Assembly (NCBI GenBank): GCA_041662625.1
Contig: JBAZSB010000001.1
Span: 535,189-599,188, forward strand
Source: Patescibacteria group bacterium
Lineage (GTDB): Bacteria > Patescibacteriota > Patescibacteriia > Buchananbacterales > UBA6539
DNA length: 64,000 nt
Direction of reading: 5' to 3'
The notes beneath the pieces are model-generated. The model was not told where the DNA came from, made no database searches, and saw only the letters and a program-made list of their open reading frames with translations. The translations under genes were made by a program, and so were the position numbers. Within the stretch, counting starts at the first letter, position 1; every line of letters starts with the position of its first letter. Below, in pieces: positions 1 to 64,000 of this stretch.

Positions 1-546
1 AGCTCGTAAAGTATGTAAAGGTAAATTACCAGAAGATAAAGTTTCCGATCGTGCAATCTCTGCTCCGTTAAGTCGACCGGCAATGATTACTTTAACGCCT
101 TTGGCTTCGGTTTTTTCAACCCGACCAATCACTTGCTTCATTACTCGCCGATAAGGGACTCGCTTCTCTAAATCAGCAATTATTGATTGGGCCACTAATT
201 CAGCCGATAAATTGGGATTAGAAACTTCTTTAATATTAAGATTTAAACTAGTCTTCGGATCAAGAAATTGCTTAAGTATTTTCTTTTTTAATTCTTCAAC
301 CCCTTGGCCACCGCGACCAATAATGACACCAGGTTTAGCGGAATGAATAATTATCGTGGTAGTTGCCGGCGATCTTTCAATATCGATTTGAGCAACCGCT
401 GCATCTTTAAGGGCATGTTTTAAAAATTTCTTAATTAAAATATCTTGCCGCAAAAGTTTGGCATAATCCCGGCGGGAAAACCATTTGGAATTCCAGCTGT
501 AAAGTTCGCCGATGCGAAATATTTTTGGATGTACTTTTTGTCCCAT
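1..546 (-). CDS. rpsC: 30S ribosomal protein S3 (C-terminus runs off window start)
   Basis: Reverse-strand translation from the ATG at 546 gives MGQKVHPKIFRIGELYSWNSKWF...KGVKVIIAGRLNGAEIARSE, a canonical S3 N-terminal KH domain. It sits immediately downstream of rplV, as expected in the S10 operon. The ORF track omits it because no stop lies inside the window. Confidence 0.85.
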   Translation of the reverse strand, partial: MGQKVHPKIFRIGELYSWNSKWFSRRDYAKLLRQDILIKKFLKHALKDAAVAQIDIERSPATTTIIIHSAKPGVIIGRGGQGVEELKKKILKQFLDPKTSLNLNIKEVSNPNLSAELVAQSIIADLEKRVPYRRVMKQVIGRVEKTEAKGVKVIIAGRLNGAEIARSETLSSGNLPLHTLRA

Positions 547-563
547 AATTTTAGCTTCTTAAA

Positions 564-1196
564 TTAACCAGTCTTGCGCTGAAAAATTCCTCGGAAAAAA
601 CCTTTGTCAGTCTTTCCTTTTTCTTGCGGACCTTTACTAAGCGTCTTGGGTCTTTCTTTTTTCACTTCTTCTGGTTTTACAATCTTTACTTCTTCTGATT
701 TTTCTGGCTTTTTAGCTTCTTTCTGATTAACCGCTTTAAGTTTAGCCCCGGCCTTAACACCTAAAATTAACTCAATATGACTAGTTCTTTTTCGAATCGG
801 AGCAGAACGGCCATGGGCTCGCGGCCGCCAGCGTTTCAAAACCGGCCCACCATTAACGGTTATTGTCTTGATATACAAATCTTTTTTGTCTAATTGAAAA
901 TTGTTTTCCGCATTGGCCACAGCCGAATTGATTAATTTAGTCACTGGTCTAACCGCAGCCTTATTAACAAACTTTAAATAATCCAAAGCTTTGACTGCTT
1001 CCAGACCTTTTAGTTCATCAATGACTAATCTGACCTTTCTGGGTGCCACGTGAATAAATCGGGCTGAAGCCTTAACTTCCGTTACCACTTTTTTGTCCTT
1101 TTTATTCTTTGGCAGTTGCAGCTTGCTGTCTTTTTTCTCTTCGGGTTTAACCTTAGCCATTTTATTATCTAATTGTTTGTCTTTGGTTTCTTCCAT
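564..1196 (-). CDS. rplV: 50S ribosomal protein L22 with Lys-rich N/C extensions
   Basis: Core ARFIHVAPRKVRLVIDELKGL...RAHGRSAPIRKRTSHIELIL is L22. The position in the operon matches. The extensions are lysine-rich, as in CPR. Confidence 0.9.
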   Translation of the reverse strand: MEETKDKQLDNKMAKVKPEEKKDSKLQLPKNKKDKKVVTEVKASARFIHVAPRKVRLVIDELKGLEAVKALDYLKFVNKAAVRPVTKLINSAVANAENNFQLDKKDLYIKTITVNGGPVLKRWRPRAHGRSAPIRKRTSHIELILGVKAGAKLKAVNQKEAKKPEKSEEVKIVKPEEVKKERPKTLSKGPQEKGKTDKGFFRGIFQRKTG

Positions 1197-1210
1197 ATTT
1201 AACTTTTAAA

Positions 1211-1549
1211 TTATTTCTTTTCGGCTGAATCAGTTGCTTTCTTGCGCTCATCAGCAGCTTTAGTCGCTGCCGCCCGTTCTTGCTCTTTAGCCATTTTACC
1301 ACCATGAACAACAAATTTTCTCGTTGGCGAAAATTCACCTAAGCGATGGCCAACCATGTTTTCAACAATATTAACCACAATATGCTCTCGACCATTGTGG
1401 ACGCCAATAGTATAGCCAACCATTTCCGGCGTAATCATACAAGCCCGATCCCAGGTTTTAACTACTGTTTTATCACCTGGTTTGATATTTTTTAATTTCG
1501 CCAGTAATCTTTCATTAATGTACGGACCTTTTTTTAAACTTCTTGACAT
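1211..1549 (-). CDS. rpsS: 30S ribosomal protein S19
   Basis: MSRSLKKGPYINERLL...TIGVHNGREHIVVNIVENMVGHRLGEFSPTRKF is the S19 signature. Confidence 0.95.
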   Translation of the reverse strand: MSRSLKKGPYINERLLAKLKNIKPGDKTVVKTWDRACMITPEMVGYTIGVHNGREHIVVNIVENMVGHRLGEFSPTRKFVVHGGKMAKEQERAAATKAADERKKATDSAEKK

Positions 1550-1565
1550 AATATTTAAGTTTTAA

Positions 1566-2411
1566 TTATTTCTTTCTTTTACTACGCCGACGGTTAACAA
1601 TAAATTTATTAGAATATTTATTTTTCTTACGGGTTTTTACTCCTAAAGCTTTTTTACCCCAGGGAGTTTTTGGCGCTTTCATCCCAATCGGATTATGACC
1701 TTCACCACCGCCGTGAGGATGATCAACTGGATTCATAACTTTACCGCGAACCGTTGGCCTAATTCCCATGTGTCTTTTCCGACCAGCCTTACCAATCCTT
1801 AAATGCATGGCATCAGGGTTAGAAACTTGACCCAAAGTCGCTAAAGATTTTTTAGAAATCAATCGGATCTCCGAAGAAGGCATTTTAATTGTCGCATATT
1901 CACCTTCAACTGCCATTAGCTTAGCCACTGAACCAGCAGTCCGAACTAACTGGGCTCCCCGGCCAGGACTAATTTCAATATTGTAAATTAATGAACCTAA
2001 AGGCAAATGTTCTAAAGGCATTCGATTGCCTGGTTTAATCTCAGTGCGTTTAGTTGAAGAAATAACCTGATCCCCAACTTTTAAATCAACCGGGGCAATA
2101 ATATAACACTTATGGCCATCTTGATATTTTAATAAAGCGATTCTAGCTCTGCGGTTTGGGTCATATTCAATCGCTTCTACAGTGGAAGGCATATCATACT
2201 TATTCTGCTTATAATCAATTAAACGGTAAAATCTCTTAGCTCCCCCGCCCCGATGGCGGACAGTAATTTTGCCACTGGCATTCCGGCCACCAGTCTTACG
2301 TTTAATCATAACTAATTTCTTCTCGGGTCTTTTAAGAGTGATATCAGAAAAAGTATCAACCGATGTCTGTCGGCGACCAGGAGTAGTTGGTTTGTAAATT
2401 CTTATTGGCAT
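1566..2411 (-). CDS. rplB: 50S ribosomal protein L2
   Basis: 281 aa with [14 protein letters not shown]...[23 protein letters not shown], classic L2 motifs. Confidence 0.95.
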
Positions 2412-2444
2412 GTTAACTGTTAAATGTTAATGGCTAACTATTAT

Positions 2445-2927
2445 TTAGACTCCTTCATAAACTTCAATCTTATCGCCGGCTTTGAGGGTAACTATTGCTT
2501 TCTTCCAACTCTTTGTTTTACCTTGAATTCGGCCATAACGGACATTTTTTCCGGAAAGATTAGAAATATTAACTTTAATTGGTTCAACGTTATAAATCGT
2601 CCGAATTGCTTTTTTAACTTCAACTTTATTCATTTTTGGGTTGATGGCAAAAATATATTTATTTAAGGGTCCTAAATCACTGGCTTTTTCCGTAATCAAA
2701 GGTTTAACCAAAACTCGATAGGCCAAAGTTGTTTTGCCTTTGAGCTCACCGGTCTTAGGTTCTAGTTTTTTAGTTTCTTTCAATGCCGACACTTCTGCTT
2801 TAGCTTTTGGTTCAACAACTTTTTTCTCTTCTTTCTTAATCTTTTCGTCCTTAACGACCGCTCCACTTGAACTCGGTTTTTTGGTCTCTTCTTTATTTAC
2901 TTTTTTAAATTTATCAAAAATTCCCAT
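2445..2927 (-). CDS. rplW: 50S ribosomal protein L23 (Lys-rich N-terminal extension)
   Basis: C-terminal LAYRVLVKPLITEKAS...KAIVTLKAGDKIEVYEG is L23. Operon position matches. Confidence 0.85.
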   Translation of the reverse strand: MGIFDKFKKVNKEETKKPSSSGAVVKDEKIKKEEKKVVEPKAKAEVSALKETKKLEPKTGELKGKTTLAYRVLVKPLITEKASDLGPLNKYIFAINPKMNKVEVKKAIRTIYNVEPIKVNISNLSGKNVRYGRIQGKTKSWKKAIVTLKAGDKIEVYEGV

Positions 2928-2933
2928 ATTATT

Positions 2934-3686
2934 TTATCCTTTGGCGCCCAAGCGAGCCTGGCTAGCAGCGGAAACAAAAGTTTTTTCAATCTCGGCTAAG
3001 GAATCAAGGGGCATTAATAAATATTGCTGTTGCAAAACGGCTAAAACATTTAAACTATTTGCCTGGATGGTAACAAGCCGAGGAATATTGCGAGCTGCTC
3101 TTTGGACTTTTTCATCTTTTTTTGGCAAGACTAACAAAATACCTTTTTCTCTGGATTTCTTGGTCTTCTCTGATTTTTCTATCTTCTTGCTGGTAACCTT
3201 TTCTTCTTTTTTAACGGTTTTTTTGGCTTTAGCTTCTCTCAATTTCAAATTTTGTAAAATCTTAAAAAACTTCTTGGTTTTAGCTTCTTCTAATTCCAAT
3301 TTATCTAACAAAATTATTTTTTGATTATTAGCTTTATCGGATAAACTCATCAAAATCGCTTTACGCTTGGCCTTTTTATTAATTTTTAAGGAATAATTCT
3401 GATCCTTGGTTGGACCAAAGGTAATTCCCCCACCCCGCCATAAAGGTGAACGGATTGAACCATGACGAGCCCGCCCGGTTCCTTTCTGACGCCAAGGTTT
3501 GCGACCACCACCGCGGATTTCACCCCGGCCTTTGGTGTGAGCTAAGTTCTGTCTTTGATTGGCTTGCTGGCTAACAACGGCCTGCTGGATTAATTCTGGC
3601 TTAATTTCTAAACCAAAAACTTTTGGATTCAAATCCACTTCTTTGACTTTTTCTCCTGTTTGATTGTAAACCGTTGCTTTAGCCAT
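2934..3686 (-). CDS. rplD: 50S ribosomal protein L4 (C-terminal Lys-rich extension)
   Basis: MAKATVYNQTGEKVKEVDLNPKVFGLEIKPELIQQAVV...GTGRARHGSIRSPLWRGGGITFGP is the L4 signature. Confidence 0.9.
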   Translation of the reverse strand: MAKATVYNQTGEKVKEVDLNPKVFGLEIKPELIQQAVVSQQANQRQNLAHTKGRGEIRGGGRKPWRQKGTGRARHGSIRSPLWRGGGITFGPTKDQNYSLKINKKAKRKAILMSLSDKANNQKIILLDKLELEEAKTKKFFKILQNLKLREAKAKKTVKKEEKVTSKKIEKSEKTKKSREKGILLVLPKKDEKVQRAARNIPRLVTIQANSLNVLAVLQQQYLLMPLDSLAEIEKTFVSAASQARLGAKG

Positions 3687-3688
3687 AA

Positions 3689-4429
3689 TTATTTCGTATT
3701 TTTGTCAGTAGCTTCTTGGGCAACTTCATTTTTAATTTCTGCTTTTACTTCTTTTTCCTCGGTCTTTTCTCCATCCGTCTCTGATTTTTTTTCTTCGACC
3801 TCAAGAATCAAATCACCAGTTCCGGAAATTAAAAGTAAATTACTTATTGGACCAGGTACGGCGCCACGGATAAAAATTTCATTCTTTTCCGGGTCAACTT
3901 CAACAATTTCCAAATTTGTTACCGTGACTTGGCCGCCACCCATCCGGCCGCCCATTCGCATCCCTTTAAAAACGTGCTGCACACCGCCGGCGCCAATTGA
4001 ACCAGAGTGCCGTAACTGATCTTTATGACCATGAGTCGCCGGACTGCCATGAAAACCGTGTCGCTTTACTACCCCCTGGAAACCGCGACCCTTACTGGTT
4101 CCTGTCACTTTGACTAAATCGCCAGCTTGGAAAATTTTTGCGGTAATTTTATCACCCAGGGTTAATTTTTTTACTTCTGGGTCAGCAATTCTAAACTCTT
4201 TTAAAAAACGAAAGTTCCCTAAATTTTTCAAATGGCCGGAAATTGGCTTGTTTAAATTCCTTTTTGAGCCAAAACCAATCTGAACTGCTGTGTAGCCGTC
4301 TTTCTTGTCGGTTTTTACCTGGGTCACAACACAAGGTCCAGCCACTACTTTGGTAACTGGAATTACTGTTCCATCTTCAGTGAACTTCTGGGTCATTTCT
4401 TTTTTTTCTGCAAGTATGAATTTGGCCAT
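3689..4429 (-). CDS. rplC: 50S ribosomal protein L3
   Basis: TGTSKGRGFQGVVKRHGFHGSPATHGHKDQLRHSGSIGAGGVQHVFKGMRMGGRMG is the L3 signature. Confidence 0.95.
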   Translation of the reverse strand: MAKFILAEKKEMTQKFTEDGTVIPVTKVVAGPCVVTQVKTDKKDGYTAVQIGFGSKRNLNKPISGHLKNLGNFRFLKEFRIADPEVKKLTLGDKITAKIFQAGDLVKVTGTSKGRGFQGVVKRHGFHGSPATHGHKDQLRHSGSIGAGGVQHVFKGMRMGGRMGGGQVTVTNLEIVEVDPEKNEIFIRGAVPGPISNLLLISGTGDLILEVEEKKSETDGEKTEEKEVKAEIKNEVAQEATDKNTK

Positions 4430-4712
4430 ATTGATTAATTAATATCATTCTAAATTTGGGGGTAAATAAAAATCTGCCTCAAAAAGCCAGATTAAATCTG
4501 CTGGCAAGTTGTTTGGCTTTTATTTTTTAGAATTGTTAATCTCCTTAAATAATGCCTTGAAATTATAGAGGTTTTTCCCAAGTCTTGATTAAAGGGAAAC
4601 TTTCTCTATATTTTCAAAGATTAATTGCTAACTTATAGCTTACAGCTTTTAGCTGCTAGTTTATAGCTTCTCCAAAAGTTCTACAAGCTACAAGCTATCA
4701 GCTAAAAGCTAA
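4430..4712. repeat. Unusually long rpsJ-rplC spacer, rich in AGCT-containing short repeats (AGCTNNAGCT...)
   Basis: 283 bp of non-coding sequence inside the S10 operon. Contains agctacaagctatcagctaaaagct and tagcttacagcttttagctgctagtttatagctt, plus a hairpin GCCAGCAGATTTAATCTGGC followed by a U-run on the minus strand. Confidence 0.4.
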
Positions 4713-5081
4713 TTACACCATTTTTATTTCGACATCAACTCCGGCGGGTAAATTAAGATTCTGCAATGAATCAACCGTCTTAGGAGAGGGATCTAAAATA
4801 TCTAATAACCGCTTGTGGATCCGCATCTCATACTGTTCCCGGGAATCTTTATGGACAAAAGAAGATCGTAAAACCGTATATTTTTTCTTCTCCGTTGGTA
4901 AAGGAACCGGGCCCAAAATTCTAGCACCCGTTCTTTCAACCGTGTCCATAATCGTTTTAGTCGACTGATCAATAATTTTATGATCGTAGGCTCTGATTTT
5001 AATTCTGATTTTTTGTTTACTCTCCTCAGCTTCTTCATCTTGTTGGCGAGAAGAAACCGGAATTTTCTTGATTGCTACCAT
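4713..5081 (-). CDS. rpsJ: 30S ribosomal protein S10 (true start may be internal)
   Basis: [71 protein letters not shown] is S10. Confidence 0.9.
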
Positions 5082-5142
5082 GTTATTAGAAAGAACTTAT
5101 TTAATGGTGGTGACGGGCTCTGCCCGTCACCACCGCTTTTTA

Positions 5143-6333
5143 TTATTTAATAATCTTAGTTACTGAACCAGCACCAATAGTTCGACCACCTTCACGAATA
5201 GCAAACCGTTGTTTTTCTTCCAAGGCAACCGGTTTGATTAATTTAATCTTGATATCGACAGTATCACCAGGCATAACCATTTCTGCGCCTTCAGGGAGCT
5301 CAACTTCACCGGTGACATCAGCCGTACCAATATAAAACTGCGGCTTATAGCCTTTAAAGAATGGGCTATGGCGGCCACCTTCTTCTTTGGTTAAGATGTA
5401 GGTTTTGCCGGCAAATTCAGTGTGAGGAGTAATCGTCCCGGGTTTAGCCAATACTTGGCCTCGTTCAACTTCATCCTTTTTGGTTCCCCGCAGTAATATC
5501 CCGGCATTATCCCCGGCTCGGCCTTCATCCAAAGACTTATTGAACATTTCAATACCGGTCACAACGGTCTTTTGCGTGGGGCGCAAACCGACGAGCTCAA
5601 TTTCTTCATTCAATTTAACGATTCCTCGTTCAATTCTGCCAGTGACTACCGTACCTCGGCCTTCAATGGAAAAGATATCTTCAATTTCCATCAAGAATGG
5701 CTTATCAATATCGCGAACTGGTTCGGGAATATAGGCATCAACGGCTTTAATTAATTCTTCTATACATTTAGTGGCTTCCGGATCAGTTGGATTTTCCAAA
5801 GCTTTTAAAGCTGAACCACGAATGACCGGAATCTCATCACCAGGAAATTCATATTTCTTAAGTAAGTCTCTAACTTCTTCTTCAACCAAATCAATTAATT
5901 CTGGATCTTTAACTTGATCAACTTTATTAAGAAAAACCACCATGGCGGGTACACCGACCTGGCGGGCTAATAGAATATGTTCACGAGTTTGCGGCATTGG
6001 GCCATCGGTTGCAGCAACAACCAAAATAGCACCATCCATCTGAGCTGCCCCGGTAACCATATTTTTGACGTAATCGGCATGACCGGGACAATCGATATGG
6101 GCATAGTGTCTTTTTTCACTTTCATACTCAACATGAGCCGTGGCAATAGTAATACCACGTTCTTTTTCTTCAGGGGCATTATCAATCTGGTCAACCGTCT
6201 TTTGTTGAGATTTGAAACCCTTGTGGTGTAAATACTGTAAAATCGCTGCGGTTAATGTAGTTTTACCATGGTCAACATGACCAATTGTTCCTACATTAAG
6301 ATGCGGCTTAGTTCGTTCAAATTTTTCAGCCAT
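5143..6333 (-). CDS. tuf: Elongation factor Tu
   Basis: 396 aa with [40 protein letters not shown] and NKVDQV, canonical EF-Tu. Promoter-like TTGACA-16nt-TATATA lies upstream on the minus strand (~6440-6480). Confidence 0.97.
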
Positions 6334-6481
6334 AATTGTCCTTCTTTTGCGATCTTTTGTGAGCCAGCCCTTGTTGAAGGATAGTCAAGGCGGATCGCGA
6401 TTAATGTTTTATTTATTAATTAAAAATATTAAATTACAAAGCACTTCTGAGTATATAACAAATTCTCGACATTTGTCAACA

Positions 6482-6865
6482 TTAGTCAATGGGTTCAAAA
6501 TAGTAATTCTGCTCTTCTTCACCCTCTTCCGGCTGATTTTTAGCTCGATTGAGCAAATTTTTATCAAAGTTTAAAGGTGAATTACTGCTAGGATTTTTGT
6601 CTTCTTTAACTTTACTTTTAATCGTCGGCCAATTATCCAAATTTTCTGCCTCCTGATTAATTTTCCAAATCGCAATATCACGATTAATTTTTTCTAGCAG
6701 CTCATCCTCACTTAAACCGACCAATTCTGACTTACCCAAAACCAAATTTTGATAATTTTTAAAAGTGACAATAACATGAGAGGGCTCTCCACTTTCATCC
6801 AAAACAATACAGTTATCTCCTGTCCGATTTATCAAATCGATAATTTTTTTGAAATTTTGAGGCAT
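6482..6865 (-). CDS. Hypothetical protein (127 aa, acidic C-terminus) inserted between fusA and tuf
   Basis: Clean ORF. No recognisable motif. Confidence 0.5.
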   Translation of the reverse strand: MPQNFKKIIDLINRTGDNCIVLDESGEPSHVIVTFKNYQNLVLGKSELVGLSEDELLEKINRDIAIWKINQEAENLDNWPTIKSKVKEDKNPSSNSPLNFDKNLLNRAKNQPEEGEEEQNYYFEPID

Positions 6866-6886
6866 AAGTTTTACCTTGCAACTTTA

Positions 6887-6980
6887 CCCCGACACCAAAA
6901 CTTATTTGTTTATTTTAAAATTTGGTTCAGTGCTACCAGGAGTCAGGGAAAAACTCTACTACCATTTTTTGGTGTTGGGG
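6887..6980. repeat. MITE-like long hairpin element E1 (14-bp clamp CCCCGACACCAAAA / TTTTGGTGTTGGGG)
   Basis: Perfect or near-perfect 14-bp inverted termini enclose ~66 nt. The loop shares gtttattttaa..cagtg with element E2 at 11709-11819. Confidence 0.5.
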
Positions 6981-7009
6981 TGAACCCTCCTGATATTTCA
7001 TGATTTCAC

Positions 7010-9154
7010 CTAGCGTCTTGATCGGCCTTCGCGTCCGCTTTTTATTTCTTCGGTGACATTAGTTGGTACCTCAGCATAATGATCAAATTCCATATTATAA
7101 GAAGCCCGACCCTGAGTCATTGATCGTAGCTCAGTCGCATAGCCAAACATTTCTGCCAAGGGGGCGGTTGCATCAAGTACTTTCGATTGACCCCGATCAC
7201 GCATTTCTTCAATTTGTCCCCGTTTAGAATTTATATTACCAATTACATCACCCATAAATTTTTCCGGCGTAATAATTTCAATTTTCATGATTGGCTCCAA
7301 AAGAATCGGATTAGCTCTTCTGACCGCCTCTTGCAAAGCAATTGAACCGGCAATCTTAAAAGCCGCTTCCGAAGAGTCAACTTCATGAAACGAACCATCA
7401 TAAACTGTGACTTGTAAATCAATCAAGGGATAACCGGCAATCACCCCTTTATCCGTTGCTTCCTTGACCCCCTTTTGAATTGCCGGAATATATTCCCGAG
7501 GAATTAGACCGCCTTTAATTTCATCAATAAATTCAAAGCCTTCACCTCTGCCTTTTGGTTCAATCCGCAGCCAACAATGACCATACTGACCACGACCACC
7601 GGATTGGCGAATATATTTACCTTCAGCTTCGGCTGACGCCTTAATGGTTTCTTTATAGGCAACTTGGGGTTTACCGATATTGGCTTCAACTTTAAATTCA
7701 CGTTTCATCCTGTCAACAATAACGTCCAAATGAAGCTCGCCCATTCCAGAAATAATTGTCTGCATTGTTTCTTCATCACCCCGAATCCGAAAAGTTGGAT
7801 CTTCTTCTGCTAGTTTTGATAAAGCAATACCCATTTTTTCTTGATCAGCTTTAGTCTTTGGTTCAATGGCAACAGAAATTACCGGTTCGGGGAAAGTAAT
7901 CGATTCTAAAACAATCGGCTTGGATTCATCACACAAAGTATGACCAGTAAAAGTATCCTTTAAGCCAACAGCAGCAGCAATATCACCGGCATAAACCTCT
8001 TTGATTTCTTCACGATGATTAGCATGCATCTGCACAATCCGACCAATTCTTTCCTTTTTGCCCGTTGAAGAATTTAAAACATAAGAACCAGCCTGAAGGG
8101 TACCCGAATAAACTCGGAAAAAACAAAGTTTACCAACAAAGGGATCAGCGGCAATCTTAAAGGCGAGCGCCGTAAACGGTTCACTGTCATCGGCTTTTCT
8201 GATTTCTTCGACGTCAGGTTTTTTCGGATTAAAACCTTTAACTGGCGGAATATCCAAAGGATTTGGTAAATAATCGCAAACCGCATCCAAAAGTAACTGA
8301 ACACCTTTATTCTTTAAAGCTGAGCCCACCAAAATCGGCATAATCTCATTATTGATTACCAGATGCCGCAAGACGCGCTTAAAGGCGTCAATATCAATCG
8401 GTTTACCATCTAAATATTTATTCATTAATTCTTCATCATGTTGAGCAATTGCCTCAATTAATTCATTCCGATGAAACTCAACTTTTTCTTTCATATCCGC
8501 AGGAATTTCCGTTTTTTCAACTTCCTTTCCTAAATCATCTCTATAAAAAAAAGCTTCTTGAGTTAATAAGTCAATAACGCCTTTAAAATTATCTTCAGCA
8601 CCAATGGGTAACTGGATGGGATAAGCATGTTTGGCTAAACGCTCTCTGATGCTTTCTAAATCAGCATAAAAATTTGCACCGGTCCGATCCATTTTATTAA
8701 CAAAACCCATCAAAGGCACCTTAAACTTTTCCGCCTGATGATAAACAGTTTCCGATTGCGGTTCCACGCCAGCGACGCCATCAAATACGACGACGCCACC
8801 ATCCAAAACCCGCAATGACCGCTGGACTTCAGCCGTAAAATCGATGTGGCCTGGAGTATCAATAATATTAATTCGACACTGTTTTTTTTCTTCGCCGCGC
8901 GGTGCCCAAAAACAAGTTGTGGCAGCGGAAGTAATCGTAATCCCCCGCTCCTGCTCCTGCTCCATCCAATCCATTTCAGCTTCACCCTCATGGACTTCGC
9001 CAATCTTATGTTTTTTCCCGGTGTAAAACAAAATACGCTCGGTTACTGTAGTTTTGCCGGCGTCGATATGGGCAATAATGCCAATATTTCTAGTTTTTTC
9101 TAAAGTATAGGCTCTGGGCATAATATAAAATTCGAATTTTGAATTTTGATTCAA
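7010..9154 (-). CDS. fusA: Elongation factor G
   Basis: 714 aa with [15 protein letters not shown] and [21 protein letters not shown]. Confidence 0.97.
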
Positions 9155-9200
9155 TATTCTAATATTAGAATATTTAAAATTGATTCAAAATTAAAAATTA
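9121..9200. repeat. AT-rich intergenic repeat (copy 1), related to 47590-47700
   Basis: Both copies share aattttgaatttt, aatattctaatatt and aaaattaaaaattaaaaatt. Confidence 0.5.
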
Positions 9201-9211
9201 AAAATTCAACT

Positions 9212-9676
9212 TTATCGGGCGAAATGAGCAAAAGCTCGGTTGGCTTCAGCCATTCTATAAGTATCTTGGCGTTTTTTAATAGCTGCACCTTCTTTATTAT
9301 AAGCCGCCATTAATTCATCGGCTAACTTCTGACTCATTGGCGCTCCTTTGCGCGCTGAAGCTGCATTAATTATCCAACGAAAAGCCAAAGCTAATCTTCT
9401 TTCTCCGATTACGGCAACAGGAATTTGGTAATTACCACCACCGATTCGCTTAGATTTAACCTCAACTTCCGGACCAACATTCTTTATCGCACCATCAAAA
9501 ATCTCAAGTGGATCCTTTTTAGTTTTTTCTTTAATAATGGCAAAACAATCATAGACTACTTTTTGAGCAGTTGCTTTTTTGCCCCGGCGCATAATGTGAT
9601 TAATGAATCGAGAAATAGTAACACTTTTATATCTTGCGTCTGGTCTAATTATTCGTTTTGGAGTTGTTCCACGCAT
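9212..9676 (-). CDS. rpsG: 30S ribosomal protein S7
   Basis: MRGTTPKRIIRPDARYKS...GGGNYQIPVAVIGERRLALAFRWI is S7. Confidence 0.95.
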   Translation of the reverse strand: MRGTTPKRIIRPDARYKSVTISRFINHIMRRGKKATAQKVVYDCFAIIKEKTKKDPLEIFDGAIKNVGPEVEVKSKRIGGGNYQIPVAVIGERRLALAFRWIINAASARKGAPMSQKLADELMAAYNKEGAAIKKRQDTYRMAEANRAFAHFAR

Positions 9677-9694
9677 AAATTATAAATTTTTAAC

Positions 9695-10111
9695 TTAGGT
9701 ACTTCTTTTTGCCCCATATAAACTTCGACCTTGCCGGCGAGCTTCAACACCAGTTGTATCATAGACACCGCGAACAATATGATATCTTACCCCTGGCAAA
9801 TCCTTAACTCGACCGCCGCGAATCAAAACTATAGAGTGTTCTTGTAAATTATGACCTTCACCGGGAATGTAAGCAGTTACTTCCATACCATTAGAAAGCC
9901 GGACCCGGGCAATTTTTCTTAAAGCGGAATTTGGTTTTTTTGGAGTAGTTGTAGTAACTTTTACGCAGACGCCGCGCTTGAAACCAGCCCCTTTTGGATT
10001 TTCTTTCTTTTTCCGCCTTAAAGTGTTAGCGACTAGACGCAAAGCCGGCGTCTTAGCCTTTTTAGGTTTTGACTGCCGTTTTCTTTTAACTAATTGATTA
10101 ATTGTTGGCAT
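9695..10111 (-). CDS. rpsL: 30S ribosomal protein S12
   Basis: [13 protein letters not shown]...[59 protein letters not shown] is S12. Confidence 0.95.
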
Positions 10112-10217
10112 AATACTTATTTTCCTCTGATTTCTTGAAAATAAACCTGCCTTAAAGGCAGTGATTTAATACAAAACTATACTAACTAATAATTCCTGAT
10201 AAGTCAAGGCTTTAATT

Positions 10218-10868
10218 CTATAAACCAAAAAGTCGTACAAATAAGCCAAAAATAAAGTTGAGAATATCACTGATAAAGGGCATGAATAAAAACAAAAGTA
10301 AAATGGAAATAACTAGACCATACTGAGCTAAAAATACAGGGTTGAGTAAAGGAGTTTTGGTTAAAAAACTGGCAATGGGCCGGAAAGTGGTCAAAAAATT
10401 GAATCCATCAAAGCCCGGCAAAGGTAAAAAATTAAAAACGGCTAAAACTATATTAATTTGTAAAACAGCGGAAAAAAACACTACCCCCAAATTATTAAAA
10501 GTAAAGCCCAAATATTGGGTGGTTACTTTCAAAACTATTGCTGCGAGTACCGCTAAAATAAGGTTAGTTAAAATCCCAGCCATAGCAACCCAACGGTAAG
10601 AAACCGCACCTCCCCTCAGGCGAAAAGGGTTAATTGGCACGGGTTTGGCCCAGCCAAAAAGAAAGCCGGATTGCGAAAATAACAAAAGCAAAGGCACAAC
10701 GATTGAACCAATCGGATCAATGTGAACCAAAGGATTCAAAGACAGCCGGCCCGACATCCGGGCTGTATCATCACCAAAATGATTGGCGACAAATCCATGA
10801 GCCACCTCATGAAAAATTACCGCCAGTAAGAAAGCAACGACGTAAATGATAAAAGATAAAGTTTCCAT
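10218..10868 (-). CDS. Peptidase M50 / site-2-protease-family membrane zinc metalloprotease
   Basis: Multi-TM protein with HEVAHGFVANHFGDD (HExxH). This is an assignment by motif only. Confidence 0.65.
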   Translation of the reverse strand: METLSFIIYVVAFLLAVIFHEVAHGFVANHFGDDTARMSGRLSLNPLVHIDPIGSIVVPLLLLFSQSGFLFGWAKPVPINPFRLRGGAVSYRWVAMAGILTNLILAVLAAIVLKVTTQYLGFTFNNLGVVFFSAVLQINIVLAVFNFLPLPGFDGFNFLTTFRPIASFLTKTPLLNPVFLAQYGLVISILLLFLFMPFISDILNFIFGLFVRLFGL

Positions 10869-10952
10869 AATATCTCCATTGTAGCATAAAGCCTTGATTT
10901 TTTAAACCCAATCTGCTATAGTTATTTTAAATCTTAATTTTAATTTTTTCTT

Positions 10953-11129
10953 ATGCCAACTTGTGACATCTGCAGCCGCGAACCACTGAAGGCCAACTGG
11001 AAGAGTCATTCCAACATCAAAACGATTCGCCGGCAGAAACTGAATCTACAAACCAAAAAAATTGGCGGCAAAAGAATGACGATTTGCACCAGCTGCCTGA
11101 GAACTTTAAGTAAACAAAAAACTAAGTAG
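10953..11129 (+). CDS. rpmB: 50S ribosomal protein L28 (58 aa, below ORF-track threshold)
   Basis: Translation MPTCDICSREPLKANWKSHSNIKTIRRQKLNLQTKKIGGKRMTICTSCLRTLSKQKTK. The CxxC...SHSN.KT.RR...NLQ pattern is the L28 signature. Confidence 0.75.
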   Translation: MPTCDICSREPLKANWKSHSNIKTIRRQKLNLQTKKIGGKRMTICTSCLRTLSKQKTK

Positions 11130-11176
11130 TCTAAGCTAATAACTTAGTGGTTTTAACTACTTAGTTTTTTTGTTAC

Positions 11177-11680
11177 CTAAATATTTTTAAATACTATTTG
11201 ATTACCACAAAAATCCAGGAATTTTTTTAGGTCTTCGGTTTTAATAACTAAAGTAGCCGTATTGTCATTGGGATGAAAACCGATTTCTTCAGATCCAAAA
11301 AAATCCTGATCAACAATGACCGTGATGTTTTTTTCTTCATTATTAATCAAGCCAAAAACTGAAACTGATCCAGGGGTTAAACCTAAATACTTTTTTAAAT
11401 CTTCAGGTGAGGCAAAGCTTAATTTATCTTCGCCTAATTCTTTTGTCAACTGATTGAGATTAACTCTTTTGTCTGCCAAGACCGTAACGAGATAATAGGC
11501 AGTTTTTTTCTTGTTTCTCAAAAATAAATTTTTAGAGTGAGCACCGGGAATATCCAAATGTAAACTTTCTGATTCTTCAACCGTAAAAACTGCTGGGTGG
11601 TTGTATTTATGATACTTAATATTCAGCTGATCTAAAATTAGATAGATATCTTTCATAAAGATGTTTTGGCAGGCACGCAT
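11177..11680 (-). CDS. YbaK/ProX-family aminoacyl-tRNA deacylase
   Basis: DIPGAHSKNLFL...LGLTPGSVSVFGL matches the YbaK/ProX editing-domain family. The true start is probably an internal Met (MKDIYLIL). Confidence 0.7.
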   Translation of the reverse strand: MRACQNIFMKDIYLILDQLNIKYHKYNHPAVFTVEESESLHLDIPGAHSKNLFLRNKKKTAYYLVTVLADKRVNLNQLTKELGEDKLSFASPEDLKKYLGLTPGSVSVFGLINNEEKNITVIVDQDFFGSEEIGFHPNDNTATLVIKTEDLKKFLDFCGNQIVFKNI

Positions 11681-11708
11681 CTAGAAAATTTGGTCGGGCC
11701 GGCGGGAC

Positions 11709-11819
11709 CCCGCACCAAACTTGCGAATTAGTTTATTTTAATCAGTGACTTATTGGCGCAGACACCGCCTTCGGCTGGACAATTTAAAATTAAAAAAAAA
11801 TATCAGTTTGGTGCGGGGC
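11709..11819. repeat. MITE-like long hairpin element E2 (14-bp clamp CCCCGCACCAAACT / AGTTTGGTGCGGGG)
   Basis: Perfect 14-bp inverted termini. An internal GCCUUCGGC hairpin. Shares loop words with E1. Confidence 0.45.
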
Positions 11820-11848
11820 AAGCTTGAACCCTATTTATAGTGTGTTGA

Positions 11849-11924
11849 GTCGGGCTGGGGAGACTCGAACTCCCGGCCTCATGCACCCCATGCATGCGCG
11901 CTACCAACTACGCCACAGCCCGAC
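11849..11924 (-). tRNA. tRNA-Pro (anticodon GGG)
   Basis: Minus-strand read GTCGGGC TG..GTAGTTGGTAGCGC..CATGC ATGGGGT GCATG AGGCC GGGAG TTCGAGT CTCCC CAGCCCGAC. It has a 7-bp acceptor, a T-arm with GTTCGAG, and a 7-nt anticodon loop with U33 and G37. CCA is not encoded. Flanking sequence extends the acceptor pairing. Confidence 0.85.
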
Positions 11925-11953
11925 TCAACACACTAGCTTATTATGCACCTTTA

Positions 11954-12062
11954 CCCCGCCTCAAGCCTCAAGTAAAAATTTATCTTTGACAGAAGTGAGC
12001 CGAAGGCGATTCCGAGGGCGAAGGTTCAATTTTTAAAAATATTCATTCGGGCTTGAGGCGGG
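11954..12062. repeat. Long hairpin element E3 (14-bp clamp CCCCGCCTCAAGCC / GGCTTGAGGCGGGG)
   Basis: Perfect 14-bp inverted termini. An internal GCCGAAGGC hairpin, the reverse complement of the E2 internal motif. Confidence 0.4.
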
Positions 12063-12121
12063 GCCATGCATGCGCTCAAGCCAACTTCGCTACGGCCCGA
12101 TGTTATTCATCATATACACAA

Positions 12122-12155
12122 AAAAACAAACCTGCAAGCTAGGGTTTGTTTTCCA
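12122..12155. terminator. Bidirectional intrinsic terminator-like hairpin (AAACAAACC-loop-GGTTTGTTT)
   Basis: 9-bp stem, T-rich on the plus side and a 7-T run on the minus side. Confidence 0.45.
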
Positions 12156-12417
12156 ACTTCAGAACTTCACTTCTAATTGGCCAAAGATTTTGGCTGAATG
12201 AAAGCCGGCCGTGTCAGACAATCAAACTTTTAAAGCATGGTTAGACACCTTAACGTGAGATTGTCTGCATTTGACCTTGGGGCTCGCAGGCTCCCGACCG
12301 TAGTCAGTACCGATTTAGAATCCCTACTCTCAAAGGTTGTCCCAAAACTTATGCCAACTGAGGGAAGTGAAGTTCACCTTTATTTTAGCACCCCCAAAAA
12401 GCGCTGTCAAAATTTTG

Positions 12418-12456
12418 TAAAAAAAGAGGGCCGAACAAGTCAGAAACTTGTGGCCC
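12418..12456 (-). terminator. Intrinsic terminator after DAHP synthase (GGGCCACAAG..CUUGUUCGGCCC + U-run)
   Basis: GC-rich hairpin followed by UCUUUUUUU on the minus strand, 30 nt past the stop. Confidence 0.55.
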
Positions 12457-12484
12457 CAAAAGAAACCCTCCCGCTTTGCAGAAC

Positions 12485-13519
12485 TTAGATGGTCCGGCCA
12501 ATAGCGATAGCCACGGCACGGACCTTGATCATTAGTTCAGCAAACTGCTGCGGATATAGCGACTGAGCGCCATCGCAAAGAGCTGAATCTGGATCAGGAT
12601 GAACTTCAATTAGTAATCCATCTGCGCCGACTGCTACTGCTCCCAAAGCGATGTCGGGTACAAGCTCGCGCTTGCCAGAAGGATGTGATGGGTCAAAGAT
12701 AACGGGGTGATGAGTCAACTTTTTGACGACCGGAATCGCGTCGAGATCGGCGTTGAAACGGGTGTAACCGTTATCAATGCCCCGGACACCACGAGCACAT
12801 AGGATTACTCGCGGGTTGCCAGAAGCAACGATGTACTCAGCGGCTAGTAGCCACTCATTAATGGTTGCAGCCATTCCCCGCTTCAGGATCACTGGCTTAT
12901 TGGTTCGACCAACAGCTTCCAACAAGGGGTAGTTTCCCATGTTGGCTGTACCAATCTGCAAGACATCAGCATATTGGGCGACCAACTCCACTAGCTCCGG
13001 CGAAATCACCTCCGTAACCGTGGCTAACCCCACTTGCCGTTTAGCCTGCTGTAATAGCCGCAGGCCTTCTTCGCCTAGACCTTGAAAGGCGAAAATTGAC
13101 TTACGTGGTTTGTAAGCACCTCCACGCAGCAGTCGAGCGCCGGCGGCCTTAACCGCTTCAGCACAACTAATCAGCTGCTGTTCGGATTCAACAGCACACG
13201 GTCCGGCTATCACCACCAGTGGCTCTGCACTGCCGATAGACACTCCGTTGAGGCGAACAGCGAAATCCTCTGGATGGGCCTGGCGAGCAGTCAAACGAAA
13301 CTGGGTAGTGGCAATCACCACATCAATGACGAAAGGCAGGCCACGGAAGAATTCCTGGAGCGCCAACTTGCGCTCATAATCCACCGCTCCGATGCAGTTA
13401 ATAACGATGATCTCTTTACCGCACGAGACCAACGTCTGCTCGAAACCGGCTTGTCTCGCCTCACTTTGGATTTTCCCGATCTGTTCTTTCGAACAGTCAC
13501 CTTTGATCTGAACAAACAT
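12485..13519 (-). CDS. 3-deoxy-7-phosphoheptulonate (DAHP) synthase, type Ibeta with N-terminal ACT/ferredoxin-like regulatory domain
   Basis: VVIAGPCAVESEQQ and LLRGGAYKPRKS are the KDO8PS-like DAHPS core. The start is taken as ATG 13519 (MFVQIKGD), which is preceded by GGAGG. GC-rich cassette. Confidence 0.8.
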   Translation of the reverse strand: MFVQIKGDCSKEQIGKIQSEARQAGFEQTLVSCGKEIIVINCIGAVDYERKLALQEFFRGLPFVIDVVIATTQFRLTARQAHPEDFAVRLNGVSIGSAEPLVVIAGPCAVESEQQLISCAEAVKAAGARLLRGGAYKPRKSIFAFQGLGEEGLRLLQQAKRQVGLATVTEVISPELVELVAQYADVLQIGTANMGNYPLLEAVGRTNKPVILKRGMAATINEWLLAAEYIVASGNPRVILCARGVRGIDNGYTRFNADLDAIPVVKKLTHHPVIFDPSHPSGKRELVPDIALGAVAVGADGLLIEVHPDPDSALCDGAQSLYPQQFAELMIKVRAVAIAIGRTI

Positions 13520-14360
13520 GATTGACCTCCTCTGCTTTAGGGTAAGAACCAACCACTACGACATCACTCACGAACCGTTCTTTGAGCTGCATAACCGCAG
13601 CGGCAAAGACCGGGTCACTCTCATGGCCATCAACATCAATCCAAAAGTAGCATTCTCCTAACGCCCGCTTGGTTGTATAGGAAGTAATGCGACTCAAGTT
13701 GAGGCCCTGATAGTAGAACACACCAAGAGCATGATACAGCGCCCCCGGTTCGTTCCTCGTAGAGAAGAAGAGAGTGGTCTTACTTTTACCATTGGCTGTT
13801 GTCCTGGGTCCTCCCAAGACAATAAAACGTGTCACGTTGTGTTGTGAATCGCCGATGTCAGCAGCCAGCACCTTAAGGCCAAATTGCTCAGCAGCCTGCT
13901 CGGAACTAATCGCCGCAACCATAGCCGATTCAGCCTGCGAGACCAACTCAGCAGCAAGCGCAGTGCTAGCCACTGGTGACTGTTTCCAACCACGGCCTCG
14001 CAAAAACTCCGAGCACTGAGCTAACCCCTGCGGATGCGACAAGACTTCGGTTACTGCCGACAATTCCGTTTGGGGTTTTGCTAAAAGCATCTGGCGAATT
14101 GGAATCAGTACTTCTTGGGTAATCCGCAGACCAGGCGTTGTCCAAACCCTGGCCATGAGAAAGTCGATGGTATCACGAACAACATCGCCCAAGACATTTT
14201 CCAACGGAACAATCGCCCGATCAATGCGGCCTTGAGTAAAGGCTTCGAGCAAATCAGGAATTGAATCAAACCCAACCAGCTCAAATTGGCCACGACCCCA
14301 GACGATTGCCGCTTGAGCGGAAAACGTTCCTAGCGGTCCTAGGTATCCTAACTTCAACAT
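13497..14360 (-). CDS. pheA: Prephenate dehydratase (PDT + ACT domains)
   Basis: LKLGYLGPLGTFS...TRF...TTKRALGECYFWIDVDGH is the PDT catalytic region plus a C-terminal ACT domain. The start is taken at the Met preceded by GGAAAGGAGA. Confidence 0.85.
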   Translation of the reverse strand: MLKLGYLGPLGTFSAQAAIVWGRGQFELVGFDSIPDLLEAFTQGRIDRAIVPLENVLGDVVRDTIDFLMARVWTTPGLRITQEVLIPIRQMLLAKPQTELSAVTEVLSHPQGLAQCSEFLRGRGWKQSPVASTALAAELVSQAESAMVAAISSEQAAEQFGLKVLAADIGDSQHNVTRFIVLGGPRTTANGKSKTTLFFSTRNEPGALYHALGVFYYQGLNLSRITSYTTKRALGECYFWIDVDGHESDPVFAAAVMQLKERFVSDVVVVGSYPKAEEVNHVCSDQR

Positions 14361-14388
14361 ACCCTGATGTCTCCTTTCCTCACTAGGG

Positions 14389-14847
14389 TTAATTGCCAAG
14401 ACCAGCTACCCGACCCAATACAAGCTCCAACAATCCCCGCCAACGACTGGGTTGTGACTCAATCTGGCGATCTGGTCTTCCATCTGGGAAAGTTGCTGCT
14501 GACGACGTCTGGCTTAAGCTAACGTTTGTCGCCTGAGGGCGGCTCTTCATGTCCGCAGCCAATCTCTCATAGATGTCACCGTAGACATCTTTCCACTTTG
14601 CATCAGCCGGTACCAGACCGCGCTCTTCGGCCAAAACCAGGATGGTTGGTTTGCTCAGATCACCCAGACAAATCAAGCCATTGGCCGCATCGTTGCCATC
14701 GCAACTATGGCACTGGTAGTACCGTGAAAGCTGAGCGATCAGATCATCCCGCGACCCGAAATCCAAACCGCAAGATCCGGCTTCAGCCTGCAGTGCCGCC
14801 GAGCTGAGCTGATTAAATCTCACTTGAACGCTCCATATACTCATATC
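14389..14847 (-). CDS. Hypothetical protein (152 aa), first gene of the Phe-attenuated operon
   Basis: GC-rich ORF with a strong SD (AAGGAAGGAGAG) before ATG 14847. No recognisable motif, and it is not an AroQ or AroH chorismate mutase. Confidence 0.5.
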   Translation of the reverse strand, partial: DMSIWSVQVRFNQLSSAALQAEAGSCGLDFGSRDDLIAQLSRYYQCHSCDGNDAANGLICLGDLSKPTILVLAEERGLVPADAKWKDVYGDIYERLAADMKSRPQATNVSLSQTSSAATFPDGRPDRQIESQPSRWRGLLELVLGRVAGLGN

Positions 14848-14976
14848 TTCTCTCCTTCCTTTCACTGAAGATTTCAAGTCCAATTTTCAAAGGGCGATTC
14901 TGGTTGCCCTCTCCAAACCAATCAGGCCTACTGCCTAATTGCTAACCCCTAGCTACCAAGAGTTAAAAATCAGGCA

Positions 14977-15013
14977 ATAAACAAAAAAACTGACCATTCA
15001 GTAGTAGATCAGT
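14977..15013 (-). terminator. Attenuator terminator of the Phe leader (ACUGAUC-loop-GGUCAGU + U7)
   Basis: Minus-strand hairpin followed by UUUUUUUGUUUAUUG. The leader segment ACUGACC at 15075-15081 can pair with the terminator 3' arm as an antiterminator. Confidence 0.55.
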
Positions 15014-15069
15014 TAGCTTTCCGTTTTTATTGATTTTGGCCTATTTTAAGCAAAATACAAGCTACCTGA

Positions 15070-15129
15070 CTACCGGTCAGTATAAAAGAAAAAGCTGAAA
15101 AACCATTTTACGGCTTGTGTCTTTTGCAT
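15070..15129 (-). CDS. Phe-rich leader peptide MQKTQAVKWFFSFFFYTDR (19 aa)
   Basis: The ATG lies ~5-9 nt after the predicted TSS, so the transcript is near-leaderless. There are 5 Phe, 1 Trp and 1 Tyr in a 9-codon run. It sits directly upstream of the terminator and the pheA-DAHPS operon. Confidence 0.6.
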   Translation of the reverse strand: MQKTQAVKWFFSFFFYTDR

Positions 15130-15140
15130 AGGATATTTGT

Positions 15141-15169
15141 AGCTTATCTTACTGTTTGAATATTGTCAA
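15141..15169 (-). promoter_or_regulatory. Sigma70-like promoter for the Phe leader (TTGACA-17-TAAGCT)
   Basis: -35 TTGACA, a 17-nt spacer and -10 TAAGCT on the minus strand. Confidence 0.45.
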
Positions 15170-15343
15170 GAAAACTGTGGGAATATTCCGCTAACAAGCA
15201 TCATGGCTTATTTATCCTAATTTGACTAAATCAATCTTCATCTCGCCCGCCGTAGCAGACTTAATTTTCAATATTCATATATCTTTAAAAACTTTCACTC
15301 ACCCTTCCTTGATGCCGACTATGGGACCTGTCGCGAAGGCGGG

Positions 15344-15967
15344 TCAAGAAAATTTCCGGGAGAGCCGAATATGCCGCCAAATGTATAAAGCAATTGCTAA
15401 AATAACCAAAATTAAAATTGCCAGATCAAAATTATGGAGTTTTTGCCGAATTAACTCCCAATTATCCCCCATTTTCACTCCTAACCAGGCAAAAAGAACG
15501 CACCAGGGGAAAGCCCCGATGAACGTGTAAAAAGAAAACTTTTTTAAATCCATTTTAGCAATCCCAGCGGGAAAAGAAATATAAGTCCGAACAACCGGCA
15601 GGAGCCGGCCAAAAAAAACCGTCAATTGACCATAATGGGAAAACCAATAGTCAGCCAAATCCAAATCGTGTTTGGAAATTAACAGGTACTTGCCATACTT
15701 TTCAATCAGCGGCCGACCGCCTTTAAAACCAATGAGGTAAGCTAAAAGTGACCCAACTAAATTACCAATTGTCCCAACTAAAACTACTGCCCAAAAATTT
15801 AATTTACCCGCCGCAACTAAAAATCCGGAAAACGGCATAATCACTTCGGAAGGCATCGGAATGCCACAACTTTCAACCAGCATTAAAAAAAAGATGCCGG
15901 GGTAGCCGATCAAATTAATTGTGGCCGTAACGATGCTAGCTAAAATGTCGATAATGGTTGTAACCAT
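15344..15967 (-). CDS. DedA/TVP38 family membrane protein
   Basis: VAAGKLNFWAVVLVGTIGNLVGSLLAYLIGFKGGRPLIEKYGK matches the DedA family. AT-rich composition like the host. Confidence 0.75.
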   Translation of the reverse strand: MVTTIIDILASIVTATINLIGYPGIFFLMLVESCGIPMPSEVIMPFSGFLVAAGKLNFWAVVLVGTIGNLVGSLLAYLIGFKGGRPLIEKYGKYLLISKHDLDLADYWFSHYGQLTVFFGRLLPVVRTYISFPAGIAKMDLKKFSFYTFIGAFPWCVLFAWLGVKMGDNWELIRQKLHNFDLAILILVILAIALYIWRHIRLSRKFS

Positions 15968-15968
15968 A

Positions 15969-16742
15969 TTACACTTCTATTTTAGAAAAAAGATAACTGC
16001 CAAGAGCTAATAGCCCTAGGGTAATTAAACTCAAAACAATAAAATCAGTCAGTAAACCCAGATGGGCCCCTTGAATTAAAGCCCCACGTAAACCGTCCAC
16101 GCCATAAACCAAAGGATTAATTTTGGTGGCAGTCACAATTGGTGCAGGAAAACTTTCCAAAGGAAATAAAGCCCCGGAAAGAAAAAAGATTGGCATGATT
16201 AAAAAATTCATAATGATGGGAAAAGCTTGCATATCCTGCAGCATTGTCGCAATGGCTGTACCAAAAGCCGTAAAGACTAAAGCGATTAAAATCATAAAAA
16301 CTAAAGCCAGTGGCAAAAGCAGCCAATCAGTCGGCCGAAAACCCACCACTAAAGTCATCAAAAAAACAATAATGCCCTGAAGGGTGGCAACGGTTGCCCC
16401 ACCCATTGTTCGGCCAATCATAATTTGAAAACGCGAAGCTGGTGCCACCAAAGTTTCTTTTAAAAAGCCAAACTGCCGGTCCCAAATGATTTCAATTCCG
16501 GTAAAAATCGCCGTAAAAATGATGGCCATGGCAATTACACCAGGACCAAGAAATTGCAAATAGCTGCCTTCCCCGGCCTTTTGGTAAATCGGCCCAAAAC
16601 CAAAACCCAAAGCCAATAAAAACAAAAGTGGCTGGCCAAGCGAACCAATCATTCTGGCTTTTGATCTTAAATATCTTTTAATTTGTCTCAACCACAAAAT
16701 ATAAATAACTTTCATATTTTTATTTGCTTTTACCGGCCCCAA
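15969..16742 (-). CDS. ABC-2 type transporter permease
   Basis: Six-TM permease adjacent to the ABC ATPase. Their ORFs overlap. Confidence 0.7.
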   Translation of the reverse strand: MGPVKANKNMKVIYILWLRQIKRYLRSKARMIGSLGQPLLFLLALGFGFGPIYQKAGEGSYLQFLGPGVIAMAIIFTAIFTGIEIIWDRQFGFLKETLVAPASRFQIMIGRTMGGATVATLQGIIVFLMTLVVGFRPTDWLLLPLALVFMILIALVFTAFGTAIATMLQDMQAFPIIMNFLIMPIFFLSGALFPLESFPAPIVTATKINPLVYGVDGLRGALIQGAHLGLLTDFIVLSLITLGLLALGSYLFSKIEV

Positions 16743-17515
16743 GCCTTACGATAACTACGTAACTGATCAAGACCGGAAGCACTCTCGTCTCGAATAATCC
16801 GACCCGTTAAAACTAAAAAAGCGTCTTCCAAAGATTCTTTATTAGTTCTTTGTTTTAATTCATTTGGACTGCCTAAAGCAATAATTTTTCCGTGATCGAT
16901 AATTGCCACTTTTTTTGCGGCCCGGTCGGCTTCTTCCATGTAGTGAGTGGTAAAAAATACCGTCATCCCCTCTTTTTGGTTCAAATCTTTAATATAATTC
17001 CAAATATGATTTCGCGTCTGCGGATCCAAACCCAAAGTTGGCTCGTCTAAAAATAAAATTTGCGGATGATGAATCAAGCCCCGGGCAATTTCCAGCCGCC
17101 GCTTCATCCCACCGGAAAATTTCTTGACCAGTTCATCTTTGCGGTCCCAAAGCTCGACAAATTTCAGCATTTCTTCAATCCGCTGCCGGCGAATCTTTTT
17201 AGCCACGCCGTATAAGACCCCGTGAAATTCCATATTCTCCCAAGTGGTTAACTCATCATCTAAACTGGGATCCTGAAAAACAATACCAAAAGAATGGCGC
17301 ACTGCATCCTGGTCAGTTGAAGGATTATGGCCGTTAACCAAAATTTTTCCGCTGGTTGGCAAAAGCAAAGTGGTCAGCATTTTAATTGTTGTGGTTTTGC
17401 CCGCACCGTTAGGTCCCAAAAAAGCAAAAATATCTCCTTTAGCGACACTAAATGAGATATTATCAACTGCCGTAAAATCACCAAATTTTTTAGTTAAACT
17501 ATCTACCTTAATCAT
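16730..17515 (-). CDS. ABC transporter ATP-binding protein
   Basis: Walker A GPNGAGKTTT, signature LSGGMKRRLEIA and Walker B LFLDEPTLGLD. Confidence 0.9.
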   Translation of the reverse strand: MIKVDSLTKKFGDFTAVDNISFSVAKGDIFAFLGPNGAGKTTTIKMLTTLLLPTSGKILVNGHNPSTDQDAVRHSFGIVFQDPSLDDELTTWENMEFHGVLYGVAKKIRRQRIEEMLKFVELWDRKDELVKKFSGGMKRRLEIARGLIHHPQILFLDEPTLGLDPQTRNHIWNYIKDLNQKEGMTVFFTTHYMEEADRAAKKVAIIDHGKIIALGSPNELKQRTNKESLEDAFLVLTGRIIRDESASGLDQLRSYRKAWGR

Positions 17516-17627
17516 AAAAAATTAAATCACTCATACATTATAAACTCTTTTAGCCCCAAAGAAAAGGCCCCAAGTCAACGCGGACCTGGGGCAAAAAAGG
17601 ACAAACTAGCGTAAGCTAGAAATTTTC

Positions 17628-17781
17628 TGGTCGGGGTGGCAGGATTTGAACCTGCGTCATCGCTTATGCGACTGCTCTTCCTCCTTACGGAGCCTTATCC
17701 TCTATTCCCCAAGCTTATTTGATGATCGGGACCATCTTAGCCAGAGTGGGTACTAATTGGCATCGGCTGAGCTACACCCCG
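17628..17781 (-). ncRNA. tRNA-like RNA element (154 nt): canonical acceptor stem, T-arm and encoded CCA, but no D or anticodon arms
   Basis: The 5' end CGGGGUGUAGCUCAGCC pairs perfectly with the 3' end GCAGGUUCAAAUCCUGC CACCCCG A CCA. The middle is ~95 nt of structured insert (CUCC-GUAA-GGAG and GUCGC-AUAA-GCGAU tetraloop hairpins). Terminator hairpins plus U-runs follow on the minus strand. Confidence 0.45.
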
Positions 17782-17984
17782 TAAATAACATTTAACCAAC
17801 AACAGTTAACAATTAACTGATAAAATAAAAGAGCCCAGGAAGTTGGGCTGTTAAATGTTAACTGTCAATTGTTTTTAGCTAATGATAAACCCAACTTCCC
17901 TAAGGCAAGGTTGGGGGGACGGGCTGAGTTGAACTGAAACGTTTAATCATAGAATTATCTTACTACTACTTAAAAATTTTGTCA

Positions 17985-18020
17985 AAGAAAAAGGACCGGG
18001 TCGCACAAACACGGTCCTAC
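17985..18020 (-). terminator. Intrinsic terminator after the 167-aa gene (AGGACCG..CGGTCCT + U-run)
   Basis: 7-bp GC stem followed by UUUUUCUUUG on the minus strand. Confidence 0.5.
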
Positions 18021-18057
18021 AAGACAATCGACTGGGTGATTAAGATGTTACGACATC

Positions 18058-18561
18058 CTAGATGGTAACATTAAGCAGGTTTGTCTTACTTCTCCCACTC
18101 ATATCGATTACGCCGGTGGGTGGAATTACTCCTTTCACCAGCGATAGCTGGGAATCCCCGTGGCGGGGAGATACCACAACCGACAACAGAATGGGTTGTC
18201 CACCTACAATGAACGATACTTCGGGAATTACGAAGCATTGATCTGCGGTGACCAAATCTCTGAGTTGCCGGCTGCCGGCTTCACTGGCTGCTTGCGCCTG
18301 CTGGGCGGAAATCACCCTAAAGTAAATCAATGCTGCGCCAACCCGCGGGTTGACCCAAACGCAATGCTCGCCAGCATTGCCGTTGCAGTCGGCCAAGGCT
18401 CGGCAAATCCAGGCCATAGCAGCATCCACATCGGTCCGGTTAATGATTTCCGGACTGCAGGCAGTACTGATCTTAGCCTGATCATAACCTTGACCTGTCA
18501 GATGCCGGTCAAAAAACCAAACATCTCGTCCGTTTCCTTCGACTTTCAGTTGTACTGGCAT
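18058..18561 (-). CDS. Hypothetical protein (167 aa), under the Leu-rich leader
   Basis: GC-rich ORF with a very strong SD (GGAAGGAGG) 7 nt before ATG 18561. No recognisable motif. Confidence 0.55.
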   Translation of the reverse strand: MPVQLKVEGNGRDVWFFDRHLTGQGYDQAKISTACSPEIINRTDVDAAMAWICRALADCNGNAGEHCVWVNPRVGAALIYFRVISAQQAQAASEAGSRQLRDLVTADQCFVIPEVSFIVGGQPILLSVVVSPRHGDSQLSLVKGVIPPTGVIDMSGRSKTNLLNVTI

Positions 18562-18576
18562 TTCCAGGCCTCCTTC

Positions 18577-18753
18577 CTATTTCACCCGACCTAATTCCTT
18601 GCAGACCGGACACACTTTTGCCCCCTTGGGCATCCAGTGGTAATACTGGCAGGCTTCTGGGGCGTTAACCAACTCAATGTACAGCCAACGTCCGCCTACA
18701 ATGTAAGTGGCAACTATTGCCCCTACAATCCAGTGCCAAAGTGGTGGAAACAT
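18577..18753 (-). CDS. Small membrane protein (58 aa) MFPPLWHWIVGAIVATYIVGG...CPVCKEL, below ORF-track threshold
   Basis: One TM helix plus a C-terminal CxxC. An RBS-like GAAAGGGA precedes it. It lies between the Leu attenuator and the 167-aa gene. Confidence 0.4.
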   Translation of the reverse strand: MFPPLWHWIVGAIVATYIVGGRWLYIELVNAPEACQYYHWMPKGAKVCPVCKELGRVK

Positions 18754-18880
18754 ATTGCTATCCCTTTCTTGGTTGTCAATACTATTCTTCAGCTATAATG
18801 AGCAAACCTCCGCTCACCCCCACACCTATTTCACTAAAAAATTTTAGTAAACAGATAATGGCTTTAAAATAGGTGTAGGG

Positions 18881-18975
18881 GTAAACAAAACAACCTTCCG
18901 GGTGGAAGGCTGACTGGTATTTATCTAGCTACGATTTTTAGCTAAACACTAGTAAATCTTCCACCCAAAGGCTGG
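18881..18975 (-). terminator. Attenuator terminator of the Leu leader (conserved GGGUGGAAG / CUUCCACCC arms + UUGUUUUGUUU)
   Basis: Arms are ccttccgggtggaagg at 18893-18908 and cttccacccaaaggctgg at 18958-18975. Both arms are near-identical to those of the Ile attenuator at 22046-22141. Confidence 0.6.
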
Positions 18976-19028
18976 CTTAACAACAAGGCTAACAACAGTA
19001 AGCTAGATTGTTTGGCGAAAGATTTCAT
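18942..19028 (-). CDS. Leu-rich leader peptide MKSFAKQSSLLLLALLLSQPLGGRFTSV (28 aa)
   Basis: 7 Leu in a 9-codon run. The ORF starts ~5 nt after the predicted TSS. The stop codon lies inside the terminator loop. Confidence 0.6.
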   Translation of the reverse strand: MKSFAKQSSLLLLALLLSQPLGGRFTSV

Positions 19029-19039
19029 AGGATATTATT

Positions 19040-19068
19040 AGGTTAGCGCAAGTCCAAAAAAATGTCAA
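19040..19068 (-). promoter_or_regulatory. Sigma70-like promoter for the Leu leader (TTGACA-17-TAACCT)
   Basis: The -35 overlaps the U-tract of the upstream terminator. Confidence 0.45.
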
Positions 19069-19084
19069 GAAATAAAAAAAGGCC

Positions 19085-19125
19085 CGTAGTGACAGAGCCA
19101 AGCCATGTCACTACGGGACGAAGAA
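19085..19125 (-). terminator. Strong intrinsic terminator (12-bp stem CCCGTAGTGACA / TGTCACTACGGG + U7) after the 109-aa gene
   Basis: Perfect 12-bp inverted repeat followed by CUUUUUUUAUUUCUUG on the minus strand. Confidence 0.6.
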
Positions 19126-19163
19126 AACGATGGGTCGATAAAACCCTGAAGCAGTGCTTAGAT

Positions 19164-19493
19164 CTAGACCTGTGCGCCAAGCTCCCGCAGTTGAGCCAAA
19201 AGCTCCGGAGCGACAGCAACGCCATGCCGCTGACTCAGGAATTCAACAGTTGACGGAACGCAGACATAGCATAATTGAGCCTTTCTGTCTCTCCAGTGCC
19301 CTGGCTTACCGTTGCTGGGTTCAGGTCCTGGCAAATTCAGCTTAGTGTTGAGCACCTTAAGCTCCTGAAGATTCCCCCTTAGTCTCCGAAGGAGATCAGA
19401 AGGATCATCCAGCCTTTCACACTTGGTCCGCCGCGGGACCCTATCTACACCAACACCATCAACATCCTGTTCAATTCCAGCACAGTCTACCAT
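19164..19493 (-). CDS. Hypothetical protein (109 aa)
   Basis: GC-rich ORF with SD AAGGAG 9 nt before the ATG. No recognisable motif. Confidence 0.5.
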   Translation of the reverse strand: MVDCAGIEQDVDGVGVDRVPRRTKCERLDDPSDLLRRLRGNLQELKVLNTKLNLPGPEPSNGKPGHWRDRKAQLCYVCVPSTVEFLSQRHGVAVAPELLAQLRELGAQV

Positions 19494-19527
19494 GGTTCCT
19501 TCTCCTTCATGTTATCGATTCATTCAA

Positions 19528-19812
19528 TCAACACAAGCCACAAGTAGCATATACCGCTTCTTTGGTGATCATCCCAGAACCAGTTGCGTTGCCGCGAAAG
19601 ACTTTCACCCTACCATTAGTCCGGACGGCAAAACAATGATAAGCGCAGGCAACACCGGAGTAATGAAACTCCACTATTCGCGGATCACACTGACCACCGA
19701 TCACTAGTTGACCAGCCTCGTTGACAGAAATTCTGACCCTTCTGTCGTAGGTGACACTTTGACCGGGTTTGAGATCAAAAGTCGCATCCGGCATCAAATC
19801 ATCATCTTCCAT
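19528..19812 (-). CDS. Hypothetical Cys-containing protein (94 aa), under the Val-rich leader
   Basis: SD AGAGGAG before the ATG. C-terminal Cys pairs (ACAYHC...ATCGLC). No family recognised. Confidence 0.5.
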   Translation of the reverse strand: MEDDDLMPDATFDLKPGQSVTYDRRVRISVNEAGQLVIGGQCDPRIVEFHYSGVACAYHCFAVRTNGRVKVFRGNATGSGMITKEAVYATCGLC

Positions 19813-19929
19813 AGCCCTAACTCCTCTAAGTCTTATCGACTTGTTTGCAAAGAACAGATACGAATCTGCCCTCCTCTCCCTAAACTCGGTTTATTTCCTA
19901 CCCTCTGATCAGCAACATAAACAAAGGGT

Positions 19930-19962
19930 AATAAACAAAAAACTAGTCCTTTGACAGACTAG
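19930..19962 (-). terminator. Attenuator terminator of the Val leader (CUAGUC-loop-GACUAG + UUUUUUGUUUAUU)
   Basis: The 3' tail UUUUUUGUUUAUU(A/G)CC is shared with the Phe attenuator terminator. The leader codons GUA CUA GUC can compete for GACUAG. Confidence 0.5.
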
Positions 19963-19993
19963 GTGGTTCCAGTTCTAATTTTGGAAATCCAAA

Positions 19994-20059
19994 CTACCCA
20001 GTCTGCGAGACTAGTACGACGACGGTCAAAACGACAGTTGTCCGGGCAATAGATTTCAT
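19994..20059 (-). CDS. Val-rich leader peptide MKSIARTTVVLTVVVLVSQTG (21 aa)
   Basis: 6 Val in a 9-codon run. The MKS.A+ N-terminus and SQ.G C-terminus parallel the Leu and Ile leaders. Near-leaderless. Confidence 0.55.
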   Translation of the reverse strand: MKSIARTTVVLTVVVLVSQTG

Positions 20060-20065
20060 ACGATT

Positions 20066-20095
20066 AGTTTAGCAAATCAAAAATAATCTTGTCAA
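20066..20095 (-). promoter_or_regulatory. Sigma70-like promoter for the Val leader (TTGACA-18-TAAACT)
   Basis: Spacing and hexamers parallel the other three attenuator promoters. Confidence 0.4.
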
Positions 20096-20109
20096 ATTTT
20101 AAAAAAAGA

Positions 20110-20150
20110 CCGACCACCCCGTGACAGAGTAATCGGTCGCATAATACCTG
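20110..20150 (-). terminator. Intrinsic terminator after the LeuA/CimA-like gene (GACCGA..UCGGUC + U7)
   Basis: Hairpin followed by UUUUUUU on the minus strand. Confidence 0.5.
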
Positions 20151-20178
20151 GAGTTTTGCGCTTAGGCGATAGCTTTGA

Positions 20179-21945
20179 CTAACGGCGATGACAGTGCAGA
20201 AAGTACTGATAGCCGGCCGCTAATGCTCGGGCCGAAGCTTCGGTTACTGACTCGGAGACAGCAACTGTTCCCCAAATTTCATCACCATTATTCTTGATGC
20301 GCCAGAACAGTATTACCCGAACCCGGGCAGCTGTTCCGTCATGGTTAATCAACGCTTTCACGTTGTAGTTAACCAATTCAAGGCCTACCAGCTCGGGGAA
20401 AACCGGTTCACGCGACCGGCCACCGCGTTCCTGCAGTGCCTGACGCAGAGCTTTGTCCAAGGCGTTGACCAAGCCATCACCTTTGGCCGTCTTCAGACCG
20501 ATAGTCCGGCCATCAGCCAACTCGACTTGAACCGTTGCCTTGGGACTGCCCAGCATCAAATTCTGAAGCTGCCGATCAAGAGTTTCACCGGGCAAGCCGG
20601 TGTAGGGCGGAATCCTCTCAGTCAACTCGCACATCGTCACAGTGAAAAACGGCTGCAATCGGTCTAGCTGGCGCAAGGCCAAAAGTCGAAAACTACCCTC
20701 AGCCGTTTCAAACAGCCAACCATCCCTTTCCAAGCCGTGAACCTTATCAAGCAGCTCGCCAATTCGCGGATCGCTTGGTGCCAAGTTTCTGATAAACTCA
20801 GCTAATCGAACGCGCATCAAGGTTCGGCCGGCTTGATTGGATAGGCCAAGGCTGGTCTGGTTGCCAACCATTGCCGCCCGGATGTGCTCAACTGAATCAG
20901 GATCTTTCAGCCAAGCGTGACTGTGGGTTCCACCTTCGTGATGGAAGGCATTGGGTCCGGCCACCGGCAGGTTGAACGGAATTTCAATTCCCGCCAGATT
21001 GTAGACGTAGCGGGTCAGAGCCGTCCAAAGGGTAAGTTGCTTGGCGGTTACTACGGCAATGCCCATCTTAAGGACCAGACTGGGGATGATCGTGGTCAGG
21101 TTAGCATTGCCAGTCCGCTCACCGATACCACCAATCGTTCCTTGGACATGATCGCAACCGAGTTCAACTGCCAAAAGCGAATTGGCATCGCCCATGCCGG
21201 AATCATTATGGGTATGAACACCCCATTCGACTCCCTGATCCTTTAACCAAGGCACGACGTCGAGCAGAAAAGCAAGCCATTCTGCCGGCAAGGTCCCGCC
21301 GCGGGTGTCACATAGAACTATCCGGCGAGCCCCACCATTGATTGCAGCTGACAAAGTCTTGAAGAAGTATCTTCGGTCGTCTCGCCAGCCGTCAACCGCA
21401 TGCTCGGCATCATAAATGACGGTTTTGCCAACCGATACCAGCGCCGCTACCGTTTCTTCGATTATCCGCAGATTTTCTGCCAGCCGGATTTCCAAAACCC
21501 TTTGGACGTGAAGCTTCCAGCTCTTGCCGAAAACCACCACGTGACTTACGCCAGTATCCAAGACCGACTTGATCATCGGATTGGTGATAAGAATTCGCTC
21601 ACCAGGTTTGTTCGGCTTGACCGTTCCCATAAAAGCGTAAAAAGTCACGCCAAGCTGATGGTACCGCTTTCTTTGAGCGAGAAGCTGACGAAAGACCTCC
21701 GGGTTGACTTTGTCACTCGGCACTGGCCAGCCAACCTCAATATGGCGCAAGCCGGCTCTAACCGCCTGGCTAATCACACTCATCTTGTCCTCGGCCGTCC
21801 AAGTCAGACTCCGAGTCTGACCACCGTCACGACAAGTAGTGCAGAGCAGATCGACTTTCTTTGGTCGACCAAGCAATTTCAGCAACTTAGGCTCAGTCGC
21901 CAATCTCGCTATTACGTCAGCTAGTGACTTCTGAACTAACTGCAT
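20179..21945 (-). CDS. 2-isopropylmalate synthase / (R)-citramalate synthase family enzyme (HMGL-like TIM barrel + C-terminal LeuA-dimer regulatory domain)
   Basis: Contains RDGGQ, HTHNDSGMGDANSLLAVELGCDHVQGTIGGIGERTGNANL, and a long C-terminal regulatory region. The start is taken at the Met preceded by AAGGAGG (MQLVQKSL). The Ile-rich leader suggests citramalate synthase (isoleucine pathway), but this is inference. Confidence 0.8.
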   Translation of the reverse strand: MQLVQKSLADVIARLATEPKLLKLLGRPKKVDLLCTTCRDGGQTRSLTWTAEDKMSVISQAVRAGLRHIEVGWPVPSDKVNPEVFRQLLAQRKRYHQLGVTFYAFMGTVKPNKPGERILITNPMIKSVLDTGVSHVVVFGKSWKLHVQRVLEIRLAENLRIIEETVAALVSVGKTVIYDAEHAVDGWRDDRRYFFKTLSAAINGGARRIVLCDTRGGTLPAEWLAFLLDVVPWLKDQGVEWGVHTHNDSGMGDANSLLAVELGCDHVQGTIGGIGERTGNANLTTIIPSLVLKMGIAVVTAKQLTLWTALTRYVYNLAGIEIPFNLPVAGPNAFHHEGGTHSHAWLKDPDSVEHIRAAMVGNQTSLGLSNQAGRTLMRVRLAEFIRNLAPSDPRIGELLDKVHGLERDGWLFETAEGSFRLLALRQLDRLQPFFTVTMCELTERIPPYTGLPGETLDRQLQNLMLGSPKATVQVELADGRTIGLKTAKGDGLVNALDKALRQALQERGGRSREPVFPELVGLELVNYNVKALINHDGTAARVRVILFWRIKNNGDEIWGTVAVSESVTEASARALAAGYQYFLHCHRR

Positions 21946-22045
21946 ATCAGTATCCTCCTTCCGTTTGTCACGAATTATAACTCCAGTTGATGTCAAGGTT
22001 CCAACTCCCTCCATGACTTACAAAGACAATCTAAGTAAGACAATC

Positions 22046-22141
22046 AAAAAAACCTTCCGGGTGGAAAGTCTCTCTGATCGTTTTACTTATTTCTGATTTC
22101 TTATTTCTGATTTCTCATCTTAAGACTTCCACCCAAAGGCT
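22046..22141 (-). terminator. Attenuator terminator of the Ile leader (GGGUGGAAGUCUCU...AGAGACUUUCCACCC + U7)
   Basis: Long hairpin with a perfect U7. The 5' arm and preceding 22 nt (UUAGCCAGCCUUUGGGUGGAAG) are identical to the Leu attenuator. Confidence 0.65.
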
Positions 22142-22190
22142 GGCTAATGATGATAATACCGATAATAATGTTTTGCCGCGTAGAAGTCAT
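22101..22190 (-). CDS. Ile-rich leader peptide MTSTRQNIIIGIIIISQPLGGSLKMRNQK (29 aa)
   Basis: 7 Ile in an 8-codon run. The ORF starts ~9 nt after the predicted TSS. The SQPLGG segment is encoded by the conserved scaffold. Confidence 0.6.
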   Translation of the reverse strand: MTSTRQNIIIGIIIISQPLGGSLKMRNQK

Positions 22191-22205
22191 AATTTTTATA
22201 TCGTT

Positions 22206-22234
22206 ATCTTAAGCTAAACCAAAAGAATAGTCAA
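22206..22234 (-). promoter_or_regulatory. Sigma70-like promoter for the Ile leader (TTGACT-17-TAAGAT)
   Basis: Hexamers and 17-nt spacing read directly from the sequence. Confidence 0.45.
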
Positions 22235-22262
22235 GTTTTTAAAATAATCTAGCTAATTTCAG

Positions 22263-22487
22263 CTATTTTGGTAAGTTGCCATCATTATTTAAATTTATTG
22301 GCTGATTTAATGACCGACTGGGTATTACCGCGGCTGAAGCTTGAAAAGCGTAGGCCACCCAGCCCAAAATGAACAAGACTAAAATTATGGACAATATCGA
22401 CAAACCTAAAAATTGACCTGCCTCCCGCAAACTTTGCAGCCTGGATTTTCTGGGATAACGATAGTTTTTACTTAAGTATGGCGACAT
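22263..22487 (-). CDS. Hypothetical small membrane protein (74 aa)
   Basis: Single TM segment. No motif. Confidence 0.3.
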   Translation of the reverse strand: MSPYLSKNYRYPRKSRLQSLREAGQFLGLSILSIILVLFILGWVAYAFQASAAVIPSRSLNQPINLNNDGNLPK

Positions 22488-22510
22488 AAATTTAAAAAGA
22501 CCTAATCAGT

Positions 22511-22687
22511 TCACTGCATATGATCATTGATGAACTTAATTAGGTCTTTTTCAAAAACCCGGTAAGTTTTATGGCCTATTTTAGCGGCCCTTAATTTGCG
22601 GGCAGCAACCCAGCGGTAAACCGTTTTTTGGCTTACCTTCATGATCTTAGCGACTTCTTCGAGGGTGAGAATTCCGTAGTTAGACAC
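22511..22687 (-). CDS. Excisionase/AlpA-family helix-turn-helix DNA-binding protein (58 aa, GTG start, not in ORF track)
   Basis: Translation VSNYGILTLEEVAKIMKVSQKTVYRWVAARKLRAAKIGHKTYRVFEKDLIKFINDHMQ. LTLEEVAKIL.VS..TVYRW...G.L.A.KIG is the excisionase-family HTH pattern. Confidence 0.45.
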   Translation of the reverse strand: MSNYGILTLEEVAKIMKVSQKTVYRWVAARKLRAAKIGHKTYRVFEKDLIKFINDHMQ

Positions 22688-22699
22688 GCAAATTAGGGT

Positions 22700-22790
22700 T
22701 AGCGACTAATAGTCGACTTCACCTCTAATTCTACAATTTAATGTCCTCTATTGTCAATCATAAGTAAAACATTGTCCTTTATTGTCCAAT
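22700..22790. promoter_or_regulatory. Palindrome CGACTAaTAGTCG plus two direct repeats ATTGTCCT(C/T)TATTGTC(C)AAT upstream of the HTH gene
   Basis: Direct repeats at 22743-22759 and 22773-22790. These are candidate regulator or recombinase binding sites. Confidence 0.3.
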
Positions 22791-22864
22791 ACCAATTTAG
22801 TTGAAAAATACAAAAAAATGGCTTTTTAAAGCCATTTTTTTTATATTCTACCTAATAAATACTA

Positions 22865-23461
22865 CTACTCAAACATTACGTCCTCATCAGATCTTTTGTA
22901 GTTATCCACAATGTCCCCTTTCTTAAACCAAAGTTGTTCTTCATATTTGGCTTCCTCGGTATTTCCCGAAGCATGCATGATATTACGGACTGCTCGCTTT
23001 TTAACATTAGCCAGGGCTGGAGAATCAATTGAAAAATCACCGCGGATAGTGCCAGGGGTGGCAAAAACCGGTAAGGTATTGCCGGCCAAGGCCCGGACAT
23101 TATCAATGGCATGAACCCCTTCCAGTAAAATTGCAACCACAGGACCGGAAGTAATAAATTCGATATTCCATTTGTTCACCAACTTACCAATCGCGGCTGG
23201 GTCAAGATCAGCAAATTCTTCATGAGGGTCTCGGCCATATTTTTCGTAAGTTTGTAAAGTCTTTTCACCAATTGCCTTCATCAGTTCAGTCCGATTCTCG
23301 GGGTAATGTTTTTTTGCTAAATCAGCATCAACCCAAACCATTTTCATGGCCTTAATTTTTAAACCCATTTTTTCAAAGCGAGATAGCACTTCACCAACCA
23401 ATCCCCGCTTTACGCCATCGGGTTTGACTAAAACTACAGTTTTTTCTTTTTGTAAGTCCAT
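22865..23461 (-). CDS. ndk: Nucleoside diphosphate kinase
   Basis: VLVKPDGVKRGLVGEVLSRFEKMGLKI...RGDFS...NIMHASGNTEEA is the NDK fold, with an insertion. Confidence 0.9.
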   Translation of the reverse strand: MDLQKEKTVVLVKPDGVKRGLVGEVLSRFEKMGLKIKAMKMVWVDADLAKKHYPENRTELMKAIGEKTLQTYEKYGRDPHEEFADLDPAAIGKLVNKWNIEFITSGPVVAILLEGVHAIDNVRALAGNTLPVFATPGTIRGDFSIDSPALANVKKRAVRNIMHASGNTEEAKYEEQLWFKKGDIVDNYKRSDEDVMFE

Positions 23462-23466
23462 ATTTT

Positions 23467-23508
23467 AGGAATTAGGAATTAGGAATTAGGAATTAGGAAT
23501 TAGGAACT
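23467..23508. repeat. Heptanucleotide tandem repeat (AGGAATT)x5 plus one imperfect copy, immediately upstream of the ndk start codon
   Basis: Direct reading: aggaatt aggaatt aggaatt aggaatt aggaatt aggaact. Confidence 0.75.
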
Positions 23509-23529
23509 TATTATCCTACTGCCTACTTC

Positions 23530-23931
23530 CTACCCCCTTACTAAATACGCCTTAACTTTTTCCACTACCTGCGTCGGCGTCATCGAAGCTTTGACAATAT
23601 AATCAGCTGCTCCCAACTTTTTGCCTTTACTGACATCATCTTGCTGACCTAAATTCGAAAGCATTAAAACCGGAATATTCTTAGTTTGCGGATCATTTTG
23701 CAATTCAGTCAAAACAGCGAACCCGTCCATTTTTGGCATCATCACATCCAACAGGATAACGACCGGTAATTCTTTTTTCGCTAATTCTAAAGCAGCTAAA
23801 CCGTCTTGGGCAGTGATAACCGTCAATTCCGATTCCTTAAACTTAATGTTATACATCTCTAAGAGTGTATCATCATCCTCAACGATTAAAATTTTAGCAT
23901 CATTATTCACCATATACAGCCAGCATAACAA
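23530..23931 (-). CDS. Single-domain response regulator (CheY-like receiver)
   Basis: ILIVEDDDTLLEMY...LLDVMMPKMDGFAVL...ADYIVKA are the receiver-domain motifs (phospho-accepting Asp, conserved Lys). Confidence 0.8.
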   Translation of the reverse strand: MLCWLYMVNNDAKILIVEDDDTLLEMYNIKFKESELTVITAQDGLAALELAKKELPVVILLDVMMPKMDGFAVLTELQNDPQTKNIPVLMLSNLGQQDDVSKGKKLGAADYIVKASMTPTQVVEKVKAYLVRG

Positions 23932-23954
23932 AATATTGGCATTTTTTCAAGGGT

Positions 23955-24812
23955 TCATTTAAGCCAAAATTTTTGGCCATCAGAATATACAATAATGTCT
24001 CCTTTGTCTAAAGTGGTAAAGTAAGGGATATTTTGTTCATCTAGTCTGACTAAAACTTCGGGACTGGGATGACCAAATTTGTTCTGCCCCACGGAGATAA
24101 CAGCTAGTTTTGGTTTTACCCCAGCTAAAAAATCATTGCCTGATGAAGCGCTGCTACCATGATGAGCAATTTTTAAAACGTCAGCATCAATGTTTGCCTT
24201 GGCTTTCATTAGTTTGTTTTCAATACCTTCTGGCGCATCGCCAGTCAATAAAACTGAAAAATTGGCATAATTTAATTTGGCTACAACTGAATAATCATTT
24301 GTTTCCTTCAATGTTTTATCGGCGATTGATTCAAAGGGATAAAGAATTTGTAAATCTAAATTCGGTTCGATGCCAATATCCTTTACTCGTCCGGCAATAA
24401 CAATCCTTGGATTTTTATCCTCAATAATTTTTAAAAATTCTTGATAGGGCGGTGAATTATTCATAGTACCAGTCAGCAATATCGCTTTAACCTGATAACG
24501 CCGCAAAACTTCGACTAAGCCAACCAAATGATCAGCATCCGGGTGAGTTAAAATCATCAAATCAATTTGGCGATCATAAAATGGCAAATATTGGCCTAAT
24601 TTATAGACTACAAAATTATCTGGCCCACCATCGATTAAAATATTGTAGCCACTCGGCGTACGAATGAAAATCGCGTCCCCTTGGCCAATATTTAAAACAT
24701 AAAATTTCAGATCCTGCGGCAATAACTCAATATATAAAAAAACTGAAAGTAATATTAAACCAATGGCTAAAGCACCATAAAATTTAAAAATTGTCTTTTC
24801 TATTCTAGTCAT
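23955..24812 (-). CDS. ComEC-type metallo-beta-lactamase domain protein (split ComEC C-terminal part)
   Basis: N-terminal TM helix. LILTHPDADHLVGL is the MBL motif. Adjacent to the ComEC channel gene. Confidence 0.75.
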   Translation of the reverse strand: MTRIEKTIFKFYGALAIGLILLSVFLYIELLPQDLKFYVLNIGQGDAIFIRTPSGYNILIDGGPDNFVVYKLGQYLPFYDRQIDLMILTHPDADHLVGLVEVLRRYQVKAILLTGTMNNSPPYQEFLKIIEDKNPRIVIAGRVKDIGIEPNLDLQILYPFESIADKTLKETNDYSVVAKLNYANFSVLLTGDAPEGIENKLMKAKANIDADVLKIAHHGSSASSGNDFLAGVKPKLAVISVGQNKFGHPSPEVLVRLDEQNIPYFTTLDKGDIIVYSDGQKFWLK

Positions 24813-24821
24813 AAAAAATAT

Positions 24822-26207
24822 TTACAAAGTTATGGCAGCCAAAGGAATAGCAGCAAAAATTTCCACGACTTTGATTAAATAAGTCAAAAGCAACCAAGGC
24901 AGCAAGAACAAATGAAAAGCTAAACCGGGCAAAAAAAGAACCAAAATTAAAACCACACTACCAACTATGGTCAAAATCGAAGCCACCGGCACAACTAATA
25001 AATTAACAAATAGACCCACTAAAGATAAACGGCCGAAATTATAAATAATTAAAGGAGAGGTAATAACTTGGGCGGCTAACGTTGTGGCTAAAGCCGATTT
25101 CAATCCGAAAACTTCGGGTAAATTTTTAAATTTTTCTTCAAAAAACGGCACAAAATAAATCAGGCCCAAAACTGCCAAAAACGACAACTGAAACCCAACA
25201 TCATCCCGCAAAATTCTGGGATTAATCAAAATCATTAAACTCCCAGCAAACAACAAAGCATTGCTGGATTGATTAAGCCGGCCCAAATAGATTGCCAAAA
25301 TTGCCAGCCAGCCCATGATCGCCGCCCGCACTGCTGAAGCCGGCGCTCCGATCAAAACGATGTAAAAAATTAAACAAATTGTGATCAGCCAAAATGCTTT
25401 TTTGCGCGGAATCATCAAAGCTAAAAATAATTCCATTAAAACTGCAGTAATGATTGTGATATTCAGACCAGAAATCGCAATCAGATGTGTCGTTGCTGTG
25501 ATATTAAATTTATCAGTTAAATCTTGGGGTAATCCCCTTCTGGCGCCTAAAATGATGGCGGAAAACAAACTGGCTTGCGGCTCGGGCAAAGTGGAATTAA
25601 TAATTTGCTGCCACCTATTTTTCAATCGATAAATTTTTGTCAAAAGCCAATCGCCTTGGTTATGAGCCAGTAGCTTCACTTTGGGATAGTAACAAAGTGA
25701 ATAAATATTACTGCGGGCCAAATAGCGGTCGTAGGCAAAATCATCAAATGGTTCTGGACTTTTTAATTTACAATTTATCTCAAGTAAATCTCCGTATTGA
25801 TATTCAGGATATAAATTAACACTGACTAAAACTTTTCCAGTAAGCGGCTGATTACTAACCACGGTTAACTTTGTATGATTAACCCTCTTATCAGGTTCGG
25901 CAATGACTGCACCCTGAAAAGTAATTTGCTTCCCGTTATAAAACCAGATTTTTGTTTCATCAGTTATGGGTAAAGAAAGTTGATAACGTAAAATTCCTAA
26001 AGCAATAATTAACCCGCCCAAAAATATCCAGCGCCAAAGTTTATTCTGCCAAAATATAATCGCGGCAATAGTAGAAATCAAGGCTAATAAATAAAGGAAA
26101 AAATAATCAACAAAAATAAATGATGCCAATGCCACACCAATAACAAAATTTAGCAGCAGATAACGAAAAACTTGAGATTTGGTGTATAACTTACTTGACA
26201 AAATCAT
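24822..26207 (-). CDS. comEC: ComEC/Rec2 competence membrane channel domain protein
   Basis: Polytopic protein with the Competence-domain pattern THLIAISGLNITIITAVL. Confidence 0.8.
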   Translation of the reverse strand: MILSSKLYTKSQVFRYLLLNFVIGVALASFIFVDYFFLYLLALISTIAAIIFWQNKLWRWIFLGGLIIALGILRYQLSLPITDETKIWFYNGKQITFQGAVIAEPDKRVNHTKLTVVSNQPLTGKVLVSVNLYPEYQYGDLLEINCKLKSPEPFDDFAYDRYLARSNIYSLCYYPKVKLLAHNQGDWLLTKIYRLKNRWQQIINSTLPEPQASLFSAIILGARRGLPQDLTDKFNITATTHLIAISGLNITIITAVLMELFLALMIPRKKAFWLITICLIFYIVLIGAPASAVRAAIMGWLAILAIYLGRLNQSSNALLFAGSLMILINPRILRDDVGFQLSFLAVLGLIYFVPFFEEKFKNLPEVFGLKSALATTLAAQVITSPLIIYNFGRLSLVGLFVNLLVVPVASILTIVGSVVLILVLFLPGLAFHLFLLPWLLLTYLIKVVEIFAAIPLAAITL

Positions 26208-26286
26208 AAAAAAAGAGTATAGTTAAAATAAGAAATCGAAGATTGAAATAGTTGTCAGGTATGTATCTTTGTCGAAAGGAGCTGAA

Positions 26287-26668
26287 TATGCGTAGCTTGA
26301 CGCTGTTGATCCGAAATGCAGCCCAAGCGGCAGAGATGCAAACACCTTTGAATATCGAAGGTGCCAGAAAAGAATTTGGGGTTCCGGAAGGCCAAGAGGT
26401 ACCGGAGCCTCTGCTTCTCTTGCATTATGCCCAAGGCTGTCATCGCGCCGTCGAAATGAGCGAAGTTCACAGTGAACTGAATCTGTATGGTACCGGCCAA
26501 GAAATTGGCTGCGACCCGACAGGTTTGTCACCAATTGAAATGGAGGAGGCCCTCTGGCGACATTATCAAGAGTACCATCCTGAGGTACCATTTGATCGTT
26601 CGCTGCTGCCAAGGATGGCAGCAATTGTGGAGGAAGCCTTACAGGTCAAGTCCGAGGACTCGCTGTGA
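26287..26668 (+). CDS. Hypothetical protein (126 aa) in a small GC-rich island, opposite orientation to neighbours
   Basis: SD AAAGGAG 8 nt before ATG 26287. GC-rich (~50%+ by eye) versus the AT-rich flanks. A terminator hairpin follows. Competing minus-strand ORFs exist, so the strand is uncertain. Confidence 0.4.
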
Positions 26669-26696
26669 TACGAGCCCTCGTTTTCTTCAAACAAAA

Positions 26697-26725
26697 AAGC
26701 GCCGTTTAGGGCGCTATTTGATTTC
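26697..26725. terminator. Bidirectional intrinsic terminator (AGCGCC-GTTTAG-GGCGCT)
   Basis: T-runs on both sides. Serves ahcY on the minus strand and the GC-rich ORF on the plus strand. Confidence 0.5.
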
Positions 26726-26745
26726 TCTTTATATTATCTTGCTAG

Positions 26746-28014
<1,269 letters not shown>

Positions 28015-28019
28015 TTATA

Positions 28020-29120
28020 CTACTGATTTATTTTTTTGACAACCCCTGCGGTGGCATTAACCTCAACTAAATCAGCATCTTTTAAAATCTGAGTTGCATT
28101 CTTGGTGTCGACAATGCAAGGAATACTTAATTCCCTAGCCATGATAGCGGCATGAGTTAAAATTCCGCCCCGATTCGTGACTATCGCTGCTGCTTGACGC
28201 ATAAAAGGCAAGTAACGCACATCCGTGTTGTCGCAAACTAAAATTGAGCCTTGAGGGAAATCAACCACGTTAAGATTATCAGAATTGACTATCACTACTT
28301 TACCCTTGGCAGTACCTGATCTGGCACCAATGCCCTGAATGATTCCCTTTTTCTGGCCAACAGCTAAGGGCGGCGGGGTAGAAATGTGCAGCGCTAAAAT
28401 CCGATTATAATCAACAAACCGAACCTTGCTATCCGGCCAAACCGTAGTTTCAAAATAGCCAGCTAAATAGTCATGGGAAAATTCGGCTTTAAGTATTTCT
28501 TTTAATCTTTTTTGTTTACTTAAATCAGATACTTTAATCATCGCTAGCATTTTTTGGACCTGCTCTTTAGCCTGCACATCATCAGCTGACCACTGCCAAT
28601 TTTTAAAATCATAACGAAACTGGTAAAGCTGGCTTTCTGTCTCCCCATGAGTCAGCTGAGAATGCAGCCCCCGGATAATCTCGCCAAAGATTGCCTGATC
28701 ATTAACCACGAAAGTTGCTGACCAAAGCAGGGTTTCGGAATGCGGGCAAAGATAAGCAATATAATCATCTGGATCAATTTCTTGTTTTAAAAACCAGGTT
28801 TGGTAACATTCCTTGATTGATAATCCCCGATTGCGCAGTTTTGGCAAGTCTTCACGTTTTGGCACCAAACGAATGGCACAAAGTTCATCACCGCGCTCGG
28901 CTAATATTTTGGCAAATTCTGGCGTTTTATCAATAAGGTCGCGGGCAGAAAATTTCTCCGGCCGCTCATAAGCTAAACTAATTTCTTGAAAAAGTATTTC
29001 CAGCCGGTCGGCCTTTTGATTATCTTCGATCCGAAAAGCATTTGATTGCCCAACCTCACCAATGGCGGCAAACCATTCAGTAATAGAAATTTGGTCTTTG
29101 GTAATTACGGCTTTACTCAT
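28020..29120 (-). CDS. PEP-utilizing enzyme mobile-domain protein (pyruvate-phosphate-dikinase / PEP-synthase-like)
   Basis: C-terminal TNRGGILTHAAIMARELSIPCIV is the phosphohistidine-domain motif. Confidence 0.6.
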   Translation of the reverse strand: MSKAVITKDQISITEWFAAIGEVGQSNAFRIEDNQKADRLEILFQEISLAYERPEKFSARDLIDKTPEFAKILAERGDELCAIRLVPKREDLPKLRNRGLSIKECYQTWFLKQEIDPDDYIAYLCPHSETLLWSATFVVNDQAIFGEIIRGLHSQLTHGETESQLYQFRYDFKNWQWSADDVQAKEQVQKMLAMIKVSDLSKQKRLKEILKAEFSHDYLAGYFETTVWPDSKVRFVDYNRILALHISTPPPLAVGQKKGIIQGIGARSGTAKGKVVIVNSDNLNVVDFPQGSILVCDNTDVRYLPFMRQAAAIVTNRGGILTHAAIMARELSIPCIVDTKNATQILKDADLVEVNATAGVVKKINQ

Positions 29121-30043
29121 AACTTTCGTATTATTCCTTTGTTAGCATCAACTTCCACCAAATCGCCGTCCTTAAAAACTTGGGTGGCAATTTGCGTGCC
29201 GGTAACGCAGGGAATCTTAAATTCTCGGCAGATAATCGCCGCATGTGATAATTTACCGCCCTCATCAGTCACTACCGCCTTGGAATTTTTTATCTGCATT
29301 ATTAATTTTGGGCTGGTTAATTTCGCCACCAAGATAAAATTCTTTCTTATCTTCTTTAGGACTTTATCAGGATTTTTGATTAAAAAAACTCTACCACGTG
29401 TTTTACCGCCGTAGCCTATCTCCCCCTTAAGCGAATGGCTAACTTTATAAAATTTAAAATTATTATTTTTGATTTTGGAAGACTTTTTGTCTTTAGGCCG
29501 ATATTTTTTAATCAATTCTCCGGCTAATCTTACAACCGCTTTATCACCTCTATCCTTTGCCTTTTGATAAATACCTTCAACCCAAATAAATCGCCGGGCC
29601 AAAATCTGCTCACTAAATATCTTTTGCCATTTTGGCATTTCAGATTTATTGAAAACCAAATTACCTAACGGAGTCAACATCCGAATTTTCTGATTATCAA
29701 TCGCGTAAAGAATGCTATAATTTGTGATTAATTTTTTGAAAAACTTTGGTTTTTTAATAATCAGATGAAAATCCCAACCAGTCTTTTTAATAAAACTATT
29801 AAAATCTTTGCCATATTGCGTTTGAGGCGGCACTGGTGTTTCATTATGAAAGCTCTTTCCTTCAAGTGACCAGGGAATCTTCCCGGCATTAATTATAATG
29901 TGAAGATGCTCCTGACGATTATATTTTATCTCATAGCCCTGTAAAATATCAGCATAATGCAAAATTAAAGACCAATCATCAATGGATAGGCCCCACTTAA
30001 TCATTAGTTTTTTCAGTTCTAATAAAGTCTTTTTGAGGGTCAT
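29117..30043 (-). CDS. PEP-utilizing enzyme mobile-domain protein (paralog)
   Basis: C-terminal TDEGGKLSHAAIICREFKIPCV. Overlaps the preceding gene by 4 nt. Confidence 0.6.
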   Translation of the reverse strand: MTLKKTLLELKKLMIKWGLSIDDWSLILHYADILQGYEIKYNRQEHLHIIINAGKIPWSLEGKSFHNETPVPPQTQYGKDFNSFIKKTGWDFHLIIKKPKFFKKLITNYSILYAIDNQKIRMLTPLGNLVFNKSEMPKWQKIFSEQILARRFIWVEGIYQKAKDRGDKAVVRLAGELIKKYRPKDKKSSKIKNNNFKFYKVSHSLKGEIGYGGKTRGRVFLIKNPDKVLKKIRKNFILVAKLTSPKLIMQIKNSKAVVTDEGGKLSHAAIICREFKIPCVTGTQIATQVFKDGDLVEVDANKGIIRKL

Positions 30044-30085
30044 AATGACTATTCGAAGTTTTGTCGGTAGCTTTTTTCTAACTAA

Positions 30086-30607
30086 TTAATTTTCTGGTAA
30101 TAATCCTTTTTGCTTCGCCAGATTAAGCACTTTTCTAACCGCCGATGATTGAAAGTCTGGTAAGTTTTTTAGATCAGCCCAATTAGCTTCACGAATTTCA
30201 CTTGAATCAATCTTAAATTCAAAACTATTTATTCGAGCGAAAAAACAATGAACTGTATCTTGTTTGTATTCTTTAATATTAAAATATTGTCCAATATCAA
30301 CAACATCATGCAAATTTATCCCCACTTCTTCGTTAATTTCCCTTTTAACGGCCAATTTAGGCAATTCTTTCCTCTTGATCTTCCCACCCGGTAAAGTCCA
30401 ATGACCTATTCCATAGCTGTTTCTAATCATTAAAACTTTCTCCTGATGCAGTATCAAACATTTAACTCCTGTGGTCTTGGGGCGAAAAATAAACCAATAT
30501 AATCTTCTTATTGGCGAAACAAGTTGATAAAAATATTTTTTTACTTTCATAATTCTTACAACTTTTCTCGAAAATTCTGCCAATACCTTTTTTCCAATTT
30601 TTTCCAA
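30086..30607 (-). CDS. NUDIX hydrolase
   Basis: Nudix box GGKIKRKELPKLAVKREINEEVGI. Confidence 0.7.
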   Translation of the reverse strand: MEKIGKKVLAEFSRKVVRIMKVKKYFYQLVSPIRRLYWFIFRPKTTGVKCLILHQEKVLMIRNSYGIGHWTLPGGKIKRKELPKLAVKREINEEVGINLHDVVDIGQYFNIKEYKQDTVHCFFARINSFEFKIDSSEIREANWADLKNLPDFQSSAVRKVLNLAKQKGLLPEN

Positions 30608-31542
30608 GTAAACTTATGCGTCTGGGTACCATACTTTTCCACCGTATAAACCGAAACTAACCCAGCCAGTCGGCCGATTTTGGGCAAAGGCCAGTTTTGC
30701 AGCAAGCCATAAATTAAGCCCGCCCGATAAGCATCGCCAGCGCCAGTTGGGTCTAAAGTGTTCCGTGGTTTAGCTGGCGGTATTTTGTAAGTCTTATCCC
30801 CTTGCCTAATAATTGAACCTTTAGCACCCAGAGTAGTAACTAAGATTTCAGTCTTGCCAAGTATTTGCTTGGTTGACCAACCAGTTTTTTTTGAAATTAA
30901 ACTAATTTCGTAGTCATTGCCAATTAAAACCCGGCTGCCAGAAATAGCCGCTTTAAGCTTTGACCCGGTCAAAGACGTGACCTGTTGGCTTGGATCGAAA
31001 ATATAAGAAATTTCTTTCCGTTTAAAAATTTCAGGCAGTTTAACCATATCAACTAAATTCTGGGCACAAATAATTGCCATCTTTACCCCTTTTGTACTAA
31101 AAGACTTTTTAGTAATCGGAGCGCTTAAGGCACCCGGGTAAAAACCGGTAATCTGGTTATCCGCCTGATCAGTAATAATATAAGCGGAAGAAGTATGTTG
31201 ATTGGGCAAAATCTTAATTTGATGTAGATCAATTCTATTTTTTTTAAACCAGTTTTGGTAAAGGAGAAAGTCTTTAGCACCGACATTACCCACGATCGAA
31301 GGCTGAACTCCAAGCAAGTTTAAGTTATAAGCAACATTACCGGCCGTACCGCCAAAACTTTCTTTCAGTTCTTTGACCAGGAAAGACACGTTCAAAATAT
31401 GAATTTTTTCCGGCAAAATTTGGTCTTTAAAGTAACCGGGGAAATCCATAATCCGGTCATAAGCAACCGTACCGGTAACTAAAATCTTCTGTTTTCCGCC
31501 AGAGGCGGACCCGCCTTTGGCGGGCATAATGTTTTTGGTCAT
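30556..31542 (-). CDS. PfkB-family carbohydrate/nucleoside kinase
   Basis: DPTGAGDAYRAGLIYGL is PfkB signature 2. Confidence 0.75.
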   Translation of the reverse strand: MTKNIMPAKGGSASGGKQKILVTGTVAYDRIMDFPGYFKDQILPEKIHILNVSFLVKELKESFGGTAGNVAYNLNLLGVQPSIVGNVGAKDFLLYQNWFKKNRIDLHQIKILPNQHTSSAYIITDQADNQITGFYPGALSAPITKKSFSTKGVKMAIICAQNLVDMVKLPEIFKRKEISYIFDPSQQVTSLTGSKLKAAISGSRVLIGNDYEISLISKKTGWSTKQILGKTEILVTTLGAKGSIIRQGDKTYKIPPAKPRNTLDPTGAGDAYRAGLIYGLLQNWPLPKIGRLAGLVSVYTVEKYGTQTHKFTWKKLEKRYWQNFREKL

Positions 31543-33227
31543 AAGCTAAATTTATAAACTTTATACATTGGAATATTTAATTTACTATAAATTATCTCCG
31601 GCTCGATACCTTGTTTTACCAGCTTTTCTTCAAAATCGGAGGCTTCGGTTTTAATTTTATAAGTCCGGCGCCACAAGGCATTCTCTGTACCAGTAACATA
31701 ATAGATATTATAATTTTTAAAAACATCAGTACCTTTCTCGTCTAGCAACTTTACAAAATTGTCAACATAAGCAGTTGGGATTGAGTCATAAATGAATCTT
31801 CGGTCAAAAAGCCAAAGCGTAGAGACTTCATAAAGCAACGGATTATAGACTAAGAGTACATAAGCCGAAGATTTTTTTGCCGACACGGCTTTAGCACGAT
31901 TTTTGATAAACTCATCCAAATTACTATTACCACTTTGCGGGATGACAGCTGACCTAATATCTTTCAATTCCTTATTAAAATAATTATCTAACCGATTAAC
32001 ACCAAAGTCTGCTGAGTAAGGTCGAAGCAAGGAAAAAGTCAAATTAGGCCAGCCAAAAGAAAGAACGGTTAGATTCGTATTAATCGAAAAAAATCCTTCA
32101 TATACAAAAAATATAATTATGGCCGAAGTCAAAATAATTTTTTTATTTTTTGAAGCCGCCTGATAACCTACCATCACCAATTGGGCAATCAAGATAACAA
32201 CAAAGGGATAAATAATTGTAACAAACCGAGACAAAGGGTTAATTAATATAAAAAGTAACAAATAAAAAAATAAAAACAAAATTAACAAAAAACTTGCCCT
32301 CTCTTTTTTCTTCAGCCAGGAAAAAACCGAAAAGATTACCGCCAAAATTAATAAGGTAATCGTTACTGGCGAGAAATCATCGAGTAAAGCCGGACCAATG
32401 GCTAAGAATTTATCAAAAAAGCTGCCCGAAACTTTAGCGGCCATCGTCTGCCAAGCTTCAACATTTTGGCCGAACAAAGCCGCAAACTGCAAATCGAAAT
32501 GCCCAGTATTTTTAAACATCAACAAATTATAAACAATTACCGGACTAAAAATCACAAAAACCAAAAGCAAGCCAAGATAAAACCGGTAATTTTTGAAAAC
32601 TTCCCTTTTATAAATCAACAAATAAATCAAAAATACCATCAGAATCGGAAAGGCAGTATATTTTGCCAAAAAGCTTAAGCCGACTGCCGCTCCCCACCAA
32701 TACCAATATTTTTCCTCCTCTAGCGCCTTTAGAAATAAATACCAAGCTAAAAGAATTAAAGTAATAACAATTGATTCCATTAAGGCAACTCGGGAAATAT
32801 AAACTGAAACAGCCATAATGGCCGATAACGCTGAAGCCACTAGAGCAGTTTTTTCGTCAAAAATCTTTTTAGTAATTAAATAAATCAGATAGACGGAAAT
32901 TACACCGGCTAAAGCCGAGGGTAAACGAGAAATAAAAATTGATATACCAAATAAAAGAAAAAATAGATGCTGAATAATAAAAACTAACGGCGGATGATCA
33001 TGAAAGGAAAGATGAGTCCAGCCGGGCAAAGGCACAAACCAGTCAAGCGGCGTTGATTGCTTATCCATACCAGCATAATCCAAAAATCCAATTGAGCGGA
33101 GGCTATAATAGACTTCATCCGTAAGCATATCATCATTGCTTAAGGCCCAAAGCCGTAAAATCACTGCCACTAAAATAATTGCAATAACAATTGTCCGCGT
33201 TTTTATTTTCATGGCCTTATTATTCAA
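31539..33227 (-). CDS. GT-C (PMT/ArnT-like, GT39/83) membrane glycosyltransferase
   Basis: Polytopic membrane protein with an N-terminal DE..YY loop motif (LTDEVYYSL). Confidence 0.65.
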   Translation of the reverse strand: MNNKAMKIKTRTIVIAIILVAVILRLWALSNDDMLTDEVYYSLRSIGFLDYAGMDKQSTPLDWFVPLPGWTHLSFHDHPPLVFIIQHLFFLLFGISIFISRLPSALAGVISVYLIYLITKKIFDEKTALVASALSAIMAVSVYISRVALMESIVITLILLAWYLFLKALEEEKYWYWWGAAVGLSFLAKYTAFPILMVFLIYLLIYKREVFKNYRFYLGLLLVFVIFSPVIVYNLLMFKNTGHFDLQFAALFGQNVEAWQTMAAKVSGSFFDKFLAIGPALLDDFSPVTITLLILAVIFSVFSWLKKKERASFLLILFLFFYLLLFILINPLSRFVTIIYPFVVILIAQLVMVGYQAASKNKKIILTSAIIIFFVYEGFFSINTNLTVLSFGWPNLTFSLLRPYSADFGVNRLDNYFNKELKDIRSAVIPQSGNSNLDEFIKNRAKAVSAKKSSAYVLLVYNPLLYEVSTLWLFDRRFIYDSIPTAYVDNFVKLLDEKGTDVFKNYNIYYVTGTENALWRRTYKIKTEASDFEEKLVKQGIEPEIIYSKLNIPMYKVYKFSL

Positions 33228-33230
33228 AGA

Positions 33231-34022
33231 TTAAATTTTAACTTCCGTCGTTACTCCCCGACATTCACAATCCAAAAAATCAATTTTAGGAATAACTGAC
33301 ATTAATAATTTTTTCACATTATCTGCATTCTGTTTCATCCGTTCGACAATCATTTCCCAAGTCACATCCGCCTCCCCTTGTTTCCAACAATCATAATCAG
33401 TTGACATGGCAATCGCTTGATAGCAAATCCCGACTTCGCGGGCCAAAATCACTTCCGGCACAGTCGACATATTGACCGCATCGGCACCCCAAGCCCGAAA
33501 CATGTGCGATTCTGCCCGGGTGGAAAACCGCGGGCCTTCAATCGTCACGATTGTTCCGTGGTTATGAAAAGGAATCTTTAGTTCTTTAGCTGACTGGCTA
33601 AGAATTTCTCGCAGTTTTTCACAAAACGGATCAGCCATCGGCGTGTGAATCACTTTATCTTCAAAAAAAGTCAGGTTCCGATGCTTGGTGTTGTCAATAA
33701 ACTGGTCTAAAAAAACTAAATCACCCGGTTTTATTTCTTCACGTAGTGAGCCGCAGGCAGTTGTCGCCAAAATATGAGTACAGCCGGCTTGTTTAAGTGC
33801 CCAAATATTAGCGCGATATGGCACTTTAGTCGGCATAATTGAATGATCCTTACCGTGGCGAGCAATAATCACGACCTGCTGACCAGCCAGTTCACCACTA
33901 GTTAATTTAGATGATGGTCCACCAAAGGGCGTCTCGACCTCCGATTCCTGAAAATTTTTTAATAGCTTTGGATCATCAAGGCCAGTGCCACCGATGATAC
34001 CTATTTTTGCTTGGTGTGACAT
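33231..34022 (-). CDS. mtnP: 5'-methylthioadenosine / purine nucleoside phosphorylase (PNP family 2)
   Basis: KIGIIGGTGLDD...HGKDH...YRANIWALKQAGCTHILATTACGSL. Confidence 0.85.
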   Translation of the reverse strand: MSHQAKIGIIGGTGLDDPKLLKNFQESEVETPFGGPSSKLTSGELAGQQVVIIARHGKDHSIMPTKVPYRANIWALKQAGCTHILATTACGSLREEIKPGDLVFLDQFIDNTKHRNLTFFEDKVIHTPMADPFCEKLREILSQSAKELKIPFHNHGTIVTIEGPRFSTRAESHMFRAWGADAVNMSTVPEVILAREVGICYQAIAMSTDYDCWKQGEADVTWEMIVERMKQNADNVKKLLMSVIPKIDFLDCECRGVTTEVKI

Positions 34023-34029
34023 AAGTGAA

Positions 34030-34100
34030 GTAAATAAAAGTGAGTAAGAGTGAGTAAAAGTAAATCAAGCTAGCTTTTTCTTGCTTCTTATTTACTTTTA
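34030..34100. repeat. Intergenic hairpin repeat (GAGTAAAAGTAAAT ... ATTTACTTTTACTC) of the ACTCGCT-containing family
   Basis: 14-bp inverted repeat. Related words occur at 38850-38935 and 37830-37910. Confidence 0.45.
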
Positions 34101-34110
34101 CTCGCTTTTA

Positions 34111-34656
34111 TCAGCTTATCTTTTCACTATCATACTCAATCAAATAACTCACTGGGTAGCCCTGCTCTTGCAACTTTTTCAACCCCGGCAGAAACGACAG
34201 ATAAATCACAAAATCAATACCCATAATTTCTCCGCCCATTTGTTTAACCAAATCAATCGTCGCTAACATTGTTCCGCCCGTGGCCAGCAAATCATCGGCA
34301 ATCAATACTTTTTCCCCCGGCTTAATCGTATCCTCATGCATTTCAATCGTATCCGGCCCGTATTCTTTTTCGTAACTGGCTTGCTTGCATTTATACGGTA
34401 ATTTTCCTTTTTTCCGAACAATGGAAACGCCGGCACCAAGTTTATAAGCCATAGTTGAAGCCAGCAAAAATCCGCGAGCATCAATACCGACCACCTTATC
34501 AATTTTTTGGCCAACATATTTTTGACTAATTTCATCAATCATTTTTTTAAAACAGTCGGCGTCCTCAAAAAGTGTAGTCACATCATAAAATAAAATCCCC
34601 TCTTTGGGAAAATTGGGAATTTTGCGGATTTTGGCGTCTAAGTAATTTTTATCCAT
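34111..34656 (-). CDS. apt: Adenine phosphoribosyltransferase
   Basis: PRPP-binding VLIADDLLATGGTM with an APRT-like N-terminus. Confidence 0.9.
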   Translation of the reverse strand: MDKNYLDAKIRKIPNFPKEGILFYDVTTLFEDADCFKKMIDEISQKYVGQKIDKVVGIDARGFLLASTMAYKLGAGVSIVRKKGKLPYKCKQASYEKEYGPDTIEMHEDTIKPGEKVLIADDLLATGGTMLATIDLVKQMGGEIMGIDFVIYLSFLPGLKKLQEQGYPVSYLIEYDSEKIS

Positions 34657-34752
34657 AGCTTAAACTCGGCTTAAATAACACCATTATTATATGCTTAAAA
34701 ATTAAAAAAAACAAGACGGAGCATTCCTGCCCCGCCTTTATTTCATCCTTTC

Positions 34753-36078
34753 CTATAGGTCCAAATATCTTTTCAATTCTTTCGGCGTTACTTCGGTTTT
34801 CTGCTCATCTATTTCTATGTGCTTGGCATCAATGAATCTATCCAAAGTATGCTGCGTGATAGCACTCTTAATCACTTCATCTTGATTCAATTCATCAATC
34901 GCTTCTGGGAGTGAACCCGGCAGACTGGATATTTTTAACTCTTGTTTTCTGTTGCTATCTAAATGATAAATATCTTCTTCAACTGCCTTAGACAATGGCA
35001 TGTCTTTTTCAATTCCATCTAAACCGGCTGCTAATATTGCCGCAAAGGCTAAATAAGGATTGCATGACGGATCAGGTGATCGAAGTTCAACCCTGGTTGA
35101 TTGCTCACGGCCGGGTGTATACCGTGGAATTCGGATAAGCGCCGAACGGTTCATCTGGGCCCAGCAGATATTGACTGGCGCTTCATAACCCGGAATCAAT
35201 CTTTTAAAAGAGTTGGTAGTTGGATTGGTTAAGGCCGTAAAACTTCGACTGTGTTTTAGCAATCCGGCAATAAACTGGTAAGCGATTTTTGACAGCTTAT
35301 AACCATTATTATCTTCGTAAAATAAATTATTACCTTTCAAATCAAACAAACTCAAGTGAACATGCATGCCCGACCCATTGATACCAGCAAACGGCTTTGG
35401 CATAAATGTCGCGTTGACGCCATAACTTTGGGCAATGGCTTTGATGGTAGTTTTTAAGGTAATAATGTTATCGGCTGTATTTAAGGCATCGGCATAACGA
35501 AAATCTATTTCATGCTGGCCAACGGCAACTTCGTGATGTCCGGCTTCAATTTTTATGTTTAGTTCAGATGAAGCTTTGATAACGTCTTCCCTGATTTTTG
35601 AGGCAATATCAAAAGGAGAAAAATCAAAATAACCGCCATAATCGTGAGGCACGGGAGCTAAATTACTGTCTTTTTGCAAAAGAAAAAATTCCAGTTCAGC
35701 ACCGACATTCAAAACATATCCCTTTTCTTCTGCCCTTTTCATTGCTTGCCGCAAAATGTAGCGAGGATCACCGCTAAATGGTTTTAAATCAGGCCCGTAG
35801 ACATCACAGATTATCCTGGCCGCTTTATTATCTTTTGTGCTCCAAGGTAAAGTACAGTAAGTTTTTGCGTCAGGCATTAAAAGCTGATCACTTTCGGCAA
35901 TTCTGGCAAACCCTTCAATTGATGAGCCGTCAAACCAAACGCCTTTTTCTAAGGCACCGGGCAATTGTTCAGTCGGAATAACTACGTCTTTAGGCACGCC
36001 CAATATATCCGTAAACTGCAAATGAATGTATTTAACGTTGTCTTTATTGACTTTTTCTAAAAGTGTTTCCTTATCCAT
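34753..36078 (-). CDS. glnA: Glutamine synthetase type I
   Basis: 441 aa with KPFAGINGSGMHVHLSLF and the ATP-binding region. Confidence 0.95.
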   Translation of the reverse strand: MDKETLLEKVNKDNVKYIHLQFTDILGVPKDVVIPTEQLPGALEKGVWFDGSSIEGFARIAESDQLLMPDAKTYCTLPWSTKDNKAARIICDVYGPDLKPFSGDPRYILRQAMKRAEEKGYVLNVGAELEFFLLQKDSNLAPVPHDYGGYFDFSPFDIASKIREDVIKASSELNIKIEAGHHEVAVGQHEIDFRYADALNTADNIITLKTTIKAIAQSYGVNATFMPKPFAGINGSGMHVHLSLFDLKGNNLFYEDNNGYKLSKIAYQFIAGLLKHSRSFTALTNPTTNSFKRLIPGYEAPVNICWAQMNRSALIRIPRYTPGREQSTRVELRSPDPSCNPYLAFAAILAAGLDGIEKDMPLSKAVEEDIYHLDSNRKQELKISSLPGSLPEAIDELNQDEVIKSAITQHTLDRFIDAKHIEIDEQKTEVTPKELKRYLDL

Positions 36079-36142
36079 AGTTAATTGTTAATTGTTAAAC
36101 TAAAAAAGCGCCTAAATCATTAGACGTCTTTGTCGGAATTGT

Positions 36143-36158
36143 GACACGCCTTTGTGTC
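36143..36158 (-). promoter_or_regulatory. Candidate ANTAR-target hairpin in the glnA leader (GACAC-AAAGGC-GUGUC)
   Basis: 5-bp stem with a hexaloop that has A1 and G4. A weaker second hexaloop hairpin (GAC-AAAGAC-GUC) follows. The regulator is encoded immediately upstream. Confidence 0.3.
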
Positions 36159-36210
36159 ATTAATATCTTAGCACAAATAAAAAATTTGGCAAGTGCTGTT
36201 TTGTGGATAA

Positions 36211-36912
36211 CTAATTTATAACGTCTTGAGCTAAAATAATGGCTTCCGCCACTTCCTTCAGTGACCGGCGTTTATCCATGCTTTTTTTAACCAAAAGTCG
36301 ATGAGCCTCTTCTTCAGTTAAACCGCCAGTTTTCATTAAAATCGCTTTGGCTTTATTAATTACCTTTTGGGTTTCTAAAGCTTCCTTTAGAACATTGGTT
36401 TCAGAAATTAATCGCGATACTTCTAAAATTCCGCCGATTTGTTTGGCAATGGTTTCCAAAAAATTAATTTCTTTTTTTGGATATTTTTTGGATTTTTTAT
36501 GCTGAACATTAATTACGCCAATCACGCTGTTTTTAAAAATTATCGGCACGGATAAAAATCCTTCAAACTTATCTTCCGGCAAAGTGGAGAACAATTTAAA
36601 ACGCTTATCATCATAAGCCTTGCTGGCAATGGCTACCGTCTTTTTGGTTTCCGCCACCCAGCCAGTAATACCTTCGCCGACTTTCATTTTAATTTTGGCT
36701 AGGTTAGAATGGTGCGGATTCTGCGACGCTTTTAAAATCACTTCGTCGCCGGAAATTAGATAAATAAAACAAGAATCAGCCTTAGTCACTTTGCCAATAA
36801 TTTTAGCGATGTTATTCAAAATTTCCTTAAGATCAAAACCATTGCCAATGGTATCAATGATTTCCTGCAAAATCGCTAAATTGTTTTTGACGTCAGAACT
36901 TTGATTAGGCAT
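36211..36912 (-). CDS. GAF-ANTAR RNA-binding antitermination regulator
   Basis: N-terminal GAF domain. C-terminal ANTAR LKEALETQKVINKAKAILMKTGGLTEEEAHRLLVKKSMDKRRSLKEVAEAII. Confidence 0.8.
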   Translation of the reverse strand: MPNQSSDVKNNLAILQEIIDTIGNGFDLKEILNNIAKIIGKVTKADSCFIYLISGDEVILKASQNPHHSNLAKIKMKVGEGITGWVAETKKTVAIASKAYDDKRFKLFSTLPEDKFEGFLSVPIIFKNSVIGVINVQHKKSKKYPKKEINFLETIAKQIGGILEVSRLISETNVLKEALETQKVINKAKAILMKTGGLTEEEAHRLLVKKSMDKRRSLKEVAEAIILAQDVIN

Positions 36913-36920
36913 AAATTTAT

Positions 36921-37826
36921 TTATTTTAGACTTTCAAACCACTCCGCTGTTTTTTTCAACCCTGTTTCTAAATTAATCTGGGGATTCCAGTCTAATAAAT
37001 TTCTGGCCTTTAAATTATCCGCCAAGGTATCATGCGGCTCAATTCTTGGCGCGATATGTTCAACTTCCCCACCCAGCCGCTTGGCAATTTCATTGACTGA
37101 ATAATTCTGACCAGCGCCAATGTTTATCACTTCACCCTTGCCGACTTTAGGACTAAGACTGGCTAAAATGTTGGCATTAACGACATCACCGACATAAGTA
37201 AAGTCCCGAGTTTGAGTACCGTCGCCAGTAATAGTCATTTTCTGGCCCTCTTTTTTCTGACGTAGAAAAATAGCCATAACAGTAACATAAGCGCCTTCAA
37301 AAGCCATTCTTGGTCCATAAACATTAAAATAGCGCAAGCTGACCGTCTCTAAGCCATAAAGTAAAGAAAAAAGTCGGGCATAATGTTCACCAACATATTT
37401 ATGCAAGCCGTATGGACTCATTGGTGCCGGAAGCAAATCTTCTTTCAGCGGTAAAATCTGAGTATCACCATAAGCCGAAGAAGAAGCGGAATAAACTAAG
37501 CGCTTAACTTTAGCATCCCGGGCAGCCAAAAAAACATTTAGTGTACCATTGATATTGGCATTGTGGGTTTCAATTGGATTTTCAATTGACCATTGCACCC
37601 GCGGCAAAGCGGCCAAATGAAAAACATAATCAATGCCGGCAAAATGAGGCTTAATTTGTTCCAGATTAGTAATATCCGCTTCGACAAACTTGGCCTGCGG
37701 ATTTAAGTTTTCTTTTTTACCCGTTGACAGATTATCTAGAATCACTACTTCATGACCCTGCTTAATTAGTTCATCAACGAGATTGGAGCCGATAAACCCA
37801 GCACCACCTGTAACTAATGCTTTCAT
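36921..37826 (-). CDS. NAD-dependent nucleotide-sugar epimerase/dehydratase (GalE/UGE-like)
   Basis: [17 protein letters not shown] with a YxxxK-type SDR fold. Confidence 0.85.
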   Translation of the reverse strand: MKALVTGGAGFIGSNLVDELIKQGHEVVILDNLSTGKKENLNPQAKFVEADITNLEQIKPHFAGIDYVFHLAALPRVQWSIENPIETHNANINGTLNVFLAARDAKVKRLVYSASSSAYGDTQILPLKEDLLPAPMSPYGLHKYVGEHYARLFSLLYGLETVSLRYFNVYGPRMAFEGAYVTVMAIFLRQKKEGQKMTITGDGTQTRDFTYVGDVVNANILASLSPKVGKGEVINIGAGQNYSVNEIAKRLGGEVEHIAPRIEPHDTLADNLKARNLLDWNPQINLETGLKKTAEWFESLK

Positions 37827-37910
37827 AAATTTAGTAAATTCAGCGAGTTAAGCAAGTTCAGTAAAGTCAGCTGAACTCGCTGAATTCACTGTACTCGCTG
37901 AACTTGCTAT

Positions 37911-38840
37911 TCATAAAACCTGCTTAAAATATTCAATCGTCTTGATTAATCCTTCTTCTAACTCCACGGTCGGCTGCCAATTCAATTTTTCTTTAGCTAA
38001 ACTGACATCCGGCTTGCGCTGTTTAGGATCGTCTTGCGGCAGAGGTTTATAAATAATCTTACTTTTACTCTCGGTCAACCTAATTATCAATTCCGCTAAT
38101 TCTTTAATGGTAAATTCGCCCGGATTACCTAAGTTGACTGGGCCAGCCCAACCGTCTGACTCCATCATCTTATAAAGTCCACTGATCATGTCAGAAACAA
38201 AACAAAATGATCGCGTCTGACTGCCGTCGCCGTAAATTGTAATATCTTGACCCTTTAAGGCTTGAACAATAAAATTAGAAATTACCCTCCCATCATCCCA
38301 AGACATTTGTGGGCCGTAGGTATTAAAAATCCGCACGACTTTAATCGGAATTTTAGCTTGGCGGTGATAGTCAAAAAATAAAGTTTCGGCGCATCTTTTG
38401 CCTTCATCGTAGCAAGCCCGCGGCCCAATCGGATTAACATTGCCGTTATAACTTTCAGGTTGCGGATGAATCTGCGGATCGCCATAGACTTCAGAAGTTG
38501 AAGCTTGCAAAACCTTAATGCCGCCTAACTTTTTAGATAGTTCTAGGCAATTAATGGCACCCAAAACATTAGTCCGCACGGTTTCAATTGGCGTTTTTTG
38601 ATAATGAACCGGTGAAGCCGGACAGGCTAAGTTATAAATTTGGTCAACTTCAACATCCAACGGATTAGTGATATCGTGCTCCAAAAGCTTAAAATTAGCA
38701 TTTTCCAAAAGTGGCGCAATGTTGCGTTTTTGACCAGTAAAAAAATTATCCAGACAAACAACCTGGTTCCCTTTTTCTAATAAAAATTGGCAGAGGTGAG
38801 AGCCGATAAAGCCCGCCCCACCAGTAACTAGAATTTTCAT
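37911..38840 (-). CDS. UDP-glucuronate decarboxylase (UDP-xylose synthase)-like SDR
   Basis: [41 protein letters not shown] is the UXS-type N-terminus. Confidence 0.8.
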
Positions 38841-38904
38841 AAACAGCTTATAAAAAGCAAGTAAAAGTAAATAAAGCCCGCTTTTACTCGCTTTTATTAA
38901 CTTC

Positions 38905-40015
38905 TTACTCGCTTTTACCTGCTTTATTAATAAATCTTAAATAACTTTCCACAAACTTGTCAATCTCGCCTCCTAAAACCGCGTTAGCATCGGCCGTCTC
39001 AAATTCTGTTCGATGATCCTTAACCATTTTGTAAGGCTGCAAGACATAAGACCGGATTTGATTGCCCCATTCAGCCGCTAAAACTTCCCCCCTAATTTCG
39101 GCTAGCTCTTTACCTTTGGCCGCTTCCTGGAGTTTGGCCAATTTCGCCTGTAATAGTTTTAAAGCAATTTTTTTGTTTTGCAATTGTGATCTTTCACTTT
39201 GACACTTCACCACGATTCCAGTCGGCAGATGAGTAATGCGAACTGCCGAATCAGTGGTATTAACACTTTGGCCGCCATGGCCGCCGGAACGGAATACGTC
39301 AATCTTCAAATCTTCGGTTTTGATTTTGACTTCTTCATCGTCTTCTAGAATTGGCATGACCTCAATTAAAGCAAAGGAAGTATGGCGCATTTTTTCCGCA
39401 TCAAACGGCGAAATCCGCACCAAGCGGTGAACACCAGCTTCGGATTTTAAATTACCGTAAGCATAAGGCCCTAAAATTTCAAAGGTAACACTTTTAATAC
39501 CAGCTTCCTGACCGCGACTTTCATCAATTATTTTGGTAGTAAAATTTTTCTTTTCACAGTAGCGCAGATACATCCGCAGCAACATCTGCGCCCAGTCCTG
39601 AGCTTCCACGCCGCCGGTCCCGGCATGAATTGCTAAAATGGCATTATTCCTATCATACTTACCCGAAAATAAAACCAGAAGCTCCAGCTTCCCAAAACGC
39701 TTATTTAAATGATTTAAATCTTTGGTTAATTCAGACTGAATTGAACTATCATTTTCAATTTCTGCTTCTTGGGCTAATTCTAAACTGCTATTAACCTCAG
39801 CGGTAATACTTTCCCAATCCTTAACAACTGATTTTAAACTTTCCAGCCGCCGGGAAATTAATTTAGCCTGATCTTGATCATGCCAAAAATCAGGCCGATT
39901 TACTTTAGTTTCTAATTTTTTAATTTCAAGCTTAAGACCACCAAGGTCAAAGTAACCTCCGGGTGGCTGAAATCTTTTGTTTCAACTCTTTCAATTTTTG
40001 AATTATTTCTCTCAT
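38905..40015 (-). CDS. prfB: Peptide chain release factor 2 with programmed +1 ribosomal frameshift
   Basis: ORF0 [22 protein letters not shown] ends at CUU UGA C (UGA at 39939-39937) with GGAGG 3 nt upstream. The +1 frame continues [13 protein letters not shown]... into the listed ORF, which carries SPF and GGQ motifs. Confidence 0.9.
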
Positions 40016-40105
40016 ATTTAAACTTCGAGCTAAGAACTATGAACCCCAAACCTTGAACAATAAATGAATGTTTGCAGTTCTAGGCTCTAGGTTCTAAGTT
40101 CCATG

Positions 40106-40504
40106 CTATTTATTAATGCAGCCTTGAATTTTATCAAAAGTTTTCCCGGCCCCAGTCTCCTGGCAAAGGCAAAAATTCCCCAGTTTATTACGATACCAAA
40201 AGCCACCGGTATCCTGGCAGAGCTTTTTTTCCTGCTCAGTTGCCACTAAAACATTAAGGGGAATTTTTTGACAACGCTTAAATTCTAAATCCTGACACTG
40301 AGGACAAGTCGGCCCATAAATTCCTTCACACTCATCTTTGGCAAAACAGGTTTTCTCGTCTGAAAGATTGCCGCAAATACCGAGTTTATCAACATATTGC
40401 TTCAGCAACCAATCAGTCTGACTATGATAAAGATAAGTAAAAACACTAGCAACCATCGCCACGGCAATAAATATTGAAAAGATTATAATCGTTCGGCTAG
40501 ACAT
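40106..40504 (-). CDS. Hypothetical membrane-anchored Cys-rich protein (132 aa)
   Basis: N-terminal TM helix and 12 Cys. Confidence 0.5.
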   Translation of the reverse strand: MSSRTIIIFSIFIAVAMVASVFTYLYHSQTDWLLKQYVDKLGICGNLSDEKTCFAKDECEGIYGPTCPQCQDLEFKRCQKIPLNVLVATEQEKKLCQDTGGFWYRNKLGNFCLCQETGAGKTFDKIQGCINK

Positions 40505-40532
40505 ATTTTTAAATTAATCTTGAATTAATTAT

Positions 40533-40877
40533 TTAAAATCGATAGATAAACTTCTCAAAACAATTGACTCGATCTTTGGTCAATTTGATTCCTTCATTTT
40601 TCAAAAGCCATAATTTTTTCTTTGGGCCCAAGCAATACCCGCCGGTTCGACCATCAGAGCGGATAACTCGATGACAAGGGGTTGTAATCAAATCAGGGTT
40701 TTTCTTTAAGGCACTAGCAACAGCCCGAATGGCTCTGGGCCGACCAAGCGCTTTGGCTAACAATTTATAAGTTGTAACTTTACCCAAAGGAATTTTTTTG
40801 ACGGCTGAAAAAACTGCTTTGGTAAAATCTGTTGAATTTTCAAATTTATCTTGACTCGTTTCCATTCTTTTCAGCAT
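40533..40877 (-). CDS. ogt: Methylated-DNA-protein-cysteine methyltransferase (Ogt DNA-binding/active-site domain only)
   Basis: PCHRVI active-site motif within a 114-aa protein. Confidence 0.8.
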   Translation of the reverse strand: MLKRMETSQDKFENSTDFTKAVFSAVKKIPLGKVTTYKLLAKALGRPRAIRAVASALKKNPDLITTPCHRVIRSDGRTGGYCLGPKKKLWLLKNEGIKLTKDRVNCFEKFIYRF

Positions 40878-41313
40878 TAGTCAATGATTGGATTTGCTGA
40901 AGTAAATTTTGATTAGCCGGACCACTACCAATATTTAAAAGTTCCCCATAAGGAGCAAAGGCTTCACGAATTAATGCCGGCCCATAAATTATACCAATCG
41001 CTAAAGGAACAAGAATAATTAAAATCTTAAACACTCCCCAAACTCGCTGCCAGGCAACCCAGTGTTTGATCTTTTTGGTCATTTCATAAAGCTCCTGAGA
41101 AACTTTTAAGTTTTCCTGCAAAAGCTTTTGGAGTTCCTGCTGGGATTTTAATTCGGCTGAGCCCTCAATTTTCTCTTGCCGTAAAACTTTAGTATAGCGT
41201 AAATTCTCTTCAACCAAACTCCTCACCTCATCAATTCGCTCCTGGAATGATTTAGTTTGGTCCGAAAGGTTTAAATTTACCTTTTGTCTTTTAGAATTAC
41301 TTACGCCATTCAT
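40846..41313 (-). CDS. Hypothetical protein with coiled-coil and C-terminal TM segment
   Basis: ORF only. Confidence 0.45.
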   Translation of the reverse strand: MNGVSNSKRQKVNLNLSDQTKSFQERIDEVRSLVEENLRYTKVLRQEKIEGSAELKSQQELQKLLQENLKVSQELYEMTKKIKHWVAWQRVWGVFKILIILVPLAIGIIYGPALIREAFAPYGELLNIGSGPANQNLLQQIQSLTNAEKNGNESR

Positions 41314-41398
41314 ACCATAATTATACTATATTTAGCTAAATTAAAAAAGATCCCACCAAAGCAGGATCTTTTTTAATATTTATGAGTTTTACTTATCT

Positions 41399-43003
41399 TT
41401 AGAGTCCTTTATCAGTATTAATGTCTGGTGAAGCATTTTGAATTGCAGTTTTATCAAAATCAGCTGCCGCCGCAATTTCAGTACCAATTTTGTAATTAAT
41501 GAAGAAAGAGTCAGGTACATCTTCAACTAATGTTGGCCAACTGGCCCCATATAAAGCTTCGGCAATAGCAGCAGTTTTAACCCACATTAAAGTTCCATTT
41601 TGGGCCACTGCATAAACCTTAGGATCGGTTTGAATTTTAACCAATTTAACGCCTGGCCGATAAGTCACATTGCCACCAATGGCATAACTAGCTAATTCAG
41701 TTGCACTGACGGTTTTGACCGTTGAAAAGTCAGCATACCAAGTTTTATATGTCTTTTCATGAGGGAAAACATAACGCTTACCATTGCTGCCAAGATAATA
41801 AACTGCTTTACAGGGATCATTTACTCCGGCACCAGCCGCACAGGCTAGTTTCACTAATTCGCCGCCTTCTGCTTTTTGGGTACCGATCAAAGCAAATAAG
41901 GTGAAGTGAGCAGTTTCCACGGTAATTTTATTATTGGCTGCATCAAGTGTCCCACCTAAATTTAACCATTTCTGACCGGTTGTATCCCAGTAGTAAACTG
42001 CTAGGGTTGACTCACTAATATTTTTTATCTCTTCATCAGTATAAGCAAAAGTTAAAGCCACTTTTTTGCTGAAGGTAGTAACGCTTGTACCACCAACCGT
42101 TAGGGCTAGGTCATAAACTTTGCTACCCACCACCTGATTATCACCTGTTGGGGCGGTATAGCTAGTGGTCGGGTCAATTGTCACGCTGCCACTACCCGAA
42201 ACTGCGCCACTTGGCACAACAACGGATAATTTACCATCACTTAGAGTGGTTGTCCCACCTGCTTCAGCCGTGACATTGCCTGTTGTCGTTTCTGCTGGCG
42301 CGACTAATTCAATCGAGTCACTGACCGCAGTTGAATCACCGCCGCTTGAACTCCGGAATTTAACGTAAACAGTTTTAGTCCCAACACCGGAAGTCAATGT
42401 CCAGCTTTTGCTAGTGGCATAAGTCACCCAACTGCCTGCATCAGTAAAATCTGATTTATTGGCAATCAGCATCGTTGCCGCATTAGTGGCAGCTAAAGTT
42501 AAGGTAACAGCTGTATTCTCAGTTTGAGCATCATTATTATTGATCTTAACCGAAGTTGCACTAGGAATAACTGTTGCTGCCCCGCCGCCGCCACCACCAC
42601 CACCGGTACTGCCGCCACCACCAAGAATAGTTGAACATAGGGTGTCACTTACGGTTAAAGTTACACTTTGGGTGCTAGCCGAGGTTAAAGTAATGTGAGA
42701 AGCAGAAACCGAATCACAAGCGTAAGAACCCACGTCATTAACAGAAACTGAGAATAGATAACCTTGGCTTGACTGAAAAGTAATATTTGAATCAGAGGCT
42801 AAACCAACAGTTAAAGTCGAGTCATTATTAATAGTCAATGATTCAACCAGGGAACCGTTAGTAATAGTCAAAGTTTTAGTATTAGGCAAAGAAACTGTGA
42901 CCGCTGCATCATAAGTTACTGCTGCTGCCAAGGCACTAAGGGGCAAAAGCAAAGCCAGAGAAAATATTACTAACCCAAAGCTTCTCAAAAATATCTTGCG
43001 CAT
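41399..43003 (-). CDS. Secreted surface protein with poly-Gly linker (GGGGSTGGGGGGGG)
   Basis: Signal peptide and Thr/Ser-rich beta-rich sequence. Confidence 0.55.
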   Translation of the reverse strand: MRKIFLRSFGLVIFSLALLLPLSALAAAVTYDAAVTVSLPNTKTLTITNGSLVESLTINNDSTLTVGLASDSNITFQSSQGYLFSVSVNDVGSYACDSVSASHITLTSASTQSVTLTVSDTLCSTILGGGGSTGGGGGGGGAATVIPSATSVKINNNDAQTENTAVTLTLAATNAATMLIANKSDFTDAGSWVTYATSKSWTLTSGVGTKTVYVKFRSSSGGDSTAVSDSIELVAPAETTTGNVTAEAGGTTTLSDGKLSVVVPSGAVSGSGSVTIDPTTSYTAPTGDNQVVGSKVYDLALTVGGTSVTTFSKKVALTFAYTDEEIKNISESTLAVYYWDTTGQKWLNLGGTLDAANNKITVETAHFTLFALIGTQKAEGGELVKLACAAGAGVNDPCKAVYYLGSNGKRYVFPHEKTYKTWYADFSTVKTVSATELASYAIGGNVTYRPGVKLVKIQTDPKVYAVAQNGTLMWVKTAAIAEALYGASWPTLVEDVPDSFFINYKIGTEIAAAADFDKTAIQNASPDINTDKGL

Positions 43004-43035
43004 AAAATTATTTAGGTTAATTAATAATTCTCTGT

Positions 43036-43674
43036 TTAATTACAACGCCCTGCCTGACAAGTCAACGCGGGTGTACCTGAAGCAGTAAGACCATTAATGA
43101 AGCAGTTGTAATAAGCGCCATCAAAACCCGCTAACTCTAAACAACCAACTTGTTTTTTCACTTCCCCAGTCGTGATATCACCAACACTAACAGTTGAAGT
43201 TCCAGTTGTCTCATCACGCGAAAATATTCCGGGCGTGGTTGTCGCTGTCGCTGAAGCTAAATCAAAATTGCTACCGCTAACCACTAAATCACCGTCAATT
43301 TCAACATCATCCTGAACATATAAATCACCACCAGCCACATTTAAGCTATTGGCAACTCCCGTACCAACCCATAAAGCTGCCGTTGTTGTAACTGTCCCCC
43401 CAACTAACACATCATCAGAAACTGCTAAATCGGCATCATAATCAAAACCATTAGGAACAGTAAAGCCATCCCCTACCATTAAGTAATTAGTAGTTGTAGC
43501 CGAAGTGGTTGTGGCACGACCAGTGACGGTTAAAAGACCAGCAGTAGTGATGTCACTGCCAATTGTTGTCGCTGCATAAACAACTGACATAACAAAAAGC
43601 GAGGCAATTAATACTACTACCGCGCTCTGGAAAAACGGAGAAAATTTTGCTAATTTACTTTTTATTTCTCTCAT
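43036..43674 (-). CDS. Hypothetical secreted/anchored Thr-rich protein
   Basis: N-terminal hydrophobic segment. Low-complexity, Thr-rich. Confidence 0.45.
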   Translation of the reverse strand: MREIKSKLAKFSPFFQSAVVVLIASLFVMSVVYAATTIGSDITTAGLLTVTGRATTTSATTTNYLMVGDGFTVPNGFDYDADLAVSDDVLVGGTVTTTAALWVGTGVANSLNVAGGDLYVQDDVEIDGDLVVSGSNFDLASATATTTPGIFSRDETTGTSTVSVGDITTGEVKKQVGCLELAGFDGAYYNCFINGLTASGTPALTCQAGRCN

Positions 43675-43910
43675 AAGACCTTGAATTTAGTTTATTAGTT
43701 TTTAACTTATATTTTAATTTGTGTTTTTTCCAAAAAAAATATTATTCCAAAAATAATAATATTAATAATTAATTAAATTAAAATACCTCCTTTCCTTAAG
43801 TTCAATTATACCACAAAATCAGAAAAAACGACATTTAGAAAAACTGTGGATAACTTTTCATTTATTACTTACCGTAGCTTACCTTACCCGCCTTAAATTG
43901 TTGGCTAAAT

Positions 43911-44450
43911 TTAGTTATTTATTGCAGCCAAAACCTTCAATTTACTTGATTTCGCCCAAATCATTGCTCCTTCATAAACACCAAATAAAACCGAAGTATA
44001 AAAGAGATCACCAAGCATTGAATTACGGAAGAAAGGTAAGGCGAGGGTATAACAATGAATCAAGCCGGCAAAACTTTTAGTATACCAGGGGGAAAATTGC
44101 CAAACCGCATAATTAGTCACTAAATAAAATAAAACTGAAGCAACCAGACTGGTGGCCACTACAGTTTCTAAACTTTTATATCTTTTAATTAGGCTACCTA
44201 ATAAACCAATTATGATAAAACTGCTATAAACTGCTAACATCACTTTAAAATCGTAGAAACCAATAAATAAATCGCCAATTAGCATCGTGATGACGGGTAA
44301 AACAACAGCGTAACGCCGGCCTAAGTAAACACCAGCGAATAAGGCAATTGCTGCTACCGGCGCAAAATTCCACATATGCGGCAGAAGCCGGCAACTGACT
44401 CCCAAAATAATGAGGATAGCTGAGATAATAAGTTTAGTTTTTTTGTCCAT
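43911..44450 (-). CDS. ECF-transporter S-component-like small membrane protein (candidate cobalamin-specific, CbrT-like)
   Basis: 179 aa, 5-6 TM. Last gene of the B12-riboswitch operon. This is assigned by context and topology, not by motif. Confidence 0.45.
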   Translation of the reverse strand: MDKKTKLIISAILIILGVSCRLLPHMWNFAPVAAIALFAGVYLGRRYAVVLPVITMLIGDLFIGFYDFKVMLAVYSSFIIIGLLGSLIKRYKSLETVVATSLVASVLFYLVTNYAVWQFSPWYTKSFAGLIHCYTLALPFFRNSMLGDLFYTSVLFGVYEGAMIWAKSSKLKVLAAINN

Positions 44451-44488
44451 ATACTTTTTTAATTTCTTAATTTTTTAATTTCTTATTA

Positions 44489-44944
44489 TTATTGAATTTG
44501 CCCCCGAATATATTTCCATTCGACAAAATCACCATCATTCAGCTTATAGGCGCTGGCCCCAATCTCAGCATATTTATTATTGACCCAGTACTGCCAATAT
44601 TTATCACCAGCAATACTGTTTTTTATGTCCCCGACTCCTTCCACAAAAACTCCGAGTTCACCGTAATCTTTGGAGCTTAATTTCAAATTATTTTCTGAGG
44701 TGACTTTTTCCAATAAAGTAAAAACTGCGGCATCTTTGGCTAAACTAACATCGTTAAATGTCCGGACTTGGCCATTGCCGAAATCAAGCATCAGACTAAC
44801 AACGATTGTTTCTTTTTGGTTTTGCTCCAAAGGTTGATTAATTGCTTTATTGCCATCAGAGGGCGATAAAGCTTGCTGACCCCCAATATAGAAACCAGCA
44901 ACGAAGATAGCGACGGCAATGATAATTTTAGCCAGTAGTTTCAT
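44489..44944 (-). CDS. DUF4430 (transcobalamin beta-domain-like) secreted protein
   Basis: The C-terminus YWQYWVNNKYAEIGASAYKLNDGDFVEWKY matches the DUF4430 pattern. Signal anchor. In the B12 operon. Confidence 0.6.
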   Translation of the reverse strand: MKLLAKIIIAVAIFVAGFYIGGQQALSPSDGNKAINQPLEQNQKETIVVSLMLDFGNGQVRTFNDVSLAKDAAVFTLLEKVTSENNLKLSSKDYGELGVFVEGVGDIKNSIAGDKYWQYWVNNKYAEIGASAYKLNDGDFVEWKYIRGQIQ

Positions 44945-44949
44945 AGTTA

Positions 44950-44985
44950 TTAGATTAGGAATTAGTTATTAGGTATTAGGAATTA
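44950..44985. repeat. Degenerate heptamer repeat ATTAGGN x5 (same motif family as 23467-23508)
   Basis: Reads attagga attagtt attaggt attagga attagg. Confidence 0.5.
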
Positions 44986-45525
44986 GGCTCTAGTGCGCCT
45001 AATTACTAACCACCTCTTATACAGCAATTTTACCCCAAAAACTAATCCTAAACAAGCAGCCACTAAGACAATTAAGCCGACTATTAACCACCAGGTTGGC
45101 CAGCCCAAGCTATTAATAGTAATTGGCAATTTCACCCCAGATGCTGCAGAAAAGCTTGAAGCCTCTAAGGGCCGAGCCACAATGGAAATATTAGTACTAA
45201 ATAAACCCGGCGTCTTAACTCTGATTTGGACTTTCACTAGTTGGTTTGCTCCGGCATCAAGCAAAAAATCAGTTGGTGCAATTTCAATTGCCTTTTCTAA
45301 AGCATCGGGATAAATCTGATATAAGGCTGGCTGATCAGCGACATTCATCACCAAAAATTCAGTAACAGTCACTTTACCAGTTTTAACTTGTAAATCAATT
45401 CGTTTCGGCTTAACCCCTACCCCCACTGCCTGAACCGACTGTCCAATCATAAAACTTACTAAAATCAAGATCAATAACCCACCAAAATTCCTGCGATTGG
45501 CGATTGGCGATTGGCGATTGGCCAT
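44983..45525 (-). CDS. Surface protein with signal peptide and C-terminal TM anchor (180 aa)
   Basis: The N-terminus is encoded by a heptanucleotide repeat. The stop of the upstream gene is 3 nt from its ATG. Confidence 0.55.
   Translation of the reverse strand: MANRQSPIANRRNFGGLLILILVSFMIGQSVQAVGVGVKPKRIDLQVKTGKVTVTEFLVMNVADQPALYQIYPDALEKAIEIAPTDFLLDAGANQLVKVQIRVKTPGLFSTNISIVARPLEASSFSAASGVKLPITINSLGWPTWWLIVGLIVLVAACLGLVFGVKLLYKRWLVIRRTRA
45494..45521. repeat. Heptanucleotide tandem repeat (CGATTGG)x4 inside the first codons of the surface-protein gene
   Basis: Encodes M-ANRQSPIANR on the minus strand. The unit length is not a multiple of 3. Confidence 0.75.
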
Positions 45526-45528
45526 AAG

Positions 45529-47316
45529 CTATTGACTGGTAGCCCAAAAAATCAATTCGCCAGACTTAACACCGGAAGCCAAATAATTTCCCGGAACAGT
45601 TAAAGAAATCCCGGCAGTTTTACTTTCATTGGGCAGAAGGGTTTCGGTATAATCAGTACAAAGCTGGTCATTGATTTTAATCCCTGAAACAAAAACAACA
45701 TCACCGCTAACCGCAGCACCGACGTTTAAGCCGACTGTCCCGCCATTAGTTAAATTAACAACCCGGCTGTTAGTTTGGCCCGGCGCCAAAGTGCCGAAGT
45801 TAAGCTGGGACTGATCAACTACCAAAGCAATGGCTTCACCGCCAATATTACCGCCACCACTTTGGTTAATCTCAACTTGTAAACCCACTTTTTGACTGAC
45901 TGTATCACCAACAGTAATTTTTGATTTTTCACTACGAATAAATCCTGGCGTATCAATGTAAACTTGATAAAAACCATTCTGATTGATCGTTAAGGTCAGA
46001 TGCCCCGAAGCATCAGCAGTCCGAACTTCTTCGTTGACTTTAATCACTGCATTAGGTAAAGGCAACCAATCAGTGCCATTGAAATATTGGGCGGCAACAT
46101 TGACCACTTCACCCGGATCTATCTCAAGTGGACTGGCATTAAGTTGCGTTGGATTCCAGCCCCATTCACCATAATAGAAAAGGACTTCATCGCCGGCTGC
46201 CAAAGTATAGCTATCAGCGCCGATTGGCGGCGAAATATTATCCACGAAATAAAGCCAGCCTGACGTTCCTTGCGCTTGCTCATCATTGATTGCCCGTAGA
46301 TACGGGCCGTAACTTTCTTGAGTGATTGTATAAGTATAACCGCAGATGGCTGCAGCGTTTTTCACTAAATCTAAAGCGTTAGTACCAGCCACTTGGGTAT
46401 CACAAATAGTGCTGGTGCTACCCTCAAGTCGAAGATGATAAGTACCCAGGTTTGAACCGTTTTGATAATAGCCAACCGGATAAGTTTTATTACTTAAAGC
46501 AATAACCGCAAAAGCCGTCATCGCCTTATTATTCCACTCCGAAGTGCCTTCCGTAACCCACCAAAAACCGCCATCTCCATCCTGCAAAGATTGTAAATGA
46601 GTAACTGGATTTTTTCCATTCTGATTCCAACTGTTGGGATTAACCCCCGCTTTAATCAGGGCGGAAATCACCCAGGAATCTGACCCAGCATCAGAATCAC
46701 TTCCCACCTCATACCCAATTCCCCCGTCAGCATTTTGGGCGGATTGAATATAGGCTAAAGCCCCAGTAATTACCACATCACTGTTGCTAACTCCAGCTTC
46801 AACTAAAGCCATGATCGCCGCGGCCGTGTCATTGGTATCGCTGCCAGCACCAACCGAATAGCTCCAGCCGCCATCAACATTTTGATGAGCTAACAAAAAA
46901 TTCTTCGCCGCACTGGCTTCTGGTGAGTTAACTTCACCCACTGAAGCTAGGGCTAGAATCGACCAGGCATCATCATTCAGTAAATTTTTGTCTCCCATTT
47001 GGTTATCACTAAAATACGTTTTCAGTTTAGCTACATAATCAATGGTGCCAAAAGTTTTGGGGTTTTCCCCAACTGCGGCCAAAGCTAAGATAGTTTTGGC
47101 GTAATCCGTGGCTAAATTACCGGAAACACTATGCAAGTAGCCAACTGGAATACTGGTTTCACCGGCTGCTTTTAAAGCCAAAGTGATCCACGGATCATCA
47201 ACTTGGCTTTTCAGATAAGTTACTGCTTCTGGGACTCCAGCCGATACAAAAGCCGGCTGAAAGATGAATGCTAGCATCAGCAAACTAACCCAGAAATTTT
47301 TGATTTTTGTCCTCAT
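45529..47316 (-). CDS. Secreted alpha/alpha-toroid (prenyltransferase/squalene-oxidase repeat) protein, transcobalamin alpha-domain-like
   Basis: Signal peptide plus repeated QxxDGG(W/F) motifs (AHQNVDGGWSY, SAQNADGGIGY, SLQDGDGGFWW). First gene after the cobalamin riboswitch. Confidence 0.65.
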   Translation of the reverse strand: MRTKIKNFWVSLLMLAFIFQPAFVSAGVPEAVTYLKSQVDDPWITLALKAAGETSIPVGYLHSVSGNLATDYAKTILALAAVGENPKTFGTIDYVAKLKTYFSDNQMGDKNLLNDDAWSILALASVGEVNSPEASAAKNFLLAHQNVDGGWSYSVGAGSDTNDTAAAIMALVEAGVSNSDVVITGALAYIQSAQNADGGIGYEVGSDSDAGSDSWVISALIKAGVNPNSWNQNGKNPVTHLQSLQDGDGGFWWVTEGTSEWNNKAMTAFAVIALSNKTYPVGYYQNGSNLGTYHLRLEGSTSTICDTQVAGTNALDLVKNAAAICGYTYTITQESYGPYLRAINDEQAQGTSGWLYFVDNISPPIGADSYTLAAGDEVLFYYGEWGWNPTQLNASPLEIDPGEVVNVAAQYFNGTDWLPLPNAVIKVNEEVRTADASGHLTLTINQNGFYQVYIDTPGFIRSEKSKITVGDTVSQKVGLQVEINQSGGGNIGGEAIALVVDQSQLNFGTLAPGQTNSRVVNLTNGGTVGLNVGAAVSGDVVFVSGIKINDQLCTDYTETLLPNESKTAGISLTVPGNYLASGVKSGELIFWATSQ

Positions 47317-47322
47317 AAACAA

Positions 47323-47525
47323 AAAATCTCCCGCCTCGAGGGGGAGTGGTTACTTCATTCGTTCTCTTAGAAAACGAAAGGTCACCGACTCTTGATCTCG
47401 AAGAGTTTAGTGATTTAATAGAGCCATAATTTTCTCGACCTGGCTTACCCCGATTTTATATTGGGGATTACAGTTGCGGATCAGCGGAGGATTCACACCT
47501 CGCTTCGGAAAATTAAAGCTGTTTG
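47323..47525 (-). promoter_or_regulatory. Cobalamin (B12) riboswitch with intrinsic-terminator expression platform
   Basis: Minus-strand RNA contains GGUGUGAAUCC-UCC-GCUGAU-CCGCAACUGUAAUCCCC ... GGGGUAAGCCAGG. This matches the GGUG.AA.UCC...CCGC.ACUGUAA core and the AGYCAGG B12 box. The terminator CUCCCCCUCGAGGCGGGAG plus U6 ends ~10 nt before the start codon. Confidence 0.7.
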
Positions 47526-47589
47526 TCAAAGTATTATCATTGTAGATTGTCTAATTTTCAGTGTCAAGTAAATTTTGTGGATAACTTAA

Positions 47590-47700
47590 TTTTTGGTCTA
47601 ATTTTTAATTTTGAATTTTAAATTTTGAATGAATTTTTAATAATTTAATATTCTAATATTCAAAATTGAATTGAAATTCGAAATTAAAAATTAAAAATTT
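47590..47700. repeat. AT-rich intergenic repeat (copy 2), related to 9121-9200
   Basis: Shares aattttgaatttt, aatattctaatatt and gaaattaaaaattaaaaatt with copy 1. Confidence 0.5.
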
Positions 47701-47703
47701 TTG

Positions 47704-48261
47704 CTAATCTTCAATTCCTTTCCTCGCTTTTAACCCTTGTCTATACGGGTGCTTAATCTCTCTCATTTCCGTCACATAGTCAGCCAGCTTAATTACTTCT
47801 TTTGGCGCTCGGCGGCCAGTCAATACTAACTCAACATTTTTTGGCTTATTTCTAATTAGCTTAATAATATCAGCTATGTAAATCAGCTTAAAAAAGCTCG
47901 CTAAAAAAATCTCGTCCAAAATGACTAGATCAAACTTTTGGCCGGCTATTACCTTTTTGCTCCAACCAAGCGCCTTTTTGGCTAAAATTTTGTCTTTAGC
48001 CGTGCCTTTTTGGTAGATGTAGCTTTCCTGGCCAAAGCGCTTAACTGTGACTTGTGGCAGCCTCTTTAAGCTGTTTAACTCACTATACTGCTGGGCTTTC
48101 AGGAATTGGACAATATAAACCTTATGGCCGGCGCCACTGGCTCGCAAAGCCAAACCAAAGGCCGCCGTGGTTTTGCCCTTACCATCGCCAGTATAAATAT
48201 GGATTTTACCTAAATTATTTTTCATAACCATATTATAGACCAATCCACCTATAAAAAACAA
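47704..48261 (-). CDS. Cob(I)alamin adenosyltransferase (CobA/CobO/BtuR family)
   Basis: P-loop IHIYTGDGKGKTTAAFGLALRASGAGHKVYIVQFLK, DLVILDE and LTGRRAP. Confidence 0.8.
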   Translation of the reverse strand: MFFIGGLVYNMVMKNNLGKIHIYTGDGKGKTTAAFGLALRASGAGHKVYIVQFLKAQQYSELNSLKRLPQVTVKRFGQESYIYQKGTAKDKILAKKALGWSKKVIAGQKFDLVILDEIFLASFFKLIYIADIIKLIRNKPKNVELVLTGRRAPKEVIKLADYVTEMREIKHPYRQGLKARKGIED

Positions 48262-48308
48262 ACCCCCGCCTAGGAGGGATCTGTTTTAAATTATTTAAAC
48301 TGATTTTA

Positions 48309-50669
48309 TTAACCGCAATGGGAATAGCCGCAAGACCGACATTTTAAGCAACCCTCAGAAATTTCCAAAAGACTGCCGCACTCCGGACATTCCGGCGCCG
48401 TGCCATAGTCAGCAATTTCGCGCTTGAGGTCCAGGCCATTGCCATTATGGCTTGGAGTAGCCGGAACGACAGCAGACCGCGCCATGGCTTCTTTGGTCAC
48501 CTGGCTGCCGTTATGAAATTCTAAGCCCAATTTTGGCTGTTCCCGGGTGACATGGCGCTCTAAAGTTTGGGCAATGGCATCAGGCAAAGATAGAATCATG
48601 CCATTTTCTCCCCAAGACGGCATTGGCCCCCGGATGCCTTTTATTTGTTTGATTACTTCTTCAGGCGGAATCCCGGCCCGGAAGGCTAAAGACAGCAGCC
48701 GGCAGACCGCTTCTGATTTCGCCGAGAAGAAGCCGCCAGCCTTACCAATAGTTGCAAAAACTTCAAAGGGATGGCCTTCTTCGTCATCATTAATCGTCAC
48801 ATATAAATCGCCATAAGAAGTTTTTTGTTTATAAGTCGTGCCTTTCATGGCTGCTGGCCTTTCTCGTTTATAAAAAGGTACGGCTGGCACTTCCACGGCT
48901 GCTTCTTTGGGCTTACTGGATGATTTCCCGGTTGTTAAAACTTGAACTTCCCGGCTGCCATCCCGATAAATTGTAACTCCCTTACAGCCGGTTTCGTAAG
49001 CTAAAAGATAAGCTTTGGCCACGTCATCCTTAGTAGCACTATTTGGGAAATTAATAGTTTTTGATACAGCATTATCAACGTATTTTTGAAAAGCCGCTTG
49101 CATCCGAATATGCCATTCCGGCGGGATGTCATGAGCGGTGACAAAAATTTTCTTGATTTCATTGGGTATTTCTTCAAAATCTTTGACTGACCCGGCTTCA
49201 GAAACTTTTTCGATCAATTCCTTGGAATAAAAATCTTTCTCCTTGGCAATTTTTTCAAAATCAGGATTCACTTCCACCAATTCAACCCAATCATCACCTT
49301 TTTTGCCGATATGAGACCGCCGAACATAGGCCAAGGCGTAAAGCGGTTCAATGCCGGAAGAACAAGAAGCAATGACACTTAAGGTGCCGGTGGGCGCAAT
49401 AGTTGTCCTGGTGGCATTACGAATCCCTTCGCTATCCGGTGCATCATAAATACTACCTTCAAAATTAGGAAAAACGCCCTTTTCTTTAGCTAAAGCAATT
49501 GAAGCCTCATCAGAACGATCTTTAATAAATTTCATCACTTTATCGGCTAAATCAATGGCTTCTTGGGAATTATAGGCAATTCCCAGCCGAACAAGCATGT
49601 CCGCAAATCCCATTATGCCCAAGCCAATCTTCCGATTACTCAAGGTCATTTTGGCGATTTCTTTTAGGGGATAATGGTTCATATCAATGACATCGTCCAA
49701 AAAGCGGGTTGCAACTTTGACGACTTCACCGAGGCGTTCAAAATCGATTTTGCCCTCTTGAACAAATTGCGCTAAATTGATTGAACCCAAATTACAAGAT
49801 TCATGGGGTAGGAGTGGCTGCTCACCACAAGGATTGGTACTTTCAATCTGACCGATATGCGGGGTGGGATTAAATTTATTAATCCGATCAATAAAAATCA
49901 CACCCGGATCGCCATTTTGCCAAGCATGTTGGACAATTTTATCCCAGACTTCCTTGGCCTTCAATTTTTTTGTTACTTTATTATCATGCGGGTTAACTAA
50001 TTCATATTCCTCATCTTTTTCTAAAGCGGCCATGAAACTATCGGTAACGGCCACCGAAATATTAAAATTATTCAACTTATTGCTATCTTCTTTGGCCGTA
50101 ATAAACTCTAAAATATCCGGATGATCAATGCGTAAAATTCCCATGTTGGCACCACGCCGCGTGCCCCCTTGTTTAATCGTTTCGGTTGCGGCATCAAAAA
50201 CCGTCATGAAAGAAATCGGTCCGGAAGCCAAACCACTAGTTGAATAAACCGGATCTTTGGCTGGCCGCAGGCGCGAAAAGGAAAAACCCGTGCCACCGCC
50301 TGACTTATGAATTAAGGCAGTATTTTTTACCGCTTCAAAAATTTGTTCCATTGAGTCCCCAACTGGTAAAACAAAACAAGCAGAAAGCTGACCTAGCTTT
50401 GTCCCGGCTCCGGAAAAAGTCGGGCTGTTAGGCAAAAATTCCAAATTAACCATGATTTCTAAAAATGCCCGTTCCAGTTCCTCTTTTTTTTCTTTATCGA
50501 GATTATATTTGTCTTCGGCTTTAACAATAAAACTCGCTACCCGCTTAAACATCTCCATTGGTTTTTCGATTACCTTGCCTTTATCATCTTTACGCAAATA
50601 ACGGCTCTCTAAAACCTGAAGAGCATTTTTAGTTAACTTCAATTTTGGTTCGCCGACGCCAAAAATCAT
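48309..50669 (-). CDS. nrdJ: Adenosylcobalamin-dependent (class II) ribonucleotide reductase with C-terminal zinc ribbon
   Basis: 786 aa with NPCGEQPLLPHESCNLGSINL, the SGGGTGFSFSRLRP loop and C-terminal CPECG...CLKCRSCG. Confidence 0.9.
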   Translation of the reverse strand: MIFGVGEPKLKLTKNALQVLESRYLRKDDKGKVIEKPMEMFKRVASFIVKAEDKYNLDKEKKEELERAFLEIMVNLEFLPNSPTFSGAGTKLGQLSACFVLPVGDSMEQIFEAVKNTALIHKSGGGTGFSFSRLRPAKDPVYSTSGLASGPISFMTVFDAATETIKQGGTRRGANMGILRIDHPDILEFITAKEDSNKLNNFNISVAVTDSFMAALEKDEEYELVNPHDNKVTKKLKAKEVWDKIVQHAWQNGDPGVIFIDRINKFNPTPHIGQIESTNPCGEQPLLPHESCNLGSINLAQFVQEGKIDFERLGEVVKVATRFLDDVIDMNHYPLKEIAKMTLSNRKIGLGIMGFADMLVRLGIAYNSQEAIDLADKVMKFIKDRSDEASIALAKEKGVFPNFEGSIYDAPDSEGIRNATRTTIAPTGTLSVIASCSSGIEPLYALAYVRRSHIGKKGDDWVELVEVNPDFEKIAKEKDFYSKELIEKVSEAGSVKDFEEIPNEIKKIFVTAHDIPPEWHIRMQAAFQKYVDNAVSKTINFPNSATKDDVAKAYLLAYETGCKGVTIYRDGSREVQVLTTGKSSSKPKEAAVEVPAVPFYKRERPAAMKGTTYKQKTSYGDLYVTINDDEEGHPFEVFATIGKAGGFFSAKSEAVCRLLSLAFRAGIPPEEVIKQIKGIRGPMPSWGENGMILSLPDAIAQTLERHVTREQPKLGLEFHNGSQVTKEAMARSAVVPATPSHNGNGLDLKREIADYGTAPECPECGSLLEISEGCLKCRSCGYSHCG

Positions 50670-50843
50670 AAATATTTGATTCTAATAAAAGTGACCAAAA
50701 AAATAAGACAATTTTTGCCTTATTAAAATTTTTAAACCACCTCACTTTTATTTTTCTTTTGATTTTTTCTTTTGAGTATTTCTATTTTACTCCCTAACGA
50801 CAACTTTGTCTACTAATTATCGACAAAACTAACAAAATAGGCA

Positions 50844-52019
50844 TTATTTCATCTTCTTTCTGATGAAGGCGGGAATTTCCAGTTCTTCCTCTTCGGCTGA
50901 TTTTTCTGATTCTCTATTAAAAATTTTTTTCGCGGTAACTCGTTTGGGCACTCGCTTCAAATCTCTGGCCTGTTCAGATTGATTTTCACCAGTGACAAAA
51001 TCAGTTGGCGTATAAGCTGTTTCCACTTGGCCAAAAACCCTACTGGCTGAAGCATTTTTGTTTTCCCGTTCACTAAAACCAGTAGCAATCACTGTTACCT
51101 TTACTTCATCTTTAAGGTCTTGATCAATGACAGCGCCAAAAATAATTTTAGCACCGGGATCAGCTGATTGGGTGATAATTTTAGCGGCTTCGTTAACCTC
51201 ATGCATACCTAAATCCGGACCACCAACCACGGTGAAAAGAATTCCTTTAGCACCTTCAATCGAAAGTTCGAGTAAGGGACTGGCAATTGCGGCCCGGGCG
51301 GCTTCAATCGCCCGACTGTCACCGCTACCCTGACCAATTCCCATCAAAGCCGAGCCAGTATCTCTCATAATCGTCCGGACATCGGCAAAATCAACATTAA
51401 TTAAACCCGGCACGGTAATTAATTCAGCAATGCCCTGAACACCTTGTTTTAAAACATCGTCACAAATTCTAAAAGCTTCCAAAAGTGAAGTCTTTTTATC
51501 AATGATTTGCAAAAGACGATCGTTAGGAATAGTAACGATCGCATCAACTTTATCTTTTAAATTATTAAAACCCCGATCGGCAATCTCCCGTCTTTGAGCA
51601 CCTTCAAAAGAAAAAGGTTTAGTCACTACAGCCACAGTTAAAGCACCCGCCTCTTTGGCCATATTAGCAATAATCGGTGCGGCCCCGCTTCCTGTCCCAC
51701 CCCCTAAGCCACAAGTTACAAATACCATATCAGCATCTTTAATTAAATCCCGAATTTCATTTTGACTTTCTTCAGCCGCCTTCTGACCCAATTCCGGATC
51801 CATTCCCGCTCCTAAACCTCGGGTGGTCATTTTGCCAATATGCAATTTAGAATTAGCCTGGGAATGATGCAGGGCTTGAACATCAGTATTAACGGCTAAA
51901 AAATCGACCCCTTTAATCCGAGCATTAACCATACGGTTAACAGCTGAACCGCCGGAACCGCCAACACCAATGACTTTAATTTTAGCAAAAGTCTCGATTT
52001 CTGGTTTAATTTCTGCCAT
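50844..52019 (-). CDS. ftsZ: Cell division GTPase FtsZ
   Basis: [13 protein letters not shown] tubulin signature. Confidence 0.95.
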
Positions 52020-52101
52020 AGTATTTAAACTGGGAACTTTGAGCTAGAAACTTTGAACTTTCTTAACAGTTCATTGTCCCAAGTTCATAGCTCTAAGTTA
52101 T

Positions 52102-53355
52102 TTACGGAATTACTTTCTTAAACCACTTTCTCGCTTGATTAGTTAAACCTTTAAAATTAGGTAAATAATTCAATAAGTGACCAAAGCCACTTCCACCCCG
52201 CTGATTTTCGATTTGGCTCCCCCAAATTACTAAACCAATTGCTGTGGAAAAAGCCGGATCATTAACTTTGTCGATCGCACTGGTAATGTTTAAGGGTCGA
52301 CCCAAAGTGGCGGGTAGGCGCAACTGCTTTTTGGCTGCCTCAACTAGGCCAGCCAATTTAGCACCACCGCCAGTTAAAATTACTCCTGCCGGTAGTTTAC
52401 CACTTCTATCAACCTTTTTCAACTCAGCATCAATCTTATCCAGAATTTCTTCCACCCTAGCCTCGGTAATTTCGGCGATATACTTTTTAGAAATAAAATT
52501 GCTCTCTTTACCTTCTAATTCGCCAATATCAATTTCATCGCGTTTATTAATTCCATTAGCCAAAGCAGAACCATATTCCAATTTAATCTTTTCCGCTGCG
52601 TCAATTGAAATCCGCAGACCAATGGCAATATCTGAAGTAATATGATCAGAGCCAACTGGCATTACCGCCGTATGCAAAATATCACCTTCTTCAAAAACCG
52701 CCAGGCTGGTGGTTGAACCACCAATATTAATCACAGCGACCCCCAATTCTTTTTGCCGACTGGTTAAAACCGCCTCCGAAGTCGCTAAAATCGACAAAAC
52801 TAGATCTTCAATATTGATTCCGGGCCGATAAACTGCCTTGGTTAAATTTTTTATTTGCGAACTCAATCCTTGGATAATTTGGGTCTCAACTTCTAAACGG
52901 ACGCCAGTCATGCCTAAAGGGTCCTTAATCCCGACTTGGCCATCAACCGTGAACCCTTTGGGGATAACATGCAAAATTTCATAATTTAAGGGAGTCGCGA
53001 CTGTCCGGGCGGCTTCAATTGAGCGCTCAACATCATCTTCGGAGATTTCACCATCCGACCGCGCCACCGCTACTACTCCTTGGCTCTCTTGAGAAATGAT
53101 ATGCCCACCCGAAATTCCCACCCAAGCCCTTTCGATTGGTACACCAACCATCCGTTCAGCCTTCTCTAGACAAGCGGAAATTGAAGAAACAGCATCTTCA
53201 ATACTACTAATTATACCTTTACTAATTCCTTCGGCCGGCACTTCAGCTGCCCCGATAATATGAATTTTTCCCTCTTCACCAACACTTTGACCAACAGCCA
53301 ATCGAATAGCAGTTGAACCGATATCAAGTCCGGCAATTATTTCTTTTTCCGCCAT
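52102..53355 (-). CDS. ftsA: Cell division protein FtsA
   Basis: Actin-like ATPase fold (DIGSTAIRLAVG, GGGAKLAGL) directly upstream of ftsZ. Confidence 0.9.
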   Translation of the reverse strand: MAEKEIIAGLDIGSTAIRLAVGQSVGEEGKIHIIGAAEVPAEGISKGIISSIEDAVSSISACLEKAERMVGVPIERAWVGISGGHIISQESQGVVAVARSDGEISEDDVERSIEAARTVATPLNYEILHVIPKGFTVDGQVGIKDPLGMTGVRLEVETQIIQGLSSQIKNLTKAVYRPGINIEDLVLSILATSEAVLTSRQKELGVAVINIGGSTTSLAVFEEGDILHTAVMPVGSDHITSDIAIGLRISIDAAEKIKLEYGSALANGINKRDEIDIGELEGKESNFISKKYIAEITEARVEEILDKIDAELKKVDRSGKLPAGVILTGGGAKLAGLVEAAKKQLRLPATLGRPLNITSAIDKVNDPAFSTAIGLVIWGSQIENQRGGSGFGHLLNYLPNFKGLTNQARKWFKKVIP

Positions 53356-53427
53356 AAAATTAATTTAGTAATTTAATCGGATATATATAATATTTTAGCA
53401 TAAAAACCAGTCTTTAGACAAACCTGC

Positions 53428-53871
53428 TTACCTGAGTGATAACCCCAAAATCTTCCGTTCTAAACGTTGCATTTTAGCCCTATCCCGAGCTTTTTGATGA
53501 TCATAGCCTAAAAGATGCAAAAAACCATGAATTAGAAGCATTTCTAGCTCCTGATTAACCGAATGACCAAACTTTTTGGCCTGTCTTTTGGCCTGGGGAT
53601 AACAAATGATAATTTCCCCCAAATAACGACTACTGGACACACCAAATTTGGTTCGGCTATCCTTTTCGCTAAAGCTTAGAACATCGGTTACTCTATTTTC
53701 CCCGCGATAAATTCGATTCAGCTTTTTCATTGCCCCCTCACCAACCAAAGCCAGGGAAATTTCCCAATGATCGCTTGATTTTAATGTTTGCTTAATCTTT
53801 TTTAACCTTAAGCGCCAAAACCGCAAAGGAATCTTTTTGCCTGATTGTTGGTTGACCGCGAAACTGATCAT
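53428..53871 (-). CDS. ybeY: rRNA maturation endoribonuclease YbeY
   Basis: HGFLHLLGYDH metal-binding motif. Confidence 0.85.
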   Translation of the reverse strand: MISFAVNQQSGKKIPLRFWRLRLKKIKQTLKSSDHWEISLALVGEGAMKKLNRIYRGENRVTDVLSFSEKDSRTKFGVSSSRYLGEIIICYPQAKRQAKKFGHSVNQELEMLLIHGFLHLLGYDHQKARDRAKMQRLERKILGLSLR

Positions 53872-53882
53872 AGTCTAATAGT

Positions 53883-54929
53883 CTAAGGAACTAAGTTGAA
53901 ACTTTTAACCATCACTTGAAAAGTGAGGATGAAATTAGTCATTGTATAATTACCAACATTATAATGCAGTAAAAATATTTTACTTGGGTTGGCTGCCGAC
54001 ATTAAATAGTAACTTTGATTATCGAGCGTACGGTAACCAGCAATACCATTAATTTTAACTGCTGTCAGTTGGCCAAGACTAGATTGTGAAAATTGCTCCC
54101 GGTACCAATCAGCCAAAGATAAATTTTGGTCCTTATCCAGCACCAACACTTCAACAAATTCACCGGTAGTAGAAACAAATAAGACTTCGGTTTTCCCGCT
54201 GTTACTTTCCTGAACCCGCCAATTCTTTGGATAGATAATTGAATAAAAAGAATTATTATAAGTAGAAAATAAACCTGAATCAACTAACGAAACTGCCGGT
54301 CGGGTCGGATCATAACCATTAAGTAACTCGGCACCATCGGTATAAGTATCCGAATCACTATCGCTTATTTCTGGATTAGTACCATAGAGACTTTCCTCGG
54401 CCAAAGTTAAATTATCACGGTCAGTATCAGCAGCTATTGGCAAGGGTTGTGAAGCATTCGTATTAGTATTTGTATTAGTATTAACATTAAGATTAGTGTT
54501 GACGTTAACGTTAGTATTAAGGTTTACATTGGTATTGGTATTAGTATTTGTATTGACGTTAACGTTAGTATTAAGGTTTACATTGGTATTGGTATTAGTA
54601 TTTGTATTTACATTTTGGTTCAAATTAGTATTAGTGTTAACTGGCTGATTGGTATTAATTACAGGTGCTGGCGCTTGGTTCTGGCTTAAATTCTGATTAA
54701 GATAAATCGCAACACCAATTAAACCACCAATCAATAAAATACCAACAATGATAATAATAATTAAGCCAGAATGTTTCTTTTTTGGCTGAATATAAAAACG
54801 TTGTGGCATAACATGGATTTGTTGATCTAATCTAGAATTAACCTCCGGGGGTAAATTGGCTACCTCCTTAGATTTTTTTTCTGATTTTTGTTTTCGAATT
54901 CCAAACATAAATAAATATAATGCTAACAA
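53883..54929 (-). CDS. N-rich low-complexity membrane protein with thrombospondin-type-3-like Ca-binding motifs
   Basis: N-terminal TM helix, NTNTNVNLNTNVNVN repeats and DTDRDNLTLAEESLYGTNPEISDSD. The DNA carries a 54-bp tandem duplication (~54489-54596). Confidence 0.55.
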   Translation of the reverse strand: MLALYLFMFGIRKQKSEKKSKEVANLPPEVNSRLDQQIHVMPQRFYIQPKKKHSGLIIIIIVGILLIGGLIGVAIYLNQNLSQNQAPAPVINTNQPVNTNTNLNQNVNTNTNTNTNVNLNTNVNVNTNTNTNTNVNLNTNVNVNTNLNVNTNTNTNTNASQPLPIAADTDRDNLTLAEESLYGTNPEISDSDSDTYTDGAELLNGYDPTRPAVSLVDSGLFSTYNNSFYSIIYPKNWRVQESNSGKTEVLFVSTTGEFVEVLVLDKDQNLSLADWYREQFSQSSLGQLTAVKINGIAGYRTLDNQSYYLMSAANPSKIFLLHYNVGNYTMTNFILTFQVMVKSFNLVP

Positions 54930-55002
54930 ATGCGAATTTATACGAATGTTGCGAATAGCATTAGTATCATTCGCATGCCATTAGCATTTATTGATATCGG
55001 GT

Positions 55003-55692
55003 TTATTCAATCTTTAATAAACGGCCAGGACCTTTAGGATCATAACCTGATCTGACTTCGGCACCATCAGTATAAGTGTCGCCATCAGTATCAGCATTAT
55101 TCGGATCAGTTTTAAAAACTTTAACTTCATCACGATCGGTTAAACCATCTTTGTCGGTATCAACTTCGTTAGGATCAGTGCCATACATACTTTCTTCATT
55201 GTCAGTTAAACCGTCACGATCGGAATCAACAGGTTGTTGGGGCGTTTGATTAGTATTAATGTTCTGATTGACAACCCCTTGATTAACCGCATTGTTCTGA
55301 TTGGTATTAACTTGGCCCGTTTGATTGGTATTTAAAACTTTTTGGCCATTTGGTCGAACCACAAAAACCTGATAAGCATACCAGCCCGCCACAGCTAAAA
55401 CAGCAATCAAAATAATTACCACAATCACGCCAATAAAAGCCTTTTGGTGCTGTTTAAAAAATGGCTCCTTAGTGATCGGTTTAGGCGGGGGGGTGAGGGC
55501 AGGGGGCACTGAAGCTTTAACCACTGGTCGGGCCGGGCCTTTAACAACGGCTTCAGATCGGTCTAATCCTTCCAAAATATCCTCTGGTTCTTTGGGTAAA
55601 TTTTGGGGTGGCTGAGCTTGGGGTGTTTGTCCCCCACTTAACGGCTGACCGTAAGCATCGGAATTGTTATTAGTTGATTTTTTTTCAAACAT
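55003..55692 (-). CDS. Paralogous N/Q-rich membrane protein with DxDxDG Ca-binding repeats
   Basis: DSDRDGLTDNEESMYGTDPNEVDTDKDGLTDRDEV. Confidence 0.55.
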   Translation of the reverse strand: MFEKKSTNNNSDAYGQPLSGGQTPQAQPPQNLPKEPEDILEGLDRSEAVVKGPARPVVKASVPPALTPPPKPITKEPFFKQHQKAFIGVIVVIILIAVLAVAGWYAYQVFVVRPNGQKVLNTNQTGQVNTNQNNAVNQGVVNQNINTNQTPQQPVDSDRDGLTDNEESMYGTDPNEVDTDKDGLTDRDEVKVFKTDPNNADTDGDTYTDGAEVRSGYDPKGPGRLLKIE

Positions 55693-55723
55693 AGGTTTTT
55701 AATTTATATTTAATTATATCTAA

Positions 55724-58700
55724 TTAACGATTGTATTCAAAGCGACAATAAATATGACTGCTTTCATAAGAAGGTCCGGGACTGACAAAACGAGAATGGG
55801 CACCCCAAATTGACCAAGGCATTCGCGTTCCCGCTGGCGTAGTCTGAGAATATTTACTGACATAAATCCGGGTATCAATTAAAGTTGAGGAGTTAGCGTT
55901 GATACTTTGGCAGAGCGGAAAAGTATCTTGGTAGCAAGAGCTATTGGCATAAGTCCAGCTGGAATAATCATAACTAATCTTTTTCCAGTCGTCACCTTGC
56001 GCGTCAGCAGGCGGATAATTAGGATTAGAGGTTTCAACGCAAGTCCCACCCGGGCAATCAGAGGCCCCATTGGGACAAAGGTTACCTTCATTACTGCCAC
56101 CCACACAGCGCTCACCGGTATCTTTAACATAACATTTTAAAGGCATATATGATTGATAGGCTGGGGAAGCTGGATCAGTGGCACTTAGACGATAGGTTCT
56201 TAAAACCGGGTTAACTCCGCCCATCAGAGTACATAAGCCAGTATCATTGTAATTGGCAATTGCTCCTCTTAAAGCGCGATTGCGAATAACTGTCGGGGTG
56301 GTTTGTTCTTCATCATAAGCTTCCAGAGCGATCACATTCATTCCACTAACTAAATAATTACTAACATTAAAGTAAGCCCCCGTGACACTTGGATTAACAC
56401 TATTAGTCGGCGTCAGAGGCACTGCCCGCGGATTAGCAGCAAAATCTACGCAAGTACCGCCCAAACAATCAGAATCAATATCACATTCCTTGCCATCTTT
56501 ACCGCCACCATTGCAAATCTTGTATTTTGGTAAAAACAAATTACCTGTCATCATTTTACCATTGATATAAATATTCATATAATCTTCTGCACCAAAAACT
56601 AACAGACAGCTATTGGCACTGGTACAATTATTACCAGCACCAGATGCGCCACCCTGGCAGGTATCATAAGTGACGCTGCTATTATACCGGCAAATCCAAC
56701 CATTAGTCTTAGTACCGGTCCGACTGACACCACTGTTACAACCAACCGCACAAAGACCATCACCGTCAGCACCTTTAGCCGGATCATCATTATCCGGATC
56801 ATAAGGGCAAACATCATTCTCATCACAGACCCCGTCTAAATCCGCGTCATCACAAGTAGCACAAATTGGCGGATTTGGGGTTGAGCCCTGGCAACTATAG
56901 CCAACCTCACAGCACTGATTACTACCATTACAATCAATATTATTATAAATATATTGGCAATCCAAAGTGGCCGGATTACATTCGCTGCAGACAGCCGAGC
57001 AGCGATCATTGGCCGGTGAAACTGGCACCCCGCATTGATAAACAACGGGATTAGACCCACTCCCCTTGCAGACGCCACATTCCGTGCTAGTTAAACAAGA
57101 ATCAGGGGTTTTGGTTTGGCAATCATAATTATTGCCACTCGGCGTGCATTGGCCGCAAGCGCCACACCAATTAGCCAGATAGGCGGGATTGGTTGAACCA
57201 TCTAGGCAAGTCGGACTGGTGCGATCACAATAACGGCAGGTATAAGTATCACCCACATCGCAATCCCGATAAAGGCAATCACCGCCATAAGCAGTACAAT
57301 GACCGGCATTTAAACAACAAGTAAAACCACCCGGACCTGACTTGCCAGTACAGTCAGAATCAGCACAATCAGTGGAAGTATCGCAATCATTATTATCACT
57401 ATCATTACAAGTCAGTTCGGTACCGACTTCATAAACATTACCATGAGCTGTTGCCCAGCTCGTATAAGTGGTAGTGGTACAACCTTGCCAAGCCCCGCGG
57501 CCGCCGCCAATATCCGCACAAGTCTCGCGGGCGCCACTGCAAACTCCTTGGGTTAAGGAACAAGGCCTCGTATCAACGCCAGCCACACATTGACCACAGT
57601 CAAGCGAACAATTAGTTGGCGTTTCGCTTGGAGTTTCACAAACACCATTACCACAAACCGGCGAGCAATCATTGTCGGTTAAGGCATTACAACTAACCGG
57701 ACAGCAGCTATCACTATTAGTACAAGTAGTTATTGTTGTATAAGAACAGACAGCATTACATTGAGAAGGGTTGCTACAACTGTCAATGGTACAACTATTG
57801 CTGTCATTACAATCGCCAGTTGCATCACAAGCGGGCGGCTGGCAGACGCCGCTGCAACAAAGTTCAGTACCACAGCCGCAGTCAGCCGGACAACTGGCAG
57901 TATCACAAGTTTCCCCGCCTTCACAAGCACCGTCACCGCAATTAGATTCGTCGTTATCAGTTAAATTGGTGCAGCCGGAGTCAGCTAGATCTCTTTGACT
58001 ATCACCATCATTATCCGTACCATCATCACACTGAACCGCTGGGTTAAGTTCGCTAGTATCGCTACCACTGCTGCAACCCGGGTCAGCCGGAAAATCAGTT
58101 TGGCCATCAGAATCATCATCAAGGCCATTATTACAGGCTGTGGCCGCCCCGCAATCCGAAGCACAACTCAATGGCGTTTCCCCGCCTTCACAAGCACCGT
58201 CACCGCAATTCGATTCATCCGTGTCAATTGAATCGGCGCAGCCGGAATCAGCTAAATCTCTTTGGCCATCGCCATCATTATCAAGACCATCATCACATTC
58301 AATTGCTGAGTTAAGCTCGCTATTATCATTAGAATTACTACACCCTGGGTCAGCCGGATAGTCAATTTGACCATCCGAATCATCATCAAGGCCATTATTA
58401 CAAGCGGTAACCGCACCACAATCAGTCGCACAAGAAGCTGAAGTCTCACTACCTTCACAAACCCCGTCGCCGCAATTAGATTCATCAATATCGGTTAAGC
58501 TAGTACAACCAATATCAGCTAGATCAACTCGGCTATCACTATCATTATCAATATTATCATCACATTCAATTGCCAAGTTAAGCTCGCTACTATCACTGGC
58601 GCTACTACAACCTGGGTCGGACGGAAAATCAACTCGGCCATCGCCATCATCATCGCTACTATTATTACATTGGTTAATTGGTGTCACTGTCACACAACTG

Positions 58701-59734
58701 CCGCTTTGACAGATATCAGGCGCTAGACATTGAAACGGACCAAGATCATCAGCCACCGATTCATGAGCATTAACGCACACACCACCGGCCCCATCCGCGC
58801 AGGCCTGGCAAGCCTGGCTGCATTCAGCTTCCAGCCCAAAATCAGTATCGCCCGCCCCAGCGGGGTTGGGGGTCCGATTAATACAGCTGCCACCAAAACA
58901 ATAAGTACACTCCCCTTCACAATGATTACCTTCCTGACTATTAGGCTGGGCACCACACTGTTTAGTTGGCTGACAACGCTGGCAAGGATTACAGTAATTA
59001 TCATTGCCATGGCCAGGGGTAGGACCTTCCCAGCAACAAGTTATCCCGCCTGGTCCCAATTTCCCGGCACAAGTGAAATCCGCACAATCAGCAAAGCCGT
59101 TGCCATCTTCATCACCACTGATATTACAAATTTCCTGGACACAGTTAGAAGCACCCAAGCAATCTGTTGTATCATTGCAATCAACTAAACCATCGCAGTC
59201 ATTATCAAAACCGTCATCACAAGTTAATTCCTTGGGATTATTACTGACTGAATCAAATTCAAAATATGCACTATGGTTAGTGTAAACCTCATTGTTACAA
59301 GCTGGATAAGTACCGTCAGCTAAACGGTTAACTCGAGAGCCAATGCAAACCCCGCTCTGCAAAGGACAGGGGTGGCTGGCACTAGGAACACACTGACAGT
59401 CAGGGTCAAAGCCATCAGTTAAACCATCACAATCATTATCCTTGCCGTCGCTGGAACTAAATTCAATAAATTCAAAAAAAGGTCGGCTATAATAAGTAGC
59501 CATGCTGCAATCAACGAATTGGCCACTGGATGGGCACTGCTCTTGCAACCCAGTACACTCCCCTTCATTGCGAAGGCAGGACATCGGCGTACCGGGGGTA
59601 CAAGAAGCAGCATAAATATTAAAAACGGCAACAACTAAACCAAAAAATATTATTACTAGGCTAAAAATTAAATAGTTTTTCCGAAAAAACTTCATAAATT
59701 TAAATAATATTTTCGCTCTATCTATGGTGAACAA
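55724..59734 (-). CDS. Giant secreted Cys-rich repeat protein (1336 aa)
   Basis: Signal anchor. ~75-aa modules (CNNGLDDDSDGQxDxPADPGC...ECDDGxDNDGDxQRDLADSGC...NCGDGxCEGGET..SC..DCG) repeat three times in tandem, along with many other Cys-rich segments. Confidence 0.7.
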   Translation of the reverse strand: MFTIDRAKILFKFMKFFRKNYLIFSLVIIFFGLVVAVFNIYAASCTPGTPMSCLRNEGECTGLQEQCPSSGQFVDCSMATYYSRPFFEFIEFSSSDGKDNDCDGLTDGFDPDCQCVPSASHPCPLQSGVCIGSRVNRLADGTYPACNNEVYTNHSAYFEFDSVSNNPKELTCDDGFDNDCDGLVDCNDTTDCLGASNCVQEICNISGDEDGNGFADCADFTCAGKLGPGGITCCWEGPTPGHGNDNYCNPCQRCQPTKQCGAQPNSQEGNHCEGECTYCFGGSCINRTPNPAGAGDTDFGLEAECSQACQACADGAGGVCVNAHESVADDLGPFQCLAPDICQSGSCVTVTPINQCNNSSDDDGDGRVDFPSDPGCSSASDSSELNLAIECDDNIDNDSDSRVDLADIGCTSLTDIDESNCGDGVCEGSETSASCATDCGAVTACNNGLDDDSDGQIDYPADPGCSNSNDNSELNSAIECDDGLDNDGDGQRDLADSGCADSIDTDESNCGDGACEGGETPLSCASDCGAATACNNGLDDDSDGQTDFPADPGCSSGSDTSELNPAVQCDDGTDNDGDSQRDLADSGCTNLTDNDESNCGDGACEGGETCDTASCPADCGCGTELCCSGVCQPPACDATGDCNDSNSCTIDSCSNPSQCNAVCSYTTITTCTNSDSCCPVSCNALTDNDCSPVCGNGVCETPSETPTNCSLDCGQCVAGVDTRPCSLTQGVCSGARETCADIGGGRGAWQGCTTTTYTSWATAHGNVYEVGTELTCNDSDNNDCDTSTDCADSDCTGKSGPGGFTCCLNAGHCTAYGGDCLYRDCDVGDTYTCRYCDRTSPTCLDGSTNPAYLANWCGACGQCTPSGNNYDCQTKTPDSCLTSTECGVCKGSGSNPVVYQCGVPVSPANDRCSAVCSECNPATLDCQYIYNNIDCNGSNQCCEVGYSCQGSTPNPPICATCDDADLDGVCDENDVCPYDPDNDDPAKGADGDGLCAVGCNSGVSRTGTKTNGWICRYNSSVTYDTCQGGASGAGNNCTSANSCLLVFGAEDYMNIYINGKMMTGNLFLPKYKICNGGGKDGKECDIDSDCLGGTCVDFAANPRAVPLTPTNSVNPSVTGAYFNVSNYLVSGMNVIALEAYDEEQTTPTVIRNRALRGAIANYNDTGLCTLMGGVNPVLRTYRLSATDPASPAYQSYMPLKCYVKDTGERCVGGSNEGNLCPNGASDCPGGTCVETSNPNYPPADAQGDDWKKISYDYSSWTYANSSCYQDTFPLCQSINANSSTLIDTRIYVSKYSQTTPAGTRMPWSIWGAHSRFVSPGPSYESSHIYCRFEYNR

Positions 59735-62700
59735 TTAAAATCACAATCACAACTGTTAGCACAGCTGCCACAACTGGTACCAAGCGATGGGCAAGTTTCG
59801 GTACAAGGAGTAAAAGCTTGGTTACATCTAACACACCGCCGGGTCAAATAATAAGCGCTAGACTGCATTCCCACACCATCTTGATTTAAAACATAAAAAA
59901 CTTCCCAGCGGCCATTAGTGATTCTGTCTGTAGCACTTTCCGGCCAAGGATCAGGCGTCACCCGCCGCACCCTCTGATTGCTGGCATCCCACTTAACTTG
60001 AAAATACTGTCCGGAATGAGCAACGGATTTAATGGCCACCAATGAACCAGGCTGGATACCAGCTTTAGCAGTGGAAGCATCTTGTAAAACTTCAAACTGT
60101 AAAGTTTGTTCTGATCCACCAAGGCGGAACCGATGATATGAATCCTCAGCATCCGTATTAAAGCCCCAGCCAGAGAACTTAAAATTCGAGCTTGAAGGTA
60201 ATATACTACCCGTACCACCAGCGGTACCAGTTATTGTAAATTGGATTGCATTAGTAAGAGAAGTTACACCTTTAGCATAGGTTATACCGCCCTCAACATC
60301 TCCACCAATGTATTGATTCCCGCCTTCGGGTATATCACAGCTAAGAGTATGACTAGCCGTAACCAAAGTCACCACGTCGCCGTCTTTAATTGGACAGGCA
60401 TATTCCGGTGTATTAATAGTCTCTGTACCCAAACAGCAGCCGTCATTAGAAGAATTCTGGCAGCCAGAATAGGTTTTTGTCGTATTCGGGCAGCCGGTTT
60501 TGGTACAAGTCACAGCGATATCACCATCAGTGCAGTTACTGCTGCAAGGCGGCTGAGAAGGGCAAGTCCAAGTGCCGTCATTAATATTGTCACAATTCAC
60601 CTCTAATCTACAAACATCTGCTCCAGCCTGACTTTTGCAGGTAAAACCGGTGCCGGCATTGGCACAGTCGACAGAAACACCTGACGGTGGCGTAGCCGTT
60701 TGATGAATTTCCGTCTGAGGACTACCAAGACACTGCCATTCCCGCAAATCAGTAGCAGAGGCACAAGTATCAACACAACTATAAAGTTTGTAACCACTAA
60801 CCGTATCTTGATCGCGTAAGCTGCAATCAGCATCAGTGATGGTGGCGCCACCAGGCGGCCGCACCAAGACTTCACCGCCGGCCTTCAAATCATCAGCTGA
60901 TTCATCAAACATCTGATCAGAATCATAACAATAATATACAGTCGAATTGCAGCAGCTGAAACAATCTCTATCCAGGCAGTCTATGTAATTGTCACCGTCA
61001 TTATCAGTACGATCGTCACAGTTACCCATAGGAGGAGGATTACAACTCTCAGCAGAACAGTCTGCCGAACAAGTGCTTGTATTTTCGCCCGGATCACAAG
61101 TACCATTACCGCAAAAACAATCACTATGACAATTGGCAGTTGTTTCGCCCGGATCACAAGTACCATCGCCGTCACAGACCGAGGAACAATCAGTTGAGCA
61201 GCTGGCTGCAGTTTCACCGGTATCACAAGTATCATTGCCGCAAAAACAATCATGAGAGCAATTGGACGTGCTTTCTCCGGAATCGCAAGTATTATTGTTA
61301 TTACAAGTTGTTGGACTGACTGAACAATCAGGATAATTTTCTGGACCGACTAAAGGATTAGTGTCATCACAGTCCGGCCCATTGCAGAAAGAATTCAAAT
61401 AACCATCACTATCGGCATCACATGACGGGCAGTAAGCCAAAAGAACATTACTAATCTGTAAATTATCGACATAAGCTGACAAACTATTGACTTTCCAAAC
61501 CCGGGCAGCCGGATCAACACAAAGGTTGTCAGGCAAAGTTAGACTCTGACCAGCAAAAATTGCTTCTCCGCTATCATCATATAATTGGTTGAAATCGCTT
61601 TCAGCGCCAGTGCCAACCTGGGCCTTAAAGCTACCAGTGATTCGACTGATAATACTTTCGCTGATATCAGTGTATAAAGTGCCAATATTAGTGTTAGAAA
61701 AACAATAACCATTAGCCGTACCGCAAGCAATAGTACCATTATTGGACGACCAACTGTTCATGTCGTTGATATTAATATCATAACCAAAAGCAGCAGTATA
61801 TATCTTGATCCCATAAATCTCCTTAGCGTTACTGGCCGCCCCACTGACGTCACCAGATGTCGGATTTCCGTCACTCATCAAAATCATAATTTTTTCATCA
61901 GCGCCAGAACTGTTAAGTAAATCAGTGGCCGTATTAATTCCTTCGGCAGTATAAGTACCACCAATCGTCAGGTAGCCATCAATTATTGGCTTGAGGACTG
62001 AATCAAACTGATCAACATAGCAAAAAGAAGAGCTACTCTCACAACTGCCACTAACATTATCTTCGGCATCGTTACTAAAAGTAACTAAACCAATTTTAAT
62101 TTTATCTTCAGCTTCAGCAATCTTAAAACTATCAATCACTGTTTTTAAGGCCGGCTTAAGTTCTGGAATCGGCTCCACATTATTACATTTAGTATAATCA
62201 TCACAATCTTCCACTATGCAAAGCGCCGGCGGTTCACCAGTCCAACAGCCTGGAAGAAGACCCCAACAATGGTTACAATCTATACCGGGATCATTCATAC
62301 TGGTTGATAAATCAGTCACCAAAACCACAGCTACAGAATTAAGCGGCTCCCCACCGGTAATCCGAGCATCAAAAGATATCCCTTGACTGGCACTGCACTC
62401 CGGCACACCTAAACTAACTTGACCAACATCAGAGAAAGTGGCGGTTTTCTGATCCGCAGAGATATCAATATCACCGGCCGGATTAGGACTACTAAAATTG
62501 GCTTGCGCCGTCTGCCAGCCGCCGTTTTCACATGGACCACTAATATTACATTCACAGACGCTAAGAGCATTTTTGGTACAACCTAAGGCACAACTGCAGT
62601 CATCATTACATCTTGGCCCATCGCAGGCTTCACCCTCCTCCCACTGAACTATATTATCACCGCATTCACCAGCTCCTTTGGTTCTTTGGGTTCGGCAGTT

Positions 62701-63993
62701 GTCACACCATTTACATTCTTCCTCGGAACTATAATCGGGAACACAAGCCACGTTATTATTAGTTGTACATTCCCAGCTTTGCCCAGCAGGTGTGAAAGGT
62801 AGGGTTTGCCGGCCGTCACTGCAATCGCAAACTTCACCGCGGAACGAATCAATAATGCCGTCCCCGCAATCCGGGTCATTATATAAATCACCTTTACTGT
62901 CACAAATCGAACCTAAGGAATCTAAGTCAAAATCAACTTGAGAATTTAAATGCTGAGCACCAGTCACATCCAGCCAAGAACTGACTACCGGATTGGCACA
63001 ATTAATTTCCACGCCGAATTGATCATGACAAGTTGGCCCGTATGGCCCGCCCGGACAATTATCTAAATCACTAAACTTATTATTAGCTGGATCGGCCGTA
63101 GTGAAATTATAGAATTGATTACTGGGTGACTGGCAGGCTTGGAAGTGTCGCTCATAGGTTGAGAAGCTGGCCTGGTTCACGCTTTGCGGATCGAAATCAT
63201 GAGTATAAAAGGTGTAATCACCTAAACCATCACGGTCAAAATCAAGGCAGGTGTCACAAATATAGCCGTACTGATCATTGTCAAAATTTTCCTGCAACGG
63301 ATTATAACAAGGTTGAGTCCCTTCAACGTCAACAGAAATTAAATCTTGCAGTCGATCGTAAGAAGCATTAATGTCACGACCACCGTAACAATAAGTACAG
63401 TTAGTGTAATCATCACAATTATCGCAAGTAGCATTATTACTTGACCAACTGTCCATTGCATCCCTTAATGCAGCCAAGTCTGTGTAAGCGATTGAATAAA
63501 CCTTAATCTGATCATTATCTTTAGCAGTTGTAAAATTAGCTATTGGATCTATTGGGCTACCCACACTTGGCACACCATCGCTCATGATAATAACAATTTT
63601 ATTTTGCCCAACTACGGAATTAAGTAAATTGCGGGCCAAAGCTATTGCCGCATTAGTATTAGTACCGGTAGGAGATGAAGTATAATTTTCAATAATATTA
63701 GTTTTCATTTCATTACTTTTGTCCGAGCGACAGAAACCACTACTGCATAAGCTAAGGGTATCATTCACTGCAGTGCCAGAATAGCCGATTAAGGCAATAG
63801 AAACAGACAACGAAGGCGAAGCTGCTTCTAAACCAAATAAACGATCAACTGTATCTTTTAAAGCCGGCTTCATTTGATTTAATCTGCTTTCGGCCGGTAA
63901 AGAGCAGGTGGCAGGCTGAATAGTACAAGGTCCAGAGTCACAACTATCATCCGTACACCAATCCATACTAATAGAAAGATCAGTTAAAAACAC
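59722..63993 (-). CDS. Giant secreted protein with two vWA (MIDAS) domains and Cys-rich modules (N-terminus probably beyond window end)
   Basis: DLSISMDW...IVIIMSDGVP and VVLVTDLSTSMND...KIMILMSDGNP are vWA motifs. Repeated CGN(D/G)TCD(T/P)GE(T/N).(A/S).C..DC modules. Overlaps the downstream gene by 13 nt. Confidence 0.7.
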   Translation of the reverse strand: MFLTDLSISMDWCTDDSCDSGPCTIQPATCSLPAESRLNQMKPALKDTVDRLFGLEAASPSLSVSIALIGYSGTAVNDTLSLCSSGFCRSDKSNEMKTNIIENYTSSPTGTNTNAAIALARNLLNSVVGQNKIVIIMSDGVPSVGSPIDPIANFTTAKDNDQIKVYSIAYTDLAALRDAMDSWSSNNATCDNCDDYTNCTYCYGGRDINASYDRLQDLISVDVEGTQPCYNPLQENFDNDQYGYICDTCLDFDRDGLGDYTFYTHDFDPQSVNQASFSTYERHFQACQSPSNQFYNFTTADPANNKFSDLDNCPGGPYGPTCHDQFGVEINCANPVVSSWLDVTGAQHLNSQVDFDLDSLGSICDSKGDLYNDPDCGDGIIDSFRGEVCDCSDGRQTLPFTPAGQSWECTTNNNVACVPDYSSEEECKWCDNCRTQRTKGAGECGDNIVQWEEGEACDGPRCNDDCSCALGCTKNALSVCECNISGPCENGGWQTAQANFSSPNPAGDIDISADQKTATFSDVGQVSLGVPECSASQGISFDARITGGEPLNSVAVVLVTDLSTSMNDPGIDCNHCWGLLPGCWTGEPPALCIVEDCDDYTKCNNVEPIPELKPALKTVIDSFKIAEAEDKIKIGLVTFSNDAEDNVSGSCESSSSFCYVDQFDSVLKPIIDGYLTIGGTYTAEGINTATDLLNSSGADEKIMILMSDGNPTSGDVSGAASNAKEIYGIKIYTAAFGYDININDMNSWSSNNGTIACGTANGYCFSNTNIGTLYTDISESIISRITGSFKAQVGTGAESDFNQLYDDSGEAIFAGQSLTLPDNLCVDPAARVWKVNSLSAYVDNLQISNVLLAYCPSCDADSDGYLNSFCNGPDCDDTNPLVGPENYPDCSVSPTTCNNNNTCDSGESTSNCSHDCFCGNDTCDTGETAASCSTDCSSVCDGDGTCDPGETTANCHSDCFCGNGTCDPGENTSTCSADCSAESCNPPPMGNCDDRTDNDGDNYIDCLDRDCFSCCNSTVYYCYDSDQMFDESADDLKAGGEVLVRPPGGATITDADCSLRDQDTVSGYKLYSCVDTCASATDLREWQCLGSPQTEIHQTATPPSGVSVDCANAGTGFTCKSQAGADVCRLEVNCDNINDGTWTCPSQPPCSSNCTDGDIAVTCTKTGCPNTTKTYSGCQNSSNDGCCLGTETINTPEYACPIKDGDVVTLVTASHTLSCDIPEGGNQYIGGDVEGGITYAKGVTSLTNAIQFTITGTAGGTGSILPSSSNFKFSGWGFNTDAEDSYHRFRLGGSEQTLQFEVLQDASTAKAGIQPGSLVAIKSVAHSGQYFQVKWDASNQRVRRVTPDPWPESATDRITNGRWEVFYVLNQDGVGMQSSAYYLTRRCVRCNQAFTPCTETCPSLGTSCGSCANSCDCDFNCSP

Positions 63994-64000
63994 AATATAA

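Follow-up and report, generated by a model that had tools for sequence, protein, structure and literature searches.

Two short operons in a genome of the Patescibacteria group raise the question of why small proteins of no recognised family should stand behind leader peptides rich in a single amino acid, Val in one case and Leu in the other, and of what such proteins could deliver when that amino acid is scarce. The analysis covers the stretch of 64,000 nucleotides that carries both operons (64 kb, hereafter the window) and a set of related loci. The preferred reading, to which a probability of about 0.65 is assigned, is that conserved tandem attenuators and the new protein families in their cognate slots together form an amino-acid-specific starvation output.

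Five attenuator units in series

Along the minus strand, between 22.2 and 12.5 kb, five units composed of a promoter, a leader ORF, and a terminator follow one another in series: Ile, Val, Leu, Pro, and Phe. Both strands of the 64-kb window were scanned for the attenuator constellation, defined as a promoter, a short ORF enriched in one amino acid, and a terminator, and exactly five matches were obtained, corresponding to these five leaders. A TTGACA-type promoter is located upstream of each leader (identified by consensus scan, or by reading for the Leu promoter), and a stem-loop followed by a T-run is located downstream of each. No Rfam leader family matches the region at gathering level; the best sub-threshold match is Phe_leader, with 27.1 bits against a gathering score of 55, over the Leu leader.

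In the Val unit, the promoter (20066..20095; all features given here lie on the minus strand) consists of TTGACA, an 18-nt spacer, and TAAACT with TG, giving 10/12 matches in the consensus scan, and TTGACA is found at the equivalent position in the sister loci. The leader ORF MKSIARTTVVLTVVVLVSQTG (19994..20059), both read and detected by the leader scans, contains six Val within nine residues, and homologous leaders of the form MKSI...VVVVV exist in eight other loci. It is situated just beyond positions 18058–19812, the interval to which the original prediction was attached. In one sister locus, L003, the Val leader has lost its Val run. The attenuator RNA (19943..20015) is divided into segment 1 (20015..20008), segment 2 (20004..19992), segment 3 (19968..19956), and segment 4 (19949..19943); segments 3 and 4 form the terminator, followed by a T-run, and the terminator scan places this stem-loop at 19962..19943. 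The antiterminator formed by segments 2 and 3 comprises 13 bp, is 94.9% paired across nine sequences with compensatory changes at five pairs, and has a score that none of 500 shuffles reached, while the terminator is 96.8% paired among the relatives. In masked folding, the terminator is absent from 8/8 Val leaders when the ribosome stalls in the middle of the run, and present in 8/8 when the ribosome is located at the stop codon. Under the proposed mechanism, scarce Val-tRNA would stall the ribosome on the Val codons, so that it covers segment 1 and leaves segment 2 free to form the 13-bp antiterminator with segment 3, and RNA polymerase would continue into the genes of a 94-aa and a 109-aa protein. 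With plentiful Val-tRNA, the ribosome would reach the stop codon inside segment 2, and the 3:4 terminator would form. At the far end of the operon, a second terminator (19074..19117) contains the perfect 12-bp stem already described in the original prediction, with arms at 19117..19106 and 19094..19083, an 11-nt loop, and a T-run; with a loop limit of 8 nt, the automatic terminator scan did not detect it.

In the Leu unit, the promoter (19040..19068) consists of TTGACA, a 17-nt spacer, and TAACCT, a layout shared by the sister loci. The leader ORF MKSFAKQSSLLLLALLLSQPLGGRFTSV (18942..19028), taken from the ORF list, contains seven Leu within eight residues and has approximately 20 homologues. 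The attenuator RNA (18891..18966) includes the antiterminator and the terminator, followed by a T-run. The antiterminator is formed by GGGTGGAAG (18966..18958), located in the Gly-Gly-Arg codons of the leader, and CTTCCACCC (18908..18900), and the terminator, found by the terminator scan, pairs 18912..18904 with 18899..18891. The complementary 9-mers of the antiterminator are invariant in 13/13 aligned Leu leaders, and, as neither strand varies, covariation is all but absent; the terminator is conserved as well, and the same antiterminator design is found again in the Ile leaders. In thermodynamic masked folding, the terminator appears in most masked states and the two states are not cleanly separated; therefore, the Leu mechanism rests on the conserved complementarity and on analogy. 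It is modelled as three-segment antitermination, in which GGGTGGAAG would compete for the 5' arm of the terminator, and read-through would yield two proteins, a membrane-anchored zinc ribbon of 58 aa and a second one of 167 aa. The operon terminator (17986..18017) is formed by GGACCG...CGGTCC and a T-run, and the Pro promoter (17985..17957) lies directly next to it.

The remaining three units have the same construction. The Ile unit (20179..22234) contains a promoter (22234..22206), a leader beginning MTSTRQNIIIGIIIISQPLGG (22190..22101), a terminator, and a citramalate-synthase-like gene that starts at 21945 or 22014 and ends at 20179 (TIGR00977, 398 bits), with a further terminator at 20138..20108. 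In the Pro unit (17567..17985), a promoter, the leader MIKRFSSTQPVPPTLP (17950..17900), and an attenuator are followed by a tRNA-Pro-like RNA (17780..17628) and a terminator (17592..17567). The RNA driven by this leader has no anticodon loop; such anticodon-less tRNA-Pro-like RNAs exist under Pro leaders in six loci, one of which carries two copies, and a search of the literature found nothing relevant on tRNA-like RNAs under proline leaders. In the Phe unit (12485..15165), a promoter, the leader MQKTQAVKWFFSFFFYTDR (15129..15070), and an attenuator precede the genes of a 151-aa protein (14844..14389), prephenate dehydratase (14360..13497), and DAHP synthase (13519..12485). The first of these proteins had been described as a family-less protein of 152 aa; it does belong to no recognised family, and its length from the ATG preceded by a ribosome-binding site is 151 aa. 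A 154-aa homologue with 46% identity occupies the equivalent place in L027.

The promoters, leaders, terminators, and antiterminator pairing agree with the leader-peptide attenuators that the original prediction had proposed. As judged from the sequence, the Val and Leu units are two of five transcription attenuators of the ribosome-mediated (leader-peptide) type arranged in tandem, each with its own promoter and terminator, and the regulation of the four small proteins by the predicted Val and Leu attenuators is well supported.

Cargo proteins of the Val and Leu operons

Each of the four cargo ORFs is preceded by a GGAG-type ribosome-binding site. In the Val operon, the 94-aa protein (19528..19812) represents a new β-rich family with a C-terminal helix, and the 109-aa protein (19164..19493), encoded by the second gene with the ribosome-binding site GGAGAAGG, represents a helical family. 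In the Leu operon, the 58-aa protein (18577..18753), described earlier as a single-TM CxxC protein, can be refined to a predicted N-terminal TM helix followed by a cytoplasmic C/H...CPxC zinc ribbon, and the 167-aa protein (18058..18561) represents a new α/β family. The homologues of the four proteins are full-length, share 25–60% identity, and keep the hydrophobic cores and motifs. AlphaFold (AF2) models, built from only 8–9 sequences, reach a pLDDT of 84 for the 94-aa family, whose model contains eight β-strands and one C-terminal helix, and a pLDDT of 90 for the 167-aa family.

The 94-aa family lies downstream of the Val leader in 8/8 evaluable loci, and its partner is a single family over eight loci. 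In particular, the 109-aa protein is linked by BLAST to a 90-aa protein of L003, which links in turn to a 109-aa protein of L004; its profile is homologous to that of a 62–69-aa family in the equivalent position of L019, L026, and L027 (hhalign probability 87.6, E 3.5e-6); and in L036, a homologue beginning with MMVDCAG is situated directly 3' of the 94-aa-family gene. The 167-aa family lies downstream of the Leu leader in 8/8 loci; its relatives were recovered by a full HMMER scan, the word-indexed search with the 58-aa and 167-aa concatenate having returned only itself. The 58-aa protein was aligned with seven relatives, all of which are the first gene after the Leu leader where upstream sequence is present, and in L004 a protein of this kind lies upstream of LeuA. 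On the strength of these comparisons, the four ORFs encode genuine proteins under selection, belonging to new, lineage-restricted families seen only in their cognate slots.

It is very improbable that the ORFs are decaying remnants or spurious frames left by the loss of biosynthetic genes, with the attenuators as relics that have no output. The loss of the Val run from the L003 leader fits such decay, as does the absence of the 109-aa and 58-aa genes from the NCBI annotation, and reduction is general among Patescibacteria, which reportedly lack most amino-acid biosynthesis. However, the strong ribosome-binding sites, the full-length homologues with conserved cores and motifs, the model pLDDT of 84–90, and the leaders, antiterminators, and terminators kept with compensatory changes all speak against this explanation, which is largely refuted. 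Furthermore, BLAST and profile comparison give no similarity of any of the four proteins to LeuA, PheA, or DAHP synthase.

The four proteins and the head protein of the Phe operon have no significant match in Pfam, NCBIfam, PHROGs, or PADLOC, as the original prediction had supposed from the translations; the 58-aa protein, in particular, matches no family in Pfam or NCBIfam. The structure and profile comparison that had been recommended there gave no fold or sequence relative hinting at an activity. Likewise, the statement that none of the proteins resembles IlvB, IlvN, IlvC, or LeuBCD is upheld, BLAST and profile searches having found no similarity to biosynthetic enzymes, and in this respect we agree that the arrangement is unusual. 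A Pfam search of the four proteins detected neither an ACT nor a LeuA_dimer domain. The 94-aa protein was considered as an IlvN/ACT-like valine binder (AHAS small subunit), and this was rejected, as the protein has no Pfam ACT domain and its model does not have the β-α-β-β-α-β order; a relationship to LeuA_dimer was also rejected (hhalign P 0.13). The idea that the 167-aa protein is what remains of LeuA, or its regulatory domain, was rejected by BLAST and hhalign: in comparison with the LeuA allosteric domain PF08502, hhalign gave P = 0.56 for the C-terminal domains and P = 0.43 at full length, and no member of the family matches this domain in Pfam. Depletion of the cargo in the cognate amino acid was not observed, the 94-aa protein, for example, containing 10.6% Val.

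Among the roles first suggested, an exporter is not supported, the sole membrane element being the single TM helix of the 58-aa zinc ribbon. Several Cys residues exist in the 94-aa and 58-aa proteins, which had led to the idea of RiPP-like precursors or peptide products. In the 94-aa protein, the Cys residues are indeed present, but they are only partly conserved within the family and not invariant, while the Cys/His residues of the 58-aa protein follow a zinc-ribbon pattern behind a TM helix. Moreover, neither operon contains a modifying enzyme, protease, or exporter gene, no maturation enzymes lie nearby, a terminator stands right after the second gene, and the predicted folds are compact and globular, so that a RiPP origin is hardly credible.

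Cargo of the slots in the sister loci

Conservation of the genomic neighbourhood, proposed at the outset as a check, was found in approximately 25 related metagenomic loci with the same attenuator array. By sequence comparison, these loci show that the five-slot array is shared across a Patescibacteria lineage and is not peculiar to one genome. Two further candidates from the genome-wide pattern scan, L006 and L007, proved to be chance matches within coding regions.

In 4/4 sister loci tested, citramalate synthase models are the best match of the Ile-slot protein, as they are for the Ile-slot protein of the window; for the Leu-slot protein, 2-isopropylmalate synthase models are the best match in 4/4 sister loci tested. 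The Pro-slot protein of L028 is a ProB-like amino-acid kinase, and the Phe slot contains prephenate dehydratase (PDT, PheA) and DAHP synthase. As the sister Leu, Ile, and Pro slots contain LeuA, CimA, and a ProB-like kinase, the leaders match the cargo wherever the cargo is recognisable. In L016, stand-alone LeuA_dimer domains exist under the Ile and Leu-type leaders (E 1.9e-5 and 5.8e-11), and therefore small ligand-binding proteins do occupy such slots; other small Ile-slot proteins align weakly to the LeuA_dimer domain (hhalign P 8e-4).

Over the whole set, six sister loci have LeuA in the Leu slot, with three different subfamilies represented, and another eight loci have the 167-aa family there. 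Such displacement in situ would be expected if the 167-aa protein together with the 58-aa protein, and likewise the 94-aa and 109-aa pair, were non-homologous replacement catalysts or subunits that make or salvage Leu and Val, and the invariant polar residues R19, N71, S131, and R133 on the confidently folded 167-aa domain point in the same direction. However, the proteins are very small for such chemistry, they resemble no enzyme fold and contain neither a cofactor motif nor a metal motif, and the window's copy of the 167-aa protein departs from polar positions common to most members (NPH to NPR, SRD to PRH). In addition, the Val slot has no recognisable enzyme in any of approximately 10 loci, so nothing was there to have been displaced. 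Replacement enzymes are thus quite unlikely, and the novel pathway enzyme of the original prediction is a possibility without positive evidence.

The small proteins are much more divergent than the backbone: between the window and L027, they are 35–60% identical, compared with 84–91% for the ABC transporter genes. Simultaneously, the GC content of the cargo is 8–14 points above that of the backbone genes in every locus, which is compatible, at the level of composition, with repeated horizontal replacement. Codon choice was rejected as the cause of the high cargo GC; TTA usage is 0.12 in the cargo against 0.37 in the backbone, which looks like a general GC shift. In L003, PheA is 78% identical to that of the window, yet the small proteins differ in every slot. 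L001 and L002 are 99.94–100% identical to the window, and their differences are too few for dN/dS.

Such divergence of the small proteins relative to the backbone could also be seen in conflict-type or accessory genes that have no connection with amino-acid supply. The cargo might then consist of fast-turnover cassettes (toxin–antitoxin, defence, or host-interaction) placed behind strong starvation-inducible promoters, with a function independent of the particular amino acid, an explanation also favoured by the GC-rich cargo in every locus, the small two-gene module layout, and the variable content among close relatives such as L003. However, each family is bound to one leader type over divergent genomes (8/8 for the 94-aa family and 8/8 for the 167-aa family), a strict tie that random capture would not give, and the recognisable cargo always fits the amino acid of its leader. 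Furthermore, the defence and toxin–antitoxin models gave no PADLOC match, and the PHROG and Pfam matches are all non-significant (E > 0.08). Accessory cassettes are accordingly regarded as rather unlikely.

The preferred reading, an amino-acid-specific starvation output, draws on the company that the new proteins keep. Enzymes, stand-alone amino-acid-binding regulatory domains, and a tRNA mimic occupy the sister slots, and therefore we infer that the uncharacterised proteins are the output arm of starvation sensing. By analogy with this company, they would most likely be non-catalytic binding or regulatory effectors, which would help to replenish the cognate amino acid or its charged tRNA, or adapt the cell to the shortage. 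A more specific version is put forward tentatively, as a possibility: the array may be a starvation regulon acting one amino acid at a time, in which non-enzymatic effectors have repeatedly taken the place of first enzymes (the stand-alone allosteric domains, the anticodon-less tRNA-Pro mimic, the 94-aa and 109-aa pair, and the 58-aa and 167-aa pair), and the new proteins may act on host uptake, tRNA charging, or translation.

Relation to known attenuators and significance

The enterobacterial attenuators of leu (leuL), ilvBN (ivbL), ilvGMEDA (ilvL), pheA (pheL), thr, his, and trp share with the present array a promoter of their own, a run of regulatory codons, and mutually exclusive antiterminator and terminator hairpins. 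Another likeness lies in the recognisable cargo: with LeuA, CimA, the ProB-like kinase, and PheA together with DAHP synthase, it encodes the enzyme at the first committed, feedback-inhibited step of the cognate pathway. However, there are significant differences. The host belongs to a Patescibacteria (CPR) lineage, and no description of leader-peptide attenuators in Patescibacteria was found in the literature; the array consists of five tandem units with single-cassette operons; the Val and Leu cargo of the window consists of small proteins of new families and is not biosynthetic; and the Leu and Ile units utilise a compact three-segment design, in which a conserved Gln-Pro-x-Gly-Gly coding stretch provides the antiterminator strand.

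Attenuators with non-biosynthetic cargo include the pheST leader (pheM) and the Pro-codon leaders mgtL and mgtP of Salmonella mgtA and mgtCBR. In common with these, a leader rich in one amino acid would sense tRNA charging and control genes outside the pathway of that amino acid; whereas their cargo is a tRNA synthetase, or Mg2+ transport and virulence genes, the cargo here comprises uncharacterised families and, in the Pro slot, a tRNA-like RNA. Compared with LeuA_dimer (PF08502) and ACT-type regulators such as IlvN, the slots of L016 are similar, but the 167-aa and 94-aa families of the window have no such similarity. The 58-aa protein resembles membrane-anchored zinc-ribbon small proteins in having one TM helix followed by C/H...CPxC knuckles. 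ZAS anti-sigma factors differ from its order, in which an N-terminal TM helix precedes a C-terminal zinc site, and, unlike the general zinc-ribbon class, members of the 58-aa family were found exclusively in first position behind Leu leaders.

Patescibacteria are thought to depend on the amino acids of their hosts. The array indicates that they keep a compact series of five sensors of what appears to be the classical tRNA-charging type, each for a different amino acid, and that the output is often, instead of an enzyme, a small protein restricted to the lineage or, in the Pro unit, a tRNA-like RNA. To our knowledge, the inducing condition is rarely known for the 'hypothetical' genes of uncultured organisms. 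Here, at least four new families are tied to specific signals (Val for the 94-aa and 109/62-aa families, Leu for the 167-aa family and the 58-aa zinc ribbons), and the definition of an inducing signal makes their function testable. The conserved regulatory slot with its replaceable cargo also offers a clean natural example of in-situ gene displacement. If the starvation regulon, tentative as it is, proves true, the proteins would represent a new class of amino-acid-specific stress effectors in ultra-small, host-dependent bacteria.

Layout of the array and its related loci

On the minus strand, the array is composed of five units in series (Ile, Val, Leu, Pro, and Phe), each with a promoter, a leader ORF, and a terminator. 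A scan of both strands of the entire 64-kb window for a promoter, a short ORF rich in a single amino acid, and a terminator yields exactly these five units and nothing further in the window; hence, the attenuator observation is real and not a chance pattern. The Ile unit (22234..20108, minus) contains a leader with seven Ile (22190..22101), followed by a lone citramalate-synthase-like gene. In the Val unit, the promoter TTGACA/TAAACT (20095..20066, minus) precedes a 21-codon leader ORF, MKSIARTTVVLTVVVLVSQTG (20059..19994), an attenuator stem-loop with a T-run (19962..19943), and the ORFs of the 94-aa (19812..19528) and 109-aa (19493..19164) proteins. The operon is closed by a perfect 12-bp stem terminator with arms at 19117..19106 and 19094..19083. 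Directly after it, the Leu unit begins with its promoter (19068..19040, minus), the leader ORF MKSFAKQSSLLLLALLLSQPLGGRFTSV (19028..18942), and the attenuator terminator (18912..18891), followed by the 58-aa (18753..18577) and 167-aa (18561..18058) ORFs, spaced by 15 nt, and the terminator of the operon end (18017..17986). A strong GGAG-type ribosome-binding site is located 5' of each of these four ORFs. The original prediction, which placed the two gene pairs under Val- and Leu-rich leaders and a perfect 12-bp-stem terminator at the end of the Val operon, agrees with the promoters, leaders, and terminators found here. The Pro unit (17985..17567, minus) consists of the leader MIKRFSSTQPVPPTLP (17950..17900) and a tRNA-like RNA, and the Phe leader (15129..15070, minus) precedes a 151-aa protein of no recognised family, prephenate dehydratase, and DAHP synthase.

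Essentially the same strain is present in two other assemblies. The Ile/Leu attenuator DNA signature GGGTGGAAG ... TTCCACCCGGAAGG was used to search species-representative genomes and JGI metagenomes for relatives, and contigs encoding homologues were looked up in addition, giving about 25 related loci in total (L-numbers below), including L003 from a Candidatus Buchananbacteria MAG. As in the window, the array usually lies downstream of NDK, HTH, and small membrane protein genes. The leader peptides are strikingly conserved across these loci, with the consensus ..NIIIGIIIISQPxGGSL.. for Ile, MKSIA.Q..VVVVV.. for Val, MKSF.KQSSLLLLGLLLxQPxGGRFTSV for Leu, M.KR.N..LPVPPxLP for Pro, and ..(W)FF.FFF.TDR for Phe. 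One contig (L005, CAZHUO010000019.1), from a MAG labelled 'uncultured Gammaproteobacteria', carries a Patescibacteria-type Leu leader, a TM + zinc-ribbon gene, a 167-aa-family gene, and an HTH gene approximately 81% identical to that of the window; this contig is probably mis-binned.

Several further elements exist in the window. Shortly after the DAHP synthase gene, the element at 12410..12130 (minus) possesses a near-consensus promoter (TTGACA, 17-nt spacer, TAAAAT, with TG) and approximately 250 nt of non-coding sequence with a long closing stem, ending in a terminator-like hairpin and T-run; no Rfam family matches it, and it may therefore be a small RNA. A partial tRNA-Pro(GGG) copy, the 5' half, lies between inverted repeats at 12098..12060 (minus), with the intact tRNA-Pro(GGG) gene (11922..11849, minus) following approximately 140 nt downstream; the copy could be a relic of integration or recombination where the GC-rich Phe cassette ends. 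The next gene (11680..11177) encodes a YbaK-type tRNA_edit domain. In addition, an AdoCbl (cobalamin) riboswitch at 47534..47379 (minus), upstream of the 45529..47322 ORF, scores 52.5 bits, just above the Rfam gathering score of 50 bits.

Alternative pairing in the leaders

In the alignment of nine Val leaders, the segment spanning the stop codon pairs with the 5' arm of the terminator to form a 13-bp helix, which is 94.9% paired and contains compensatory double changes in five pairs. The observed covariation is reached by none of 500 column shuffles, and pairing drops to 20–47% in slid registers; the terminator itself is 96.8% paired. Folding of eight Val leaders with the ribosome footprint masked leads to loss of the terminator in 8/8 leaders when the ribosome stalls midway through the Val run, and to its presence in 8/8 when the ribosome is at the stop codon or does not stall. 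The Val unit is a textbook 1:2/2:3/3:4 attenuator. The attenuator anatomy and its conservation, together with the Val covariation, are established observations.

The Leu and Ile leaders share a common design, more compact than that of Val. The conserved stretch encoding Gln-Pro-x-Gly-Gly-(Arg/Ser), CCAGCC....GGTGGAAG, is complementary in its 3' half to the terminator 5' arm and loop, CTTCCACCC, and its 5' half is similar to the terminator's own 5' arm. Among 13 aligned Leu leaders, GGTGGAAG does not vary and its partner (C/T)TTCCA hardly does, and both recur in the Ile leaders; even at synonymous positions, the two Gly codons are constant, pointing to a constraint at the RNA level. The proposed mechanism of Leu attenuation builds on this conserved complementarity and on analogy; in masked folding, the Leu terminator forms in most states. 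The sole Rfam match over the Leu leader, to Phe_leader, stays below threshold (27 bits versus 55). The Pro leader of the window is followed by a 1:2/2:3/3:4 attenuator. Furthermore, a 15-bp inverted repeat, CCCCTACACCTATTT ... AAATAGGTGTGGGGG, is situated in the Leu 5' UTR between the attenuator terminator and the 58-aa gene (~18879..18810, minus), and may serve as a further structure for regulation or processing.

Protein families tied to their cognate leader

A word-indexed search with the 167-aa protein returns only itself; eight full-length relatives of approximately 160 aa (E 3e-19 to 4e-5, 25–37% identity) emerge when 1.84 billion representatives are scanned in full with HMMER. Twelve residues are invariant in this family (F17, R19, W51, L56, W69, N71, L78, V115, F117, V128, S131, and R133), and AlphaFold2 with the nine-sequence alignment predicts the fold with pLDDT 89.7 and pTM 0.87. 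Wherever upstream sequence exists, the family lies behind a Leu leader (8/8 loci: window, L027, L010, L005, L029, L032, L033, and L034), usually preceded by a 58-aa-like TM + zinc-ribbon protein, a roughly 60-aa 'GGRxDPF' protein, or both. In L004, such a TM + zinc-ribbon protein, 65 aa long, is located ahead of LeuA instead. The 94-aa protein, with relatives of 28–60% identity and an AlphaFold2 model of eight strands and a C-terminal helix (pLDDT 84.5), is behind a Val leader in all eight evaluable loci. BLAST links and profile comparison (hhalign probability 87.6, E 3.5e-6) unite the 109-aa protein with the 62–109-aa second genes of other Val operons, and another related locus, L036, carries an MMVDCAG... 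homologue. L027, the closest relative of the window, encodes a counterpart of the 151-aa Phe-operon protein at the corresponding place.

Pfam, NCBIfam, PHROGs, and PADLOC give no match for these families, tested singly or member by member, and neither profile searches of PDB sequences nor BFVD return anything for them. The absence of a recognisable family, noted originally from the sequence, therefore stands, and the suggested neighbourhood comparison reveals the same array with the 94- and 167-aa families behind their cognate leaders. The families are real and new, and are tied exclusively to the cognate leader. With the combined data, both a decaying remnant and a RiPP precursor, the latter one of the roles offered in the original prediction, are essentially excluded.

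Between the window and L027, identity amounts to 84–91% for the ABC transporter genes and 77% for the CimA-like gene, and to 60%, 50%, 46%, and 35% for the 94-, 58-, 151-, and 167-aa proteins, respectively. The low identity of the small proteins reflects either fast evolution or cassette swaps between genomes, perhaps via recombination in the conserved leaders. Cargo GC lies 8–14 points above that of the backbone genes, third codon positions included, in 11/11 loci tested (window 12000–15200 and 18000–22100; loci L003–L028), and TTA for Leu is far rarer in attenuator cargo genes than in neighbouring backbone genes. The high GC of the cargo may stem from horizontal replacement or from selection. 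Possibly, the small proteins belong to an accessory or conflict cassette that has come to lie behind a starvation promoter by capture.

Conserved slots with replaceable cargo

Wherever the cargo is recognisable, the leader amino acid fits it, and the recognisable slot enzymes are all first committed, feedback-regulated enzymes. The Ile-slot protein of the window scores best against the citramalate synthase model TIGR00977; with 398 bits, it stays short of the 450-bit cut-off. In four sister loci, citramalate synthase models are the best match for the Ile-slot proteins and 2-isopropylmalate synthase models for the Leu-slot proteins, the latter above the curated cut-off in three of four. The Pro slot of L028 and L004 contains a ProB-like amino-acid kinase, and the Phe slot contains prephenate dehydratase and DAHP synthase. 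The Ile-slot proteins of the window and L023 are 31% identical versus 81% for the DAHP synthases, and the Leu-slot LeuA varies by genome among the long PRK03739 form, the short PRK00915 form, and the Leptospira LeuA2 type. Different enzyme subfamilies within one slot indicate that the slot is conserved and its cargo repeatedly replaced; the Ile and Leu slots look like in-situ replacement by functional equivalents. A novel enzyme displacing LeuA in situ is possible for the unknown Leu cargo; profile comparison reveals no similarity of the 94-, 109-, and 167-aa families to LeuA, its allosteric domain, PheA, or DAHP synthase. A Cys-rich domain of approximately 110 aa (..CP....Q.IE....C..C.Y..PR.KGECPF.F..), of a family other than the 151-aa protein, lies 5' of prephenate dehydratase in the Phe slot of L023 (10798–11142), L028 (5822–7030, fused to the dehydratase), and L027 (8945–9664; all oriented coordinates), and of L032 (1842–2114, locus coordinates).

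In several genomes, the Ile slot, as well as a Leu-type slot in L016, holds small proteins in place of an enzyme. Those of L016 (2756–3385 and 3751–4131) are stand-alone LeuA allosteric domains (PF08502, E 1.9e-5 and 5.8e-11). Five other Ile-slot proteins of 124–147 aa (L020, L022, L003, L026, and L008) align weakly with this CimA/LeuA C-terminal domain (P = 8e-4, 95 columns), which suggests, short of proof, that they may be related to it. The Pro slot of six loci (window, L027, L019 with two copies, L020, L023, and L029) encodes a tRNA-Pro-like RNA, 153 nt long in the window (17780..17628, minus). Its acceptor stem is that of tRNA-Pro (C1-G72, A73), the CCA is encoded, and the T arm is canonical. 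The window copy has a large insertion in the D arm and a 4-nt anticodon-arm loop; as the 'anticodon arm' of these RNAs is a 5–10-bp stem with a 3–4-nt loop, no anticodon exists. Rfam gives only a weak tmRNA match. An 84-nt tRNA-like element (ARAGORN 'tRNA-His gtg') is situated between the Val-leader terminator and the 94-aa-family gene in L004 (3703–3786), so that tRNA-like RNAs may extend beyond the Pro slot. The stand-alone allosteric domains and the tRNA-Pro-like RNAs make non-enzymatic outputs recurrent in the array.

Leader-peptide attenuation as a regulatory principle is classical. As far as the databases and literature were searched, the conservation of five such units as an array in Patescibacteria, their organisation as single-cassette slots whose cargo can be exchanged, and the anticodon-less tRNA-Pro mimic are new. 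The same holds for four or five families of uncharacterised proteins for which a specific inducing signal is predicted. The Val and Leu cargo genes would be induced when charged tRNA-Val or tRNA-Leu, respectively, runs short, and the unknown cargo proteins most probably act by binding or regulation rather than catalysis. These proteins would have the same physiological purpose as the enzymes of the equivalent slots, namely to restore, or cope with, the supply of the cognate amino acid.

Follow-up and report, generated by a model that had tools for sequence, protein, structure and literature searches.

The systems closest to the locus analysed here are two lineages of citramalate synthase, the isopropylmalate synthase LeuA, and the leader-peptide attenuators of enteric bacteria. 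The Geobacter-type citramalate synthase (CimA; family model TIGR00977) is represented by the G. sulfurreducens enzyme (Risso et al. 2008, as cited in PMC7826400 and PMC3002917). The second lineage is that of Leptospira interrogans (LiCMS; PDB 3BLE, 3BLF and 3BLI; family model NF042433), in which the C-terminal regulatory region is inhibited by isoleucine (PMC7826400). Patescibacteria have been described as consistently missing amino-acid biosynthesis (PMC12455944). In classical attenuators, such as E. coli leuL and ilvL and those of the trpL type, codons for the regulated amino acid are clustered in a short ORF, the RNA can form overlapping 1:2, 2:3 and 3:4 helices, and an intrinsic terminator stands ahead of the structural gene. 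The ilvL leader of E. coli contains mixed Ile, Leu and Val codons. A literature search found no paper on leader peptides in Patescibacteria.

The window, a 64 kb stretch of DNA from a Patescibacteria group bacterium (GCA_041662625.1, JBAZSB010000001.1:535189-599188), probably contains a monocistronic unit in which an attenuator with an Ile-only leader peptide controls a divergent Geobacter-type (TIGR00977-like) citramalate synthase. The combination of an Ile leader and a CimA-like gene strongly suggests an enzyme at the entry to isoleucine synthesis, in bacteria believed to make none of their amino acids. The leader, the attenuator and the synthase gene all lie on the minus strand:

22206–22234, minus strand: sigma-70-like promoter, TTGACT-17-TAAGAT (9/12 match)
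22101–22190, minus strand: leader peptide ORF, MTSTRQNIIIGIIIISQPLGGSLKMRNQK (29 codons plus stop)
22180–22188, minus strand: region 1, GACUUCUAC, at the start of the leader ORF
22146–22169, minus strand: regulatory codon run ATT ATT ATC GGT ATT ATC ATC ATT (IIIGIIII; codons 8–15)
22124–22134, minus strand: region 2, GGGUGGAAGUC, 5′ strand of the predicted antiterminator
22059–22070, minus strand: region 3, GACUUUCCACCC, able to pair with region 2 (antiterminator) or region 4 (terminator)
22046–22068, minus strand: predicted attenuator terminator, CUUUCC-ACCC-GGAAGG followed by U7
21954–21962, minus strand: Shine-Dalgarno sequence of the synthase gene, GGAAGGAGG
20179–21945, minus strand: gene for a CimA-like 2-oxoacid:acetyl-CoA condensing enzyme (588 aa; TIM-barrel catalytic domain, HCS_D2 subdomain and C-terminal LeuA-type allosteric domain)
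20101–20138, minus strand: intrinsic terminator 3′ of the synthase gene (14-bp stem plus T7)

The full synthase ORF (20179–22014) encodes 611 aa, and 588 aa when read from the ATG at 21945. The strong Shine-Dalgarno sequence just upstream of that ATG, kept as GGAAGGAGGA in the orthologous loci L005 and L015, points to the shorter product, which is identical to NCBI protein MFA6254952.1. The terminator that follows the gene indicates that the unit is monocistronic. Pfam searches placed an HMGL-like domain at aa 31–291, HCS_D2 at aa 329–396 and LeuA_dimer at aa 466–582, and the translation contains the motifs CRDGGQT, VHTHND (HxH[DN]D), GIGERTGN, DAEH and HHEGGTH. Translation, Pfam and alignment thus bear out the initial annotation, which had described a 588-aa protein (611 aa in the ORF track) with RDGGQ, an HxH...GERTGN region and a C-terminal regulatory domain. 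An AF2 model of the protein (pLDDT 86) showed a barrel and a beta-alpha-beta regulatory domain; its best PDB matches in Foldseek were the catalytic domains of homocitrate synthase, MAM synthase, LeuA and Leptospira CimA (TM 0.85–0.89).

The top family model for the protein was TIGR00977 (citramal_synth), with 398 bits (E 5e-119) over positions 2–519 of the 526 in the model, a score below the curated cutoff of 450 bits. Its lead over any LeuA, NifV or homocitrate synthase model exceeded 220 bits: the best LeuA model reached 176 bits, LysS 154, NifV 139 and the Leptospira CimA model NF042433 only 70. In a neighbour-joining tree rooted with LeuA, the protein and its orthologues formed a monophyletic clade, sister to 112 canonical CimA sequences. 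Within the LeuA/CimA/NifV/homocitrate synthase superfamily, TIGR00977 is the family closest to the protein. The clade is rare and was found in Patescibacteria only (eight sequence clusters among 5.8 billion); the seven distinct orthologues share 54–82% protein identity. The identity of the window protein to any canonical CimA member is only ~38%, compared with ~55% among the canonical members themselves.

An alignment of five clade members with 12 canonical CimA members showed the metal-binding and catalytic positions of RDGxQ, DAEH, HxH[DN]D, GxGERxGN and HxxGxH to be invariant. The residues common to the clade and canonical CimA are R39, D40, E70, D179-A-E181-H182, C212-D-T214, H244/H246/D248, G275-E-R-x-G-N280 and H336/H341. 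The likeness to Geobacter-type CimA extends to the three-domain architecture, to the predicted role at the start of the pathway from pyruvate to isoleucine, and to the motifs RDGxQ, E-G-W-P, FGK-W-H, YDAEH, CDT-GG, HxHND, GxGERxGN and H-x-x-G-x-H, which are identical. The window protein is, however, ~60 aa longer, with an extended N-terminus and inserts in the barrel (two of 4 aa), the linker (~17 aa) and the allosteric domain (8 aa), and its gene is monocistronic, whereas the canonical gene of Desulfobotulus lies inside an ilv-leu cluster. Further, the clade carries changes adjoining the conserved motifs (CDTNGG to CDTRGG, AEHFFDGY to AEHAVDGW, and AFAHKGG to AFHHEGG); the residues concerned include R215 (canonical N), A183/V184 (canonical FF) and H335/E337. 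LiCMS resembles the window protein in fold (TM 0.88–0.89 to its catalytic domain) and in predicted reaction class, but belongs to a different superfamily lineage; where LiCMS-type proteins have YLEDW, the window protein has YDAEH. Across the orthologues dN/dS was 0.05–0.10, with dS saturated, and the low ratio holds over the whole gene; judged from these comparisons, the synthase is under strong purifying selection. A homologue of the L019 type has degraded motifs, which indicates that catalysis is not kept everywhere.

Upstream of the gene, the leader ORF contains seven Ile codons in a run of eight. This run had been pointed out in the initial annotation, and a six-frame count of ATG ORFs of 10–45 aa in the 64 kb window showed how unusual it is: only two ORFs had seven of eight identical residues, the Ile leader and a Leu ORF 3 kb downstream. 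An Ile leader with a terminator lies upstream of all seven distinct orthologues, and the Ile codons vary among them by synonymous changes only. Homologous leaders were found in L004, L005, L015, L012, L001, L017, L019 and further metagenome loci. The promoter pattern TTGAC(T/A)-17-TAAGAT/TAATAT also recurs upstream of the orthologues. From the -10 hexamer to the leader ATG there are 15 nt, which predicts a very short 5′-UTR and a nearly leaderless transcript, and the ATG has no Shine-Dalgarno sequence; both traits set this leader apart from the classical attenuators, as do its predicted response to a single amino acid, its control of a single gene, its membership of a set of homologous cassettes and its lack of an Rfam match. 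It stands before the synthase gene as the annotated leuL and ilvL of E. coli stand before leuA and ilvG. A second candidate promoter between the attenuator and the gene (TTGACA..TATAAT, about 21995–21973) was rejected, as its spacer is only 11 nt and it is out of register with L015.

The 181-nt leader RNA folds more stably than its shuffled versions (z = -4.8). In the minimum-free-energy fold of the free RNA, region 1 pairs with region 2, which suggests an anti-antiterminator role for region 1; this pairing is clearly predicted only in the window and in L005. Region 2 encodes the conserved ...LGGS... of the leader peptide, and its pairing partner is conserved or compensated in the orthologues. 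Three variants of region 2 occur (GGGUGGAAGUC, CGAGUGGAAGG and GUUGUCGAGU), each with a complementary region 3, and L012, L001 and L017 contain compensating helices. The 2:3 duplex was better than 95% of shuffles in 20 of 27 distinct leaders. The terminator of the window has a G+C core of only 6 bp, although its stem can be extended by pairs between AGAGAGA and the U-run, and equivalent terminators are present in every orthologue. Masking the RNA in silico, as if covered by a ribosome, at the first or middle Ile codons yielded the 2:3 antiterminator, while a mask at the stop codon yielded the terminator (-12.9 kcal/mol in the window); the outcome was the same in eight of eight leaders (the seven orthologues plus one Leu leader). 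With the mask at the last Ile codon, region 2 was partly covered. No Rfam family reached its gathering score at the locus, and no leader family, T-box or riboswitch was found at E <= 5 in 19800–22900.

These folds are consistent with the following mechanism. Transcription would start a few bases before the leader ATG, and the leader would be translated as it is made. When Ile-tRNA is scarce, the ribosome would stall in the run of seven Ile codons, leaving region 2 free to pair with region 3; the 2:3 antiterminator would then block the 3:4 terminator hairpin, and RNA polymerase would read into the synthase gene. When Ile-tRNA is plentiful, the ribosome would reach the stop codon and cover or pass region 2, which could pair again with region 1; the terminator hairpin (CUUUCC/GGAAGG, then U7) would form, and transcription would end at ~22046. 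The enzyme is predicted to form (R)-citramalate from pyruvate and acetyl-CoA, the reaction that commits pyruvate to the threonine-independent pathway for 2-oxobutyrate and isoleucine, and is probably subject to feedback inhibition by isoleucine through its C-terminal allosteric domain. For this route to run, we infer that the downstream enzymes LeuCD, LeuB and IlvBNCDE exist.

The association between leaders and genes was followed in related Patescibacteria contigs. A metagenome scan with the Ile-leader DNA motif returned 31 loci, and 26 distinct Ile leaders were collected overall. Ile leaders preceded 15 CimA-type genes, 11 of them TIGR00977-like and four Leptospira-type (three of these four proteins were scanned, scoring 462–548 bits against NF042433), and no LeuA. 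Homologous Leu leaders, by contrast, preceded seven LeuA genes and no CimA. The homologous cassettes (…xxxxGxxxxSQPxGG…) have only the codon run swapped, Ile versus Leu. The presence of two independent citramalate synthase lineages in one regulatory slot indicates that citramalate synthase activity is the selected trait. The placement in TIGR00977, the shared catalytic and pocket motifs under low dN/dS, and the association of Ile leaders with CimA and of Leu leaders with LeuA together support the earlier proposal that the enzyme is a citramalate synthase and not an isopropylmalate synthase. Two further observations concern the distribution of these genes. A scan of GTDB genomes found only one close relative, a Moraniibacteriota MAG (GCA_003157295.1). 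When the LeuA of L004 was used as the query, the best 120 matches included none on the 922-kb contig that contains the window, which hints only weakly that this genome may be without that LeuA.

An isopropylmalate synthase for leucine synthesis would agree with the names given to the protein by NCBI ('alpha-isopropylmalate synthase regulatory domain-containing protein') and, likewise, by JGI, and the superfamily, the fold and the principle of the allosteric domain are indeed common to this protein and LeuA of the M. tuberculosis type (PDB 1SR9). This reading is nevertheless very improbable: LeuA models give at most 176 bits against cutoffs of at least 517, the protein and the Patescibacteria LeuA are 19% identical, Leu codons are absent from the leader run, and relatives such as L004 and L019 have a separate, normal LeuA behind the sister Leu-leader cassette. 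A LeuA-superfamily synthase acting on another 2-oxoacid (2-oxobutyrate, glyoxylate or a chain-elongation substrate), still tied to isoleucine supply, is easier to entertain yet decidedly unlikely. The clade diverges from its canonical sister group and falls short of the TIGR00977 cutoff, its insertions and the substitutions beside the active-site motifs make a shift of substrate possible, and no solved structure of a TIGR00977-type enzyme was found to anchor the specificity residues; all the barrel-lining motif residues are, however, common to canonical Geobacter-type CimA, and in other genomes the same leader drives Leptospira-type CimA with its YLED motif. The proposal that the enzyme might perform 2-benzylmalate-type chemistry of a homophenylalanine pathway, made with the neighbouring Phe genes in mind, was not supported. 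These genes share the strand of the synthase gene, 6 kb downstream of it, and their features are as follows:

15129–15070, minus strand: Phe leader of the pheA-aroG operon
14399–12485, minus strand: pheA-aroG, a separate operon

With terminators between them and the synthase unit, and with a leader of their own, the Phe genes form an independent operon; the regulatory codons of the synthase leader are Ile, and no HphB/CD-like genes or LeuBCD-like partners were found nearby. HphA was judged here by gene context (clustering with HphB/HphCD and a link to Phe). The hydrophobic nature of the leader peptide would also fit an Ile-rich ORF that is a mere gene for a small hydrophobic peptide, but there are parallel leaders for Ile, Leu, Val and Phe, all of them with a terminator/antiterminator pair, and those for Ile and Leu stand before cognate synthases in many genomes (those for Phe stand before Phe genes in a few). 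An HphA-like or other secondary-metabolite chain-elongation synthase tied to the Phe module, or a mere peptide gene, is thus barely credible.

A different kind of alternative takes the condensing enzyme to be functional and Ile-controlled, yet places it outside any complete endogenous pathway, either handing citramalate to a host or partner or serving mainly to bind and sense amino acids through its allosteric domain. Searches (tblastn) for LeuB, LeuC, LeuD, IlvA, IlvB, IlvC, IlvD, IlvE and IlvN with E. coli and deltaproteobacterial queries found none in the 64 kb window and related Patescibacteria contigs, ~490 kb in total, which is only a small part of each genome. The islands in which these leaders occur contain only first-step enzymes (CimA, LeuA, DAHP synthase and PheA), and Patescibacteria are known amino-acid auxotrophs. 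In addition, six relatives have nothing behind the Ile leader but a protein of 124–147 aa that resembles the allosteric domain (hhalign P 2.6e-5; a reversed-sequence control was negative), although as single sequences these proteins had no significant Pfam match; in some genomes, orphan small proteins take the place of enzymes in the Leu and Val slots. Against this stand the limited reach of the pathway search, the invariant catalytic residues with low dN/dS over the whole gene, and the unrelated CimA lineage in the same slot, which points to selection for a reaction that would be useless without LeuCD and LeuB. We know of no precedent for such an arrangement and consider it unlikely. A broader version is that homologous single-amino-acid attenuators (Ile, Leu, Val and Phe) govern an island of committed-step, end-product-binding enzymes and that, if the pathways are truly absent, the CimA-like protein forms part of a starvation-triggered system, for example for metabolite hand-off to a host or for amino-acid sensing or scavenging, in obligate symbionts; this we would advance only as a speculation, rather unlikely on present evidence.

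Under the preferred reading, an Ile-attenuated citramalate synthase, a protein so far named only by its regulatory domain gains a specific predicted function (cimA, Ile-regulated). The codon identity of the leader peptide can tell CimA from LeuA paralogues in uncultivated bacteria, as it did in this sample for 15 of 15 and seven of seven genes, respectively. Classical ribosome-mediated attenuation, as predicted here, is documented for Patescibacteria, for which no prior report was found. The results further suggest that, in a phylum seen as auxotrophic, some members have retained regulated entry reactions for the synthesis of branched-chain and aromatic amino acids. Finally, the use of the same cassette to drive orphan small proteins and allosteric-domain-only proteins offers a handle on how these symbionts respond to the shortage of a single amino acid.

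Some minor observations concern the surroundings of the synthase gene. A tRNA-like element at 17.7 kb was not recovered by ARAGORN. The gene behind the Leu leader (orf167, locus tag WC675_02850) had no Pfam match, was negative in hhalign against the LeuA and CimA allosteric domains, and gave an unusable single-sequence AF2 model (pLDDT 42). A word-indexed search matched orf167 only to itself, while an exhaustive search returned about ten small homologues plus spurious matches to FG-GAP repeats. The synthase gene belongs to a series of attenuator units for Ile, Val, Leu and Phe, and the island that they form adjoins the rpsL-fusA-tuf operon.

The region upstream of the LeuA/CimA-family synthase gene (20179..21945, minus strand) very probably works as an Ile-specific leader-peptide attenuator, and the gene under its control is, judging from sequence comparisons, a probable citramalate synthase gene. 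The initial annotation had placed the synthase behind an Ile-codon leader, and this was confirmed: the leader ORF was present, and the motifs quoted were found in the translation as CRDGGQT, VHTHND and GIGERTGN. All elements of the locus lie on the minus strand:

22234..22206, minus: promoter-like TTGACT-17-TAAGAT, ahead of the Ile leader
22190..22101, minus: leader ORF MTSTRQNIIIGIIIISQPLGGSLKMRNQK, seven Ile in codons 8-15
22188..22180, minus: region 1, GACUUCUAC, pairs with region 2
22134..22124, minus: region 2, GGGUGGAAGUC, complementary to region 3 as well as to region 1
22070..22059, minus: region 3, GACUUUCCACCC, makes the terminator with GGAAGG plus U7
22068..22046, minus: hairpin plus U7 between leader and synthase gene
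20179..22014, minus: long ORF, 611 aa
21962..21954, minus: GGAAGGAGG, ahead of the synthase ATG
21945, minus: synthase start ATG, yielding 588 aa
20138..20108 plus T7, minus: strong terminator 3′ of the synthase gene

The 588-aa product matched exactly NCBI protein MFA6254952.1, encoded on a 922,082-bp contig and titled ‘MAG: alpha-isopropylmalate synthase regulatory domain-containing protein [Patescibacteria group bacterium]’. Its Pfam domains are HMGL-like (aa 31-291), HCS_D2 (aa 329-396) and the LeuA allosteric domain (aa 466-582). The strong terminator indicates that the unit is monocistronic. Directly upstream of the Ile-leader promoter (22263..22687, minus strand) lie genes for a 58-aa HTH_17 (excisionase-type) protein and a 74-aa membrane protein, a pair kept at the equivalent position in L016 (L numbers denote related Patescibacteria or metagenome contigs compared with the window). 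The 29 nt separating these genes from the promoter showed no terminator, so read-through from them into the leader is possible.

The leader RNA shows a textbook set of alternative structures, namely a 1:2 anti-antiterminator, a 2:3 antiterminator and a 3:4 terminator; its folding gave z = -4.8 relative to shuffled sequences. When the RNA was masked in silico to the size of a ribosome footprint and then folded, masking at the first or middle Ile codons led to the antiterminator, and masking at the stop codon led to the terminator, in the window leader, six orthologous leaders and one Leu leader. Only two short ATG-initiated ORFs with seven of eight identical residues were present in the six frames of the 64-kb window, namely the Ile leader and, 3 kb farther downstream, a Leu ORF. 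No Rfam family matched the leader. A perfect tandem duplication of GAAATCAGAAATAA (22114..22087, minus strand) spans the leader stop codon, generating two in-frame TAA copies and increasing the distance from region 2 to region 3; none of the orthologous leaders has it. The four leader ORFs of the window (starting at 22190, 20059, 19028 and 15129, minus strand) all begin 6-15 nt past a -10 hexamer and lack a Shine-Dalgarno sequence, while strong GGAGG sites precede the structural genes; transcripts of the leaders may have little or no 5′ UTR.

Among 5.8 billion sequences, only seven other close clusters were found for the window protein (54-82% identity), the next dropping to 38%. Inspection of the contigs of seven distinct orthologues showed that all seven have an Ile-rich leader ORF with a terminator after it (for example, MTFTKDIIISIIIISQPMGGSLSTM, MTFTQRSIIIGIIIIDQPMGGSLSTL, MQIRKFSTISIIISIIKKPLEWKV and MKLKNIFIIIISIIITRLELSSEFSF), the Ile codons differing only synonymously. 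The helix covaried: three distinct region 2 sequences, GGGUGGAAGUC, CGAGUGGAAGG and GUUGUCGAGU, each lie opposite a complementary region 3 and, where region 3 is UCCGCCC, a G·U pair keeps the 2:3 pairing. This duplex was stronger than 95% of shuffles in 20 of 27 distinct leaders, the seven below that mark being mostly an artefact of the automatic window definition.

The initial annotation had read the enzyme as a citramalate synthase rather than LeuA, and this reading was supported. The best model for the window protein was NCBIfam TIGR00977 (Geobacter-type, or canonical, citramalate synthase), at 398 bits, below the curated cutoff of 450; the LeuA, NifV, homocitrate synthase and Leptospira-CimA models all gave 176 bits or less. 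PDB sequence and fold searches retrieved the general superfamily only (homocitrate synthase, MAM synthase, LeuA and Leptospira CimA) and no TIGR00977-type structure; the AF2 model of the protein was confident (pLDDT 86, pTM 0.76). In the phylogenetic placement, a neighbor-joining tree, the seven members of its Patescibacteria-only clade were monophyletic and sister to 112 canonical CimA sequences, with 38% identity across this split versus 55% inside the canonical group. An alignment of the clade with 12 proteins annotated as citramalate synthase showed all the catalytic and barrel-lining motifs to be invariant (RDGxQ, E-x-G-W-P, FGKxW..H, YDAEH, CDT-GG, HxHND, GxGERxGN and HxxGxH). Relative to canonical CimA, the clade has an extended N terminus, two barrel inserts of 4 aa each, a linker insert of ∼17 aa and an 8-aa allosteric-domain insert, and alters a few residues near the motifs (e.g. 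CDTNGG to CDTRGG). Between orthologues dN/dS was 0.05-0.10, with synonymous sites saturated, indicating a working protein-coding gene.

Scanning for the Ile-leader DNA motif ATHATHATHNNNCAGCCNNNNGGTGGAAG in JGI metagenomes yielded 31 loci, and the downstream gene was classed for each distinct leader. The 26 distinct Ile leaders preceded 15 CimA-type synthases, six small allosteric-domain-like ORFs and three other small ORFs (two contigs were too short), and no LeuA. The Leu leaders, about 16 distinct, preceded seven LeuA (three of M. tuberculosis type, four of bacterial type), two members of the orf58/orf167 family and about six unknown genes (one contig was too short), and no CimA. The 15 CimA-type genes belong to two independent lineages. 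Eleven are TIGR00977-like, the three scanned outside the window clade scoring 366-427 bits. The other four, in L027/L031, L047, L049 and L035 (the last cut by the contig end), are of Leptospira type; the three scanned (L027, L047 and L049) gave 462-548 bits against NF042433 and contain the YLEDWSQG motif. The Leptospira-type genes are a non-orthologous replacement, and two unrelated CimA lineages in one Ile-controlled slot are hard to explain unless the reaction itself is selected. The shared slot and the absence of LeuA behind the 26 Ile leaders exclude LeuA as the function of the synthase. In L004/L018, a 68%-identical relative, an ordinary M. tuberculosis-type LeuA, ∼60% identical to those of Planctomycetota and Verrucomicrobiota, lies 4.5 kb downstream as a second gene; it sits behind the leader MKTYLLQPELLLLGLLLLQPSGGRFTSV, plainly the Ile-leader cassette with the codon run swapped.

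The synthase belongs to a row of attenuator units arranged in tandem, which lies upstream of the rpsL-rpsG-fusA-tuf operon: Ile leader and cimA-like gene, Val leader and orf94 + orf109, Leu leader and orf58 + orf167, and Phe leader and orf164-pheA-aroG. The same unit order is repeated in L018 and L019. The Val unit (20095..19164, minus strand) directly follows the cimA-like terminator. The elements are:

20095..20066, minus: Val-unit promoter TTGACA-18-TAAACT
20059..19994, minus: Val-rich leader MKSIARTTVVLTVVVLVSQTG
19962..19943, minus: Val-unit terminator, after antiterminator CAGACUGGG × CCUAGUCUG
19812..19528, minus: orf94, behind the Val leader
19493..19164, minus: orf109, behind the Val leader
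19028..18942, minus: Leu leader MKSFAKQSSLLLLALLLSQPLGGRFTSV, seven Leu in eight codons, homologous to the Ile leader cassette
about 18915..18885, minus: Leu-unit terminator
18753..18577, minus: orf58, one TM helix plus CxxC
18561..18058, minus: orf167, behind the Leu leader
15129..15070, minus: Phe leader MQKTQAVKWFFSFFFYTDR, with hairpin and T-run
13497..14399, minus: prephenate dehydratase (‘Phe module’)
12485..13552, minus: DAHP synthase (‘Phe module’)

Neither orf94 nor orf109 had a Pfam or NCBIfam match. The Val leader and an orf94 homologue are kept in L005, L018, L045, L047 and L049; a 214-aa family, with homologues also encoded in L022 and L026, occupies the Val slot in L019 and L024. 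The Leu leader precedes orf58 + orf167 in the window, L005 and L015, and LeuA in L018, L019 and five other contigs. For orf167 only about 10 small homologues were found; it had no Pfam match and did not resemble the LeuA allosteric domain, and an AF2 model built from the single sequence was unusable. This modular attenuator island with orphan genes is more unusual than the synthase unit.

The alternative raised earlier, homophenylalanine-type chemistry linked to the neighbouring Phe module, was rejected. The Phe operon (15129..12485, minus strand) is separate, with its own Phe leader followed by a 164-aa gene of no assigned function, prephenate dehydratase and DAHP synthase; it is set apart from the synthase by two other attenuator units and several terminators. 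Phe leaders elsewhere precede DAHP synthase (L018) or a 243-aa gene and a TyrA-PheA fusion (L019). There are no LeuB/LeuCD paralogues: homologues of LeuB, LeuC, LeuD, IlvA, IlvB, IlvC, IlvD, IlvE and IlvN were absent from the window and related contigs (∼490 kb in total), unlike the setting of the canonical Desulfobotulus cimA, which lies inside ilvD-ilvBN-cimA-leuA.

Patescibacteria have been described as consistently lacking amino-acid biosynthesis genes (PMC12455944). In L022, L023, L030, L032/L036, L040 and L045, a 124-147-aa ORF with a good Shine-Dalgarno sequence replaces the full synthase after the Ile leader. This family aligned with the CimA allosteric domain (hhalign probability 75%, P 2.6e-5, 87 columns; reversed control 0.28), and its members may be gene-decay remnants or stand-alone amino-acid-binding proteins. 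An Ile-leader-controlled TIGR00977-like protein (551 aa, 366 bits) in L019/L034 (499..2154) and L026 has degraded motifs (RESKQ for RDGxQ, HLHGD for HxHND and GYSERVRMA for GYGERCGNA), making its catalytic competence doubtful. The two cases fit either genes still decaying in a lineage under reduction or an allosteric domain with a non-catalytic role; they weaken, without overturning, the catalytic reading of the intact, strongly constrained window gene. No publication on citramalate synthase or on leader peptides from this phylum came up in the literature search; the divergent CimA subfamily and the classical attenuator are both new to it within the literature searched.

In gene content the window resembles a typical segment of a Patescibacteria genome, encoding ribosomal proteins, EF-Tu, EF-G, FtsZ, FtsA, a split ComEC, a class II ribonucleotide reductase, a nucleoside kinase, a nucleoside phosphorylase and, from position and ORF sizes, probably rpoBC. 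A 154-nt element (17781..17628, minus strand) has tRNA-like ends, GGGGUGUAG... and ...ACGCAGGUUCAAAUCCUGCCACCCCGACCA, 114 nt apart instead of about 326; it matched tmRNA weakly (17.2 bits, gathering score 47), the tRNA-like domain alone aligning, and ARAGORN reported nothing for it. It could be a tmRNA of reduced size or some other tRNA-like RNA. Ahead of it (17950..17840, minus strand) come a promoter-like site and a 16-codon ORF, MIKRFSSTQPVPPTLP, as well as a long hairpin, GGGAAGUUGGG...CCCAACUUCC. An AdoCbl riboswitch (47534..47379, minus strand; 52.5 bits) precedes a gene whose 597-aa product contains DUF4430 and prenyltransferase-like repeats, and genes for DUF4430 and DUF6580 proteins come next; adjoining them are genes for a corrinoid adenosyltransferase and for a class II-like ribonucleotide reductase that has a TSCPD domain, and the region (43911..50669) is probably a B12 uptake and use cluster. 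Finally, a glutamine synthetase gene adjoins that of a GAF-ANTAR RNA-binding antiterminator protein (34753..36912, minus strand), which again points to control of nitrogen and amino-acid metabolism at the RNA level in this small genome.

Follow-up and report, generated by a model that had tools for sequence, protein, structure and literature searches.

Does a perfect heptanucleotide repeat that sits immediately behind a start codon switch its gene on and off, or is it simply carried along? The question is raised by a vitamin-B12 operon from the Patescibacteria, which are tiny, uncultured bacteria dependent on other cells and on scavenged cofactors. Within a 64-kb stretch of DNA, the whole of which was analysed and which we call the window, the original prediction had placed four copies of CGATTGG at 45494-45521, directly after the ATG of a gene for a signal-peptide-bearing surface protein, and had proposed slipped-strand phase variation of that protein. 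Our full-text literature search found no report of phase variation or of heptamer arrays in Patescibacteria. The features on which the question turns are the following.

45493..45522, minus strand: perfect heptanucleotide array, (CCAATCG)x4 plus a partial unit (TRF; four exact matches), covering residues 2-11 of the 180-aa protein
45523..45525, minus strand: ATG start codon of the 180-aa gene, 3 nt past an upstream TAG stop, at a junction conserved in the sister species
44983..45525, minus strand: 180-aa gene (NCBI MFA6254979.1), whose product has a predicted signal peptide, a PapD/MSP-like β-sandwich and a C-terminal TM anchor (ORF, AF2, Foldseek)
45427..45525, minus strand: signal-peptide coding region, with n-region MANRQSPIANRRNFGG, h-region LLILILVSFMIG, QSVQA and a predicted cleavage before VGVGVKPK

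The repeat is where it was said to be. The plus strand at 45494-45521 reads (CGATTGG)x4, which in gene sense is (CCAATCG)x4 on the minus strand; exact minus-strand matches to CCAATCG begin at 45494, 45501, 45508 and 45515, and TRF reports 45493-45522 with a period of 7, 4.3 copies, 100% matches and a score of 60. In gene sense the junction runs TAG CTT ATG (45525-45523) G (CCAATCG)x4 CAGG AAT TTT, with a translation beginning MANRQSPIANRRNFGG / MANRQSPIANRRNFGGLLILILVSFMIGQSVQAVGVGVKPK, and the array occupies +3 to +32 relative to the ATG. The heptamer that includes the start codon, ATGGCCA, is itself a copy of the unit ATCGCCA with one mismatch. Unlike most other heptamer units of the lineage, CCAATCG contains no stop codon in any frame. 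When periods of at least 5 nt with at least three perfect copies were sought, the window yielded period 7 only, in two arrays (this one and that at 23465-23506, listed below); with one mismatch allowed, there were four period-7 arrays, compared to 0.0 in 20 Markov shuffles. We put the chance of a run of 23 lag-7 matches in 64 kb, by our own estimate, at about 2e-9. Since the array is identical in three assemblies made by different pipelines, it is not an assembly artefact. The CCAATCG array is real and not a product of chance.

Several other roles for such a sequence were considered and rejected. The heptamer is not a dispersed motif or binding site, as single copies of CCAATCG outside the array are not enriched in the window (11 compared to 7.3 expected). 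With a spacing of 7 bp, neighbouring units face different sides of the helix, which by our reasoning is untypical of protein-binding direct repeats. Programmed ribosomal frameshifting was also dismissed by reasoning, CCAATCG not being a slippery heptamer of the X XXY YYZ type. An RNA structure involving the array was rejected as well: there is no excess structure around it (z 0.03), and it matches no Rfam family. Heptamer matches in viral contigs proved to be unrelated arrays. The genes of the window contain no other contingency-type simple sequence repeats (SSRs): long homopolymers are absent, as are tracts of di-, tetra- or penta-nucleotides, and the CCAATCG array is the sole frameshift-prone SSR within a gene in these 64 kb.

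All long ORFs of the window lie on the minus strand, and the neighbours of the 180-aa gene place it in a B12-related operon.

47379..47534, minus strand: AdoCbl riboswitch aptamer heading the operon (Rfam RF01482; full-length match scoring 52.5 bits, gathering threshold 50)
45529..47322, minus strand: upstream gene of 595-597 aa, exported prenyltransferase-like α/α toroid plus a DUF4430 domain (Pfam, ORF), with its TAG stop at 45529-45531
44489..44944, minus strand: DUF4430 protein gene, 151 aa (PF14478, E 4.9e-13)
43911..44450, minus strand: DUF6580 membrane protein gene, 179 aa, last of a conserved four-gene block (PF20221, E 1.7e-48)

The order that follows the riboswitch (597-aa, 180-aa, 151-aa DUF4430 and 179-aa DUF6580 genes) is the same in the relatives L003, L034 and L035, and the related loci belong to Candidatus Buchananbacteria and Parcubacteria MAGs. 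A CobO/BtuR gene is found directly upstream of the operon (Pfam), and beyond it lies a 786-aa ORF which, reading its sequence, we take to be the B12-dependent ribonucleotide reductase NrdJ. The 180-aa protein has a weak Pfam match to PF22544. In its AlphaFold2 model (pLDDT 89), a helix (residues 14-26) is followed by a β-sandwich (36-140) and this by a long C-terminal helix (144-179, TM), while residues 1-10 are predicted to be disordered (pLDDT 57). Foldseek matched the fold to the PapD-like domains of CEP192 and HYDIN and to MSP, with E about 4e-9. By inspection, the N-terminus has the features of a Sec-type, signal peptidase I substrate (MANRQSPIANRR-NFGG-LLILILVSFMIG-QSVQA, then VGVG), and the QSVQAVGVGVKPK motif is conserved in 21 homologues. 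These models support a predicted assignment of the product as an exported, membrane-anchored, PapD-like protein. Given the AF2 fold, the TM helix, the AdoCbl riboswitch and the DUF4430/DUF6580 partners, a surface protein in a B12 operon was a fair description.

Whether the repeat is translated depends on the start codon. The closest relative, a sister species represented by L003, L004 and L005, has 80% protein identity, and its junction (L003/L004) reads TAA CTT ATG where the window has TAG CTT ATG, at the same 3-nt distance from stop to ATG. It continues GCA AAC CGT AAA AAT TTC, that is MANRKNF, and after M-A-N-R both species have R/K-N-F. The window's GCC AAT CGC and the sister's GCA AAC CGT differ at three third positions, all of them synonymous (Ala-Asn-Arg). 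Differences confined to third positions are as expected of translated sequence under purifying selection, and therefore point to the ATG at 45525 as the real start. Starting instead at one of the in-frame TTGs further down, in the hydrophobic core, or at the in-frame ATG of codon 26 would delete the charged n-region or the entire signal peptide. A Shine-Dalgarno (SD) motif, even loosely defined, precedes only 11 of 58 ORFs, and because such motifs are rare here, the missing one before this ATG says little. On these comparisons, we have high confidence that the ATG at 45525 is the true start and that the repeat is translated; the conserved stop-CTT-ATG junction and the synonymous-only changes answer the concern, voiced with the original prediction, that the true start might lie downstream of the repeat. 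The TAG of the upstream gene lies in frame with the 180-aa ORF, and a 777-aa ENA call translates it as Q (Gln). We rejected such a joining of the 597-aa and 180-aa ORFs, whether by read-through or by fusion, as TAG is an ordinary stop that ends 16 of the 58 ORFs and the junctions in relatives are not consistently in frame.

At the array, the window is 21 nt (three units) longer than the sister species, which has the equivalent of one unit. The array is translated as A-NRQSPIA-NR, and the extra length adds seven residues (QSPIANR) to the n-region. The n-regions of the other 21 homologues are short and variable in length, and because none of them carries the QSPIANR insertion, we infer that it is derived; the comparison thus points to an expansion from one to four units rather than a loss. 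Rebuilding the gene in silico with zero to nine units gave full-length products of 173, 180 and 187 aa with one, four and seven units, and truncated products of 8-47 aa with zero, two, three, five, six, eight and nine. The expectation that gaining or losing a single unit would shift the frame, and that other counts would restore it, is thereby confirmed in silico. Downstream of what is in all likelihood the true start codon there is an uninterrupted repeat whose unit length is not divisible by 3, which is the anatomy of a coding-region phase-variable locus. Since the array changes in 7-nt steps, passage from one to four units would have taken the lineage through at least one out-of-frame (OFF) intermediate, so that it would have lived through OFF states, as a contingency gene would allow.

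Copy-number heterogeneity in related genomes, by which the switch was to be recognized, was not found. The exact 180-aa product, which implies four units, is encoded on three contigs (a 922-kb MAG contig, a 5-10 kb contig and L001). L001 differs from the window by two substitutions and no indel, and L002, from another assembly, also has four units and differs by four substitutions and no indels in 4105 nt. Four units are thus present in all four contigs of the species, although these are about 99.9% identical, possibly come from related samples, and are consensus assemblies, which hide minority alleles, so that the power to detect variation is low. A homology search among 15 billion sequences returned no OFF-type truncated, N-terminally shortened or length-variant protein, and the 90% protein cluster of the product holds no length variant. 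Scans of metagenome and genome collections with the family alignment gave no further contig of the species. Exact-protein look-ups with the 180-aa, 151-aa and 179-aa proteins, ndk and cluster members gave three sequences that span the array, namely L001, L002 and the MAG, and no others; L032 starts inside the gene, L033 ends inside the ndk array, and the cluster member P0026/L042 was set aside as unrelated and spurious.

The repeat has company. Two further arrays in the window had been put forward as related to it.

23465..23506, minus strand: comparison array, (TTCCTAA)x6, perfect (TRF), ending 4 nt before the ndk ATG
44954..44987, minus strand: degenerate intergenic array, ACCTAAT x4.9, 85% matches (TRF), between the 180-aa and DUF4430 genes

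Both exist, but they share only the 7-nt period with the CCAATCG array, and their sequences are unrelated to it. Both flank minus-strand genes, so that the mRNA reads TTCCTAA and ACCTAAT rather than the AGGA-containing plus strand, where the units are TTAGGAA and ATTAGGT. The first lies by the gene for ndk (Pfam match PF00334) and is preceded by a partly complementary (CAGTAGG)x2.7, with a fold of -26.2 kcal/mol (z -1.9); the first units of the second form, together with the 3' end of the 180-aa gene, a hairpin of -19.7 kcal/mol (z -2.0). Several intergenic arrays occur in pairs complementary to each other, which fold into stable hairpins. We pooled the window with 21 related loci into a lineage set of 159 kb of non-redundant sequence. 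TRF reported period 7 more often there than any other period, and all 25 arrays of that period fall in intergenic DNA or no more than 30 nt from the end of an ORF, though 79% of the sequence is ORF interior. Often an array stops 2-10 nt short of a start codon: it spans -45 to -4 at ndk, -20 to -2 at the gene at 34753-36078, -43 to -10 at the DUF4430 gene and -45 to -6 in L013. Overall, the arrays cluster at about -45 to +30 around starts. Of the strong arrays in the window, that of CCAATCG alone lies on the coding side of its start codon. Gene boundaries throughout the lineage carry heptamer arrays, and since they are general there, the CCAATCG array need not be a dedicated switch. They are also mutable. 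L003 has no substitutions relative to L004 and L005 over 3930 and 6531 nt, yet a 15-nt indel separates them in the orthologous ACCTAAT array (about four units). In the sister species, the arrays mutate faster than bases, and slippage is probably how the 7-nt arrays form.

The start of this particular gene has attracted such arrays more than once. Arrays of period 7 or 14 lie over the orthologous start at three other loci (L006/L034, L010 and L035), which represent two further origins; L010 and L035 were counted as one because a GAACAT-type array is common to both. In L006/L034 the start reads ATAGCAT ATGGCAA ATAGCAT ATGGCAA ATGGCTA, with three ATGs in two frames, the last of which is in frame at the 3' edge of the array. 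L010 has (AACATAG AACATGG)x2.4, and L035 has GGAACAT GGAACAT AGAACAT followed by a GC-rich in-frame insertion, an unrelated 11 aa tolerated at the same site of the n-region. Arrays reach the coding 5' end at 3-4 of 20 starts of this gene and at 1 of 139 other ORF starts (Fisher p 0.0009-0.006, a post hoc value from loci chosen by gene). This recurrence hints at selection for variability or at a gene-specific hot spot; it could also stem from the missing spacer at the junction together with a tolerant n-region.

Among known systems, neuO is by analogy the closest mechanistic precedent for the CCAATCG array. This O-acetyltransferase gene of the CUS-3 prophage in E. coli K1 has an AAGACTC heptanucleotide VNTR in its 5' coding region; it is ON only when the copy number, which ranges from 3 to 53, is divisible by 3, and OFF alleles were found in 65.6% of 64 genomes, with mixed populations measured (PMC13001214). 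Common to both are a 7-nt unit at the 5' end of the ORF, its translation as a heptad peptide, and a full-length product in one of three copy-number classes. The tract described here, four units in 28-30 nt, falls at the low end of the neuO range (PMC13001214) and shows no variation in four contigs, whereas neuO has many OFF alleles. In addition, the neuO product is cytoplasmic and its repeats affect activity, whereas here the repeat would lie in the n-region of a cleaved signal peptide, and the predicted ON class is n ≡ 1 (mod 3), where neuO requires a multiple of 3.

The other arrays of the lineage bear more likeness to the TAACTGA heptamer direct repeats found near start codons in marine Beggiatoaceae, cyanobacteria and some Bacteroidetes (MacGregor 2015, PMC4679880), which have been proposed to bind an S1- or CSP-like protein that reads single-stranded heptamers. 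Here too, there are many short arrays (2-6 copies), intergenic and often a few nucleotides before a start that has no SD motif, and close strains differ by repeat indels. Abundant heptamer repeats largely outside ORFs are what the 25 arrays of the 159-kb set amount to, and the upstream, untranslated position, at which one would look for an RBS, is occupied by several of them, among them that of ndk; the CCAATCG array differs in lying downstream of its ATG and being translated, which is rare in the TAACTGA description. One unit dominates there, whereas many occur here (TTCCTAA, ACCTAAT, AATTAAC, CTATAAG, CCAATCG and others). A third comparison is offered by the contingency loci of H. influenzae, whose SSRs, likewise of non-triplet unit length, lie within or beside genes with exposed products and where heptanucleotide tracts of at least three units have been taken as candidate SSRs and validated by polymorphism (PMC2651432). 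That species has tetranucleotide repeats in 5' coding regions and heptanucleotide repeats at hmw1A/hmw2A. Its heptamers are mostly in promoters, with 13-38 copies, and its loci are backed by inter-strain polymorphism and measured rates of about 1e-4, whereas the search for polymorphism at the CCAATCG array, of low power, found none. We therefore classify it as a candidate coding non-triplet SSR within a lineage-wide heptamer-array phenomenon, an unproven and potential rather than a demonstrated switch.

The original interpretation is supported in part. On balance, we lean towards the view that the array is a young microsatellite, in frame and translated as part of a signal-peptide n-region, a tolerated insertion and not a dedicated switch, though one that could now and then switch the gene by frameshift. 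We propose that a lineage-wide process fills Patescibacteria gene boundaries with 7-nt arrays and that this array could be one of its products. The ancestral Met-Ala-Asn-Arg codons at the gene start may have been its origin, from which slippage would have taken it from one to four units, adding 21 nt and 7 aa and so extending an n-region that is positively charged and predicted to be disordered, in a signal peptide of the Sec type. The array would lie on the coding side because upstream stop and ATG are 3 nt apart and leave no spacer for it, and it would survive because its unit is free of stops in all frames, its length keeps the frame and n-regions tolerate insertions. The gene would then be prone to frameshifts, ON at one, four or seven units and truncated otherwise, so that slipped-strand ON/OFF switching might occur; at four units and with no variation observed, such a switch is probably slow. 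Possible, though in our judgement doubtful, is the stronger reading of a genuine contingency locus, in which slippage in (CCAATCG)n would turn the PapD-like membrane protein ON (n=1, 4, 7) or OFF at an appreciable rate. Subpopulations would then do without an exposed component of B12 uptake, for example escaping a phage or host that used it as a receptor; a receptor or antigen role of the protein is hypothetical, which counts against this reading. The anatomy that the original prediction relied on is indeed present, with a perfect non-triplet SSR right after a verified start, alone of its kind inside a gene of the window, and with a one-unit change that truncates the protein. The neuO precedent has the same unit length and position (PMC13001214), heptamer arrays of the sister species change without base substitutions, the expansion from one to four units implies passage through OFF states, and independent period-7/14 arrays lie at the same gene start in other lineages. 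Against a switch in regular use stand the constant count in four contigs, the lack of an OFF-type truncated protein in the collection searched, and a tract of four units, which is at the bottom of the range of known switches. Moreover, the recurrence may reflect a general habit of arrays to settle at start codons combined with the missing spacer, and in L006/L034 the in-frame ATG at the 3' edge of the array means that slippage there would not switch the gene off.

Two further readings were weighed. The repeat might be an element of translation initiation that keeps a region without an SD motif unstructured or binds an S1- or CSP-like reader of single-stranded heptamers, and that sits just after the ATG because this gene has no intergenic space. 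The clustering of arrays around starts in a genome where most genes have no SD motif would suit such a role, as would the description from Beggiatoaceae, cyanobacteria and Bacteroidetes (PMC4679880). The array has no excess structure, and the predicted unpaired probability from -15 to +15 rises from 0.33 with one unit to 0.45 with four; shuffled 21-nt inserts, however, give 0.34 ± 0.06, so that the accessibility effect stays below 2 SD. The units all differ, leaving no common binding motif, several intergenic arrays form stable hairpins instead, and the sister species does without an array at this site, so we hold an initiation element to be quite unlikely. More improbable still is that the annotated ATG is unused and that the array is an untranslated spacer before a downstream start. 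All other strong heptamer arrays of the window are non-coding, the in-frame ATG of L006/L034 lies at the 3' edge of its array, and no SD motif precedes the ATG, but absence of that motif is the norm in this genome. Use of a downstream candidate (a TTG of the core or the codon-26 ATG) would cost the protein its n-region or its signal peptide altogether, and the ATG, its distance from the stop and M-A-N-R-(R/K)-N-F are conserved in the sister species with synonymous changes only.

A more far-reaching proposal, which we regard as unlikely, is that Buchananbacteria-like Patescibacteria maintain lineage-wide hypermutable boundary arrays, some of them hairpin pairs that shift register before starts, and that at the PapD-like gene of the riboswitch-controlled B12-uptake operon, with its three independent array origins (this species, L006/L034, and the type common to L010 and L035), such arrays have been selected as stochastic ON/OFF or tuning switches. 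If that were true, the candidate phyla radiation would have its first described contingency locus. Should the array switch, minimal genomes would keep contingency loci, and stochastic switching would be tied to the acquisition of vitamin B12. Should it not switch, it would still be on record that the non-triplet microsatellites of this lineage are confined to gene boundaries and that the n-region of a signal peptide can accommodate one as long as its units are added in multiples of three, which would be of use in annotating gene starts and in judging 'frameshift' pseudogenes in such MAGs.

Heptamer tandem arrays, built from many different units, are the commonest class of tandem repeat in this lineage. 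In a survey of the window and 21 related loci (159 kb), 25 of 25 arrays lay outside ORF interiors and were restricted to gene boundaries, many of them stopping 2-10 nt 5' of start codons that lack a Shine-Dalgarno (SD) motif. They are located as follows (L003 is a sister-species contig; the remaining handles are other related loci).

Heptamer tandem arrays at gene boundaries
2410-2430, window
4632-4711, window
9183-9206, window
22086-22115, window
23465-23533, window
36080-36098, window
40076-40101, window
44954-44987, window
47600-47699, window
4525-4553, L003
3482-3508, L010
1119-1185, L013
4654-4672, L014
2467-2526, L034
2494-2515, L035

Beggiatoaceae and cyanobacteria have similar arrays, with the repeat TAACTGA (PMC4679880); a literature search found no report of such gene-boundary heptamer arrays in Patescibacteria.

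Some of the intergenic arrays are paired with a complementary array, and RNA folding with z-scores indicates that the pairs form hairpins.

Complementary array pairs
4620-4730, minus strand: (CUUGUAG)n with (CUAUAAG)n, hairpin z -3.5
47590-47710, minus strand: pair 5' of the riboswitch, hairpin z -3.6
23455-23550, minus strand: (AGUAGGA)x3-loop-(UCCUAAU)x6-ATG composite before ndk, z -1.9
L013 1090-1195: (AGUAGGA)x3-loop-(UCCUAAU)x6-ATG composite before a gene other than ndk, z -4.1

Since the 3' arm of the composite exceeds its 5' arm in units, several pairing registers are possible. A separate strong hairpin followed by a U-run (22030-22080, minus strand), in a region that folds at -39.3 kcal/mol (z -4.0), has a CAGAAAT array on one side and the ATG at 22014 on the other; it has the appearance of an attenuator or intrinsic terminator.

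All long non-overlapped ORFs of the 64-kb window are on the minus strand, and just ~19% of them carry a loose SD motif; the stop codons of the window ORFs are TAA (35), TAG (16) and TGA (7). Two in-frame coding repeats are also present, and the ORF with the second of them has a large, repetitive protein of the cell surface as its probable product.

In-frame coding repeats
54456-54608: period 6/18/54, within a 348-aa ORF (53883-54929)
57907-58654: 267-nt unit x2.8, within a 1336-aa ORF (55724-59734)

The four-gene B12-uptake block is headed by an AdoCbl riboswitch, which lies 5' of a gene for a 597-aa exported protein (45529-47322, minus strand) composed of a prenyltransferase/squalene-cyclase-like α/α toroid and a DUF4430 domain.

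Riboswitch
47379-47534, minus strand: full-length AdoCbl aptamer (RF01482, 52.5 bits)

The two-domain layout of the 597-aa protein may be similar to that of the eukaryotic cobalamin carriers transcobalamin and intrinsic factor. The ENA gene call on L002, another contig of the same species, fuses the 597-aa ORF with the 180-aa PapD-like ORF that follows it into a 777-aa protein (L002 629-2962, equal to window 44983-47316). This fusion arises from a TAG stop translated as Gln, and we rejected it as a real product, judging it a gene-caller code artefact; as a consequence of the fused call, unrelated proteins share one 90% cluster.

Other lineages have independent period-7/14 arrays spanning the start codon of the orthologous PapD-like gene. 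The ATG lies within the repeated unit, so that these arrays present ATGs in different frames.

Period-7/14 arrays at the orthologue start
L006 13-47 / L034 1473-1507
L010 2952-2985
L035 1495-1560

In L035, the n-region of the signal peptide additionally carries a 33-nt in-frame insertion, GC-rich and partly palindromic, that encodes CSLRRSASEAR.

One array differs in length between the sister-species contigs. L003 has 0 substitutions relative to L004 and L005 across 3.9-6.5 kb, yet the array separating the PapD-like gene from the DUF4430 gene shows an indel of 15 nt, AACCTAATACCTAAT (L003 4524 vs L004 2406-2420 and L005 3542-3556). This indel is direct evidence that these arrays mutate faster than single bases.
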